DNA of 63,739 nucleotides, filler included, from Asterionella formosa (Eukaryota): NCBI GenBank assembly GCA_002256025.1. It is 29 parts of 29 records of this genome, joined end to end, with 100 filler letters (N's around TTAATTAATTAA, not from the genome) between each part and the next. Parts side by side here need not be neighbours in the genome. Positions count along the whole stretch, not along the records: positions 29,118 to 45,659 come from NKIB01004822.1; 28 more parts are not named here. One strand, given 5' to 3'. A program made the position numbers and the translations under genes. This document shows positions 1 through 63,739 of the stretch, one piece after another. How positions within the stretch are numbered: the stretch's first letter is position 1; each line of letters starts with the position of its first letter. The notes under the pieces are model-generated. The model was not told the DNA's origin. It worked only from the letters and a program-made list of their open reading frames with translations, and made no database searches.

Positions 1-1034
1 CCCCTCACGGGATGGAAACTTGGCCGTAGTTGAGGGGCCCTCTCCCTTGATGTGCTGGCGGAATCTATCTATGTATTTCGTCCACACAAGGTGACCAATG
101 TCCATCCACTCACCGAAATGTGGTTAAACTAGGTGGAAGCCTGGGGCAAAGAAGATTGGGTACAAATGCACCACCAACAACAATGGGTGCGAAAAGAGTT
201 ATAAAAAAAATAGGAAAAAAGAAATAAAAATTGAAAAAATAAAGTTAAAAAATAAAATAAAAAATATAAAAGAGGGGAAGAAAAGGAACCCGGCCCTGGG
301 AGGGAAATGGCAAGTAGCAACACAACTTAGTACTGTTTTGTGCTCAACAGTGAAGTGATTGCCACTACCTCCCCCACCGAACAACGGGGAGGGGATAGGA
401 TTCTTGATGCTATGGGTGGCATGCACTGGAGTTCTGTCTCCTACCCCACTCCCACCCGAGTATTCACTATCGTGACTACTCGCGGGACCTCTCTCTAAGC
501 CTGGCAGGTCGAGATGCGGTTCCGGGCACGGGGAGACCAAAAAAGTGCCGAAACAAACATGTGCTTCGACAAATTATAGGAATCGACGGAGTGTCGTTCC
601 ACCCGCAGCTCCTCGGGGGCTGAACCAAGAAATTGGGACAGCTGAATTTGTGCAGGAGACTGGAGATTCTGCCAGAACAGCGTTTGTGGGCCCTTTCCAA
701 GGGGGGACACAAGGAGAGGAGGAAAAGGAACCAGGAGGAGAAGGAAGCATGGGGAGACCACAGGGTGGTGACCAGAGAGTAGGAGAGAACAGGGGACCAC
801 ATGGGGAGTTTCCAACACGGCTCCCGGCGCGGCTCATACGACAGGATGCAGTCCGAAATGACCAAGTCCAGTTGTGTGTTTGGGGGGAAGAGGGCAGTCT
901 CACTATATTCTGGGAACGCCTCTCTTACCTCTGTCGTGCATCGACGATTGTTGACCATGTGACGAAAGTGGTTCGGGTCTGGCAGGAATGCAAGGCACGC
1001 ATCAGATTCGACATTTGGGTAACAAGCGCCTATG
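1..1034 (+). mobile_element. Non-LTR retrotransposon (LINE), 5' region and start of the long ORF
   Basis: 805-1034 is nearly identical to 10201-10430, which runs directly into an APE endonuclease domain. ORF 545-1034 is open to the contig end. Confidence 0.8.
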
Positions 1035-1134
1035 NNNNNNNNNNNNNNNNNNNNNNNNNNNNNNNNNNNNNNNNNNNNTTAATTAATTAANNNNNNNNNN
1101 NNNNNNNNNNNNNNNNNNNNNNNNNNNNNNNNNN
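1035..1134. other. Artificial contig spacer N44-TTAATTAATTAA-N44 (first of 28; the others start at 2169, 3303, 4436, 5569, 6702, 7835, 8968, 10101, 11234, 27885, 29018, 45660, 46792, 47924, 49055, 50186, 51317, 52448, 53577, 54708, 55838, 56968, 58098, 59228, 60358, 61485, 62611)
   Basis: Identical 100-nt block with stops in all six frames, repeated between unrelated sequences of near-identical length. Confidence 0.99.
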
Positions 1135-1136
1135 CA

Positions 1137-1772
1137 TTACTTTCCAACAATATCGACATGTTTTGGAAAACTTTGTCTATGGTCATTCCCGGTTCTGTGC
1201 TGCAATCACTTGTAAGTGACGCAACATATGTCAGGAAGAGTATGCCTCACACCTGTACATTGTTGCACACTGCTGTAAATCACTCAAATGTTTCTCAGGA
1301 GCCACATTTTGACTATCAGCAGGCAGAACTGGTAGTCAATGACTTCGAAAAGTGCCTTCCTTGGGGATTGGATATGTCCCTAGGTGCTGGTGGTTTCTCT
1401 ATAAATGTCTGGGATGGCGAGTCATTTGAGTCTAACCTCATTTTAGATCGAAAAGGTACAGGTAAAGCGGAATTCAAGCAACATGCCATGGAACATGTAA
1501 ACCAACATGCGATGCTTCTTCGCATTCCCTTCAAGTACATCTTCTTAATGCGAGGTGATACAGTTCATGCAGGTGCTATGGATAATCACCTAAGCAATGG
1601 TGCATTGAGACTTCACATGTATTTGTCGCCTGGTTCCACTCCAGAGCAAAACTCAGTTGCTATTTGCAAAAGATTCGGAAATGCCATTAACACAAAAGCA
1701 AATGGTACAGAGCGTATCCCTCCATCACTAGTTTCGTTTTTGCTTGATTCCTATGGGGAAAGATGGAAGTAA
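1137..1772 (+). CDS. 2OG-Fe(II) dioxygenase-like (DSBH/PhyH-like) protein, possibly 5'-partial, within a repeated element
   Basis: QEPHFDY (HxD), RGDTVHAGA (distal His) and LRLHMYL (2OG-binding Arg) occur in the expected order. The frame is open to the contig start. The 3' end and downstream flank are repeated at 2269-2692. Confidence 0.7.
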   Translation, partial: LLSNNIDMFWKTLSMVIPGSVLQSLVSDATYVRKSMPHTCTLLHTAVNHSNVSQEPHFDYQQAELVVNDFEKCLPWGLDMSLGAGGFSINVWDGESFESNLILDRKGTGKAEFKQHAMEHVNQHAMLLRIPFKYIFLMRGDTVHAGAMDNHLSNGALRLHMYLSPGSTPEQNSVAICKRFGNAINTKANGTERIPPSLVSFLLDSYGERWK

Positions 1773-1875
1773 GAATTTTTTTTACTCATAAATAGTTACT
1801 AACAAAATGGTTATTTGTTTTTAATCAAGTACAGCCATTTGCAAATAACCGGACGCTGGTGTCGTATCTTTTACT

Positions 1876-2102
1876 CCATCGACCGAGTCGGACAGAAGTG
1901 TCATGTATATGACAAGTCTCTTCGTTCCAACCACTCCTCATATTCGAAACCGTTTGATTCGTCGTTGTGGCAAGTTTTGTTGCGCAGGAAGTCACAAATA
2001 GGCGGGAGACATCCATCGACCAAGTCAGACAGAAGTGTCAGGTCAGTTCTTGTCACATCTCTTCGTTCCAACTCCTCTTATTCGAAACCGTTTGATACGG
2101 CG
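1876..2102 (+). repeat. Two direct repeats of about 90 bp (period about 136 bp) downstream of the oxygenase
   Basis: CCATCGACCRAGTCRGACAGAAGTGTCA...TCTCTTCGTTCCAAC...TATTCGAAACCGTTTGAT at about 1876 and about 2012. Confidence 0.85.
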
Positions 2103-2268
2103 GGATACAACCTTCCTCGCTGTTTCCCAAGTCCAATGGTACCACCAGAATGCAGCAAAGTTTTCTTCNNNNNNNNNNNNNNNNNNNNNNNNNNNNNNNN
2201 NNNNNNNNNNNNTTAATTAATTAANNNNNNNNNNNNNNNNNNNNNNNNNNNNNNNNNNNNNNNNNNNN

Positions 2269-2692
2269 GTGGTACCATTGGACTTGGGAAACAGCGAGGA
2301 AGGTTGTATCCCGCCGTATCAAACGGTTTCGAATAAGAGGAGTTGGAACGAAGAGATGTGACAAGAACTGCCCTGACACTTCTGTCCGACTTGGTTGATG
2401 GATGTCTCCCGCCTATTTGTGACTTCCTGCGCAACACAACAAAACTTGCCACAACGACGAATCAAACGGTTTCGAATATGAGGAGAGGTTGGAACGAAGA
2501 GACTTGTCATAAACGTGACACTTTTGTCCGACTCGGTCGATGGAGCAAAAGAAACGACACCAGCATCCGGTTATTTGCAAATGGCTGTACTTGATTAAAA
2601 AAAATAGCCATTTTGATAGTAACTATTTATGAGTAAATAAAAATTCTTACTTCCATCTTTCCCCATAGGAACCAAGCAAAAACGAAACTAGT
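2269..2692 (-). repeat. Second, inverted copy of the oxygenase 3' end and flank (matches about 1727-2145)
   Basis: Reverse-complement match with scattered substitutions. Similarity stops abruptly at ACTAGT (2687-2692). Confidence 0.92.
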
Positions 2693-2872
2693 CCTGATGA
2701 GGAATACTGTGTCGTCGATCCGGAAAGTGGGGAACTCATTCGTCTCACAGTAGCCGAAAAGGAGCGTATCTTTCTGGACGCGCTTCAGTCCTACGATGCC
2801 GCTGAAAAGCAAATGCTCAAGGATGACGAGTTTGACCTATTGAAGGAAGATTTGCAATGGAAGAACGGATCT
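2693..2872 (+). pseudogene. PGRL1: Isolated fragment of PGR5-like protein 1
   Basis: Translates to PDEEYCVVDPESGELIRLTVAEKERIFLDALQSYDAAEKQMLKDDEFDLLKEDLQWKNGS, matching the PGRL1 block E.E..FL.ALQS.Y.....M...EFD.LKE.L.W.GS. No start codon and no downstream continuation. Confidence 0.8.
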
Positions 2873-2986
2873 GAGCATATATATAGCTAAAACAAGGAAA
2901 GACGACACAACAATGAACGTGATGGCTGGTTGTTGAGGATACCTGTAGTATGTGATATGCATCAGTCCATATCACAAATCATATTG

Positions 2987-3302
2987 GGGGTAGTCGGAGT
3001 AGTACCGGTAAACTAGCAACAGAACACCATATGTTAAGGACTGTTGCTACTGCAGTGGGACAGTAAATCATCATAGTTTTAGGATCGTATGATCATAAAA
3101 CTAAAAACCAAAAGAACACCATATGTTCATGACTGTTGCTACTGCAGTGGGACAGTAAATCATCATAATTTAGGATCGTATGATCGTAAAACTAAAAACC
3201 AATGGAATACCATATATTCAGGACTGTTGCTACTACCGTGGGACAATAAATCATCATAGTTCTAGGATTGTTTGTTCGTAAAACTAAAAACCAATAGTCG
3301 GA
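2987..3302 (+). repeat. Minisatellite of about 91-92 bp (3 units) within a dispersed repeat family
   Basis: Unit GAACACCATATGTTCAGGACTGTTGCTACTGCAGTGGGACAGTAAATCATCATAGTTTTAGGATCGTATGATCGTAAAACTAAAAACCAAT starts at 3022, 3114 and 3205. Confidence 0.95.
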
Positions 3303-3425
3303 NNNNNNNNNNNNNNNNNNNNNNNNNNNNNNNNNNNNNNNNNNNNTTAATTAATTAANNNNNNNNNNNNNNNNNNNNNNNNNNNNNNNNNNNNNNNNNN
3401 NNACTTTTGTTTTGACACAGCGAAA

Positions 3426-4024
3426 ATGAGCAATGATAGCGACTCATCAGATGATGATCGCTTCTTCCACTTTTGCAATATGCGGAAGCAAATCGGAAAG
3501 ACCAAGCAAGAAAGAAACAAGGGAGGAGGATCGAAAGTTTGAAAGGCATCCAATCTCAATCGTTTTTGGACAGACTATGACAAGCTTTTGAAAAAAGATT
3601 ATTTCGGTGAAAATCCAATTTACTTGTCAGCAATGTTCACGAGGCGCTTCCGGATGAGACATTCGTTGTTTGAGAAGATCCTTGATGATTTGGTTGCTTC
3701 GGATCCTTACTTTTCTCAGAAGAAGGATGCCTTGGGTTTACTGGGATTTTCGCCACACCAAAAACTTACCTCGGCGCTTTGCATGTTAGCCTATGGAACA
3801 TCGGCTGATCAGTTGGACGATTTAACAACAAGGATGTCAGAGTCAACAACACTCAACAATTTGCAACACTTCTTTAACGCAATAATCAACAGGTATGGGA
3901 AAGAGTATCTTAGCTAGAGCTCCGACCAAAGAGGACCTTGGATGATTCTACGTTTGCAGAAAGAAAAGGGTTGGCCGGGGCTTCTTGGTTCATTGGAAGT
4001 CATGCACAGAGGAGCATATCAAGG
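3426..4024 (+). mobile_element. PIF/Harbinger transposase, degenerate N-terminal half
   Basis: DYFGENPIY...FTRRFRMRHSLF...QKKDALGLLGFSPHQKLTSALCMLAYG...GWPGLLGSL.VMH, with stops and frameshifts. Confidence 0.9.
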
Positions 4025-4535
4025 AACGTCTGTAAATAAAAACTATCATGAATATAGAATCAAGGGTATCGTACCCTAAGTGGCACAGGATTTTTACAAA
4101 TATGATAATTTTTGATCAAAAATATGATCAATGTATCATATAATTATGATCATGCAGTAAACCTTTACCGAGCTTGAAGTATGATGATACTATCATAGTT
4201 ACATATCATTGCATCATATAATTAGCTAGTTAAACATGGTCATGTGATGTGTACACTTTTGTCATACATCTATCTTAGCATGATCGTAATTCTCATCGAT
4301 ATCACTGTCTAAAACAGGATGAAATTGATCGAAATTTAGAACCATATTTAAGAGTGGTTTTATGTTTCTATATTTTGAGTGGCTACAGAATGTTCTACAA
4401 CAATGCTCTCATCTCAATGATTGGTACTTCAGCTTNNNNNNNNNNNNNNNNNNNNNNNNNNNNNNNNNNNNNNNNNNNNTTAATTAATTAANNNNNNNNN
4501 NNNNNNNNNNNNNNNNNNNNNNNNNNNNNNNNNNN

Positions 4536-5421
4536 CATTCAAAGCCAAGTCCCAAAGTTCTGAACAACATTTTATTTGAATGTCAGCATTCTGTTCATTC
4601 ATTTGCATCTTTGAAAGAATTGCAGCAATCGCATTGCGGTTCTTGTTTGCATCAATGGGTTTGGTTATATCATTTAGTAAATCGTCACCAATTGAATTAC
4701 TAGAGAGATAAAGTGTAGTCAAGACAGTATTGTCCTTGAGAGCCTCTGCAATGGCCTTGGCTCCGTCAACACCAATTGAATTACTTCCGAGATCAAGTGT
4801 AGTCATGACAGTATTGAACTTGAGAGCCTCTGCAATGGCCTTGGCTCCGTCATCACCAATTTAATTACTATAGAGATAAAGTGTAGTCATGACAGTATTG
4901 TCCTTGAGTGCCTCTGCAATGGCCTTGGCTCCGTCAACACCAATTGAATTATTACTGATATAAAGTGTAGTCAAGACAGTATTGAACTTGAGAGCCTCTG
5001 CAATGGCCTTGGCTCCGTCAACACCAATTGAATTATTACTGAGACCAAGTGTAGTCAAGACAGTATTGACCTTGAGAGCCTCTGCAATGGCCTTGGCTCC
5101 GTCAACACCAATTGAGTTATAATCAACATCAAGTGTAGTCAAGACAGTATTGACCTCGAGAGCCTCTGCAATGGCCTTGGCTCCGTCATCACCAATTGAA
5201 TTACATTGGAGATAAAGTATAGTCAAGACAGTATTGTCCTTGAGAGCCTCTGCAATGGCCTTGGCTCCGTCATCACCAATTGAAATATTTCCGAGAAGAA
5301 GTGTAGTCAAGACACCAATTGAATGATCAGAGAGACGAAGTTCAGTCAAACTTGGATCATTCGCTTTCAACCGTTTGACAGATTTCTCCAGTTTTGTTTT
5401 CCAACCAAAGGCTCGTAGCAT
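4536..5421 (-). pseudogene. RI/NLRC3-like 28-aa LRR protein followed by an ARM-like repeat; one in-frame stop; 3'-truncated by the contig end
   Basis: About 7 full 84-bp units VLTTLxLxxNSIGxDGAKAIAEALKxNT. TCA>TAA at 4861-4863 and the frame continues. C-terminal AIAAILSKMQMNEQNADIQIKCCSELWDLALN. Confidence 0.85.
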
Positions 5422-5744
5422 TGTCAATGTCGTCTTGAATGTAATGAGAGTTGTCTAATGTTCATTCGAGCGACTTCTTTGTTCTTGTTTGTTCGTGTTA
5501 AAACTCCTTTTCTTGTCGTCGTTGTCGTAATTGAAAAGTAATTCTTGAGCCCTTCTTCTGCCAAAATANNNNNNNNNNNNNNNNNNNNNNNNNNNNNNNN
5601 NNNNNNNNNNNNTTAATTAATTAANNNNNNNNNNNNNNNNNNNNNNNNNNNNNNNNNNNNNNNNNNNNCTATAGAGTTCTACATGAAGAGACAATAGTGA
5701 ATGTACTGTAATTATGTATGCACTCATTGAACTATAAACGTTAG

Positions 5745-5998
5745 CTTGCCGGCGCGAGCCACAATCTAAACCAATAGAAATGCTCCTTTTATTTGGCTAC
5801 GGTCGGAGTCTAATCGACCAACTACCTGATTTTTGGTCGATAAGGGGGTCATCCTCGATCAAGACCAAAGCATATTTGGTCTTGGTCGATGCGGTGGCTA
5901 AAATTTTTTTGCTTTTTCGACCAACACAACGCATCATGACGTGTACTGACCCGCAACTTCAATTGGCTTGGTATTTGGTCGATGCGGTGGCGATGCTC
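5745..5998 (+). mobile_element. PIF/Harbinger 3' terminus (subterminal TCGACCAA motifs, TIR, TTA target)
   Basis: Reverse complement of 37064-37320, which abuts a Harbinger transposase. Ends ...GGTCGATGCGGTGGCGATGCTC followed by TTA. Confidence 0.8.
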
Positions 5999-6801
5999 TT
6001 ACACTCCCATCGGGACATGGCTTGCCGAGTACTGGTATACAGTCGACCAGGTTTCATACTATGTAGCAGAATATAGCTTTGCTATTAGGTACATATGATA
6101 TTAAGCACAATAGCTATAGAAAAAAACAATTGTAGAAGCAATTCGAACTCTTCATCTTGTTTTTGTGCTACTATAGTGCTGCTTCTATTTTTGAAGGCAT
6201 ATTCCATTGCTGTTCTTTTTGTCCAAGCAAGTTTGGTGGCAAACTCTTCTGACTTCTCTGCTTTACCAAAAGTCTTCAATGGAGTGACATTAGGAATGTT
6301 CCCCAATCCCTGCCTTCACACTAGCTAGTAGCACTTGCCCTTTCCATAGCGTGCACTACTGGATCAGACTCCTTGTTTGCAGATTTGGCTCCATTTATAT
6401 TGTTTGCTTTCATTTTTGGTTGGTCTCCTTTGATTTTCATATGCTCCTGAGTCTTGGTATGATCTGTTGTATAATAATCCATCATGTCTTGATTTCTGTA
6501 CTTTGTTCTTTCAATATCATCGCAAATGCGAAACCTTCTTGAATTGTCTGCTGTTGCTCCTTTTTATTCCTGTACATCTAAGACGCGAAATACGCCACTT
6601 TTCGAAATTTCGTCTACGTATGAGTGTTAATTATGTGGTACTTCACATGCATTAATGCCACTCTTCACGTAAAAAAGATTACTTTTAACGGTTTCATGTG
6701 ANNNNNNNNNNNNNNNNNNNNNNNNNNNNNNNNNNNNNNNNNNNNTTAATTAATTAANNNNNNNNNNNNNNNNNNNNNNNNNNNNNNNNNNNNNNNNNNN
6801 N

Positions 6802-7834
6802 ATATGTACCAATGGCAAGAAAAACTTTGATAGACATAGCCAAGATGGTTGGTGCAAAAGATTCAGTGTAATCTACTCCTTTGATTTGGAAACTGCCATT
6901 CACACAGAGGCGAACTTTGCGATCATTGATTTGTTTTGCAGTATTAAGGACATGTTTGAGAACCAGTACAGCTGGAAGTATTGTTGCATTGACAGGAGGG
7001 AGTGATGGAGGTCCAAATGTGCCAATACTGTGGCAACTATCAAGATGTGAGAATAGTGCTGCAGTCCACTCCCCTTTAAATGGTGCTTTCATTGCTTCGT
7101 GAAAAGAGCGAGGGCATTGGCTGGCTGGCGTAGAAGTTATCAATGAGACTGTGAACCCTGATCTGAGCATACTGAGATCACCTGCACCAAAAGTGAAGGT
7201 GTCGTGCCATAGAGCATTAGCGCAAGGTTTCTTCACAGACAGGATGGATAAGTTTGTAAGAATACCAGGGACAAAGTGAGGGTCATAGTGATCCCTTAAG
7301 GATAAACGACCATGGGTTGCGCTCACATATCCATCTAATAACTCTTCTGCATCATTTACCGTTCAAACATCATTACCATTAATCTGTAACAGAATGCGAC
7401 CACGGAGTAATTGCGTAGGTCCTTTGGTCATACGTCGTCCAAAGGCACTGCAAGGTTCAATACCAGTAATTTCGCAGCGAGCCAAATCAGGGAGATATTC
7501 TAACATCAGTCCATGGGCTTCATCAGGGAGAAGATCTGAAATTTCCGTTATAGACATGTCATGAGGTAACCACGGCGAACAGCTAGGTATAAGATCATCA
7601 ATAGCATGTCGCAGAGCCATGGTGTGCGTTGCTACTGATTAATCACCAGCTGGATGATCTAAGAGCGCCTTGGCAGCTGGCGAACGATCACTGGGAAGAC
7701 GATGGATGCACAATTCATCAACTACTGCATGATGTGCATATTGAATCCGACCAGAGTCACCAATATATTGATATATATGAGCTGTTCCTTGAAAACCCAC
7801 AAAAGTGCCAAGAAGTGTATTGGATTCTGGTCTG
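6802..7834 (-). mobile_element. Ty1/Copia pol fragment (INT-RT linker and RT start), copy with two nonsense changes
   Basis: PRSFHEAMK...W...KVRLCVNGSFQIKGVDYTESFAP. Differs from 7935-8967 at about 12 sites, including CGA>TGA (about 7365) and CAA>TAA (about 7641). Confidence 0.93.
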
Positions 7835-7934
7835 NNNNNNNNNNNNNNNNNNNNNNNNNNNNNNNNNNNNNNNNNNNNTTAATTAATTAANNNNNNNNNN
7901 NNNNNNNNNNNNNNNNNNNNNNNNNNNNNNNNNN

Positions 7935-8967
7935 ATATGTACCAATGGCAAGAAAAACTTTGATAGACATAGCCAAGATGGTTGGTGCAAAAGATTCAGT
8001 GTAATCTACTCCTTTGATTTGGAAACTGCCATTCACACAGAGGCGAACTTTGCGATCATTGATTTGTTTTGCAGTATTAAGGACATGTTTGAGAACCAGT
8101 ACAGCTGGAAGTATTGTTGCATTGACAGGAGGGAGTGATGGAGGTCCAAATGTGCCAATACTGTGGCAACTGTCAAGATGTGAGAATAGTGCTGCAGTCC
8201 ACTCCCCTTTAAATGGTCCTTTCATTGCTTCGTGAAAAGAGCGAGGGCATTGGCTGGCTGGCGTAGAAGTTATCGATGAGACTGTGAACCCTGATCTGAG
8301 CATACTGAGATCACCTGCACCAAAAGTGAAGGTGTCATGCCATAGAGCATTAGCGCGAGGTTTCTTCACAGACAGGATGGTTAAGTTTGTAAGAATACCA
8401 GGGACAAAGTGAGGGTCATAGTGATCCCTTAAAGATAAACGACCATGGGTTGCGCTCACATATCCATCTAATAACTCTTCTGCATCATTTACCGTTCGAA
8501 CATCATTACCATTAATCTGTAACAGAATGCGACCACGGAGTAATTGTGTAGGTCCTTTGGTCATACGTCGTCCAAAGGCACTGCAAGGTTCAATACCAGT
8601 AATTTCGCAGCGAGCCAAATCAGGGAGATATTCTAACATCAGTCCATGGGCTTCATCAGGGAGAAGATCTGAAATTTCCGTTATAGACATGTCATGAGGT
8701 AACCACGGCGAACAGCTAGGTATAAGATCATCAATAGCATGTCGCAGAGCCATGGTGTGCGTTGCTACTGATTGATCACCAGCTGGATGATCTAGGAGCG
8801 CCTTGGCAGCTGGCGAACGATCACTGGGAAGACGATGGACGCACAATTCATCAACTACTGCATGATGTGCATATTGAATCCGACCAGAGTCACCAATATA
8901 TTGATATATATGAGCTGTTCCTTGAAAACCCACAAAAGTGCCAAGAAGTGTATTGGATTCTGGTCTG
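7935..8967 (-). mobile_element. Ty1/Copia pol fragment (INT-RT linker and RT start), open copy
   Basis: Uninterrupted ORF with RVT_2 N-terminal motifs. Same end points as the previous contig. Confidence 0.93.
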
Positions 8968-9067
8968 NNNNNNNNNNNNNNNNNNNNNNNNNNNNNNNNN
9001 NNNNNNNNNNNTTAATTAATTAANNNNNNNNNNNNNNNNNNNNNNNNNNNNNNNNNNNNNNNNNNNN

Positions 9068-9477
9068 TTTGGTTGTTTGGTGAGAAAAGCAGACGCAACC
9101 ATGTAGCTACAGACACCAAGCGTCAAGAGGAAAAAGTTTCGAGGTCGGTAAATGGTTTCCATAACACGGTGCATTCCGTTTTCTGGCTTTCGGCCATAGT
9201 GCGCTTGGCCTCCGGAGTAATGTGCGGATGTAGAGGGGGCGTCGCTTCTCAGACTACCAAAGAAGTTGGAGGACTGCTCAAAATCATATCTCTTCCTTGA
9301 CTTGTGATTTCCCAAGGTTTTGTAAGCGTCCGAGACTTGTTTGAATCGTTCGACAGTGGCGGTGCCCTTGTTCAAATCAGGATGAGTCTCCAACGACAGT
9401 TTCCGAAACACCCGTTTAATTTCATCGTGAGTTGCATCTCTGCTGACACCAAGGGTATCGTAGTGATCCTTTGCCAT
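9068..9477 (-). CDS. J-domain (DnaJ-type) protein with a C-terminal transmembrane segment, 3'-partial
   Basis: DHYDTLGVSRDATHDEIKRVFRKLSLETHPD...RFKQVSDAYKTLGNHKSRKRYD. Hydrophobic FFLLTLGVCSYMVASAFL. Confidence 0.92.
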
Positions 9478-10200
9478 CCGATTTGATATCAACAGAAGGT
9501 TGTAATGTTTTCCCTTTTATTAGCATACTAGCTTCTTGCAGGGAAATTCTGAAAGTGAAAAAAACGAATCAGCAATTTCTTCGACCTCGTCATGCCCTTC
9601 GTCTTGATAAAGATACCAGGTACCTGGTAACGTACTGAACGATATGGACATACGTAGACTCCTATGAATTTTCATACAGCTAACATACACTCAAATGATA
9701 TTTATTACCCTGTATTGTTTCTGCGTGGCTGGTCCCTCTGCTGTGTGTGGTCTGTCTGACGACGATGATCCGCCTACCCGGTAAGCATGATGACGATGTG
9801 GACTCACTGCCGTGCGTCGGCAGTCTTCACTTCCTGGTACCTGGTACTACGATACCTGGGGTGTACCGGTAAAGCACGAACCCCTTGTTTCGATGTCTTT
9901 TCACTTGCTTTCTTGTACTGGAGTAGAAAGTTACGACAGAGTACACCTATCACAGTCTCACACGACAGACAACATCAACTAGCGGTAATGTACAGTCACC
10001 ATCAACAAGACGTTTCAGGACTTTGCCTGGGGAGCCGTCCAATTGTCTTTGACGGCGACCTAGGCCAAGGTATTGCTATTGTTTTCAATCAAGGCGAATC
10101 NNNNNNNNNNNNNNNNNNNNNNNNNNNNNNNNNNNNNNNNNNNNTTAATTAATTAANNNNNNNNNNNNNNNNNNNNNNNNNNNNNNNNNNNNNNNNNNNN

Positions 10201-11233
10201 GGAGTTTCCAACACGGCTCCTGGCGCGGCTAATACGACAGGATGCAGTCCGAAATGACCAAGTCCAGTTGTGTGTGTGGGGGGAAGAGGGCAGTCTCAAT
10301 ATATTCTGGGAACGCCTCTCTTACCTCTGTCGTGCATCGACGATTGTTGACCATGTGACGAAAGTGGTTCGGGTCTGGCAGGAATGCAAGGCACGCATCA
10401 GATTCGACATTTGGGTAACAAGCGCCTATGTTGCTACATTCTTGGGGAAGATGGAACCTGGAAAGGCGCGGTATGGGTGGTATTTCCGACACCACATACC
10501 GTATTTGGAGAGGGTGGGACCAATCTTGGCATCTGCGGCCGCAGGTGCTCAGATAAACCCACCCGGATCCCCAACGCCCACGATACCACCAGATGGCTGT
10601 GGGGCACCACTGGTGGTGGGCACCCTTAACATCAACGGGCTGCAGCGGAAAAAAACCGATCTTCGGTTTCTGTTGCAACAAACCCGGTGTGATGTTATGG
10701 CAGTGCAGGAGACGCTGCTCCGATCAACGGATTGGCAGCTTCGTTTGCCAGGTTACCATTGCCTCACAGCAATGGGGGACCTGACAGCGTCGCAGCGAGG
10801 TGTGGCAATACTGGTGTCGACCAAATTCAACTGTACCCCAGTTGGTAAGGCCACACCATTTTGGACTTTTGCGAGAGTCTATGGGGCCACCCTCTTGAGG
10901 CCTATTCTTGTGGGAACAATCTATGTCCCATGCAGAGCGGATCGCATCCGAGTGCTCAGGGCCCTGCCCCGAGCCTTGGACGCTCTACATCGGGAGTTTC
11001 CAGAAGACCCAATTGTGATGATGGGAGACTTCAACATGAAGATGACGGAGTTGCAGATTCTGATGGGACCGTGGCGGCTTCCCTTTCGGGTGTTACCCAT
11101 CCGAGGGGGGGGGCCTCCACTCGCCAAAGCCGGCGGGAGGGACAGCCAACACCTGCCATTGATTTCATCACATATTGTGGTGACACAGTGGCGGCTGTCC
11201 CCCCTGCCAGGGTCCTCGACACATGGGATATTT
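10201..11233 (+). mobile_element. LINE fragment with APE endonuclease, frameshifted at a G9 run (11105-11113)
   Basis: GTLNINGL, DVMAVQET, GVAILV, IYVP and MGDFN motifs; IDFI appears in the shifted frame. The open twin at 53677-54707 has G7. Confidence 0.93.
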
Positions 11234-11333
11234 NNNNNNNNNNNNNNNNNNNNNNNNNNNNNNNNNNNNNNNNNNNNTTAATTAATTAANNNNNNNNNNN
11301 NNNNNNNNNNNNNNNNNNNNNNNNNNNNNNNNN

Positions 11334-11770
11334 GAGAAAATGAACGATCAACATTTATTTTCAAGAATCAGGATTAATTGATCTTAAAAATATGATCAAA
11401 TGATCCTATACACATGAGCATATTCAGTTTTCCGCTGCACTATTGTGGTATTTCCATGATTGAAGTAATTTCCAGCAATTATACAGTACTACCGGTAGGC
11501 CATATGAGTTTTGGTCAATATGTCTATGTACATAAATGTATGATTTCGACCATTTGAAAAATTGGTGATGACTCCCGTTTATTAAGGGGCTTAATTAAAT
11601 CAGCCACTGACTTGTAGGTACAAGAATTGACACAAAACAAAATGAAAAAACTCAACAGGTCGTGGAAAACTATGAACTCATCATGCATTGTATATATTTG
11701 AAATATGTATAATCAAAATTGATATTAGTATACACAGGATGTGCTGTATAATGAGCTTGTTTAAAACTAT
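11334..11770 (+). repeat. AT-rich dispersed repeat, second copy at 46356-46791
   Basis: High-identity direct match over about 435 bp. No ORF. Confidence 0.93.
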
Positions 11771-12720
11771 GCAAATGTTCAACTATGTATAGTACATTTA
11801 AACTTCTTACAAATCTTTATATATATGTATTCATGGCTGAAACATTTGAAATCATGTTTTCATGTTCCTTGTCATGCATACACTTTGCTCCTGAATTGAA
11901 GGATTAACACAGATGATGACGCGGAAAACGAAAGTGATAATAAAGCACAATGAGCGATACTTGCGGCTTAGAAGAGAAGGGCGGAATCAATTGATGGTAA
12001 GTCAAGAGCAGATGCCTTTCATGTTCCTTGTCATGCTGCATCCACTTCCTCAAATGAAGGATCTCAAGCAACACATGATGCGAAAAACTGAAGTGACAAT
12101 ACAGCACGATAAGAATGAGTGAATATGATGGAGAAGGGCGGAATCAACAAGCTGTGCTTAGCATCACGGTTTGTCAAGAGCAAATGCCAAGATGATCAAT
12201 TGCTGGGATTACAAATACGGAATGACTCGTCCCCTTTCAGTGATTCAATAGCTCCTTTTCGATTTGGTGGCTGGTCAACCATCAATGTGGACAAAAGAAA
12301 TCGGTAAGTGCTGCCTATCAGCCATCTTTGGATCAATCCACAACTGTTAGAAAAACTGACACATATGTGTTGCTTCTTTCAGGATAATGGTAGACAAACA
12401 ACAGCAGTATTTGTAAGTTACAAACAGCAGTGTTGGAGCCCATTCATTGATCGATACTTTGCTTCTCATTCAATCTTCGACTGACACATTCTTCTACAGA
12501 AATATGCATCAGTTACTTCCTCAATTTGTGGTAAGTGAAGCAAGATAGAAGCGAAATGAATTTTGTTGTGTAAGCAAAACATGAACAGCTAACAATGAAT
12601 TGCTTCTCTTTGTTAGTATGATTGGGAAAACGAAACGGATTAAATATTACTGGGAAAAGGCATGAATAAAGCTTCAGTGCATATGTTTCCATTGAAACTC
12701 CTATTTTTTACTTCATTTCT

Positions 12721-13210
12721 ACCTACTCGCACCTACCAAGCCTCGAACACAAGAATACTCGCTGGCAGTGTCCACCCTCGGTTGTGTCTTACCCACACGA
12801 CCGAGGGTGGAGACTGCCTGTAAGTATTCTTGTGATCGAGGCTTGGGATGCGCGAGTAGGTTGACCGAACGAGTGGCTGCGAGAAGGTCAACCTGCAAGG
12901 GCCTCCCAAGCCGAGTACACAAGATTACCAGTAGGTAGACTCCTCCCGAGTAGGGAATTACCTAGGCAATTCATAAACTAGCTATCGGCGCGCTTTTCGC
13001 CACCACATTGCCCTTTCAGTTAACATTGAAAACCTATTTTATATAGTTTGTATGTTAGATGCGAACTAGCCAATTGCCCATCATTTAAAACGTATATTCA
13101 ATATTTTATATGTACAGTTTTTGGAATACTTAATCCTGCAATTGCCCATCATATAAAACATATTTTGTTTATTTCATATGCTCCGTTTTTCGACTGCCAA
13201 AATACCTTTA
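12721..13210 (+). repeat. Dispersed structured repeat, copy A: inverted arm, CGAG-periodic rod hairpin, ATTGCCC(ATCAT) repeats
   Basis: Foldback 12721-12861, hairpin 12802-12950, ATTGCCC at about 13008, 13073 and 13141. Homologous in reverse orientation to about 32275-32692. Confidence 0.85.
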
Positions 13211-13425
13211 ATATTTACCTTCAGGAACTGCCATATACTACATCTCGTATTTCGGAGTTTCGGAGTTTCGGAGTTTCCCCTTTCGCTCCCGATGCGGGTA
13301 TAAAATCACGCTTCTATAATGTTGTTGTTAACTATTAACTTCCGTTCTTCCTTCTCTCATCGTTTAAACATCGTTTTGACGCTTTCGTTCATCGATCCTC
13401 TTAGCGAGGTTATTGCATTGTTGAC

Positions 13426-14565
13426 ATGTTTGGGAAGGCCTATTACACTGAAGTTGTCTTGGCCACTGCTATATGCTGTATTTTCAGCCTGTCATGTATG
13501 CTGACGATTGTGTACCAGTACTCGAATGATGCTTATGATGATCTTGCATCTTCAAGAAAGCGATTTATCTCTCTCAATAATGAATCGTTTATTGCCTTAC
13601 CAGCAGCAAAGAATCTAAACTCATCCTGTAATCGGTTTGCTCGTGTTTTGATTTCTTCCAACGTTGGATTTGGCCATAGATTTGGCGAAGTGATAATGGG
13701 GATGAGGCTGGCCCAAATGACGAACGCTACTTTTGTTTTTGATTCCGAGGTTTGGAAACGGCAGGGTATTCATGGAAAATATGAATGGCTCCTTGATCTC
13801 CTCCCCCTCCATGATACGGAGGTGACTTTGTTGGATATAAAGAACAGCAAACTTAAGTTAAGAACTGTAAAAGATCAATTTCCGAACTTGATATCCAGAT
13901 CCAAAGGCGAATTCAATGACTCGTGCAATCTGATGTTTGTCGCATCATGGTCCAGCTGTAATGGTAATTGTTTCCGAAGTTCCTATTCTGGGACATATAA
14001 TGAAGCTAAATGGCGTCTTCGAGAAGCTTATTCAAGAACAAGATTTGAACCCACTGTTCAAATTTTCCATAACTATACTACGCAAGGTATACTTTCAATA
14101 GCTTGGCACATGCGAGGAGGCGACATCGTTTTGCATTCGTCTGAGGAATTCTACAAGAATGTTGCAACTGAGCTTGTGAGTGTCTTGCAAGGTTATTCAT
14201 ACCACGTTTTCTTTTTCGGTGAAGACGTCCTTCGAATATTTCCTTTCATTGCCAACTTTTGCCGCAGTTTTCTCTCTAACCATTGCAGTTTTCCCAATGC
14301 ATCAAATGGTGACACGTTCTATCATTTTGTGGTTGCTGATATATTGGTTACTAGTGGCAGCAGTTTCCCAATAGCTGCCTCTGTCTTCAGGAGTGCACTT
14401 CAACCAACCTTCTCAGTCATGCCAAAAGGAAACTCGCGAACATTTTACATGATGTCAGAGGACATTCCAATAAGTGCGGAAGGTCATTTTGAAGGATCTT
14501 TATCAAGGGATGAAATCAGGGCCCAAATCTCCTCATTTGTTAAATCCAAGAGTCATTGTCCTTAA
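13426..14565 (+). CDS. Type II membrane glycosyltransferase, fucosyltransferase-like (GT-B)
   Basis: Intronless 379 aa. N-terminal signal-anchor, GFGHRF, IAWHMRGGD (HxRxGD nucleotide-sugar motif), ADILVTSGSSF. Confidence 0.75.
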   Translation: MFGKAYYTEVVLATAICCIFSLSCMLTIVYQYSNDAYDDLASSRKRFISLNNESFIALPAAKNLNSSCNRFARVLISSNVGFGHRFGEVIMGMRLAQMTNATFVFDSEVWKRQGIHGKYEWLLDLLPLHDTEVTLLDIKNSKLKLRTVKDQFPNLISRSKGEFNDSCNLMFVASWSSCNGNCFRSSYSGTYNEAKWRLREAYSRTRFEPTVQIFHNYTTQGILSIAWHMRGGDIVLHSSEEFYKNVATELVSVLQGYSYHVFFFGEDVLRIFPFIANFCRSFLSNHCSFPNASNGDTFYHFVVADILVTSGSSFPIAASVFRSALQPTFSVMPKGNSRTFYMMSEDIPISAEGHFEGSLSRDEIRAQISSFVKSKSHCP

Positions 14566-16160
14566 GGCCATTGTTCTCTCCAGGAAAGTCTACTGATTGC
14601 TAACATTGCCCCATTGAAGTTAATGGACAAGTCCAGCAAATAATAAAATAAACATTTCAATCATGTTCGTATTTGATTTAGAATGTTTGAAAATCAGGAA
14701 AACTGATGATGATTTCTCACTTGAAGCCTTGCCTCGTCGAGAGAATGAACTTTGTGTGCGTTTGAACAAAATTTAGAAATGCAATATAAAGTGCAAAGAT
14801 TATGACAATCAACAAACTTTCAAGTTCAAGCCAATGGCACAATATTGGAAGATCAGGATTGATTACTGTATTTTCAATTCCTTACTTGAAATTCAAGCAT
14901 TTCAGACCTCACAGAAGGTGATTAATTTTGCAAGTTGGACTGATATATACGGTCAAAGATCAAGCATAGCGAAGACCAATGAGCACCGAATTTGTATAGT
15001 ACTCCAAAAATAAATAGAGTGACTGATGGCTTTGGTATGTTGCACGAATAAGTGGTATCAATCCTCGTGCACACATCATAGTGATTAGTAAAACCAAAAT
15101 TAGATAGCAAGCAAAAGGTGGGACGAAAATATACAATTGAATTATTCTGGCAAATGTATATACAAATACATGAATTAGGTAAACCTTCATATTGTCATAT
15201 ATTTATTTAGATCGCACATACATTTATTTCGCCAAGTACTAGTAATCATACCAAGTTATGTAGGACAGGCAAGTAATGGTTAATATTAGAAAAGAAACAT
15301 TGCAATCCATCGTCCTTGTAGAACATAAATTAATTCCACTGTATCAAAATATTTTAATATAACGCTTTGAACCTCTACAATGGATAAATACATTATTACA
15401 AACATTTATATCCTTCTTTGTCATTATAAACATTCATATCTTCCATTGTATTGTTTTTTTCCATCCTACTTTGCATGTAGCAATGTTGAGAATAGGTGTT
15501 TCCAAGAAAAATGGGTCTTCATGCATCTGCATTTTGCTTGAGATGGCCATTAGTGAAAATCGAAAAAGGGCCCCAAAATGTTCTTTTAAACATAATTGCC
15601 AATTTTAATCTTGCTATGTAGATTATATGCATGGATCTGTATAGCTTAGGGTGAGCCGCACAATCGGACAATTAAGTCGGAGAAAATTGTAGGAAAATGG
15701 ACCCGGAGAAATTTTAAGGATCAATGCAACTGTTATTAGACAGAGAGAGGAGTACCATGTAGTCCCTCTGGTTGAAAATAATTGCGGCGATTTGCCCTGA
15801 CTCAAGCGCCAAGTAGCGATTTTTGGATGGATCTCATAGAAAAATATAGCATTTTTCTATGTGGTCGGGTTACTCCAGAAATTTCACGTTTGTGAGTTAC
15901 TATATAGATTTTCGTATTAAGTGTTTTTCTGTAATTAAATTAAAAGCCTATGAATAAATTAATCGAAACCAATTCAACATGCTACATAGCTACTGCTATA
16001 TACATTTGGTAAATGTACATATCCCCAAATGCTGTTTTACATCCACCGGCCATTCTAACATTTGCAGTAAGCCAAATAAGACACAAAATAAGACACATCA
16101 CTATCAAAATTAAGACATGAAAGAATTAAAATCATTCCATGTACTTTCTATGGTTGTTAC

Positions 16161-16199
16161 GCGTTGCAGACCTAGCTACGTTAGCTAGGTTTGCAACGC
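16161..16199. repeat. 18-bp-stem hairpin
   Basis: GCGTTGCAGACCTAGCTA-cgt-TAGCTAGGTTTGCAACGC, one G.T pair. Confidence 0.8.
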
Positions 16200-18123
16200 C
16201 CTGTAGGAGATCAGGCCAATTAAATGGAGGTAAGTTATTCACGTTGACCAATCAAATTATACACCTGGAAGCAGGCACTTACAATGAATTTATTTGACAG
16301 GGGATATTAGGACTGAAAACTCCATCACATGAATACTATTCCGATGATGACGTTTCGGCTCAATGTCATTCTGATTCCGATATTTTGGAGACCGTAGAAA
16401 AGGCCGATTTCGTCGAATTTTTGGATGATAATAGCTCAACATCAGCTGGGTCTAAAAGCGATTTAGATAAACAGGTAATGTTCAAATATCATCAGCATAT
16501 ATCTTCCGGGGAGAAACTGCAGAAAGGAAATTCGGTTTTTTCCTAGCTATACCAGCCAAATAAACAGATTTCCCCCGGTTTTCTAGTCTTTTTAGCATAG
16601 TAAAAAAACCGGAAGTTCTTTTTTTGTGGTTTCTTGCCAGATCCTATATCCTGACGACATATAGAGAAAATTTCAGCAAATCCTAGTCATTGTCAGTAGG
16701 TTCTAAACATATAAAGAGATGATTCCTATTTGTATTCGAAGCTACTAGAAGAAGGTTTGCTGAACCGGTTCATCAGTCAGCAAATCCGAGTTGTGTTCAG
16801 AGACTGATTCTGCAAATCGTCATCACTCAATGAGAGTAAATTTTTTCTAAATTAATTAAGAAATATTAATTCCATCGAAAGCTGACCTATATTGTCCAGT
16901 GGTGGGCATTGGACGAATCATTGGGAGCAAGTGAGTCAAAACTGAATGATGTGCTTAAAATGTGCACAAGTACCAGATCTTGTTCCAGGAGACTCAACTC
17001 CTACTACTTATTTTAGTATATTTCTCTTGATGGTTATGGAAGCTGTCTACCTACTTTATGTATGTGGTATTCTGTTTTCGAAGTAACTATTATAGTCTAC
17101 AGGATTAGTGTGTGTACATATAGCTGGGTGCATCATGAAGCTAGCTACATTGGGTAGCCACCACCATAGCTAGTACCAGACAGTTCAACATGATTTAGCT
17201 GTTAGCTTATGTAAAATGTTCTATATAAATAACAATCGTATGTATAAATTTTATGTATACATGCATCTGCGATCTCATTGTTATTGTTGAGTTCATTGAT
17301 GATGACCTTGATATTGAAGTCAGTTGCACAGCAATGGGTGTGAAATTGTTGTTGTAGCTTCATTGTAACCACCATAGGAACTGTACAGTTTCAGCTCCAG
17401 CTTGATGTGGAAAAGCTTAACTGGTAGAGCTTTTCTACATGAAACCATTGGTTGTGTACTAGGCATGGATCTGCATGCCAAACACAAAATGGTTCCTAGA
17501 TAAACCAAGCAAATCATGTCCTCCTGTGCCACTTCCTGTGTTTACTAGTAGCACTGGCTACTCATGGCAGAGATAAGAAGGCTATTTTAAGTGGTGTGGG
17601 AGGTTGTTCTGTTGTTGAGTAAAGCAACAGAATAAAAACGACATGGAGGTTGTGATTACAACCTGCCAATTAAGGCACAAAATATTACATACAATAGGTT
17701 TAGGGTTTAGGCTACCCTAAGTAGGCCTATGTAGAGGGTTTACATCCATCTACCGGTATATCTATGTTATATTTGTACGTACGACCGCTGACACCTGTTT
17801 TAGAATCCGGAAGGAACAGTTCGGTCGCTTCCTATTTCCATTACCTGGAGGGTACCTGGTACCCTGGTACCAGGTACCATGGTACCTGAGCCAAACTTTC
17901 CTTGGTTGACGCCGAGCAGGCCGAGCACCACGTACCTCGTCCTACCAGTACCAGGTACAGTAAAGCACTAACTACTGGTATCGTCGTAGAGCGCTATGAG
18001 ATTCTATGTATACCATGATGCCTGTGAAATCATACTGACGCCTTTGTTTCCTCGACGCAAGGATTCTGAACACCATTGAGCGCAATGAAGGAGCAATACG
18101 AGTCGGGTCATTAATCAATCACA

Positions 18124-21100
18124 ATGAATAGCCCGATGATCGCCGATTCAGGAGCTTTAGCTCACGTGACTTTTCGTGTTCGCTGCGAAACGCTCGGCCA
18201 TGGCGAGGAAGTGTTTTTGGTAAAAGAGGACGATGTCAATCTTGGAAGTGTAAGTTTCGAAGTCTGCTGGCGATAAAATCCAAATAACAGGCGCCGATTT
18301 TCGTCAACACTATTTCTGTGCATGTTTCCATGATTGATATGTTCTATGAGCTCAGTGGCCTACGGTGGGGATCTTGGAGGCTTTCTGTGAAACAACAAAC
18401 AAGTGCAGCGTCATTCTGTGTCGCGAAATGGCGGATTCAGTGACAGCAGCAGCGGGGTAGCCATAGCCGTAGTGACCGCTATCACCAACTCACGTCCGTT
18501 CCGTTCTCATCAATCCCAGATTATCCCATTGTATACCTCAGCTTCCACCTATCCGTGGTATCGCACGATCTCTCCTTTGGCTGTGTCTCTTCCAAGTGAG
18601 CGTTTGCTAAACGACAAATCGATCGAGAAGGAGCTTAAGTGTTACAATTACCGATATGCCATCTTCAGACAGGGTATCTTCTTTCGTTGGGAGCAGCCGC
18701 CTGATGGTCCTGTAGGCGACGACGATGGCGAAGAAAAGGACGAGGACGTTGATATGCAGGAAGTTGAACCGAAGCACATGCTTTTCCTTGGGGTCCTTCA
18801 AAACCGGGAGACATATGTTGTCAACGATGTTCTCGGCGCAAATGGCACCAAACACGTTCTTAATCACATTCGAGAGACCGAGGAACCTATTGTCAAGACT
18901 GTCGACACTCTGGCCTTGACCTCGAAGGATAGTCAAGTATCAATGCACCGCCGCGCTCACAGTAGTGGCAAGCTACCTACGAACCCTAGTGCAAACAGCA
19001 TGGACAAATCAAAGCATCAAAAGCATGTTGGATTTGAACCAATGCCTCCGCCTTTCCATCCTAAGGGTATTCCCATTAACAAGCAGCCAGTACATCTAAA
19101 TTCTACTGATGGCTTGGTCGTTGTAAGTGCCTTTTTGCCGGTAGTCTTGAACAGGACACCAAGTGGAGAATGGACGGCAGACTGGGACTACGAGATGCTG
19201 CTGTCCATGCAAACTCATTTGCGAGTAACCCGTGTCGGTCTCGTCAAGTGGCGAGGATGGCACGGAAATCACGGGGGTGAGGGAAGTCCTGAGGGAGGCG
19301 TTCCTAAAGAAGAGCGCTCGAAGGTTGAGGCCTGTCTGCGTCCCTTTCACTGTGTCCCTGTTTGGGTGTCACCCAAACTCTTTGGGGAAATGTAAGTTGT
19401 GATTTCATTGTCATGTCTTTCTTTGTACGTGTGGTGTGCTCATTCTATAAACAGGTATAACGGATTTTGTAAAGGGGTGTTGTGGCCAATCCTTCACAAT
19501 GTTACTTCGGTCTACGCTTCTCGAGCAGACAAAATGGGAGATGGATTTGACAAGGATGCTGCCAATCCTGAGACCGGCGAATTTTCCGAGTACACAATGG
19601 ATGATGTTGAGCAAGGTCCTATTCACGGAGATGGAGGGCGAGAAGCTGAGCTTTGGTCTTCCTACAATTTAGTCAACCGACAGTTTGCTGATGTTGTTGT
19701 TCAATGCTTTAATGAAGGCGACCTTGTGTGGATTCATGGCTTTCATCTGTTGATTCTTCCTTCTTACCTCACAAGGCGGATCCCCATGGCGAAGATTGGT
19801 ATCTTCTTGCATACCCCATTCCCAAGCTCGGAGATCTTTCGAACTGTGTGGTGCCGTGAGGATCTGCTGCGTGGAATGCTCAATGCTGACCAGGTTGGAT
19901 TTCACTTGTATGAGTACGCAAGGCATTTTTTGACCTGCTGCCGTCGTTTATTGGGAATGAATTACGGTATGATCCCTGACTCAGCAGGTGGCCACACACT
20001 TGCCATTGACTGTAATGGTCGGCATGTTGCGGTCACAAGCATCCATGCAGGGATTGAACCGCCAGTATTGAATCAGATCCTCACTCACAGCGTAACACTG
20101 GAAAAAGCCAACTCAATCCGTCATCAATTCAACGGTAAAGTCATCTTTTGTGCCATTGATAGGCTTGAGTCGCTAAAAGGTATTCCCTTGAAATTGCTTG
20201 GTTTGGAGCGATTTCTTCGTCGGTGCCCAGAATGGGTGGGAAAGCTTGTTCTTGTTCAAGTTGGAATATCTGCTTTTGAACGCGGCGACGATTATGTCAA
20301 GACAAAGAGAGAGGTGTCCGAGTTGGTCAATCGAGTGAATGCTATATGGCCAGGGACTGTCCACTTTCAAGAATGTTCAGAGTCGGAAATGAGATTGCAA
20401 CAGCGCATGGCTCTTCTGCGTGCAGCTGACGTTATCCTGGTAACACCAATTCGTGACGGACTCAATTTAGTTCCATTGGTACGCCTCATATATGTATTTT
20501 AGGCTACTGTGTTTTTTTAACTGACCGCTAATCATCCTTCTTTTCTTTAGGAATTCACAATTGCTCACCAAGATGCTTTGACAGAACTAGGAAAGAAGGA
20601 CGGGAGAAAACGAGGCCTTTGCATCCTTTCTGAGTTCTCCAGTTGTACACGTGTGATGAGAGGTGCCCTACACGTGAATCCTTGGAAGGTTTCTGAAATC
20701 GCAAATGCTTTCCATTGTGCTCTTACCATTAGTGAAGCAGAGCGAATGCGACGCATCAGCTGTGCCCTTGAATTCGTCACTCGTGTAACTACTCAGAGGT
20801 GGGCTCTTGCAGTCATGCTTGACCTCAAGGGTGTAAACAAAAATGTAAATCCGATTCATAACACAGGAGCTGGACTGGGACTTAGTTACCGCCGTCTTGG
20901 CATGGATACCGGGTTTATTGCCTTGGATACAAGCACTGTTATCAAGGGATATAAGAACGCGAGAGCTCGTCTTATCCTTCTGGACTACGGCGGGACAATC
21001 GTCTACAATGACAATGTAAGTTTCGATGCTTGATTTTACATGGAAATGAATGCTGGCTCAATTACTTGTCTTCGTACAGCTTGACAATTTAATGCGTTTT

Positions 21101-22228
21101 CAAATGGTGAAGCAAACACGAGCCCCATCGATCCCAACCAGTGAAATGATCCATGCGATCAAGGAACTATGCGAAGACAAGAGGAACACTGTGTTTGTGG
21201 TGAGCGGAAAAGAACGGCATTCGCTAACAAAGACACTGGGACAAATTCCCAATCTCGGTCTTGCTGCCGAGCACGGAATGTTTATCTCTTGGCCCACAAA
21301 TAAAACATTAGCCAAGCAGCGCCGTTGGGAAACTCTAGTACCGGAAGGAGATCGTTCATGGAGATCGCTAGCTATATCAATCATGGATGTTTACACATCT
21401 CGCACCCACGGAAGCTACATCGAGGAGACGGAGATGAAAGTGCTTTGGCAATATCGCGATGCAGACCCTGAGTTCGGTTACCTTCAGGCTAAGGAACTTG
21501 AGGACCATCTTGCAAATGTGCTGAGAAACTTTGCGGTTGACATTCTTCACGGCGGTGTAGAGGAAGGAGGATATGTTGAAGTTCGACCGAAAGGTGTTAA
21601 CAAGGGTGTTTTGGCTATGCATGTTCTTCATAATTTCCCTGCCATTTCAAACAACAAGGCTAAAGTTGATTTCGCTCTTGTCTTAGGAGATGATCATTGC
21701 GATGAACCGATGCTATCTGTTGTTCGTCAAATTGGACGGCGTGTACAAGCAGCCAAGCGCGCAAAACGAGGAGACGAACCATTGCCAGAATTACCTGCAG
21801 GAATCACTCTTGTGGATGTTTCATCTTGCGACAACTTTATCTCTCCAGACCTTCAGGTTTTCACATGTACTGTTGGAAAGAAGCCGAGTGCAGCGGCCAG
21901 TTACCTCCACGAAGTTGGCGAAGTACAAGAGCTGATTGAGAGTCTTGTTAAAGTGTCTTCTCGCGACCAGAAACACTACTCGTATGTGGACCTGACATCG
22001 TGTAGCGGACATAATAGGAAGAATTCGGGACTTTTATTGAAGTCAGATCAGGAAACAGTCAGCACAGGGGTCACAAAGTCACGAAGCCTTTCTGAAATGG
22101 CCTCCCACCCTTCTGATATTCCTTCCAAGACAGAAGTCAAAGTCAGCAACAGCCTCAGTGATTATCTTGGTCTCAACACTATTGAAGACGAAATACCTGA
22201 TGAAGATGATGACCCTTTCTTTTTTTAG
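18124..22228 (+). CDS. TPS: Trehalose-6-phosphate synthase/phosphatase fusion with N-terminal CBM20-like domain; exons 18124-18249, 18520-19391, 19455-20478, 20551-21015, 21080-22228
   Basis: Four GT-AG introns that preserve frame. YNGFCKGVLWP, FLHTPFPSSEIFR, DRLESLKG, RDGLNLV.LEF, LSEF, VNPW (GT20). LDYGGT, VVSG, LAAEHG, VEVRPKGVNKG, GDD..DE (HAD/TPP). VTFRVRCETLGHGEEVFLV (CBM20-like). Confidence 0.95.
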
Positions 22229-22294
22229 GTTGGACGATAACTATCAAGTCCAAATTATTTTCATTAGCCTCTCTTATTAGTTGGTTGTACGATA

Positions 22295-23653
22295 TGTTAT
22301 GAATCACTAATGTATGATGTGTCAATCACTGTCTGTCTGACTGCTTGTATTTACACTCTATTTGTTTGTTCTATCTTAAAAAACAAACCCACTGTCAAAC
22401 CTCCTAAAGACCTTGTCAGGTTAGTTATCAGACTCACACCTTCAATCATCTCCTTTTCCATTGACCTTCTCAATCTCCTTTGTCCAGTCTTTCATAGCAT
22501 GTTATGAGCCCAAGTTATTCTTTTGCAATTCAAATTGATGAAACTGTCAACTTTTGACCGCCATTGTCCTTGTTATTTGAATCTATTTCTTTCTACTGTC
22601 CTCCATACTAAACAACTGATTCAGATTCATCGAACAAGCACTTTAGGGTTTTTTGTTTTGAAACAACAATAAGTCCTCAATCTTCAATCATTCCAAAGAA
22701 GGCGAATCACATTTACCAGTTTATCCTCATTTTCTAATCCATTCGGTGTTGTTTGTTCTACTAGTTTTCTGAGTAATTGCATTAATTATTTCTCATATTG
22801 TCTTGATCAGTGTGACAGTACATCTGATTACTATTTCCACCTTTGATTTATCCTCTATATGCATATTTTTATCAGTGCAACCAACTGCATCTTCGTGGAT
22901 GGCATTTTTAGAATGTCACTCCTCATTAGGTTCCGAACTAGCTGTTGCATCGTGCAGTTCTGCACCATGTTCACTCCTCTGACATCTGTTACTTCGTGCA
23001 GTTCCATCGCCATGTCAACATTATCTAAAAGAATTATGGTTACACATCTACATGGAAAAAATGTCCATTCCTTATCATAATGCAGTTTCCATTGGAGATG
23101 AAAACTTGGCTGCACAGATCATTGCACGTGCTGGTAACCTGAATCGTGATGTTTGCCATATTGCTACAAAGCAAAGGCTTTGCAATGACATGTCTGCCAT
23201 GGGTGAGTTAATTTTACTTGGATGTCGTCTGTTCATAATCTTGCAGATCATTTTACCAAGGCATATCCATCCATACACTGTGCGACTTGCCCATTGCATG
23301 ACCATGTTGTGTTATCAATTTATTGATGCTCCTCATCGTGCACTTGCCCCGCCCATGGATTCCGATTCATCTCTTCTTTGAGAATTACTGATTCTACTCT
23401 TTATATACTTTTTATTTTGAGGGGGGTGTTATGAATCACTAATGTATGATGTGTCAATCACTGTTGGCCTGTCTGAATTCTTGTATCTACACTCTATTTG
23501 TTCATTCTATCTTAAACTACTTTAATTACTCTTTTAACAAACCTACAGTCCAAACTCCTTTAGAGCTTGTTAGGATAGTTATCAGACTCACAGCTTCAAT
23601 CCTCTCATCGTTCGTTAGCCTTGTCAATCTCCTTCATTCAGTCTTTCATAGCA
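22295..23653 (+). mobile_element. Internally deleted Ty1/Copia element with both LTRs (22295-22499, 23427-23653), PBS, RNase H remnant and PPT
   Basis: Both LTRs run TGTTATGAATCACTAATG...CTTTCATAGCA. GTTATGAGCCCA follows the 5' LTR; GAGGGGGG precedes the 3' LTR. ENLAAQIIA...HIATK...NLADHFTKA remnant. No clear TSD. Confidence 0.9.
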
Positions 23654-24171
23654 TATGATCCCATTGTTTATCATGGTATGGGTTATAATCACTGGAACTA
23701 CATTGGTTGATTGAATTCTCGACTTGGCATGCTGAAAAGAAATCCGCTGTTTCGTGGATCTCGCGAGTCAACACTAGTTTGCTTGTGCAATTGGAATTGA
23801 AAGGGAGGAGGCAATGCGACAATTGGTGTTGACCACTGTACCATAAAAGGTAACTGCAATCCACTTATAGTGCTTATTGCAGTACATGCTGCAGTAGGCA
23901 CTGTTCGTTTCGTGTCTGAAAATAGGTGTCTTAGTGGGCTTGCCATAATACAATGCACAGCACAGCTGACTTCCATGAGGAATAGACTTATCCCCGTACA
24001 CCCGAAACATATTCATTGGAAAATAGGACACCACTTCAGTTGACATAATGTGGATTTCTTGATAAGCAGTGTTAATGCAAAATGTGTGCACTATTTAGTT
24101 TCACACAAATAAATGTACTGTCACTCAATCATGTATAATTGATATCCAGAACTTTAATGCAGTAAGAAAAT

Positions 24172-26178
24172 TCAACCCTTGGACTTTCTTGGCGACCTAG
24201 GTGACCTGTTGTTTAATGCGATGTCTTCGTACCTCGTGGGCTTTTGAACCGTTCTCCTTCCCCTTTCCAAGGCAGCCGTACCAAAGAGAAGCCCTAATTT
24301 ACTTTTGCTTATCAGGCCATGTTGGGCTTGAAATAGACATTCACTCAGGGGTGCGACAGTATGCACTTGAAGGGCCCCCTCAACTGAATGCAAGTTCTGG
24401 TAATTCTTTTTAATGTTGTTGCTATTCCTTTCATTTTGGCCCAAATTTTTTCTTGTATCTGACACTTCTGGAGTCCTTGCGACAGATTGATGGTCGATGG
24501 CTAAGTTGACAACCTTCGAAATTTCATCCAAACAAACGACATCACGGGTTTCCTCCTCCATCAAATGTCGCCCGTCCGTTTCTGAGTTGACAGCTTCAGG
24601 AAAGTATTTTCCCCCTTCGGTTTCAACAGCCGGAGCTGTGAACAACTCCACGGAATGTGTCTTGTGATCGTCGGAGTTAATCGAATAGTTTCTTGGATTC
24701 GTGTCGTCGCCACTATCCTGCCGAAATTCGTGCAAGCCACGGTGGGTGTCAAGATCTGTAGGCTCGCCAACCTCTCGAGAAACACATCGCTTGAGGAGAT
24801 GTGAATCTATTGAATCTTCAAGCACAAGGTGGTCTCGTTCTTTTTCCGTATGTATTGTTTGCTGCTCGGGGGGAAGGAGGAATAATTCTACAGATCGCCG
24901 ATTGTGGAGCAACATATCAGGCAATTCAGAAGATTCAGATTGCACGTTTACAGATACCCATCCGTTTCCCCACTTGACAATTTTCCCCACACGGTTGACA
25001 AATGGACCCAGCCCGATTAGTACATATTTGTCAAACCATTGGTCAGATGAAATCGAGCCCAGAAGAGGATACGAACACTTAATAAGCTGAGGAGGAAGCT
25101 TTGCATTCTCCATTTCACTTCGTGACGATGCGACCGAACAAGCATCTTCTAGAGCCAATAGTTGAGACTCGTCGCCAGCACGACGTGGGGTGTCTGCCTG
25201 ATATAAAGGCGATTCAGTGACATGTAACAAGTCCGGAATAGGAGGACATCCTTCGATCTCATTCTGTGCTGTCGATCCTATCTTGCTTGTCTTAGGTGTA
25301 GAACCACTACCTCCTCGTCTAGGGGGAGGGTTCGCGTCATAGTCAGCATGCAGAAAGCAATACTTACTTGAAGTCACAGATACGTATGCACATGGTCGCC
25401 CTCTTGTCGTTGTCGCTAGGCAGCGCACATCATCATCACACCCTGTGTATCGCTTGTCTTGGCGGGCACTAATTGGAACCTGAATGCTGCTTTCTGACTG
25501 CACAGTGCCCTCAGACAAGCAACCATCCGTACCAATAGTTTGTACACGAGCACCAGGACTTATGTATTGCTGATAATGAAGCTTGCAATACTTGCTACCG
25601 TTATAACATGGTTGTCGACGACAAAACGAATTATTTCTTGAAGTACGACCATGACAACCTCCAGGCAAGGGAGCAGCCAGGGGGAGATGGTGAATCCGCC
25701 TAGGGTTGCTGTCTGGAAGTTCTCTAGGTGTGACTAGCCCAGTAGGTGTTACTGGAGGAGGACCAAACGCAAGAGGGAAGTGCACTATGCTACCGGTACT
25801 AATTTCCGAGTTTACGTTGTGCAAACGAGAGTTTCGTTGGTCGGTTTCAGTTTCACCTTGAGGCCCTGACATCGTCGACAGTGTCAGCGGGAAGCGGGCA
25901 GTTGCCGCTGCAACAATAGCCAAGGCAGCGATTCTGTCGGTGCTCTGCCTGTTATACGAATCGCTGTAAGCCGGCGAAGGTGTTACAGTTTCAGAACTTG
26001 TGTAGTATTCATTGGATAGAGGTGTTCTCTCCCAAGAGGGCGTGGATTCCAAGATAAGACGCCGTTTCTTGAAGGGCAACAAGCCTCTCCGCTGTATTGA
26101 ATTTGAATCTATGCTCCTTGTCAGAACTTCGTTCCCTAGGACAGACCCAAAAGTAATATCTGCATTGCTGTGCATCAT
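24172..26178 (-). CDS. Putative nuclear protein with two C3H zinc-finger-like motifs and a KOW/Tudor-like domain (start uncertain)
   Basis: Long ORF. CHGRTSRNNSFC...KYCKLH and CLATTTRGRPC...KYCFLH; VLIGLGPFVNRVGKIVKWGNGWVSV; basic motif PFKKRR. First in-frame ATG at 26178. Confidence 0.8.
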   Translation of the reverse strand: MMHSNADITFGSVLGNEVLTRSIDSNSIQRRGLLPFKKRRLILESTPSWERTPLSNEYYTSSETVTPSPAYSDSYNRQSTDRIAALAIVAAATARFPLTLSTMSGPQGETETDQRNSRLHNVNSEISTGSIVHFPLAFGPPPVTPTGLVTPRELPDSNPRRIHHLPLAAPLPGGCHGRTSRNNSFCRRQPCYNGSKYCKLHYQQYISPGARVQTIGTDGCLSEGTVQSESSIQVPISARQDKRYTGCDDDVRCLATTTRGRPCAYVSVTSSKYCFLHADYDANPPPRRGGSGSTPKTSKIGSTAQNEIEGCPPIPDLLHVTESPLYQADTPRRAGDESQLLALEDACSVASSRSEMENAKLPPQLIKCSYPLLGSISSDQWFDKYVLIGLGPFVNRVGKIVKWGNGWVSVNVQSESSELPDMLLHNRRSVELFLLPPEQQTIHTEKERDHLVLEDSIDSHLLKRCVSREVGEPTDLDTHRGLHEFRQDSGDDTNPRNYSINSDDHKTHSVELFTAPAVETEGGKYFPEAVNSETDGRHLMEEETRDVVCLDEISKVVNLAIDHQSVARTPEVSDTRKNLGQNERNSNNIKKNYQNLHSVEGALQVHTVAPLSECLFQAQHGLISKSKLGLLFGTAALERGRRTVQKPTRYEDIALNNRSPRSPRKSKG

Positions 26179-27805
26179 TGCCACTGAGATCAATGCTGGA
26201 GTGGTAGAACGTACAATCACTTGATTTGAGTCACCGGCACAGGGACTCGCCAAGATTCGGTAGCTCTACTACAACAGAGACTGATAGAATCCCAGAATTG
26301 TACCTTGAAGGAACTTGACTGAGAGCTTGCTCGGCGCTACCTCTTCGAATAAGATCTTAGTGGAAAGTTCTGCAAAGAAGAAGCGAGCTAGTCTAGGGAA
26401 AGTAGATGCGGACCCAGGAACAGTAGGGCAAAAAAGGAATCCTTTTCTCACGTTGAGGGCAGTACAGAACAAATGCGTTGCTGCAATGTATTCAGCTTCT
26501 CTTACAACAGGTTGCTCGGAGTTCAACACTGCAGAGCTCTAGAGATTCTTCAAGAATGCGTAGTGACTCTCAATAGCTGAAAGTTTCGTTCGAAACTGGT
26601 GGCACTTGTCTTGGTTGGCGACAACGAAGCGAAATGAATTTGCAGAAGTATGCTAGGCCGTTATAGCTTTGTTCCTGGCCATCATGTACGGTACATGGTG
26701 TATATTAGAAGGGCTGATCCAGGTGCGGTTTTACGTATGTACGCGTATATCAAATGTCATCTTAGTTTCTCAAGGTGCTGCCACTGATGATGCTGCCTGG
26801 CTGGGGGCCGAGGACAGAGGAGGAGGTCCCATATATAGATTCAAGCTTGCGGCTGTCAGTGAACCGAAGTACCGGTATTTGCTGGCTTGACGGCAAGAAC
26901 ATATTCTATGTAGGATATCTTCTGGTATACTTTCTACTCATATCATGTGGTAGGACCGTATACTCCGACAACTCCGGGTGCCACGTATGGAACACATGCG
27001 AACGCTTCATTGCACAAGGTACCAGGTAGTCTAGTACAAGGTACCTGGTAGCTGGTACCAGTACCATGTAGCTGTTTGCACCTGGGTGTCGTTCGTCATC
27101 ATCACAGCGCTGCCTCGTCCTTCGCCTCCCTCCCTCACTCCGCCCGCCCATGGTTCTTGTCATTTCCCATACTATGGATACATACGTATGAAAGGTTCGA
27201 GGAAACAAGGCGGTTCTTACGACAAAGCGAAAAAAGGTAGAGTTCTCATTTCTAATACGCACATGACATGCTGCTCTACCTGGTAGCAGTAGGTACCCTG
27301 GTACCAGGTACCACCAGGATACCAGCAAGTTGCGGTCATTTTGTTGCTGAAATTGACAACGTGACGCAGGACAGGCGTTTTTACATAAGAAAACCTCATC
27401 AATTCACTCTTTAAAATCGTCTACCGGTTTATGCATGGTGATTTGAAATCTCACCACCATCACGCTTCCATCATTCCCATCTCACAATGACTCCATTTGC
27501 GGCGTCTATACAAGCAATCAAATCTAAGCTAATAAATAATTTGATACACATTTTTACTTTACTTCAATCATTTTATTGTGTAGACGTCTTTGTAGTCATT
27601 GTACAGCTACATCTAAGCCGCGTATTACGTGAAGTGACCATCACGTAAATAAGCCTAGTTGATTTTGAATGGATCACATGAATTAGTTGAATACATCAAA
27701 ATGCTTACTTGAATATATCTATATATTATCTGAATACATCACGTTAATTATTTGATGAGAGTATCATGCATGCATTCCTGATCATCACTATATTACGTGA
27801 TCACC

Positions 27806-27884
27806 TTCACATAATTATTTGAAATACTTCACATAATTATTTGAAATACTTCACATAATTATTTGAAATACTTCACATAATTAT
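27806..27884 (+). repeat. 22-bp tandem repeat (about 3.5 copies, runs off the contig)
   Basis: TTCACATAATTATTTGAAATAC units, with degenerate versions from about 27640. Confidence 0.9.
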
Positions 27885-27984
27885 NNNNNNNNNNNNNNNN
27901 NNNNNNNNNNNNNNNNNNNNNNNNNNNNTTAATTAATTAANNNNNNNNNNNNNNNNNNNNNNNNNNNNNNNNNNNNNNNNNNNN

Positions 27985-29017
27985 TTAGTTTTAGTTTAAT
28001 CTTATAATTAAGAAACAGTGAGAATTGACAGAGTAAGGTCAATAGCGAAAACTAGCACGAAGGCTAGCAGCAGAAAGAAGATAACAATACTAGTGGTATA
28101 GCAGGTAAGTTCTACGTAAGAGGAACCCGTCAGACGGGAAGGAGTACGAGACCTTTCAACACGCTTTAAAGCGTTCACTTTAAGGCCACAGGCTACTCAG
28201 GAACCATGGGAAGTGACGAAGACACGTCAGTGAGGTTGCCGACATTCGATGGGCAAGATGCTAAATGGCACATGTGGAAAGCGAAGTTTCTTGCATACGC
28301 GTGCTACAAGAACTTTCAAGGAATACTTAACGGTGACGAACTACCAAGAGGAGAGAAAGACCTAAAGGGCGATACGATCGTGTTGTCGGATGCTGACAAG
28401 AGACGCATCCGAAGGAGTAACACAGTTGCTTACGCAAGTCTGATAATGGCATGCCAGAGTGGGCCATTCGGACACGTAAATAATGCAAGAAGTGCCGAGT
28501 TTCCTAACGGCAATGCTAAAGAAGCATGGGACAAGCTCATTTCTACGTATGAGTCAGGCAACATGGCGAATGTCATTGCCTTGTCCCACCAATGGACGAA
28601 GTGCACTCTAGGGGAAAACGAGAACCCCGACAGCTGGTATGTGGAGTTGGATCGAATCCGGAAACGATTGGACGAAAGTTGAAGCAAAGAAAACGAACAA
28701 AGGAAAGAACAAACAATGGAATAATCAAAATGGTGAGTTTGAAAATAATTATGTGATTGTCGATATCAATGAAGCGCATGCGATGCTTGGTCATGTGGGC
28801 GAGAAATGTTTGCACGATACGGCGAAATTATTTGGATGGAAGTTGAGCGGCATCATGACAGTGTGCGCAGGCTGTGCGGCAGCGAAAGCGAAAGCACGAG
28901 CCGTCCCAAAAACAACGCAAGAAAAATCGACGGTACCTGGAGAGAGACTGTTTGTGGACATCAGCGGACCCTACGCGAAATCCGCTGTTGGCAATCAGTA
29001 CTGGGTCATGGCAGTGG
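27985..29017 (+). mobile_element. Ty1/Copia 5' part: LTR end, gag N-terminus (28206-28682), internal deletion, GAG-pre-integrase and integrase start
   Basis: LPTFDGQDAKWHMWKAKFLAYA...NAKEAWDKL (gag). HAMLGH...CAGC and PGERLFVDISGP...YWVMAV (HHCC and first catalytic Asp). Zinc knuckle and protease are missing. Confidence 0.9.
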
Positions 29018-32000
29018 NNNNNNNNNNNNNNNNNNNNNNNNNNNNNNNNNNNNNNNNNNNNTTAATTAATTAANNNNNNNNNNNNNNNNNNNNNNNNNNN
29101 NNNNNNNNNNNNNNNNNAGTTGGTAGATGCTACGTATCTGTAGCTCTCACGCAGTAAAATTTGCTAGAAAAATGTTTCTACACAATTTGTTTGTTTTACT
29201 TTGTTTGCTAATAATTGTTTTTATAAAAGAGTGAGCTTAATGTAAATGTAAATTTGAATGTATGATTTTGAAACTTCCAAGCTCATGCATGTTTCAAAAT
29301 AGAGGTGATCTTCGGAGGCGAGGTTCATTTGTGTTCCCAACTTGAACTGAGAATAAACTACATCCTCTTCCTAAATACACATTTGTCTTAATCTTGGCCT
29401 GTCTCAACTTTGGCCAGATGCTGTTGGATCGAAGACTGCTTACAGAATGATCCTGTTAATCATAACTAGATCATATCTAGTTTGCTTCTTTAATGTTCCT
29501 TGATGTTGCGGACATATCTGTAATTGTCTAGTCAATCATTTATTGATTTGGCTTCTAGGTCTGATCGTCTTCTAGAGTCCATTTAACAGGTTAGAGAGAA
29601 CTTCTCCTGAAAGTTCCTCTCTCAACTGTGGCATTTTACACGCGATATTTAACCATGTAATCTTGAATCAATCATTTAGTGGATTGTGGTACATGTTCCT
29701 AATCAGGTCACTAGAGGCGAAAATATATTGACACTCATAACCTGATCAGGAATCAGGAATCTCTATGTGTTTCAACTTACTGTACATATACACGAATATA
29801 TCTTTTAGTAATGGAAAGTGGAAACACGATATAAACAGCTGCAGTGCAAATCACGACGAACCCAATCATCACCAGCCAGGCACAGAGAAAAACGTTTACC
29901 AAAAATGTTTCATTCTACTGATGTGTGCTCTACAAATTAATTTCATATCCTGTTGGTTTTACTGTTAGAAGCAGTTGGTGGTCTACTACAAATCCATTGA
30001 TTGCTTCAACATACATAAATATGTATTGGTCATGCATATTTCCACCATAATGTGCCTGCTGTTCACCATTGAATGACTTTACCAGAAGGATGTTCCAATA
30101 TTTCTCCACTACTCCCCTTCATTCAAGCTGTTAACTAATGTAAGGGTGCCACAAGATTACCCAGGTTTGCTGTGGAATCAATCTGAAAATTTTGAACAAT
30201 TACAAAGAAGTATCTCATCAATTCATTTACCTGGTTTCTGTGATGCAATAATCTCCCCTTTCTACTATTTTGCTGCCATGGGACATATCCCCCCTATCTG
30301 CAGTGTTCCAGTGATAAGTGGCTGGTGAAAAGAAGAAAGATACCCAACATCACAATCTCCCTCCCACCATAGTGTAGGGTTCTTGTACAGGCTGGCAAAG
30401 GAAGTCCTTGGTTGTTGGGAGAGTAAAATAATAGAGAAAACCCCATGATATTATGATACTTTTGTTGGTGCTGTGAGCATCTGTGTATGTTACTATCTTA
30501 AAAGTTTTGTCGCATACCGGAATACAATGCTAAGTATGTACCGATATGGCTGTTGTTCAATTCACCTTATCATCATCAATCAGCAATTCCCGCTCCAGCT
30601 ATCGTCTTGCCATTCGGGTACTTCTAAGTAATTTTTAGGCTCTAAGTAATTTCTTAAGTAATTTTTATTTAAGGGCAATATGTGGCACATCGAATTTTTC
30701 GGCAATAAAATTGCCGATTTTAGCATGACAACCAGAATAACGGTAATATGCATAGAGATGGTACAACAAGCGTAAAACACACGAGAATGATTGTAACATG
30801 CAACATCAATGAAAATTGAACATGATGTTTGGAGCAACCAAAGTATGAAATGAGATGTAATAAGTAGCATCAAATGAGAAATAGAAAAAATTGTTTTGGG
30901 TTAGAAAAAAAAATAAGAGTTCCAATGGAGACGTAGCTATGCATTGTGAATCATTGTAGTACTTACAGCCACACCAGGCAACATTGACTTTCCATCGCCA
31001 TACAATCGAAGACCGAAAGAAGAAGAAAAAGAGCTCAACCCAATGTATACCTGAATGGTCTGGTTGCTGCAACCATGCGCATCGCTGTAGTAGCCTGACA
31101 CCAGCCAGTAGCAGTATTTCCGCCACAGTCATTCCTCTCGCTCCGCCCACCAAACCGGCAACCCTGATCATTCCATTCTGAGCAAGCATGATCGCCACAC
31201 TGCTCCAGCACTATTGACTCTCTCTAGCTGAGTATTCATGTAGCTTCTGATACGAACTCGCAGTAGAAATGTAGCAAAGCGCGTTAGTACAAGAAAAGCA
31301 TTGCTTGGCGGCAATATTGACATCATTGTCAATGACTATACAAATCAACAAATACGATCAACAACGGCACAATACCACATCATCAAAGAGTAGTCATTGA
31401 TAAATGCATTGGTTCTCATGTAGATATGTACAATCGAAACAAAACGACAGTGCGTAACGACAAACAACGATGGAAGCGATCAAAACAAACCACGGAAGCA
31501 ATCAAATCGGAAAGTCGATAAATACGATCTACAATCCACATTCAGTGTTTCACTGTTGTACTTACCGATCCGCTTCAACTAGCATAACAAGCAGCAAACG
31601 ATGGGATCAAAGAAAGACGAACGTTGCCTATTGCAAGCCCGAATAGAGCAAAGGCAGGCAAGATAGAGTGAGAACTATATTTGTGAGGACGAAATCGGGC
31701 ATACGGTACGTAAAATCAATGAATATGTGAACGATATAATTCAACATTTCAGGTCTCGTAAAAATAATACCGAGTCTACAGAGAGAATATTATTACGTGT
31801 TCAAAGTAAGCGTTAAAGCATAGCTTAAACCATGCATGGTTGTTTTTAGTACCACGTACGTATGTAGACTAGATGACTGCCGGTAACCGGTAGAATATCG
31901 GTTAAGCATCATTACATACATGACCGGAGCAAAAACTTGCCACCAACATCAGATGTATCGATATCATCATGAGTCCGACGAAATATGGACGATGCGACTA

Positions 32001-32274
32001 CATGAATGCCTCGAGAAGACAAGCAATCCAACAATCAACCGCATCCTTTAGGCAAAGAATCGCTACTGGCGTCATCGTGGAACTGATTTCGCTTCAAACC
32101 GGTCATGATGGACGACGATTGGCATGGTGAAAGGTGAATTGCCGGAGTCCACTTTTCAGGAGACGAACAAAAACGAGGTGAATTCTAGATATAAATTATT
32201 AGAATCTGAATAGTATATAAAATGGTTTCCTTAAGTAGACCCCTTGCCGATTTCGGCAATCCCAGGGCTGGAAA

Positions 32275-32692
32275 ACCGAGGGGCAATTGGCGTCTGTTGT
32301 CTTGCCAAAATGCGAACATATGAAACATACAAAATATATTCTAATGATGGGCAATACCTGGACCTTTGGCAATTTTCGAGGTGAATATAGGAAATATCCA
32401 AAATATATTTTATATGATGGGCAATAGTAGGCTAAAATTGACATTTATGCTAAATTTGTGGGCAGTAGGTAAGCGAATGACGCGACGATAGCTAGAGTGG
32501 GAATTGCCTCAACAATACCCTTCTCGGCGGCTACTTGCCTTCTCGTATCCATGTGTACTCGACTGGGATGGCACTCGTAGGGTGACCTTCTCGCAGCGCC
32601 GGGGGCGCCACTCGTACGGTCAACCTACTCGCGCCACCCAGCCTCGAACACATGCATACTCGCAGGCAAGAGACCACCTCGGGCGTGTATTG
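32275..32692 (-). repeat. Dispersed structured repeat, copy B: CGAG-periodic rod hairpin plus ATTGCCC(ATCAT) repeats
   Basis: Ten CTCG on the plus strand, arranged symmetrically about GCGCC-GGG-GGCGC. Homologous to about 12795-13210. Confidence 0.85.
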
Positions 32693-32908
32693 CCTTCAGC
32701 ACGAGATCCCAAAACGCGTTTCGCTTTCTAATAATAATTTAAATCATTGTCTGGTTCCACCTCATTTTCTTTAATACCGTTAGTCTATGTATACCGCTAT
32801 ATTATTTCTTACCAAGTATAGCAACAAAATAGAATTTCAAATCATACGTTCACTTTTTCGGAATTTATATGCTCTACAACTTTTCTAAAACCGTTTTCTC
32901 AACTAGCC

Positions 32909-34294
32909 ATGAAGAAATCGCAAACGCTCACCATGAGAATTCAATTCATATGGCTCGGATTCATGATTTCTTGTGCATTTCTATACAATGTCATTCGATT
33001 GGATAATTTGTCCTTGGGCTACGTTCCATTCATTCTTGATGGTCTGTCACCTCCAAGTAGTGTCGTCTACCTCTCCCTTCCGCCAAAAGAGACTGAGACG
33101 GCTCACATCTATCATTGGGAATGGCACCCTCCACGCCATGAACGATTTCCTTCTGTTGACAAGAGAGTTCAGGTTTATATGTCCAACTGGTACCTTCCTC
33201 CCTGTTCGAATGAAACAAAATTTCTGCACACCTTCAAGGTGCCTCCGAATGAGCAGGGCTTCGCCGTCTTGGAGATTCAAGGGAAGAAATTCCCTCCGAC
33301 AAATTTTACCAGTCATATTGCTTCCGATCTACCGGTTCTTCTAAATAGAGTGGCTATGATGGAATGTGTTCGATTCGAGAAACCAACTGATTGGGGAAAA
33401 AGCTTGGGACGATCACATAATCTCAAATATTATACTCAAGATAGCTTTCAGTTGTTTGATCTGGTTGGAAACACTGTGCCGGTGTTGGCAAAATTCGGAG
33501 ATAGTAGGACCATCATGAAAGTACCCATCTTTGCCAAGTGGAGATGGTTGGCTGATGAGGAGGCCCTGAACGATGTTACACTTTCAACATGTAGTGGAAA
33601 CAGGAGATCGGACCTTTCCATCAATGGCGTCCCAAACAAGTCTCCGGCTCCCATTATATGGAAGCTTAATCAAATCAGACACTGGCACCCGCTCCAGACT
33701 ACACGAACCCTGGATGTCCCGTGGGAAGATAAAATCCCACTTGCAGTGTGGAGAGGTTCGTATACAGGCAAATGCATTCGAAACGGTCACATTCAAAACG
33801 AGGATGAGTGCTTGGCGAACCCACGATGTCGATTTGTTTATGATCATGTTCATTCAACTCTAGTTGACGCAGGCTTTTTATCTACCACCAAGATTGTTGA
33901 ACTTTTTGATGTTGCAGTTCGAAAGGATAGACTTGACATGCAGGCCTTGCTCAAGTATAAGGTTATTATCAGTCTTGAGGGAAATGATGTTGCTTCCGGA
34001 TTAAAATGGCAACTCTTGAGCCAATCAGTTGTTATGATGCCTCCCCCTACTCGAACATCTTGGGCAATGGAAGAGCTTCTCATACCATGGGTACATTATG
34101 TCCCCATCCATCTGAATGGGAGCAATGCAGAAGAACGTGTTCAATGGGTACTCGAACATGATGAGGATGCTAGAAAGATTGCTGAACGTGGTTCTCTGTT
34201 CATGCATGACCTGACACTGCATCCATTAGCATCGAATGAGGAAATGGAAGTAATGACAGAGATGGCACGAAGATATCGTGACTTGTGGCACTAG
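32909..34294 (+). CDS. Glycosyltransferase family 90 (CAP10/KDELC-like), type II membrane
   Basis: PWEDKIPLAVWRGS; KYKVIISLEGNDVASGLKWQLLSQSVV; LIPWVHYVPI; HDEDARKIAERG; N-terminal TM. Intronless 461 aa. Confidence 0.92.
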   Translation: MKKSQTLTMRIQFIWLGFMISCAFLYNVIRLDNLSLGYVPFILDGLSPPSSVVYLSLPPKETETAHIYHWEWHPPRHERFPSVDKRVQVYMSNWYLPPCSNETKFLHTFKVPPNEQGFAVLEIQGKKFPPTNFTSHIASDLPVLLNRVAMMECVRFEKPTDWGKSLGRSHNLKYYTQDSFQLFDLVGNTVPVLAKFGDSRTIMKVPIFAKWRWLADEEALNDVTLSTCSGNRRSDLSINGVPNKSPAPIIWKLNQIRHWHPLQTTRTLDVPWEDKIPLAVWRGSYTGKCIRNGHIQNEDECLANPRCRFVYDHVHSTLVDAGFLSTTKIVELFDVAVRKDRLDMQALLKYKVIISLEGNDVASGLKWQLLSQSVVMMPPPTRTSWAMEELLIPWVHYVPIHLNGSNAEERVQWVLEHDEDARKIAERGSLFMHDLTLHPLASNEEMEVMTEMARRYRDLWH

Positions 34295-34437
34295 TTGAAG
34301 TGGAATAGCTACCGACAACAATGCACGAAATCACGAACGCCTTCCTTTGCTGAAGATTGCAAATTATGGAGTATTCGTTCAATCCGAGCATAAGACGAAA
34401 GAATATCTAGAAATCCGTCAACTATATCCAAACATAG

Positions 34438-36201
34438 CTATCTTTTACTTACTTCCATTTCGCCTTCGAGCGCGGCGCTCGTGCTAACCGGTGATATTTC
34501 CTCCGTTAGCAGCATGAAGGCAGTGGCAGCCCTCGCAATGGTCTCGTCTTGTTTACAAAATGCGATGCGGACAAATTCGTCTGACGCACCAGCTGACGCC
34601 TTTAAATCCGAAAAGAATGGGCTCGACGGAATACAGAGAATGCCTTTTTCTTCTGCCATCCATTGACATAATGCCCAGTCTTGACGAGTGAAACCACCAG
34701 GGGCTGCGTCGTTCGGAGTCATGAGACGATTTACAGGAATAGCATTCTGGACATTTCTTCCAATTCGAGCAAAGATAAAGAATCCACCTCCTGGTGTGCG
34801 GGAGTAGTCAGGAACAGCAAACCCAGCTGATGTCAACGCGTTGCTGAGGAGGTCTCGTTTTCGAGTATACTTTGCTTTCAGGTAGTGGTAGTAAGAAGTG
34901 TGGCCTTCGTATGGTTCGTCTGCACGTGGGAGGGCTCTCGCCAATGCCTCTTGTATCAAAGTGGAAGCACAGAACTGTACATATGGTAACAACTGATGAA
35001 TTCTAGAAATAAGGCGCTTGGGGCCAATGCACCAACCAACTTGCCATCCAGTCGCTGAGAAAGTCTTTCCTGCCGAAGATATGGTAATGGTTCGATCCCA
35101 CATACCTGGCAAGGACGCAAAGTGAACATGGCCTTCGCATAACACCGATTCTCCTTTTCTTTGTTCACTTTCCTGAGGTGGTGCGTGAACTATATACTTA
35201 TAGACTTCATCAGACAGAACAACACAATCGGGTCCCGCAAATTCCATGGATTCTGCAATCATTTCCATTTCGCTCCTCGTGAAAATCTTTCCAGTCGGAT
35301 TATGTGGCGAATTTAATATTATGCCTTTGGTGCTTGGTGAAATAGCATTGTTGAGCAACTTTCCATCCAATACCCAGTCTCCACCAGTGATAACATCTTC
35401 CCCCTCCTCATACGGTATAAAGGTGAGCGGAACATAAACAGGTGTACCACCAGCTAATTTGATTTGGTTGACGTATAAATCAAAGAAAGGCTCAAAAAGA
35501 ATGACTTCGTCACCTGTTGATGATCGTACCGTCCAAAAAATGTTGTGAGATCGTGCCAATGAGGACACGGTGTTCAATGGGGCTCAAGGTGTAAAAGTCA
35601 ATTTGACGTACGTACCTGGATTAATGAGAGTCTGCAAACTCAGAAAGAGGGCCTGACTAGCACCGACTGTGATGGCAACGTCTGCCATGGGGTCGATCTC
35701 ACGATTTAAATGCACTGAGTACCTAGTGGCCAACTGCTTGACCAAGTTCGGATGTCCAGCGGATCTTGTATATTGGTGAGGGCTCTGCTCAACATCCATG
35801 GCAGCTTCCACGAGGCTATCGATAGCAAACTTGGGAGGGAACCAGTCTGGGAAGCCTTGACCCAGATTGGCAACATCGTTATCTTGCGCCAGCTTGCTGA
35901 ATTGAGTCCAAACGGTGGGGCCTGCCGTAGATCCAAGTCGACGGATCGCTGCCCCCGCAGGAGTAGAAAACGATTCTCTCTTGATTTCGTTCGATCCGTT
36001 GACGCATGTTTCATTATCACCATCGAAACGGCCAGATTCGCATCGTTTAACTAACGATGAACTGAGTCGACTTCGAGAAAGGCGCGATGGAGAAAACGCC
36101 TGAATAGCCGCAAGGTTGGGGCCAAAAAGAAACAGAAACAGAATCAGTAGATTGCTGCGAAGCTGAAGTCTCATTGTCCTGCTCCTTGCCATCCACGCCA
36201 T
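34438..36201 (-). CDS. PLP-dependent class I/II aminotransferase (kynurenine/glutamine transaminase-like), probably plastid-targeted; exons 36201-35616 and 35513-34438
   Basis: NLGQGFPD, HQYTR..G, NSPHNPTGK, SDEVY, SAGKTFSATGW, VRIAFCK. 102-bp GT-AG intron. Signal peptide followed by IQA-FSP. Confidence 0.93.
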
Positions 36202-37063
36202 TACCTTTTCAAGCGAATTTAATTATCTCACTGTTACATCGATGACGAGAAAGGGGTGCCAATTACTCAGTACGACCCCCAGTACGACTGTCCACGAAGA
36301 AAGAAAATCATCAGCTAGATGAGATTGGATGTGAACATCATAATGTATTATGACGACTCACGTCCACGTACCAACTCCTGTGGATGGCTGATCCGAAGGA
36401 AGTGTAACAACAGGCTGACGCATTCGCAATATCATACGAACAAAGCAAGGTCGTGGTATCATTCCCTTTTATTTCAGGATAATATTTCATGAAGTACGCG
36501 CAGGTAATTTATATTTTATACACACACAGGGACCGGTACATACTGGTATGTGCAGACAGCTGATCATGCCCCAGAAGTACATACGGGTATATCGGTAGAC
36601 ATACTGTACCCCTACGATACATTCAAACATAGGAAACCCGGATGATATGTATGTAGAAAACAATCGGAAAAACAGTGGCTGACCTACGTAATTTATGAGT
36701 TGTCAAGAGAGGGCCATAGTTCTACCTAACCTTGCCAGTGTGATGATGTTCTGGGATGCACATGGAAGCCTAGCTGACTACCGGTAAAGCGATCCGTGGG
36801 AAACCCGGAGGTGGAATACATCAGGGTTCTCAACAATAGTGTTAAAATACACATGCAACCTTTTGTGCTTCAAATGTTTGTTGATAAAATGGGCAATTGA
36901 AAGACATTGTAAAAAGAATCCTAATTAGTCTTATGTTTTCTTAGCAAAATAAATATAATTTTCATGATGCCGATCGACTGAACCAAATTGAGGGGTTGAG
37001 TGCAGCATTTCGATTTTCAACTTCATCATCTCTCAGCGAATCTTGGCAGCATTCCAGACTAAA

Positions 37064-38310
37064 GAAGCATCTCCACCGCATCGACCAAATACCAAGCAAA
37101 TTGCAGTTGGGAGTGATTACACATCATGATGCATTGTGTTGGTCAAAAAAGCAAAAATATTTTAGCCATGACCGCATCAACCAAGACCAAATATGCTTTG
37201 GTCTTGTTCGAGGATGACTCCCTTATTGACCAATTATCAGGTATTTGGTCAATGAGACTACGACTATAGCCAAATAAAAGAAGCATTTCTATTGATTTAG
37301 ATTGTAGCTTGCACCGGCAACCTAGAAACTGAACGAGCAACTAGAGTTTTGAAATAATTTGGTTATTAATTACTCTGCTAAAATTTAATATTAATAATAT
37401 TTTATTTATCCTCATTTCGAGTCCACAAGTGCTCAATCAAATCATTTCGCAATTGATAGCAGTGCTCACCTTCATTCATGTGGTTCATTCGAATTGCTTT
37501 GAAATCTAGAAAAGTATGCACATTGTCATGATTCACATTGTTGACCAATTGACCAAAAAGCCATCCTGAATATTCAAATTTAAATTCGTTTGTGTCTTTT
37601 GTATCCCACTCATCTTCTATAATCATGTTGTGTAGTATGAAACATGCAATGATAAACATGATTGATTGCAACCACTGACCGAAGTTTGCACGGAAGTGCC
37701 AGGATCCCCCTCTTGCCTGTAGCACACCAACAAATGCTCGCTCTACTTCCTTGTGTTGGGCCTCTTAAACCATTGAAAATTTGCACCTTGTGGTTCCGAA
37801 TTTGTTTTGACAAAAATGTGCCAATCTGGATAGATGCCATAAACCAATTTGTTGTTGATTGTGAAGTTGACGGCAGGAGTCCTTCCAGCTGTCAAATCCA
37901 GGAAAAACGGAGAACGATCCAAAATATTGAGATCGTTGTTAGCACCTGGAATTCCAAACCATGCGTGCCAGAACCAAAGTTCTACAATCGACAGCAGCTT
38001 CCAAAGCAACAGTGGCCACTCCATCTTATCCTTGAAATGCTCCTCTGTGTGCCTTGCTGGGCCAATTCTTCCATTCCCACTGCATCAGCCACATCCAATG
38101 AACCAAGAAGTCAACTGAGCAGCAGGTACAGGAGAAGAAACAAACGGGTAGTTCAATGGACAGGCATAGTGATGGAGGTGTGAAAAATTATGATTCACAG
38201 ATGGATTCTTGTTCGGAGATCAATTTTTGAAATTCCATTGCATGCAAATCGCGTAGCAAATGGCCTACGGATCCGTCAGATTGTCAAAGTGCCTCAAAAC
38301 ACAATATGAT
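37064..38310 (-). mobile_element. Degenerate PIF/Harbinger element: transposase C-terminal half plus 3' TIR
   Basis: WFWHAWFGIPGANNDLNILDRSPF, GIYPDW, ACFILHNMIIEDE, QLRNDLIEHLW, with several frameshifts. Terminus AGCATCTCCACCGCATCGACC. Confidence 0.9.
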
Positions 38311-38952
38311 AGTATCTACTGATTAATTCTATAGTTCCTTATCATTATACCTGTTTATTGGTTCACCAACACAACCCAAAGCACCGCCATTGTTGATCAG
38401 CTTGTTGATTTAAAATTCCTAGTGGTTTTCTCATGCTATATTGCTTGTGCTCGAGGGGAACTTTATAATGGCCGATTTTTCCAAAATAATAAAGTAGTAA
38501 CATAAAGTACAATAGGAATTTGAGGAGAGGATGCTCCACTAAAACTTCGGTGAAACTCGAAAAAGAAGTTTTACCTTTAGGAAAAACAGGCTAAGACAAC
38601 CCAGAAAATACAAACTTTTGACTAACTACTGCGAAGGTTGCATGTGTAGTGCTTATAATATCTTACCAATACATACTATCTAAAATATATGAATACATGT
38701 TATCATAGAACAGAATAAGACATGTTCTGACGTATGCCATGCATGTTATCTGGAATTGACTGTTGACTGTGGTTGCTTGTTAGTTTTAGGTCAAGAAAGA
38801 ATGTGCTTTATCATACATTTCTTGATGATCTGTGTCACCCATTTCGCCCTCTGTTCCTGCATTTTAATTGGACCGAAAAATTAAGTAGTGTGAGAATACT
38901 GGTATGTTACACTTTTATTTCATTCCAAGCTTGATACAAGAAATCATTCATT

Positions 38953-39090
38953 CCCCCAATTTACATATTTAACAAGATTATAATTTCTCAAGATTCAATG
39001 GTGCATGGAAGTTCCCCCCCCCCCCCCCCAATTTGCATACTATTTAATGTGGGTATAATTTCTCAAGATTCAATGGAGCAATGGAAGTTT
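38953..39090 (+). repeat. Tandem duplication of about 70 bp separated by a poly-C tract
   Basis: CCCCCAATTT...TATAATTTCTCAAGATTCAATGG...ATGGAAGTT occurs twice. Confidence 0.8.
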
Positions 39091-39535
39091 TGATGTTATG
39101 TCTTCAAGGAAGAAACTGCAGTTGGTTCGAATTGGTCATCTCGCCATCGAGGATCGAGCCGGGACTTGAGTGTGTTGCAACCACCGGTATATGCATACCG
39201 GGAGACTACCTGGTACCTGGCAAGTTGCGCTAATTTTGCTGAAGCTAAAGATTTAGCTATCTTTATCATAGATTAAAATGTTAGTTTAAGCAAAATGACC
39301 GCAACTTGCTCTGGTAGTTGAACAGAGGGAGTACACATATCATACATTCGAAGTATGTATGTACAAGTACCTTGTGCCCATGATCGCTCGCCGCTGGGGG
39401 CGGGCGGCCATCAAACATTTCCATGCAGCACCTGGTACTAGGTACTGTAGCTATACCGGTAGTCAACCATGATGTTCCCTCGACACATAATTGAACGCCC
39501 CCGTTTTTCTATTGCACCATAAGTTACCATTCACC

Positions 39536-40288
39536 ATGCGTCTTTCTTTGGCACTGTTCGTTCTTTCCGCTTCGTCTGTGGCTTCATTTTCGCCCGGTTG
39601 CTCTATTCCCCGAAGAACTGCATTGATGGCTAGTTCCGCTGCTACTGAGACAATCGCCAAAGCTCGCAAAGCCGCTGGACTCCCAGTAGAGGAGGAAGCT
39701 CCTCCTTTGTTCTCTGACTCTCTATTAGAGGACATGAGAGCATCTCTTCTCAAGCTTGAAAAGCGTGTCAAAGAAGGACCCGGCGCACTAACACACGAAG
39801 AAGTTGACGAATTTCAGGCTGCAACAAATCGGATTTTCATCGACATGAAGGCGCAAGCGGACGGTTTGGCCAATCGATCAAAGCCTGGTGAACGTGTGGT
39901 AGAACTTGCTGCGAATCCACCTCCAGGAGTGGAGCTTGTTTACGAAGACACTGCAGCACCACTAGAAATATCAGCAATACCCGAGACCCCGCAAGTCTTG
40001 GACACGTCCAACGATGAGGGGCCTGCTTATACTGGCAAGGGAGGTATGGGTCTGGCCCAGGGAACTACCAACACGTATATCATTGATGGGATGGATGAAA
40101 TGACGCCAGAAGAGTATCAAAAGGCCTTACAGGAGAGCATTAGTGCAAGACAAAGAAATCGTCATAAGAGCGGTATCTACGGCAATAGAGCGACTTGGGA
40201 CTACTTGAATCAACTCAATGGAGATCACCACGCCAGTATCTTGAAGGACGGATCCTTGACGCCTCTGAACATTAATGAGGATCAGTAA
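39536..40288 (+). CDS. Predicted plastid-targeted protein of unknown function
   Basis: MRLSLALFVLSASSVAS-FSP (signal peptide plus ASAFAP-like motif). 250-aa ORF with coding-like composition. Confidence 0.8.
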   Translation: MRLSLALFVLSASSVASFSPGCSIPRRTALMASSAATETIAKARKAAGLPVEEEAPPLFSDSLLEDMRASLLKLEKRVKEGPGALTHEEVDEFQAATNRIFIDMKAQADGLANRSKPGERVVELAANPPPGVELVYEDTAAPLEISAIPETPQVLDTSNDEGPAYTGKGGMGLAQGTTNTYIIDGMDEMTPEEYQKALQESISARQRNRHKSGIYGNRATWDYLNQLNGDHHASILKDGSLTPLNINEDQ

Positions 40289-40659
40289 GTGCTGGTTCCT
40301 GTCCGACTTTTGAATATTTAGAGTTTGAGAGGCGCTATCAATAAGGTCACGTACTATAGCATCTGTCTCCTAGTTTTATTCTCCTTTTTTTCTGTGGTAA
40401 TTTCACTTAGGATCAGATGATGACTCTCTTAGATTACCGAACAGATCCGTATGGTATCGAAATGGCTTTTCACGAAGGACAGCCTACTTCCATGCACGAC
40501 ACGAAAGCAATAAGGTTGCTACGATCTAGCAGCTGTACCTGTTAATGTGCACTCATATTTCAAATATTTCAATACTCAAAGACGGATGTCTCTCATTAAC
40601 TCGAGATGCCATTGTTTATGAAAGTAACTCATTTCAGCCATGAGCCAATCACAAAATAA

Positions 40660-41828
40660 TTAATCTTCCAACTGGGGTCTGGATGCATGCGTCAAAATTC
40701 CGCACGTGCCTTCCTCAACAGTCGCGCTCTCTCTTGCGATCTTAATGAAACCAGAATCCCCCCAGAATTCACCCCATGAGTTCTTCACCAACCAATAGTC
40801 GATGCCCTCGTCCGACGTTCCGTATCCAACCGCCAAGACACCATGATCGACATTGACTCCACAGTCTCCCGAGAAAACACCCTTCTTGTAAAACTGAAAA
40901 CCAGTTTGATCCGCTTCAATCGCAACCGACACAGGTTGGATCGCAATGGCCGCCATCAAATCGTCATTCGTCCCATTGGCGACATCAAAGAAGGTCTTCA
41001 CTCTAGTATGAGGGACATCATCACAGAGTCCCTTCTTTTCATAACATCCTCGGAACCAATGCTTGTGTCCAGCATATGGATAATCTTCTTCCGAACAGAG
41101 TCCTGTGTTGTTCTCATCAAATAGGAAAGCATTGTCCATTAGGCCGCCCGTGCAACCAGAGTCTAGCTTATCGCAGTCCACTAATTGTTGCTCACTCAGC
41201 GAAACTAGTTCGCCTGTATCCAAGAACCTCGCCCCTTCAATCGCTCCAATTGCAGAGTACGCCCAGCAAGATCCGCAAGCTAACTGGTTCTTGACTGGTG
41301 TGACGGCTCCATCGGCATTCCAATCGACAAAGGCGGGCAACTCGTCAAGAGTGCGTGACAACGCCACTTCCACTTGCGATATTGCTTTGATACGATCCGG
41401 TGTGAGAATGCCAGGAGAAAAAGGACCCAAAAAGTTGTGCTCTTGAAATTCTGACAGAGTCATGTCAGAAAACTGATTGTGTCCCATTTCGAACATTGGA
41501 GGTGGGTCTTGATGATTGTGCGCTTCCATCAAGACTGATGGCACAACAACGATTGGAAAATTACGAAATTAGAATAATACTGAAGCATTTTCTGCTGATA
41601 CCATCTACAAGAGAACAACTTACCGTGATTCTCGAACCAAACTTCCATGCGCTTGGCCAATTCTTTGGCAGTCTTGTATTCTTTATTGAATTCTGCTTTC
41701 CATGCTAGAAACCGGGGCTTGAGTGCACGGAACTGTCCCTCTAGTATTGCATCTCTTGAAGTCGTAGCCGCATTACAGCCAGCCAACAGCCCGCTAGTAA
41801 AGAGTTGAATCACAGCGATCTTCATCAT
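40660..41828 (-). CDS. Cathepsin L-like (papain C1A) cysteine protease with I29 prodomain; exons 41828-41624 and 41534-40660
   Basis: Signal peptide, NQFSDMT, QLACGSCWAYS, DHGVLAVGY, KNSWG. 89-bp GT-AG intron. Confidence 0.95.
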
Positions 41829-42602
41829 GCCATCAGTTTGAGTCAGGCAATGGTTTGATGTTCCTTTCTTTTGACAAGAATATTCCTTAAAACCAGTTGG
41901 TACTGCACTGTAGTACGGTGAGACTGTGTCGTACTTCGAGTACCAGGTACATATGTTGTGCCGGTATACTCAAGTCCTGGTACCGGTAGATGTGCACATT
42001 TTTGTATACCGGTACTGGTATTTGTGACACCTTCCGAGGCTCCAGATGCTGTAGTACTGTACCGGGAACTGGTATTCCGTATTCCTTTAGTGCACTGCAC
42101 TACCGGTACCTGGTACCATGTACACTACCAGTAGTTTACCTGTACCTGCCAGTAATACCAGGTACCGGTACAAACATACCGGCATCATACCAGAAATATT
42201 ACTGGTAGACCTACAAGGTACAAGGAATGTACCGGTATGTAGTCTATCGGTATGACATCAAAAGGACATGAAAATTGATATTTTATTTGTGCGTAGTACA
42301 ACTAGCTACATTATTCCAGGTACAAGGTACCGGGCACCAGATACCTGGTACCAGTTTACCAGTTACCCCCAGGTACGTATACCGGCCATCATAGTCCCTG
42401 CTATGAGGTACCGGTATGTTCTTTTTCTTATTACTTCTTTGATTTTGGTGTGCCTCGTCGGCAGTGATCGCGGCAGCACTGCAGAACACCGAATTCTTGT
42501 TCTGTGCTGTGGTATGAATATATTTATGAATAGTAATTTGTCGTCGCTGACAGATAATATATACGGCGTTTCAATACATTAAGACAGCTACTAGGTACCG
42601 CC

Positions 42603-43991
42603 ATGAAAGTCGTTGTATCTCTCCTTCTCCTCCTCGCGGCCCGGGCATCGTCCTATCAGAGCCACGTCGATACGGTCGTTAGCGCTTATTTGATGGATGA
42701 AGCTCCTGGACAAGAGGTGGTCATGGCCCGCTTCCAATCGTGGGCAGACCTACATGACAAGGACTATGCTGATGAAGACGAAGCTTGGAAGCGTATGCAA
42801 ATCTGGTTGCAAAATGATGGTACGTAGACCTGGACGGAAGGACGATCGATGGACTATTGACGATTGATTCAGGTTTGCAGAATCATGTGTGCTTTTGCTG
42901 GCAGACACGTTCCATTCTTGCTGTCCATGCACTAATACTGCGCGCTCTGCTCTCTTGGCTCGTAGCGCTGTTGGAACAACACCAGACGAAGCCATCTTCC
43001 TATGAGCTGGGCCACAACCAATTCTCCGATATGACCCTCGACGAATTTCACGCTTTGCACAGACTCGGCAATATGCGCACCGAACTCATTCCAAAGATGG
43101 CAATTGCTGACCAAAACGAAGCGACCAAGGTCTCCCGCTCTCTCCAAAAGGTGGATCTCCCAGACTATGTCAATTGGGTCCAAATGGGGGGTGTCACACC
43201 AATCAAGAATCAAGGAGCCTGTGAGTACAAACCTGCTTTCGCCTCCTCCTTTTCATCAACACTGCATGGAATTGCATCTAACCCCATTGCCGTTTTGGTT
43301 TTAGGTGGAGCGTGTTGGGCTTTCTCTACTACTGGAGCCCTTGAAGGCGCGAAATTTGTCAAGACGGGGGAATTGGTAGCCCTTTCGGAACAAAATTTGT
43401 TGGATTGCGACCACGCTGATATGGGCTGCAGCGGAGGCTTGATGGACAATGCATTCAAGTTCGACGAAAAGACCGGAGGGCTTTGCTCCGAGGAAGATTA
43501 TCCTTACCAGGCTATCCAGAATGACCAGTGCAACACAGCTTGTACTGACGTGCCTGGAACCATTGTCAAGACTTTTGTGGATGTACCACCTGGTGATGAA
43601 CGCGCCTTGTTGTCGGCTCTTGCGATGCAGCCGATTAGTGTCGCCATCCAAGCGGATCAGTTTGCCTTTCAGTTTTACCGTCGAGGTGTCTTGAACGATG
43701 AATCGTGTGGGAAGGACGCTCAGATCGATCATGGAGTCTTAGCTGTGGGATATGGAACTGATCTGGATACACAGATTCCATATTGGCTGGTGAAGAATTC
43801 TTGGGGCGAACCTGTAAGTACACAATATTTGCTTTTGTGCGCCCGGGATCAGCTGCATTTTTCGGATTATGCTGACGCTGTTTTCCTTTCAGTGGGGTGA
43901 AGCGGGATATTTTAGACTAGCTCGCAACTCTACCAATGAATTTGGAATGTGCGCCATTTTGAAGATGTCGTCTTTCCCTGTCTTGGAATAG
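42603..43991 (+). CDS. Cathepsin L-like (papain C1A) cysteine protease; exons 42603-42819, 42966-43220, 43305-43813, 43893-43991
   Basis: Splicing of three GT-AG introns restores QGACGACWAFS, DHGVLAVGY and KNSWGEPWGEAGY. Signal peptide and prodomain present. Confidence 0.95.
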
Positions 43992-44620
43992 AACCGTGTA
44001 CTTGGATGCAACATACTGTGGATTGGGGCAGATTAAGCCTGGAATAAGGAAGAGGAGGTTCATGCCTGTGTTTTTCAAGGAATGTACGATATAGGAGAGG
44101 CGCGAAGCATGCAAACCCAGCAGCCCTGACCTCGGAGCAAAGCTCACATACATAAGGAAAGGTAATACTAAAGCCAGTCTACATGAAAGCGGGCTGTGTG
44201 ATTCTTATTTCGATACTTACTCTGACAAAACTAGACGAGCATTGCGTGCATGCCATATAGTATCTGAGGACACAGTTCAGGTGGTAGATAGAAACAAGCA
44301 TGGGAACTACCAGGTACCGGTACTACGCGGGAAGGTACCTGGTCCCAGGAATCACTACCGGTATGTAGGGTCCCCGAGTTGATCATACTAAAGTACAGTT
44401 CCGGTAAATCCTCACATTTTACGTAATACATAGAAACAGGTAGGGAACAGGTACCAGGTACCAGGGGTAAGTATAAAGAGCACCTTCCGGTATGTACCAC
44501 ATCGAAAATACAAGTAGTCTACCTGCTATGGCCAGGTACCAGGTGAAGTATCTAACTAGAAGTAGTAGTATTTGTTGAATATATGACGTAATTAATCTTA
44601 TGTACAACTTGTTTTCAAAG

Positions 44621-45659
44621 TTGACATCAAAGTATGGTGTTAGTCGAGTTCTGATATATTTGATATAACCCTAACCCTATATACATCTGTATCGATGTGC
44701 AGGATCGCTCACTCTTTGATATGACGAATATTAATTCGTTCGGTAATATGCATAGTGCGTTGAAAAGTAACTGTACCATTGGCATGTACTTGAATAATAG
44801 AAAAAGGACCTTGTCCACGATCATCCAAAGTACTAGTAGGATTATTTTCTTTGTTATCATACTAAGATCGACGACGGAAATTAACACGACATAAATGTTT
44901 GTCGATTATCACTTGTCGACATTGATGTATCAATTGTAAATCTGTGATCAAAGAAATATTTAAAATCATATCACGTTGAAAAACCCATGCACCTGGTGAA
45001 ATACGTAATGTACTATGAATAGTACTTCGAGCTGCATATGATGCAGCTGCACAACATGTATCCACAATATTTTGGGCTTGAAATTCATTCATTGGAGGAT
45101 GAGCCTTTAACATAGTAACTCGTAGACTAATACTGATAGATTGATTTAAACGTTCACAGATAGCATTTGTTTGTGGATTCTTGACTGTAGTAGTGACATC
45201 TTTAATTCCATTCAACACTAACATGTGTATGAAAGGAATACCAGTAAATTCACCTCCATTGTCATGTATACAATGTTCTGGACGGGGATATCTGGCTAAC
45301 CAATCATTTTCAAATTTCATTGCAATATATTCTGATGTTTTTTATTGATACGTGACATTTCTGCCAAATTGGTGACCGTATCAATGCAAGTTAGAGCGCG
45401 AAATTCAATCGCTTCAGTAGCCACTGCTATCTTCCATGGACCAATTAAGTCTACTGCGACTTCTGACCATGGTAATAACAATGCATTCCTTGGTGGAAGT
45501 TCACCAAAACCAGTACCAGGTAATTTTGTATGTTGACATGCTTCACATATGCTTACAATATGTTCCACTCTTGCTTTTAATGTAGGGTGATACAAATGTG
45601 TAGCAATTGTAGCATTTAATCTTGTCATACCCACATGAGATAACATCTGATGATACCAA
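44621..45659 (-). mobile_element. Ty3/Gypsy integrase remnant followed by a partial 3' LTR (44621-44714)
   Basis: H..LSH.G...[49 protein letters not shown] (GPY/F), with frameshifts. The LTR part matches 48421-48539. Confidence 0.9.
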
Positions 45660-46355
45660 NNNNNNNNNNNNNNNNNNNNNNNNNNNNNNNNNNNNNNNNN
45701 NNNTTAATTAATTAANNNNNNNNNNNNNNNNNNNNNNNNNNNNNNNNNNNNNNNNNNNNGTCCAATTTTGATCGACTGGCTGATACTTAGTTGTGAGACT
45801 CACCATTCTGCAATGGGGTGGACTTTGATCATTGCTTCGTTCAAAGCGCAATCAATTCGAATGCTGTCCAGTGAAACAGGAGCCAATGAAAACAATTATG
45901 GCGAAAAAGCGCAGAACAGATCAAGAGATTTCATAGGAATTAAAATAACAGGGCATAGATGATGCACTGCTCCTTGTGTAGGCTATATTTGATCATTTCC
46001 ATATTTCATACTATACAGGTGCATGGATGACTCCTCCCGTCCTTTCATTAGATATGCAGCCATGTTGCGATAATTCTACAGGACCAATAGGATTGGTAGT
46101 CTGGTGGTCATCATTTCTGCATTGTATATTCCAGTAGAAGTCATGTATGTATGCATGCTGCGATAATTCTTACAAGACATAAAAATTTGGTAGCTTAGGG
46201 GTTATCACTTCCATACTGTATACAGGGGGGAAGGGGTTGCATGCATGAGTAACTACTTCGGTATAAACTATGATCTTTAATCAATAAATTTTGATTTGTT
46301 TATCCTACACCTTTGATCATAACATATTGATCATATGACAAACGGTGTCATTGAT

Positions 46356-46791
46356 GAGAAAATGAACGATCAACATTTATTTTCAAGAATCAGGATTAAT
46401 TGAACTTAAAATATGATCAAATGATCCTAAACACATGAGCATATTCAGTTTTCCGCTGCACTATTGTGGTATTTCCATGATAGAAGTAATTCCCAGCAAG
46501 TATACAGTACTACCGGTAGGCCATATGAATTTTGGTCAATATGTCTACATACATAAATGTATGATTTCGACCATTTAAAAAATTGGTGATGACTCCCGTT
46601 TATTAAGGGGCTTATTCAAATCAGCCACTGACTTGTAGGTACAAGAATTGACACACAAAAAATTGAAAAAATTCAACAGGTCATGGAAAACTATGAACTC
46701 ATCAGGCATTGTATATATTTGATTTATGTATAATCAAAATTGATATTAGTATACACAGGATGTGCCATGTAATGAGCGTGTTTAAAACTAT
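46356..46791 (+). repeat. AT-rich dispersed repeat, copy of 11334-11770
   Basis: Direct high-identity match. Confidence 0.93.
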
Positions 46792-46891
46792 NNNNNNNNN
46801 NNNNNNNNNNNNNNNNNNNNNNNNNNNNNNNNNNNTTAATTAATTAANNNNNNNNNNNNNNNNNNNNNNNNNNNNNNNNNNNNNNNNNNNN

Positions 46892-47923
46892 GATTGGTGT
46901 CGTCGAATCTTGTAATCAGAGCTTGCCTTGTTTGTGGAACCGGCAAATCACCTGATCGTTTGTACCAACGCACCATTAATTTCAATTCTGGCACAGACAT
47001 CTGTTCTTTTGTTTTGTTCTGTTCTGTTCCTTCAATGTAAGTACTTTTCCGCGAAGTGTATTGAATTCTTGTTGCCTTTTTGTTTCTTTTGTACTAATGA
47101 CAATGTCTGAAATTCGCTTCCGTTCCAGTGTAGCAGCAAGAATATTTGGCCCAAGAGCAAAGGTTTGTGAAGAGGCCAGTAGTCCTGCTGTTATCCTCTT
47201 CTTGTGTCCCTCAATGTGTGAATCCGCTGTCTCCTTTCTCTTTCTAGCTTGGGCCTCCCGGTCGATTCCATTTTGCACATCCTCGCGTTTGCAAAACTCG
47301 TTAATTCTTCCAACGATTGTTCCGGCAAAGCCAGTTTGGAGGTTTAACTCATCAGGAGGGAGAGTGGCAGTCTCTGTGGGCGCATTGATGTTCTGTTGTG
47401 GTTGGGTTAGTTGAATTTCAGGGTGAAGCAAGACATTATAGTTCAGGGGATACCATCCTCGTTCATAAATTGCTTTCTTGTTTGCCGCAATATTTGCAAA
47501 GGAATTGTCCCATGCCGTATTCACCAGTTCAACAATGTCGACCTTGTTAATTGTAAGCTCTTGCCTGTGATCTGCTTTTAAGGTGAGCAATTTGCGTTTT
47601 GCTTTTGTGATGTTCATTTTGAAACAACCATTTTGCTCACTACTGTCTCCAACCTGCCAGTAGATTGTACCATAAGGAAAACCAATACAGACTGTCCAAT
47701 TGTGTACTGGGTTGTTTATGTATTCAAGGAACAAAATTTCAAATCGAGACCCATGTCCATCAAGTATTAGGAATGGTGGGGGCCCGTTGTTTCGAGGATG
47801 CCAGAGTCATCCATGTGCTTTAGCATGCCAACCAGAAGCTCTGCAGTGATTGAGCCGTTTTCCGACACACAGCAGTATGTAGGCAACTGTTTCCCTTCCA
47901 CATCACAGACTGGTCCTTGTGGA
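46892..47923 (-). mobile_element. pogo/Tc1-mariner-superfamily (DDE_1-like) transposase fragment with frameshifts
   Basis: SENGSITAELL, PFLILDGHGSRF, PYGTIYWQVGDSSEQNG, ERGWYPL. C-terminal MSVPELKLMVRWYKRSGDLPVPQTRQALITRF follows a frameshift near 47010. Confidence 0.8.
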
Positions 47924-48366
47924 NNNNNNNNNNNNNNNNNNNNNNNNNNNNNNNNNNNNNNNNNNNNTTAATTAATTAANNNNNNNNNNNNNNNNNNNNN
48001 NNNNNNNNNNNNNNNNNNNNNNNGTACTATTGGCAATACACCAGTGTGCCCTACAGAGTATCTGGTGTCGAAATGAAATTGAGAAGTGCTGCAGCATGAC
48101 GACGCAGCCAACGGATGGGTTTGCTTTATTTGAATGACCTTCTCTGGGGTATTAACACAGTGTTATCCTTTCGTAGGTTCCTGAGCTTGCTTTCGGAGTC
48201 AGCACTGGCTGCTCGAACCAGCCTTCCTTAATATTTCACATGAGATTGCTTTCGAAGTCAGCGGTTTTGGTGGAATTATGATATCTCTGTTCTGTTCAAA
48301 TGCCAAGGAATTCTGTACGTGTGGGTGTGAGAACGGTGTTGCTGCGTCACTCACTTCCAAGGCCAC

Positions 48367-49054
48367 AGTATGTGTACCTTCAGGATGTACCGGGCAAAGG
48401 CCACAATAATCATGGTACCTGGTGAGCGATCTTGCGCATCAATACAGATGTATATAGGGTTAGTGTTATATCATATATGAATAAGAACTCAATAATGAGA
48501 GAACTCGACTTACCCTCATTGTATACTTTGGTGTCGACTTGGAGAACGAGTTACACACAAGGATTAACAAATAAGCTCATATATTCAACAAATACTACTA
48601 CTTCTAGTTAGATACTTCACTTTGAATTCAAAAAGAGTCCAATTAGAATTAATATTGTTGATGTCCTCTCAAGTTCCAGTGGTCCCATTGATGAAGGATA
48701 ACAACATACTAAACATCAAGATTCAAACTTCTTTGTGTATCCTTACAAGCCAGGTCAACATTTGGAGTCTTACAGCAAAGATATGATCAATTGACGCTCA
48801 GGGGAAGCTTGTTTATTGATTTCAGTAAATCCTGTGATATGGCTAACACATATATCTTCAGTCCAGCAGATTCCTTGCTTGTTCACCTACTGCTACAAAA
48901 GATGGCTCACAGATATCGTCTTGTCTGACTGGATGAGCGTTGCAATACACTCAAATGCTCAGTCCCACCATAACAGTCTCAACAAGAAAGTCATAGTGAT
49001 GTGGCTGGAAGATTACCTTCTTCATGATATCTCTGAGAGTCAATAACAGTGGCT
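48367..49054 (+). mobile_element. Probable Gypsy 5' LTR (about 48367-48539), PBS-like TGGAGAACGAG and decayed internal sequence
   Basis: 48421-48539 matches the reverse complement of the sequence 3' of the Gypsy integrase (44621-44714). TGG follows immediately. The left boundary is inferred. Confidence 0.6.
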
Positions 49055-49156
49055 NNNNNNNNNNNNNNNNNNNNNNNNNNNNNNNNNNNNNNNNNNNNTT
49101 AATTAATTAANNNNNNNNNNNNNNNNNNNNNNNNNNNNNNNNNNNNNNNNNNNNAC

Positions 49157-49279
49157 CTGCCAGCGTACTTTAGCACGGATAAGGAGGCTGATGAAGAAAC
49201 TCAGTTGATTTTGAAGGAGTTGGCTGATGTGGCAGCAAAGAAAGCCAAGAAGAAGGCTAACAAGAAGAAGAAGAAATAG
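49157..49279 (+). CDS. Lysine-rich C-terminus of a gene (reminiscent of PA2G4/Ebp1), 5'-partial
   Basis: LPAYFSTDKEADEETQLILKELADVAAKKAKKKANKKKKK* at the contig start. Confidence 0.4.
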   Translation: MPAYFSTDKEADEETQLILKELADVAAKKAKKKANKKKKK

Positions 49280-50500
49280 GTTTTTTAATCATGGGTTGTG
49301 GGCTGGAGGATGGAGGGAGGTGATGAGACAGGAAATGATGATTAAGTGTTCTAAACTAATTATCCAATCAAGATTTACAGAAGGCTACAGCTCTATTTTG
49401 TCCTGATAGAAGCAATTGTTTTTAGATTGTGGTTCTAGATGGTTTTGGATTCAACAAAGCAGGCCCACTGATAATTCACAGAATGTTCATGTCAGACTAC
49501 ATGAAAATGAATTTTAGTCTTGATTGGGTGTTGTAGAACCTTTTTTCATGACCTAGCATACCATAGCTAATCTACCGGTTTACTGGGTTCATCATGGTTT
49601 ACCAGTACGTAGACTATACTTCCTTGGTGTCCATTTTGACACCTATGTGGGGCTGTGGGTAATGTTCGATCGTTTCATGATGTGGGCCTGTAAATGGGAT
49701 TGTTGTCCTGATGCAGTTTTATGCAAACAAGGAGGAAGGGGGAAAGATTTGTGATTGAGTCGAGTGAATCATGGAGTGTCAAATTGTTTCTTGCTTGGTA
49801 TTCATCCTCCCCCTTTTATCTTGTACTTCGTGTACGTGTGGCACAAATGTGGGGCTGATGACCCAACCATTCAGCCACTGCCCCGACTAGTCCGACCTTT
49901 TTTACCTCTTACCGCTTACCCGAAATCAATTACCGATATCACATGCTGGACGATCTGATCGAGCCTTGACAGTTCATCGCCGCAGTAATATATAGAGAAA
50001 CTCTGTTAGTGTAATCAAGGTATGCGCCATGGTGCCTGCTCTTCGCGTTCGTTGTTACTGTACAGTTCGATATTGAAAGCAAGGATTAGAGGCAAGGAAA
50101 GGAGAAGTGCGAAGCAGAATGAAAAGAATGAGTACTAATCATTTGAAAGGGATCAGGTTGGCCCGCTCTGACGACTCTACCACGCNNNNNNNNNNNNNNN
50201 NNNNNNNNNNNNNNNNNNNNNNNNNNNNNTTAATTAATTAANNNNNNNNNNNNNNNNNNNNNNNNNNNNNNNNNNNNNNNNNNNNATTTGTGTTTGTGTT
50301 AACCTAATTTTTTACAGGTAGTAATAGCAGTGTAATACATACATAAAATTGTGGTTATTCATGTATGACTTCACATATTTTCCTGAAATATTTCAAGACT
50401 TGTTTCCTCATTGCTCTTCTTGCCAAAATGGGTATTCATAGTATACATATACACATCAATCATCCTAATGGTATGTATATATAGCTATGTACATCAATCA

Positions 50501-50708
50501 GGGGAATAGCTTACTGGTAATTGGTTACCAGTAGCTAACCTTCCAAGGTGGTGGGTTTGATTCCTGCATTCTCCACAGGCTCTGTTCATGTAGTCCCTTG
50601 GGTTCCAGGTGGTGAGGCAGACAACAAGCAGGTCTAAAAGTGCGACTTAACCTCCACAATTGTCGAGTTCTTCAAAAATAGCATGATACCATAAAAAATT
50701 TTAATAAT
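50501..50708 (+). mobile_element. tRNA-Ala-derived SINE
   Basis: Head 50501-50575 with acceptor stem GGGGAAT/ATTCTCC-A (G3.U70) and B-box-like GGTTTGATTCC. Unrelated body, A/T-rich tail. 16-bp TSD CTATGTACATCAAYCA at 50485-50500 and 50709-50724. Confidence 0.85.
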
Positions 50709-51416
50709 CTATGTACATCAACCATCTTCCTTTTCTATTGCAATCATGTCAGCTGCGTGAACAGGAGAAGTGTCATTAGGAGGGTCCAGTAATAGTGACA
50801 TTGCTCTAGCTCTTTTTTCCTGATGATACCAACATACCATTGCATAGTATAAACAAGCAGTTGTCACTTACTTCCCGAACACAAGGTAACCCGAACTACA
50901 GTAACAGTACCTCCTGGTTCCGATACCTGGTTACCCCGGTTCGAGGATATCATTAGGCCATAGCGAGCACAAAAGGTGCGCGCAGTTTAGAATTTTAATA
51001 CTGGCACCCCGGACACATACGTGTTACTAGCATATTACCTTATATGTATGATTATTTTCTGTATTTGAAGATCAAAATTGACTACCAGTACGACTATCAT
51101 CGATGTACCGTGGTAAGTCTCATGTTACGAGGTAACCATACTGAACATGTGTAAGTACCAGTGTACAAACGCAGGGAGAGAACGGCTTCACTTCCACAAG
51201 CCGTTTCTGCAAACAGTTGATCGATTGGCCATAAATACAGAGGGCGAGTTCTCAGTCATTGTCATGTCGATCGCTTCTGATGTTATCGCTTCTGAGGTTA
51301 TCGATTGGGATGAAGCNNNNNNNNNNNNNNNNNNNNNNNNNNNNNNNNNNNNNNNNNNNNTTAATTAATTAANNNNNNNNNNNNNNNNNNNNNNNNNNNN
51401 NNNNNNNNNNNNNNNN

Positions 51417-52232
51417 AGGTTGTGATACTTGTCGTACCGACTGGTGTAATTTATAGATACTTTTGTTACGGTCGGTGCGGGCATCTCGGAAGGAATGTGC
51501 CACCTTGCATTCCGCACCCTTGTAACCAATGTCGTACCAATGGTCGTTCTTGGACTTTCGCTTGAGGAAACGACAGCCTTTCTCTTGCACAAGATGAGTA
51601 ACAATTGACCGAATCAGACTGGATTTTTCAGAACGGCTTCTGGCGTTCGAATATGCTTGGTAGTGGGAAGCAATACAAGATCGAAACTTTCGGTTACCAA
51701 TATGGTCGAAGGATCTCTTTCCCTTGGCACAGAGGATATCATTTGCCCGGGGCGCATCAGAAATCATATCTATAGAACTATCAGGCTGAGGTATTTCCTG
51801 TTCGATGAAAGAAGATGTCGTGTTCGGTTCATTTTCATCTCTGTCGGTCATTCCACGATAGTTGAAACGAGATTCATCCAGGCGCGTTACGCCCTGCTGC
51901 ACTGACTCAGCGTTCTCAGCTTCATTTCGTATACCGAAACCACCCTTCTTGTGGTAAATGCAAGGCGGTACTTCAATTTCATCCGTCCATCCATTCGTGG
52001 ACGATGCTTGTGGAGAAACAAACGGTTCCTGGACTAGCAGGTGATACATCTTACGTGTATTCTTGTTATCCTCTTTCTGAACAAGGAATTCATTTTTGTT
52101 GATGGTATCCATTGTGGTCACATCATCTGACGGCGATGTCTTACTTCGTGGGTTCATCAACACAAGTTCACCAAGAACTGTTTCTTGAAAGAGTGGCAAT
52201 TCCTCATTTTTGTATGCCCTTATCATATTCAT
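51417..52232 (-). CDS. DUF6824-domain protein (diatom-expanded family), 3'-partial
   Basis: NDILCAKG...HIGNRKFR...Y...RSEKS...IV......GCRFL......WYDI......KVAHSFRD. Confidence 0.88.
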
Positions 52233-53309
52233 TTACTAAATAATTTGGGGCAACGATTTGATAAAGTTAGATTTGGTTGATGTTGTATTAATACTAGGTG
52301 CCTCTCTGACTCAATTGGAAAGTGATATAGCAATCACTCTGCAGTGATTCTTTCCACCAAAGCGCAACTGTTGAGTAATAACAAGAATCAATTTAGGTTG
52401 GAACAAAGGCTTAATGCTGGATCGTCTCCTAATTATGAATGAAACACNNNNNNNNNNNNNNNNNNNNNNNNNNNNNNNNNNNNNNNNNNNNTTAATTAAT
52501 TAANNNNNNNNNNNNNNNNNNNNNNNNNNNNNNNNNNNNNNNNNNNNGTCAGAGACACAATTCTCCTTGAAATTACTAGTGAATATTTATATAAATATTT
52601 ATCATATTATGTATATACTATACAAAGCAAGTAACTGGTACACAAGAGGTGTAGCCAGAGATGTTCTAGTTAAAAGCAAGTGAGAAGTACAGCAGAGTTT
52701 CAGCAGGCACTACTGGCTAGCTGATGGGTTTTTTAAGGCTTTTTATGGATTACAAAACACACCACTGTTGCCTCTCCTCAGCCAGTTGAGCTGCTTGCTT
52801 TCGAGGTCAGCAGTGTGCAAACCACCAGTCAGCAAATTTAACAATGCAATGGTGAGTTTCTTCTCTTCAATTGCTGGGATGTATATTAGATTATCTAGGT
52901 GCAGATGGGTTAGGTGTGTATTATGTATCTGGCTGGATACCCATACTTTTCTACACATTTGCGAGACTAAACAATACTGGTTGCTCCGTCTCATATCCTA
53001 CAGTCGTAACTGTATTCGTACCAGGTACCAGGTACTCCGAGTACCTGGTATTTCATTTTACATGGTGCGTGTATATGATGCTGTGTATCATAGGATGCAA
53101 ATTGCCGTAGCACCACAGCAGTGGAATATTCTCACCAGCATAATACCCCGTAGATACCGGTACTAAGATTATAAAATGAATACCTGGTACCGGTACATAT
53201 GATGGCTCGACAGCTGCATATGACGGACTGACATACGGACATTCTACAGCAAGTGTAGACTTTTAGAGGGCACTTATACCTATCCTGGTACCTGGAGCCA
53301 GTATCTTAA

Positions 53310-53520
53310 AGAACTGCTGTGACCCACTGAGTTCTCCTATTCGTTTGATTAGTTCGACTAAACCTTTTCCATGCCTTGCGAGAATCAAACTTCCAGGTCT
53401 TGTTGACCAAAGGAGTCAGCAGGTTGTGGATCTGTCGGTATTCTCATTGAAGGTCGAGGTACTGAGATACGAACCCTTTTATGTGGACAAAATTTGCCGG
53501 TAATGGGTCACAGCAGTACT
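53310..53520. mobile_element. Tourist/Harbinger-type MITE (211 bp)
   Basis: 17-bp TIRs AG(A/T)ACTGCTGTGACCCA with one mismatch, flanked by TAA on both sides (53307-53309, 53521-53523). Confidence 0.8.
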
Positions 53521-53676
53521 TAAATTTTTATCTATAATTGTATATAATTTTATATACCATTATGATCACGGATTACNNNNNNNNNNNNNNNNNNNNNNNN
53601 NNNNNNNNNNNNNNNNNNNNTTAATTAATTAANNNNNNNNNNNNNNNNNNNNNNNNNNNNNNNNNNNNNNNNNNNN

Positions 53677-54707
53677 AAATATCCCATGTGTCGAGGACCC
53701 TGGCAGGGGGGACAGCCGCCACTGTGTCACCACAATATGTGATGAAATCAATGGCAGGTGTTGGCTGTCCCTCCCGCCGGCTTTGGCGAGTGGAGGCCCC
53801 CCCTCGGATGGGTAACACCCGAAAGGGAAGCCGCCACGGTCCCATCAGAATCTGCAACTCCGTCATCTTCATGTTGAAGTCTCCCATCATCACAATTGGG
53901 TCTTCTGGAAACTCCCGATGTAGAGCGTCCAAGGCTCGGGGCAGGGCCCTGAGCACTCGGATGCGATCCGCTCTGCATGGGACATAGATTGTTCCCACAA
54001 GAATAGGCCTCAAGAGGGTGGCCCCATAGACTCTCGCAAAAGTCCAAAATGGTGTGGCCTTACCAACTGGGGTACAGTTGAATTTGGTCGACACCAGTAT
54101 TGCCACACCTCGCTGCGACGCTGTCAGGTCCCCCATTGCTGTGAGGCAATGGTAACCTGGCAAACGAAGCTGCCAATCCGTTGATCGGAGCAGCGTCTCC
54201 TGCACTGCCATAACATCACACCGGGTTTGTTGCAACAGAAACCGAAGATCGGTTTTTTTCCGCTGCAGCCCGTTGATGTTAAGGGTGCCCACCACCAGTG
54301 GTGCCCCACAGCCATCTGGTGGTATCATGGGCGTTGGGGATCCGGGTGGGTTTATCTGAGCACCTGCGGCCGCAGATGCCAAGATTGGTCCCACCCTCTC
54401 CAAATACGGTATGTGGTGTCGGAAATACCACCCATACCGCGCCTTTCCAGGTTCCATCTTCCCCAAGAATGTAGCAACATAGGCGCTTGTTACCCAAATG
54501 TCGAATCTGATGCGTGCCTTGCATTCCTGCCAGACCCGAACCACTTTCGTCACATGGTCAACAATCGTCGATGCACGACAGAGGTAAGAGAGGCGTTCCC
54601 AGAATATATTGAGACTGCCCTCTTCCCCCCACACACACAACTGGACTTGGTCATTTCGGACTGCATCCTGTCGTATTAGCCGCGCCAGGAGCCGTGTTGG
54701 AAACTCC
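53677..54707 (-). mobile_element. LINE fragment with APE endonuclease, open copy of 10201-11233
   Basis: Reverse complement with identical end points. Uninterrupted APE ORF through AIDFI. Confidence 0.93.
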
Positions 54708-54807
54708 NNNNNNNNNNNNNNNNNNNNNNNNNNNNNNNNNNNNNNNNNNNNTTAATTAATTAANNNNNNNNNNNNNNNNNNNNNNNNNNNNNNNNNNNNN
54801 NNNNNNN

Positions 54808-55035
54808 CTACTGCAGTGGGACAGTAAATCATCATAGTTTTAGGATCGTATAATCGTAAAACTAAAAACCAATAGAACACCATATAATCAGGACTGTTGC
54901 TACTGCAGTGGGATAGTAAATCATCATAGTTTTATGATTGTATGATCTTGAAACTGAAAAGCTGTAGTCGTAGTAATAAGCAAGCAATAGAACACCATAT
55001 GTCTATGACTACTGCTACTGCAGCGGGACAGTAAA
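54808..55035 (+). repeat. Minisatellite of about 91 bp, same family as 2987-3302
   Basis: CTACTGCAGTGGGACAGTAAATCATCATAGTTTTAGGATCG units. Confidence 0.93.
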
Positions 55036-58000
55036 TGAATTTAAGATCATCGAACTTTAAGGAAGACAACGACAACAGTTATCAAGTAGTACAATGTCTT
55101 CAAGAAACCATAAAGAGGTTCATGGAAACAAGCGACATGTGGCAAATACTGCCGGTATTGAACAAAGAAGCAAGTTACAAAATGAGTTTACAAAGAAAAA
55201 GCGAATAGGCGATTATACAAAGCAACTCAATCGGCGATTGGGAGACGTTGGGGGTAATACCCCATCGTCGATGGGGACACCATCAGCTACTAGTACAAAG
55301 GATCCCGTAATTGATACTGACAGCAATGATGACGTTTCTACTTCAGTTGTTGATACAGGAAAAATGGCTCCTGTCGATGATACCATTATAAGTGGTACTC
55401 CGTACCACTTATAATGGTCTGCCTACATAGATACTGGTATTACACAGTTGCACCGGGTTTCATCAATTTTTTTTAACTGAATTATTATTGGCAAGGTTAT
55501 GGATAAGACACAAAATGCAAGAAATTTAAATACATCGTTGGACACAATATAAGATGAGATTTCCAAACTTGGGATAAACCATGCTTTTCACTCTTTTTTT
55601 CGATGGCCACTTTTGACCTAATGATAAATACGGGAATCAGATTGCTTGGGTTCTCCGGGATATTGGTGACTTACTGCTTACTGCAACTGATGAATCAAAT
55701 ATCCACAGTATTGATGGGTACTGGTACAACGTGGTTGTACCAGTTGTACCATCTACGTAGATACATACTAACCTAGTAAAAAGTACTGCTGGAACGGCCT
55801 CAAGTCACAACTTGTTGGACCTACCATTACAGCAGGGNNNNNNNNNNNNNNNNNNNNNNNNNNNNNNNNNNNNNNNNNNNNTTAATTAATTAANNNNNNN
55901 NNNNNNNNNNNNNNNNNNNNNNNNNNNNNNNNNNNNNCCCTGCATGCTAGAAACGGCATATCGGATATCACCGTGTGCCCCTTGCTCTGTTTCTTTTTCG
56001 GTGATTGGCTTCTCTAAGAGCGCTCCCATTATCTAATTTTGAAAATGTGTAACAAATATGTGAAGGCAAATGGGCAAAGACGAGCCGCAAAAGATGTACA
56101 TTCGCTCGTGAACGGCAGTGCCCTTCAATAATGACTAGAAGAAGCAAATGATAAAAATCTAAAATTGTTTGCCAAACACATACTATACGACCTCCGGTGG
56201 ACTACTTATCCTCACCACCATCGTCGTCAGCTACAATTTTTTAATACTCCTGCTACCACATCATGATTTGTCAAATGTCATGGGCACGAAAAGGAATACG
56301 ACCTAATGAAACGTACCTCATGGTATAGTCCGGTAATCAATATTTCAAGAATCGCTCTGAATATATCATACCAGAATGGAGTACGAGGTACCAGGTACCG
56401 TGTCGTTCTCCAACATGGCCGAGGTTCTATGCACCATGCATAATACTTTATACGTAAAAAGTCCATAAGTTGGCTCATGATGTACGGACCATGAGCTACA
56501 TAGGTATAAAGAAACAAGTAAAAAGATGCACCCTCAGCAGTGCAGTGAATGGTAGGCGCAAACACATGCATCTAAAAATCCAACAACAGCAACGCAAATA
56601 TGATGCTACCTGGTACCCATTTTATCGCAAATCATTGTGCCTTTCGGTACCTGTACCGTACTCTAATATATTACATACCGGTAGATCTACCGGTAGTCTA
56701 CTATATTTGACTATTGTTCGTCTGCCGGTTGGTGATGCTTATTGTGTTATAGGAGATGCTATGAATGTAAAACTATTGCTTTCCGTTTCCTCAGCAAAGA
56801 ACGATGAAAGAAGGTCGGAATGTCACATCTGGAATATCCGGCACCAACAGCGACGGTGATCCCGTTCCTACTCCCACTACACCCCTCTTGTCCGGTACTA
56901 TGAAAGCTGGTCGGAGCCATGTGCCACTGAGCAAGCAATCCAGAAAGATCAATAGTATTAGAAGAGANNNNNNNNNNNNNNNNNNNNNNNNNNNNNNNNN
57001 NNNNNNNNNNNTTAATTAATTAANNNNNNNNNNNNNNNNNNNNNNNNNNNNNNNNNNNNNNNNNNNNACCGACGCATCAAATGTTATCACAAGCGCCACA
57101 GCAGCAACGAATGACATCTAGAAAATCAAGAACAAGAGGACTGTTTTCAGTACACACAAGTGACAACAAGCGCCCACAACAAGCAACAAGCACAAAAGCA
57201 ACGAAGTGACAATGATACTGGAAGGTCTCCCTGCCAAGAACAAACACATGGCATTATGAGCACTGCAACAGCAATGGCATCTAGGAAATCAATAGCAAGA
57301 CTGTTTTCACAACACACAAACGCAACAAACAACAAGCACAATGGTACTGGAAGATCTCACTGCCAAGAACCAACACAAGGCATAATGATATTCACATCTA
57401 CGATTTCATTGAGAAATACATTGCTAACATAATACTTCTCCTTTACATTGTAGCTTCAATGGCGATTTGATTGTTTGATTGATTTTCGACAAGAAATAGT
57501 ACAGCTTTACTAGCAAATATGACATATCGTCACACCATAATACATGAAAAATATGCAACAAAGCTAGTAAATTCTGGCCCCACTACACTGTCCCTATTTT
57601 TGTATTGAAAACTCACCTGTTTACTGTAACAGTCATACATATTTTCCAATGTATCCAAAAAAACAGGCCTGTTGCCTTTAAAGGTTGTTTTTATAACCAT
57701 AATCCCAAATAATGGTCTTAAAAGTCACCACAATGGTCATTTGAAAGTCACTAGCTTTGTTGTCTTAATTGATTTTTAGGGGAATCAAATCAATTTTGAC
57801 CAATGATTACTTTGAACTAGTCTTAAAAATTACTGTAGGGTTTTATTGACCAGTGATTACTATCTTATGAACTAGTCTTAAAAAGTACTTAGGGGTTTTA
57901 TTGACAAGCCTCATCAAAAACTCGGGGAAACTAGCAAAACAAGTTTTATCTTTAACAATGAAGCCGGAACTGGAAAATTTTGCATTGCTGCAAGTGTACC

Positions 58001-58197
58001 TGCTGTTGCAATGCAGCAGAAGTGTGTACCTGAAGTACGTAATTTAATGATTGTCCGCCACTATTCGTACCACCGTAGCAGGCATAAGGTACCAGAGNNN
58101 NNNNNNNNNNNNNNNNNNNNNNNNNNNNNNNNNNNNNNNNNTTAATTAATTAANNNNNNNNNNNNNNNNNNNNNNNNNNNNNNNNNNNNNNNNNNNN

Positions 58198-58224
58198 TTG
58201 TTTGTTTGTTTGTTTGTGTTTGTT
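58198..58224. repeat. (TTTG)n microsatellite at contig edge
   Basis: TTGTTTGTTTGTTTGTTTGTGTTTGTT. Confidence 0.8.
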
Positions 58225-59601
58225 ACTCGAAATCAAAAGCTTTGGTGAATTTATACGACAGAATTGGAGAACGATGCATTAAAGGCCATACCCGATTCCA
58301 ATTCCAACTGAAATCAATAAGATAATACCTTTTGATCATAATTCGTGGATCAAAGTGAAGATGGACCAGCTGGCGGCGCAGTTTGTTGCTCATGGCCTTA
58401 ATCATGGGTCTTCCATTCTTATTGACTAGCTATTTGCGAGCACGTTTGTATGCTGCAGAATTACAGCCGCAACATCACTAATCAGGAAGTAGCTTCATTT
58501 CATTCAGGAAATAGTAGCATCACATGAGCCTTGAATAGCAGGGGGTTCGAAATAACAATTGCAGCTTTGCTTAATAACATTGTACTATCCCATTGTTCTC
58601 AGAAATCTCTTTATCGGCAACATCAGAGGCACTACTACTATATAGGACAGCCTAACCCCATTGCCACACATATACTACTTTCCACAAAGTGACCGCTTTA
58701 TATATATAGCTTAAATACTATACGTAGTGCAGCTTGTCCCACACATATGTTCTCGTCACTCCAAAGTGTAAAATATCAATGGTTGTCGAAATGAGTCCAA
58801 TGATGTTGATAAACTTCTCCGTTATTGGGGCGTCTCAAATGATCCTTGTATTTTTACTAATATTGTTGGTGCTGGTATTGATACAGAAGAAAAGAGGAAC
58901 ATGCTTCTGTGCACCATAACGGCCACATTTGAGAATCATAGCCAAAATTGGGAAACTTTTTTTCCTGACGAGCCGATGGAATTCGTCATACCTGTCATTC
59001 CAAAAGAAGATCACTAACGTCGTGTATTCTCCGTTTATGTATTGACACAGGCGAGTGAAAACGAAATAGTTGATGCCAGTTCATCTTCTCCCAATACCAT
59101 TCCAAGAAGTAAAGATCGTGTTGCTTGGCTGTATGCTCGTGGTAGATCTTGTTTCTACTTCCTCAGAGCGTCTAATTGAGTCTCTCGAATCTGATAGACT
59201 TGATATAAGGTCTTCCCCCTTCCAAAGNNNNNNNNNNNNNNNNNNNNNNNNNNNNNNNNNNNNNNNNNNNNTTAATTAATTAANNNNNNNNNNNNNNNNN
59301 NNNNNNNNNNNNNNNNNNNNNNNNNNNTAAGTGATCATAGGAGGTTATAGTCGACCATTGAACCAGTCGTTTTTCAGTAAACAAAAAATTAAGTAAATAG
59401 TGAGGTCCTTCTTCTTTCTATTCCTGTACCCTGACACTTTAAATCTCATGCAAATTTTTCGAGGAACCTTGACAGATGTGTTTTGTGTCAACTCCTTTTA
59501 TATGAATCAATCCCAGACCACTTTCATCCAGAATAAAGTCATCTGGTACTATAAGGAAGTCGCCGAACTCATTAATTTTGGGTTTACCACAAGGAAAGGG
59601 A

Positions 59602-59728
59602 TTTCTCTTTTCAACAAGAAGACCCATCTCGTCAATGTTGAATGTACCAGAAGTTTGAGGTTTTCTCTTTTCAACAAGACCCATCTCGTCAATGTTGAGT
59701 GTACCAGCAGTTGGAGGTTTCCTCTTTC
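59602..59728 (-). repeat. Tandem duplication of about 57-60 bp inside a decayed minus-strand ORF
   Basis: TTTCTCTTTTCAACAAGA(AGA)CCCATCTCGTCAATGTTGARTGTACCAG occurs twice. Confidence 0.75.
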
Positions 59729-60669
59729 ATGTGGATTCTTCTTGTCTATGTCAGCTGGACCAGCAGTTGCAGCTTTCCACTTTTCAGGTTAACCCATCTC
59801 ATCTATGTCGGCTAGACCAGCAGTAGACAACTCAACAATATCTTTGACGTCCTCATCAGCTACAAGGCATTGATGAAATGGAAATATCAGCAGCATCAGA
59901 AGTTTAGCTGTATCCACTACTTTGCTGCTCATGACGCCAATTAATTGAGATATAGTCGATGTTGGAAGACAGGTACAGAGACGAGCAGACTAATGATTCT
60001 TGTTTGACTGATGAAGCTGAAAGGTAGTTCATACAGCAACTTGATAAATAACAAAAAATTTAATCAGGGCAAAGTGTCATGCTTGTGTATTCACAGTCAT
60101 CTTATCAGTGACAATGGACGTGATACACAGTGATCAACGGCTGTATCACTGATAGAGCATTGGTCAGGGGTCCAAAGAAGCACCCAGGATACACCGGCGG
60201 TGATCTGACCAAGAAAACCAATGGTGATACACCAAAAAAGCCAAATGGCAATTTTCGTATCACATTGCGGAGATGATACATCAATGAGGACCAATGACTG
60301 AATGATAAGAATGACCCTAAGGGCCAAGCCACAAGGTGTAGTATCATTGTGTTGTATNNNNNNNNNNNNNNNNNNNNNNNNNNNNNNNNNNNNNNNNNNN
60401 NTTAATTAATTAANNNNNNNNNNNNNNNNNNNNNNNNNNNNNNNNNNNNNNNNNNNNCGCTTTGACTTTCACAGCCTCTCTACGGAGCTGCGACAGAAAA
60501 TAATAGGGAAAAACATAGTACCACCATAACCGTAGGTGCTACTTAAAGGTGCTGATAAAAGATGTAGACGTACTACCTGGTACCAGTAGTAACTCGTCAG
60601 CCTGGCTAATTATCGCGCCAGTTAATTTCATAAAAGCAATATTATGATAACTACCGGGTAGGTATGCCA

Positions 60670-61020
60670 GAACATATGGTGTTCTGTTGCTCACTTATTA
60701 CTCCGACTATCGGTTTTTAGTTTTACGATCATACAATCCTAGAACTATGATGATTTATTGTCCCACGGTAGTAGCAACAGTCCTGAATATATGGTATTCC
60801 ATTGGTTTTTAGTTTTACGATCATACGATCCTAAAATTATGATAATTTACTGTCCCACTGCAGTAGCAACAGTCATGAACATATGGTGTTCTTTGGGATC
60901 ATAATTTTACAATCATACGATCCTAAAACTATGATGATTTACTGTCCCACTGCAGTAGCAACAGTCCTGAACATATGGTGTTCTGTTGCTAGTTTACCGG
61001 TACTACTCCGACTACCCCCA
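60670..61020 (-). repeat. Minisatellite of about 91 bp, inverted copy including the same flank as 2987-3302
   Basis: Reverse complement of GGGGGTAGTCGGAGTAGTACCGGTAAACTAGCAACAGAACACCATATG plus three units. Confidence 0.93.
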
Positions 61021-62124
61021 GTATATCACTTACTATCTGCTACTGGTACCCTGTATGTATAAATGATACATTGTTATTGTCATATGATGTACCAGTACAC
61101 ATGAAGAGCTCCCGCCTAAAAAAGGGGCATTTGAACGGTCTAAATAATTAGTTTCAACGGACGTAGAAAATATCGATGCAAACAAATTTCAGAAACAATT
61201 CCGGTACACGTAGTCGTGGAAAACAATGGACATATAGTGCATTGAGTATTTTCGAATTATGTATATGCGAGTATGATCATCTCAACCATATCAGATGTTC
61301 CATATCGAGAGCGCCTTTGAATTTTATAAATGTATAACACTTGATATATATATATATTTACAAATTTTATTACTATATTCATGGCCAATTTTTTTTTTAA
61401 ATCGTTCTGTCATATTAACAAACAATGCCTGCTGCTTCATGAAAAGATACGTCGTAGTAAAGCACATGACAAGAAAAGAAAGTTNNNNNNNNNNNNNNNN
61501 NNNNNNNNNNNNNNNNNNNNNNNNNNNNTTAATTAATTAANNNNNNNNNNNNNNNNNNNNNNNNNNNNNNNNNNNNNNNNNNNNGTTGCCATCCTGACCA
61601 GGACTGTATGAAACTGGACTTCTATTGATAGCCATAACGAGCTTGTGGGTACCACCTAAAAACTGAGAGTCATACAAACTTTCAGTTTTGTACTGATAGT
61701 CATAACAAAACAGGGTAATCACACGGTTTGAGACGAATATTTGTAATATTATAAATCTGTATTAGACAAAGTCCTTCCTGTGCATATAAGGAACAGCATT
61801 GTTCATACTTAAACACTGCAATCTCGTACCAGTTCTTTAGTTATAGTAGCCCAAAATTGGCTGTCGACAGTTTTTGGTCCAAATCAGTTTTATCCCATTG
61901 AGCCTGCATGACTTTTTCAACACATAGGAGAAGCTGAAGCTATATAAATAATTAGCTTTTTTCAAGACTTTTCCGCATCATTACTATGGCATGTTTGCGC
62001 CATTGAAATTAAGTTGTGCGCCATAATAACTTGTTTATTTAAAAGTTGTTTAAGTGCTGGTGCGCCAATCAATAAATATTATAACCTAGTGGTACCTGGT
62101 ACTGGCATGATAGACTACTAGTAG

Positions 62125-62352
62125 ACCAGCGCTGCTGAAATTAAGATCCTTGTGCGAAGGTTTCGACGCAACGGAGATTTCCCGGTACCACAAACAAGAC
62201 AAGCCATACTTACCCGCTTGGGAGAGACCTCACACCGAGGAGACCAGCAGGCGCCAGCAGAAGAGATCAAAACTGCTGTGGTTCTTGCTGCGAGTCCAAT
62301 CCCCCCTATTCTCCCCCCTTGGCCTGAAGTTGACAATTGTGCTGGCACATAA
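62125..62352 (+). pseudogene. C-terminal remnant of a pogo-like transposase related to 46892-47923
   Basis: SAAEIKILVRRFRRNGDFPVPQTRQAILTRL aligns with SVPELKLMVRWYKRSGDLPVPQTRQALITRF. Confidence 0.65.
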
Positions 62353-63493
62353 GGGGGAAATTGAAATTCCAGCCGCACTGCCTTGTATGCTTCGGGCAAG
62401 GAAGAATATAAAGGGTGGCTGGCTGAGAGGAGAAATATGAAGGAAGCGACGAAACAAGGAGGCGGAAGCGGAAGCGGAGCAAGAAGGTGGAGGCAAAGGT
62501 GGAGAAGCAAACAAGCAATCAAACAAAAAATTCTCGCTTGGCTGACATCTGTCATAGTAGTAATACCAAACCAGTAGCCTGATGTAAGCAGAACACTAAT
62601 TAGTGACGAANNNNNNNNNNNNNNNNNNNNNNNNNNNNNNNNNNNNNNNNNNNNTTAATTAATTAANNNNNNNNNNNNNNNNNNNNNNNNNNNNNNNNNN
62701 NNNNNNNNNNAAAATAGCCGATAGCACATTTCTTAATAAAATTTATACATTCACAGTTCATAACAACAATGCTATCAGCAGATTCAACACTTTCACAGTT
62801 GCTGTAAAACGACTACAAAGACGACTAAACAATAACTGATTAAGTTAAGCAAAAGATGTGAAGCAAGTTATTTATTATCTTAGATTTGATTGCAGGTATA
62901 AAGGCAGCAAAATGGAGTCATTGTCAGATGGGAACAAATTGTTTGCTTACCCATAAGTACCGGAAAACTATTGTATTCATTATACTATGTGTACTCCTAG
63001 TCAACAGTCAAGACAGTACAGGTATACCAAAATTATCAATCAACTCTTATAGTACGTTAAAACTATCCAATAATCGCATTTGTGCTCAAATAAATGAATA
63101 AATGGACACAATTTGTACCGGTTTTATTCATTTGTACAGTACAACGGGACCTGTCTTTTCGTCAGCCGCACCCCCGGTTGCTTCAGACTGCCTCTCTATT
63201 GCCCTGGTCATTGTTGTGTTTTCATCATGTTTCCCTGTTTTGCTAAGTGGTGATCACCATGCATACAGACAATTTTAAGTGAAGAGTGAATTGATGATGT
63301 TTTGTTTGTAAACAAACGCCAGTCCTGCATCACATTATTTATCAATTTCAGCAAAATGACCCCAAGTTGCTGGTACTGGTACCCTGGTAGGTTCATGATG
63401 CCCAACAAGTTGTGGTAATTATGCTAAAACTAAAAGTTTAGAAACTGTTATCCCATATTTAATTGTTTGTGTAAGGTTATGGCCCCGGCTTAA

Positions 63494-63739
63494 CCCTAGT
63501 TCGGGGAAAAAATCGCAAGGGTTGTAAAAACGGCGTGGAACAGGGAGTTTCCTACTATTAATTCTCATGATTCGAGGGTCCATTTGAAAGTTTGATTTAA
63601 ATAAGAATCGGAGACAGATTGATAGAGTTCCATTTTAAAAAAATATGATATTTAAAGTCAACGTTTATACTTTTTCTACATTGCTGTATGGAGACTTAAT
63701 TTTGCTCAATGCCAAAACACATAAATAAATTAGGAGTAT
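63494..63739 (+). mobile_element. Possible piggyBac-like terminus
   Basis: TTAA (63490-63493) followed by CCCTAGTTCGGGG and non-coding sequence. Only one end is visible. Confidence 0.25.

Follow-up and report, generated by a model that had tools for sequence, protein, structure and literature searches.

The window, that is, the whole stretch of 63,739 nucleotides (filler included) from the freshwater diatom Asterionella formosa that we analysed, is a string of contigs separated by artificial N44-TTAATTAATTAA-N44 spacers. On its plus strand, at 30580..32701, lies a complete unit of a repeat, about 2,122 bp long and devoid of recognisable coding capacity, which closes with a 197-nt hairpin (32505..32701, no strand assigned) whose left arm runs to 32600, whose apex is GGG at 32601-32603 and whose right arm runs to 32701. 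The preliminary description had this hairpin start at 32505, as we find, and end at 32695, which has to be moved to 32701. We refer to this copy as B; a second one, copy A (12795..13205, minus strand), represents the 3' part of the unit in diverged, rearranged form and matches 32292-32688. Because the window is a chain of separate contigs, copies A and B are unlinked, and a single element of 20 kb having the two inverted copies as its ends was rejected, as they lie on different contigs with ordinary host genes between them. The trehalose-phosphate synthase of the host also identifies it as a diatom. A copia gag fragment and a PIF/Harbinger transposase fragment also occur elsewhere in the window, the copia fragment on a different contig.

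No Pfam family was found at E<=0.01 in any of the 32/32 ORFs of at least 45 aa scanned in 29118-32184, and Rep, helicase and recombinase domains are absent from the window ORFs that were scanned. The two longest ORFs (P0003 and P0004) were considered as a coding partner inside the unit and rejected, since they resemble low-complexity noise and have no Pfam match.

Both edges of the unit can be recognised. On the right, thousands of contigs stop matching at 32701 and run on into diverse flanks, contigs from runs X1, X2, X15 and X18 match as far as this position, and two further copies, L001 and L003, diverge there too. On the left, the shared sequence begins at 30580 with TCAGCA (30580..30585, plus strand; one independent left end), a direct repeat of the last six nucleotides of the unit (32696..32701, plus strand), which B, L001 and L003 all carry. 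In L001, a stretch of 430 nt directly following ...TTCAGCA matches 30586-31013 on the same strand (95.9% over 434 columns), forming a head-to-tail junction with a single TCAGCA at the join; one window copy and one short-read metagenome contig provide the left end and the junction. The left flank reads ...CATCAA directly before TCAGCA, and on the right TCAGCA is followed by CG or AT (AT or ATT in L001 and L003, not in B), which leaves the boundary ambiguous within 6-8 nt. Since TCAGCA is found on both sides, the cut can be placed between T and C, a placement that the one left flank allows rather than proves.

Just inside the 5' end, starting 3 nt from it, lies the first arm of an asymmetric inverted repeat (30583..30621, plus strand), and the second arm (32469..32507, plus strand) ends at the hairpin's foot, 194 nt before the 3' end. 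The arms are 39 nt long and 82% complementary, and co-folding of both ends is predicted to gain about -21 kcal/mol while leaving the hairpin intact. Upstream of the hairpin are three subterminal repeats of about 69 bp (32278..32427, plus strand), each with a GGGCAAT (32281, 32349 and 32419), and the same arrangement is present on the minus strand of copy A (13147, 13079 and 13013). No inverted partner for the terminal 15 nt was found in the window (one other match with two mismatches, 2.15 being expected by chance), and a 5' hairpin is absent, with DNA folding z scores of +0.50 and +0.60 for 30580-30640 and of -0.31 and -0.59 for 30580-30700.

The hairpin carries ten CTCG words, at 32523, 32542, 32558, 32574, 32590, 32611, 32628, 32643, 32659 and 32678, exactly where they had been reported, whereas 0.38 would be expected from the window's own frequency; CGAG does not occur on the plus strand of the same 197 nt (0.46 expected). 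As had also been proposed, the opposite arms pair and motif faces motif: in the predicted fold of the minus strand, which is a single rod, all five pairs (5/5) form 2x2 loops of the type C-ga-G / G-ag-C. Such CGAG blocks, made of a C:G pair, two sheared G:A pairs and a G:C pair, are stable in DNA hairpins by NMR, according to the cited part of that work (PMC10085684). The minus strand is the better folder of the two, with predicted RNA energies of -113.4 kcal/mol (z -9.3) against -89.7 kcal/mol (z -5.4) for the plus strand, and of -53.5 against -46.3 kcal/mol under DNA parameters. The predominance of G.U over A.C on the minus strand likewise holds, the counts being 9 vs 3 in B and 4 vs 1 in A, and of the transitions listed for paired sites 6/7 keep pairing on this strand. 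Both the energies and the counts of G.T versus A.C favour the minus strand as the probable folding strand.

The main hairpin of copy A (12795-12960) has an apex 11 nt shorter than that of B and keeps the same register, with CGAG intact at 7/10 positions and replaced by TAAG, CAAG and CCAG at the other three. The two paired changes quoted in the preliminary description, CATGTG/CACATG versus CTTGTG/CACAAG and CTGGG/CCCAG versus CTTGGG/CCCAAG, are real. When A and B are compared on the structure of B, 57 pairs have letters in both copies and a further 15 fall in gaps; 40/57 are unchanged, 5/57 have changed on both sides and 4/57 on one side with pairing kept, while pairing is broken in 6/57 after a change on one side and in 2/57 after a change on both. 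The five double compensatory changes were reached by 0/500 shuffles, in a covariation that is that of a single comparison, there being just two diverged lineages, A and B.

Copy A also provides an internal contrast. Next to its hairpin it carries a third arm (12718..12793, plus strand), an inverted duplication of the adjacent arm that pairs in plain Watson-Crick fashion; the resulting hairpin (12712-12875) reaches -111 kcal/mol on both strands without GA loops, CTCG pairing normally with CGAG. Because a true inverted duplication yields such ordinary CTCG/CGAG pairs, the same-sense CTCG/CTCG arrangement kept in two subfamilies that are about 66-72% alike is not that of a plain palindrome, in agreement with what had been suggested.

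Whether the motifs are better kept than the stems depends on the scale of the comparison. Between A and B they are, with 36/40 motif positions kept against 100/142 positions in the remainder of the hairpin (Fisher p 0.013), but this does not extend to the thousands of copies of the family, where the 40 motif positions contain 3 of the 12 variant sites listed, each a CpG transition. The hairpin as a whole is 97-98% identical in L001, L003 and L002, and the body (31950-32304) is 88-92% identical in L001 and L003; the difference between hairpin and body is significant in both (194/197 vs 328/355 in L001, Fisher p 0.0016; 192/197 vs 284/322 in L003, Fisher p 0.0001). L002 displays no such difference, and its motif 2 has turned into a perfect Watson-Crick pair, which shows that the loss of a block is possible in at least one copy.

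The family is extremely abundant. In the algal DNA run X1, 40,699 contigs fall on 32100-32701, the last ~600 nt of the unit, with a summed k-mer depth that reaches 1.5-4.0 million in 18/19 of the bins up to 32688, is 0.8 million in the remaining one (32348-32378) and compares with 1,056 on the unique flank, the repeat thus being about 1,400-3,800 times deeper; the depth drops sharply at 32701, beyond which the flanks are diverse (agreement 0.36). By similarity, 8,289 of these contigs are at >=99%, 19,274 at 95-99%, 11,429 at 90-95% and 1,707 below 90%, classes which indicate that most copies are young. Rather than being a non-coding RNA gene or scaffold gene of its own, the hairpin is the terminal ~200 nt of a repeat of ~2.1 kb present in thousands of copies. 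That it belongs to a mobile element was rightly anticipated, but the qualification of this element as unrecognised is only half right, since the layout of its ends matches that described for Helitron2/Helentron.

Outside the window, a 20-base word taken from the right arm of the hairpin retrieved three contigs in a metagenome scan, and a scan of prokaryote genomes gave 0 matches. Relatives on viral contigs were sought with a 15-mer scan and rejected: none of the 12 loci retrieved (0/12) has further similarity by blastn, so they represent chance matches. The family is detectable in many metagenomes, both freshwater and marine.

We interpret the hairpin as the stem-loop that closes the 3' end of a mobile element which is non-coding, present in very many copies and recently active, has an end layout of Helitron2/Helentron type and would be copied in trans, a reading to which we assign roughly even odds (about 0.5). 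A nuclease supplied in trans, most likely of the HUH/Rep type, would copy the element via a single-stranded or circular DNA intermediate. Upon unwinding of the strand, the 197-nt rod would snap shut and the arms of the inverted repeat would pair, bringing the two TCAGCA ends together, and the folded ends would mark both the stop of copying and the place of their cleavage and joining. In this folded DNA the five CGAG/CGAG blocks, each two-fold symmetric, would be kept features, possibly as docking points for the enzyme, and/or may prevent the arms from forming a perfect, therefore unstable, palindrome. In the Helitron Helraiser, as reported in the cited sections, the 3' hairpin is a transposition terminator and joined-end circles are intermediates (PMC4778049).

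A bolder proposal, which we regard as doubtful, is that the rod represents a new kind of end-recognition device in a eukaryotic single-strand DNA transposon, with structure and not sequence as the signal. On the folded bottom strand each block, about 1.5 helical turns from the next, would be a dock for a nuclease dimer or for an accessory protein that binds single strands, the enzyme would measure along the 197-nt hairpin to a TCAGCA cleavage site at its foot, and the asymmetric inverted repeat would hold the other end ready for joining. If true, this would explain the survival of the blocks despite fast-decaying CpG.

The periodicity of the motifs may also be read at the level of duplex DNA, CTCG being an oriented, iteron-like protein-binding site repeated about every 16 bp on a palindromic background, and the mismatches a by-product. 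The ten words do all point in one direction on one strand with a spacing of 15-21 nt, the subterminal region has another recurrent short word (GGCAAT), binding of HUH Reps to direct repeats beside a hairpin is common, as the cited passages report (pMV158, PMC10288648), and within the family CTCG is no better kept than the stems, as the 3 of 12 listed variants attest. We nevertheless find such an array rather unlikely: a four-base word offers a protein very little to recognise specifically, and the base that flanks it varies (T, A or C); the words are exactly opposed in 5/5 pairs, in copy A too, a facing that an array does not need; and the segments between them are held complementary through the five double changes.

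The terminal TCAGCA repeats might point to a different enzyme, with the unit being a non-autonomous Crypton-like element that a tyrosine recombinase would excise as a circle and integrate via the TCAGCA shared by element and target. The recombinase would then bind the two arms of the inverted repeat around the crossover, and the hairpin inserted between them would be a passenger or have an architectural role. This agrees with the direct repetition of TCAGCA at the two ends and its single copy at the head-to-tail junction, and in the cited parts of the literature direct repeats of 4-6 bp together with a proposed circle define Cryptons, CryptonS is present in a diatom, as is the case for our host, and tyrosine-recombinase sites consist of inverted repeats flanking a spacer of 6-8 bp (PMC3212892). 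However, the same descriptions give Cryptons no terminal inverted repeats, no terminal hairpin and no non-autonomous copies in the thousands (PMC3212892), a hairpin of 190 nt within a core site would be unprecedented, and the window ORFs scanned hold no recombinase gene, all of which makes this origin improbable.

A functional minus-strand RNA rod, whether a protein scaffold or a packaging signal as put forward in the preliminary description or, for instance, a small-RNA decoy or precursor, fares less well. The very stable RNA fold of the minus strand, its excess of G.U over A.C and its mostly pairing-preserving transitions are in line with it, and contigs covering the hairpin are present in two metatranscriptome runs; single-stranded DNA would give the same strand asymmetry, however, and the RNA-library contigs that span the whole hairpin are of low depth (5-15) and derive from both strands, in libraries of a kind that can hold DNA. 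Metatranscriptome contigs of higher depth (1,579 over 32100-32272 and 599.5 from 32609) contain parts of the repeat inside other sequence, and around the hairpin they take in the right arm alone, within unrelated transcripts. The Rfam check that had been advised returned no match to either hairpin (cmscan of 12000-33500, both strands, E<=1), the two weak matches in that interval lying elsewhere (mir-239 at 24094-24173 and rli47 at 22204-22300), and the hairpin has its edge where a DNA repeat with thousands of copies ends. We consider that the hairpin is unlikely to be a non-coding RNA gene, and give an RNA function of this kind a slim chance.

Finally, a solo LTR, or the terminus of a DDE (cut-and-paste) transposon of foldback or MITE type, could be evoked from the ...CA end of the unit (the complementary strand starting with TG), from subterminal short repeats (GGGCAAT x3) common in DDE elements, and from the copia gag and PIF/Harbinger transposase fragments elsewhere in the window, but it is very improbable given that the terminal 15 nt have no inverted copy in the window, that the two arms of the inverted repeat are placed asymmetrically, the 3' one lying 194 nt in from the end, that the 6 nt beside both ends are identical across different copies, unlike a target-site duplication, that no second LTR, PBS or PPT was found and no direct-orientation copy lies on the contig, with diverse flanks after 32701, and that the copia fragment is on a different contig.

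If the interpretation as a rolling-circle-type element end holds, a freshwater diatom harbours a young family of thousands of copies whose end combines an asymmetric repeat and stem-loop of Helitron2 type with 6-bp direct repeats of Replitron/Crypton type, and which would provide a test case both for the recognition of hairpin ends by nucleases acting on single-stranded DNA and for the role of tandem sheared G.A blocks in genomic DNA. We found no description of a diatom transposable element with a terminal hairpin in the literature searched, and nothing relevant on sheared tandem G.A hairpins in single-stranded transposons among the matches listed. The family also breaks short-read assemblies of the diatom, contigs ending inside it, and given its detection in many freshwater and marine metagenomes its annotation would improve repeat masking.

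Among known systems, the closest layout is that of HLE2 rolling-circle elements (Helitron2, Helentron, HINE and DINE-1), in which, according to the cited descriptions, the 5' arm lies 0-4 nt from the 5' terminus and the 3' arm directly upstream of the stem-loop (PMC3627910, PMC5148889, PMC4067079, PMC11417382). The unit analysed here similarly has an asymmetric inverted repeat with its 5' arm 3 nt from the end and its 3' arm at the foot of a 3'-terminal stem-loop, which at 32505-32701 is about 5-10 times longer than those described. Further likenesses to these descriptions are a first base T, internal tandem repeats, the existence of joined-end or tandem forms, and non-autonomous copies that far outnumber any coding partner. 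The dimensions differ, the inverted repeat being 39 nt against 8-18 nt, the stem-loop 197 nt against palindromes of 5-10 bp in a whole 3' tail of ~20-60 nt, and the distance of the 3' arm from the end 194 nt against 20-60 nt; none of the terminal hairpins in the descriptions compared comes near ours in length and regularity. Another difference is the direct repeat of 6 bp at the termini. HLE2 elements are described as inserting between two T, or between a T and a C, with no target-site duplication. A 5' hairpin, which strictly defined Helitron2 elements have, is lacking here, although the HINE/Helentron descriptions at hand do not all require one. Moreover, Helraiser moves its top strand, as the cited section states (PMC5876387), whereas energy and G.T counts favour the bottom strand in our case.

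According to the cited part of the report on Replitrons, Rep/HUH transposons of algae and plants that move by copy-and-paste, a terminal direct repeat of 6 bp is characteristic of Replitrons or Cryptons and 'not observed in other HUH transposons' (PMC10288648). Replitrons share with our unit such a repeat at both termini (here TCAGCA), and their right ends may bear a few bases from downstream of the parent, comparable to the AT/ATT of L001 and L003; on the other hand, their palindrome is of 11 bp, an inverted repeat between the ends does not figure in these descriptions, and their proteins are reported as undetected in diatoms, the group to which our host belongs (PMC10288648). Cryptons, as described in the cited sections, resemble it in their terminal direct repeats of 5-6 bp, in a proposed circular intermediate that would give a head-to-tail junction with a single repeat and in their presence in a diatom, and differ in that neither a 39-nt asymmetric inverted repeat, nor a terminal hairpin, nor so high a copy number of a gene-less derivative is described for them (PMC3212892).

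As for the motif, the same CGAG unit occurs in DNA hairpins of the AUTS2 promoter, where, in the portion of the study cited, consecutive blocks within a short repeat are found by NMR to stabilise the hairpins (PMC10085684). Our hairpin differs from these in having five isolated blocks, 15-19 nt apart, in a Watson-Crick rod of predicted geometry. The end hairpins of IS200/IS605, integron attC sites and parvovirus ITRs are imperfect hairpins as well, in which conserved irregularities and not the sequence could indicate strand and position to a nuclease or recombinase that works on single-stranded DNA. These are prokaryotic or viral, much shorter and devoid of periodic symmetric mismatch blocks, and their likeness to the diatom hairpin would be a functional one only.

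We found that a mobile element of the diatom, young, extremely abundant and gene-less, has the hairpin at 32505-32701 as its terminal structure. Three metagenome contigs (L001, L002 and L003), retrieved with a 20-base word taken out of the hairpin's right arm, are 91-95% identical to 31629-32701, and two of the three run past the right end, departing from the window after ...TTCAGCA. The next 430 nt of L001 match 30586-31013 on the same strand (95.9%). Because the sequence it shares with the window starts at TCAGCA, at 30580, and window sequence further left is unrelated, the repeat unit is 30580-32701, about 2.1 kb. In L001 two units appear to be joined head to tail across one TCAGCA, and a short-read chimera is unlikely because the longest exact word common to both sides is ~12 nt. 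In the best DNA run (a public algal run), the plurality sequence after 32701 also resembles the start of the unit. None of the 32 ORFs of at least 45 aa within 29118-32184 matches a Pfam family at E<=0.01, and the two longest ORFs of the unit are noise-like; judged from its sequence, the unit is without recognisable coding capacity.

Contigs from four public runs (two DNA, two RNA) were aligned to 32100-33000 at 80% likeness. In the best DNA run 40,699 contigs match 32100-32701, most of them at 95% likeness or better (8,289 at >=99%, 19,274 at 95-99%). Up to 32688 their summed k-mer depth is 1.5-4.0 million for 18 of 19 bins, and the remaining bin (32348-32378) has 0.8 million. Adjoining unique sequence has a depth of 1,056, a contrast of about three orders of magnitude in which summed depth is no copy number. 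All four runs show an abrupt end of the match at 32701, followed by diverse sequence (agreement 0.36-0.44 for the larger contig sets). No depth step occurs at the hairpin's left foot among these contigs over 32100-33000, which rules out the hairpin as a separate small element. Contig joints often skip stretches symmetric about the apex, e.g. 32548 to 32657, which fits deletions within a palindrome. In the RNA (metatranscriptome) run X18, two contigs contain part of the repeat amid otherwise unrelated sequence: 32100-32272 alone in one (depth 1,579), and no more than the right arm, 32609-32701, in the other (depth 599.5). These seem to be repeat fragments that some organism carries within well-expressed transcripts.

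TCAGCA forms both the first six and the last six bases of the unit. A 39-nt inverted repeat (30583-30621/32469-32507, 82%) has its 5' arm starting 3 nt from the 5' end, while its 3' arm ends exactly at the hairpin foot, 194 nt from the 3' end. When the ends are co-folded as DNA the arms pair, gaining about -21 kcal/mol with the rod intact; in a single strand or joined circle this would bring the two TCAGCA next to each other at the foot of a longer stem, ~275 nt in length. The fold of L001 reaches -157 kcal/mol. Three ~69-bp repeats, each with GGGCAAT, precede the 3' arm, both in this copy (copy B) and in copy A, a diverged second hairpin copy.

Reading 32300-32900 and counting words reproduced all ten CTCG coordinates of the preliminary description, with starts at 32523, 32542, 32558, 32574 and 32590 in the left arm and at 32611, 32628, 32643, 32659 and 32678 in the right. 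At the window's own frequencies, 0.38 CTCG would be expected in the 197-nt hairpin, and CGAG is absent from its plus strand (0.46 expected). The start given earlier, 32505, stands, whereas the end lies slightly further out than 32695, the foot being 32505/32701. RNA folding gives -89.7 kcal/mol for the plus strand (z -5.4 versus shuffled) and -113.4 kcal/mol for the minus strand (z -9.3), and DNA parameters give -46.3 and -53.5, respectively. The minus-strand fold is a single rod, in which all five motif pairs are symmetric 2x2 loops, C-ga-G over G-ag-C. NMR has shown that in DNA hairpins this four-base unit, the 'CGAG block', forms C:G, two sheared G:A pairs and G:C (PMC10085684).

Three lines, each weak, suggest that the CGAG-reading strand (bottom, with the hairpin drawn at the 3' end) is the folding strand, in agreement with the earlier preference for the minus strand. 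Its fold energy is lower in both copies B and A (in A, -86.0 vs -73.2 kcal/mol). Fixed wobble pairs, read on this strand, are G.T rather than A.C in 9 vs 3 cases in B and 4 vs 1 in A (13/17, one-sided p 0.025, some possibly shared by descent). Finally, among seven listed transitions at paired sites across the family, pairing is kept by six on this strand and by one on the other (p 0.06). Either fold selection or one-sided mutation of an often single-stranded strand would give this pattern.

Copy A lies on the opposite strand, with 13205-12795 ~66% alike to 32292-32688; a stricter search matches 13000-12795 to copy B at 72%. CGAG is indeed present at the seven of ten motif positions reported as intact, and the altered three read TAAG, CAAG and CCAG, the first two being CpG transitions. 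The pairs of the B structure were followed through an alignment of four rows: A, B and two near-identical metagenome copies. Both A and B have letters at 57 of these pairs, 40 of which did not change; both sides changed in seven (five still paired, two broken) and one side in ten (four still paired, six broken), and 15 more pairs fall in alignment gaps. The five double changes were reached by 0 of 500 shuffles, and sliding the partners by 1-3 columns yielded 0-2. The paired changes noticed earlier are real. All five double compensatory pairs come from a single comparison, A against the B type, so that this covariation is suggestive of compensatory pairing and is no test of it.

In copy A the neighbouring arm is also duplicated in inverted orientation, giving a third arm (12718-12793) where CTCG pairs with CGAG in the ordinary way and the two strands fold with the same energy, -111 kcal/mol. 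Since a plain inverted duplication takes this form, the same-sense motifs of the main hairpin are no palindrome by-product, and the preliminary description was right to deny a simple palindrome. Past this arm, 40 nt at 12682-12721 match a stretch ~315 nt inside the unit (87.5% against the L001 version), and copy A may be trailed by a 5'-truncated next unit. Adjoining copy A, a 386-aa ORF (13405-14565, +) lacks a Pfam match; its nearest protein-atlas clusters include the fucosyltransferase family Glyco_transf_11 (score 0.95), and it is probably a host glycosyltransferase outside the element.

Within the family, identity of the hairpin to the window copy is 194/197 in L001 and 192/197 in L003, against 328/355 and 284/322 for the body at 31950-32304 (p 0.0016 and 0.0001), with no difference in L002 (141/145 vs 346/355). 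Ends better kept than the body would be expected of a cis-acting terminal signal. The second motif of L002 (~905-915 of its reverse complement, window 32541-32544) carries three changes, TTCTCG to TGCGAG, and is now the perfect complement of its partner. This looks like templated conversion between the two arms. The arms thus do interact at the DNA level, and loss of a block is possible in at least one copy.

The 56 N runs of the window, paired around TTAATTAATTAA, are artificial six-frame-stop spacers: 28 of the form N44-TTAATTAATTAA-N44 recur about every 1,133 bases (1035-11333, 27885-29117, 45660-62710) between 26 contigs of ~1,034 bp (10 opening the window and 16 closing it), one of ~1,033 bp (27985-29017) and two of ~16.5 kb, holding copy A (11334-27884) and copy B (29118-45659). 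Because the window strings separate contigs together, neither distance nor orientation has meaning from one side of a spacer to the other, and a 20-kb element bounded by two inverted copies is an artefact of copies on separate pieces. Between the two copies lie ordinary host genes, among them a trehalose-phosphate synthase/phosphatase whose closest named relatives are diatom (best 83% identity), so the earlier guess of a diatom host was right. A divergent pair of papain-family cysteine protease genes (Peptidase_C1) lies at 40663-41568 (-) and 42818-43897 (+), with E 5e-69 and 1e-55. At 37405-38084 (-), two adjacent ORFs match the Pfam family Plant_tran (PIF/Harbinger-type transposase) with E 1.8e-7 and 4.9e-20; they belong to a broken DDE transposon that has no relation to the hairpin family. 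A separate 1-kb contig carries a match to copia-type gag (28170-29073, +; Retrotran_gag_2, E 9.5e-6) and a weak gag-pre-integrase match. Tandem repeats comprise an 84-bp repeat of 7.5 copies at 4686-5314, inside an ORF matching leucine-rich repeats (LRR_6, E 1e-26), and a 92-bp repeat of 3 copies at 3017-3294 and 60712-60983, on different small contigs in opposite orientation.

Two rival explanations are live. The unit may be a Crypton-like recombinase element: Cryptons share its 6-bp direct terminal repeat and are present in a diatom, but are described as without inverted repeats (PMC3212892), which the unit has. Alternatively, the CTCG words may be oriented binding sites. Motif positions are better kept than other aligned positions between A and B (36/40 vs 100/142, Fisher p 0.013, 55 gap columns dropped), whereas within the family 3 of 12 listed hairpin variant sites, with 38 further variants beyond the list, fall in the 40 motif positions. 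These three are all CpG transitions, which make up 4-13% of depth in the best DNA run, and they speak against the motif having a special role inside the family, as does the converted second motif of L002. A free-standing structured RNA, which the preliminary description had entertained beside a mobile-element structure, is unlikely, the hairpin being the end of an abundant ~2.1-kb repeat. Interest would be clearly higher if the CGAG blocks prove to be a recognition signal.

The architecture of the element's ends points, with roughly even odds, to a mechanism whose DNA intermediate is circular or single-stranded, the nearest parallel being HLE2 (Helitron2/Helentron-type) rolling-circle elements. 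In the literature searched, we found no description of a transposon that ends in so long a rod with CGAG blocks at regular intervals. Replitrons have a 6-bp direct terminal repeat, like the unit's TCAGCA, and a right-end palindrome, and their genes are reported as not detected in diatoms (PMC10288648). In Helraiser, a bat Helitron, the 3' hairpin is the transposition terminator and joined-end circles are intermediates (PMC4778049). The use of the top strand there (PMC5876387) fits uneasily with the bottom-strand preference here; HLE2 with a stem-loop at the other end are also described (PMC11417382), however, so the unit may be oriented the other way round. HLE2 are described with short asymmetric terminal inverted repeats, the 5' arm 0-4 nt from the end and the 3' arm directly upstream of the 3'-terminal stem-loop, with T as first base and insertion at T-T or T-C, and with abundant gene-less copies, sometimes internal tandem repeats, and joined ends (PMC3627910, PMC5148889, PMC4067079, PMC11417382). 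The unit differs in its inverted repeat (39 nt vs 8-18 nt), in its stem-loop (197 nt vs 3' tails of 20-60 nt) and in having no 5' hairpin, which we looked for at its 5' end, but it has the end layout of HLE2.
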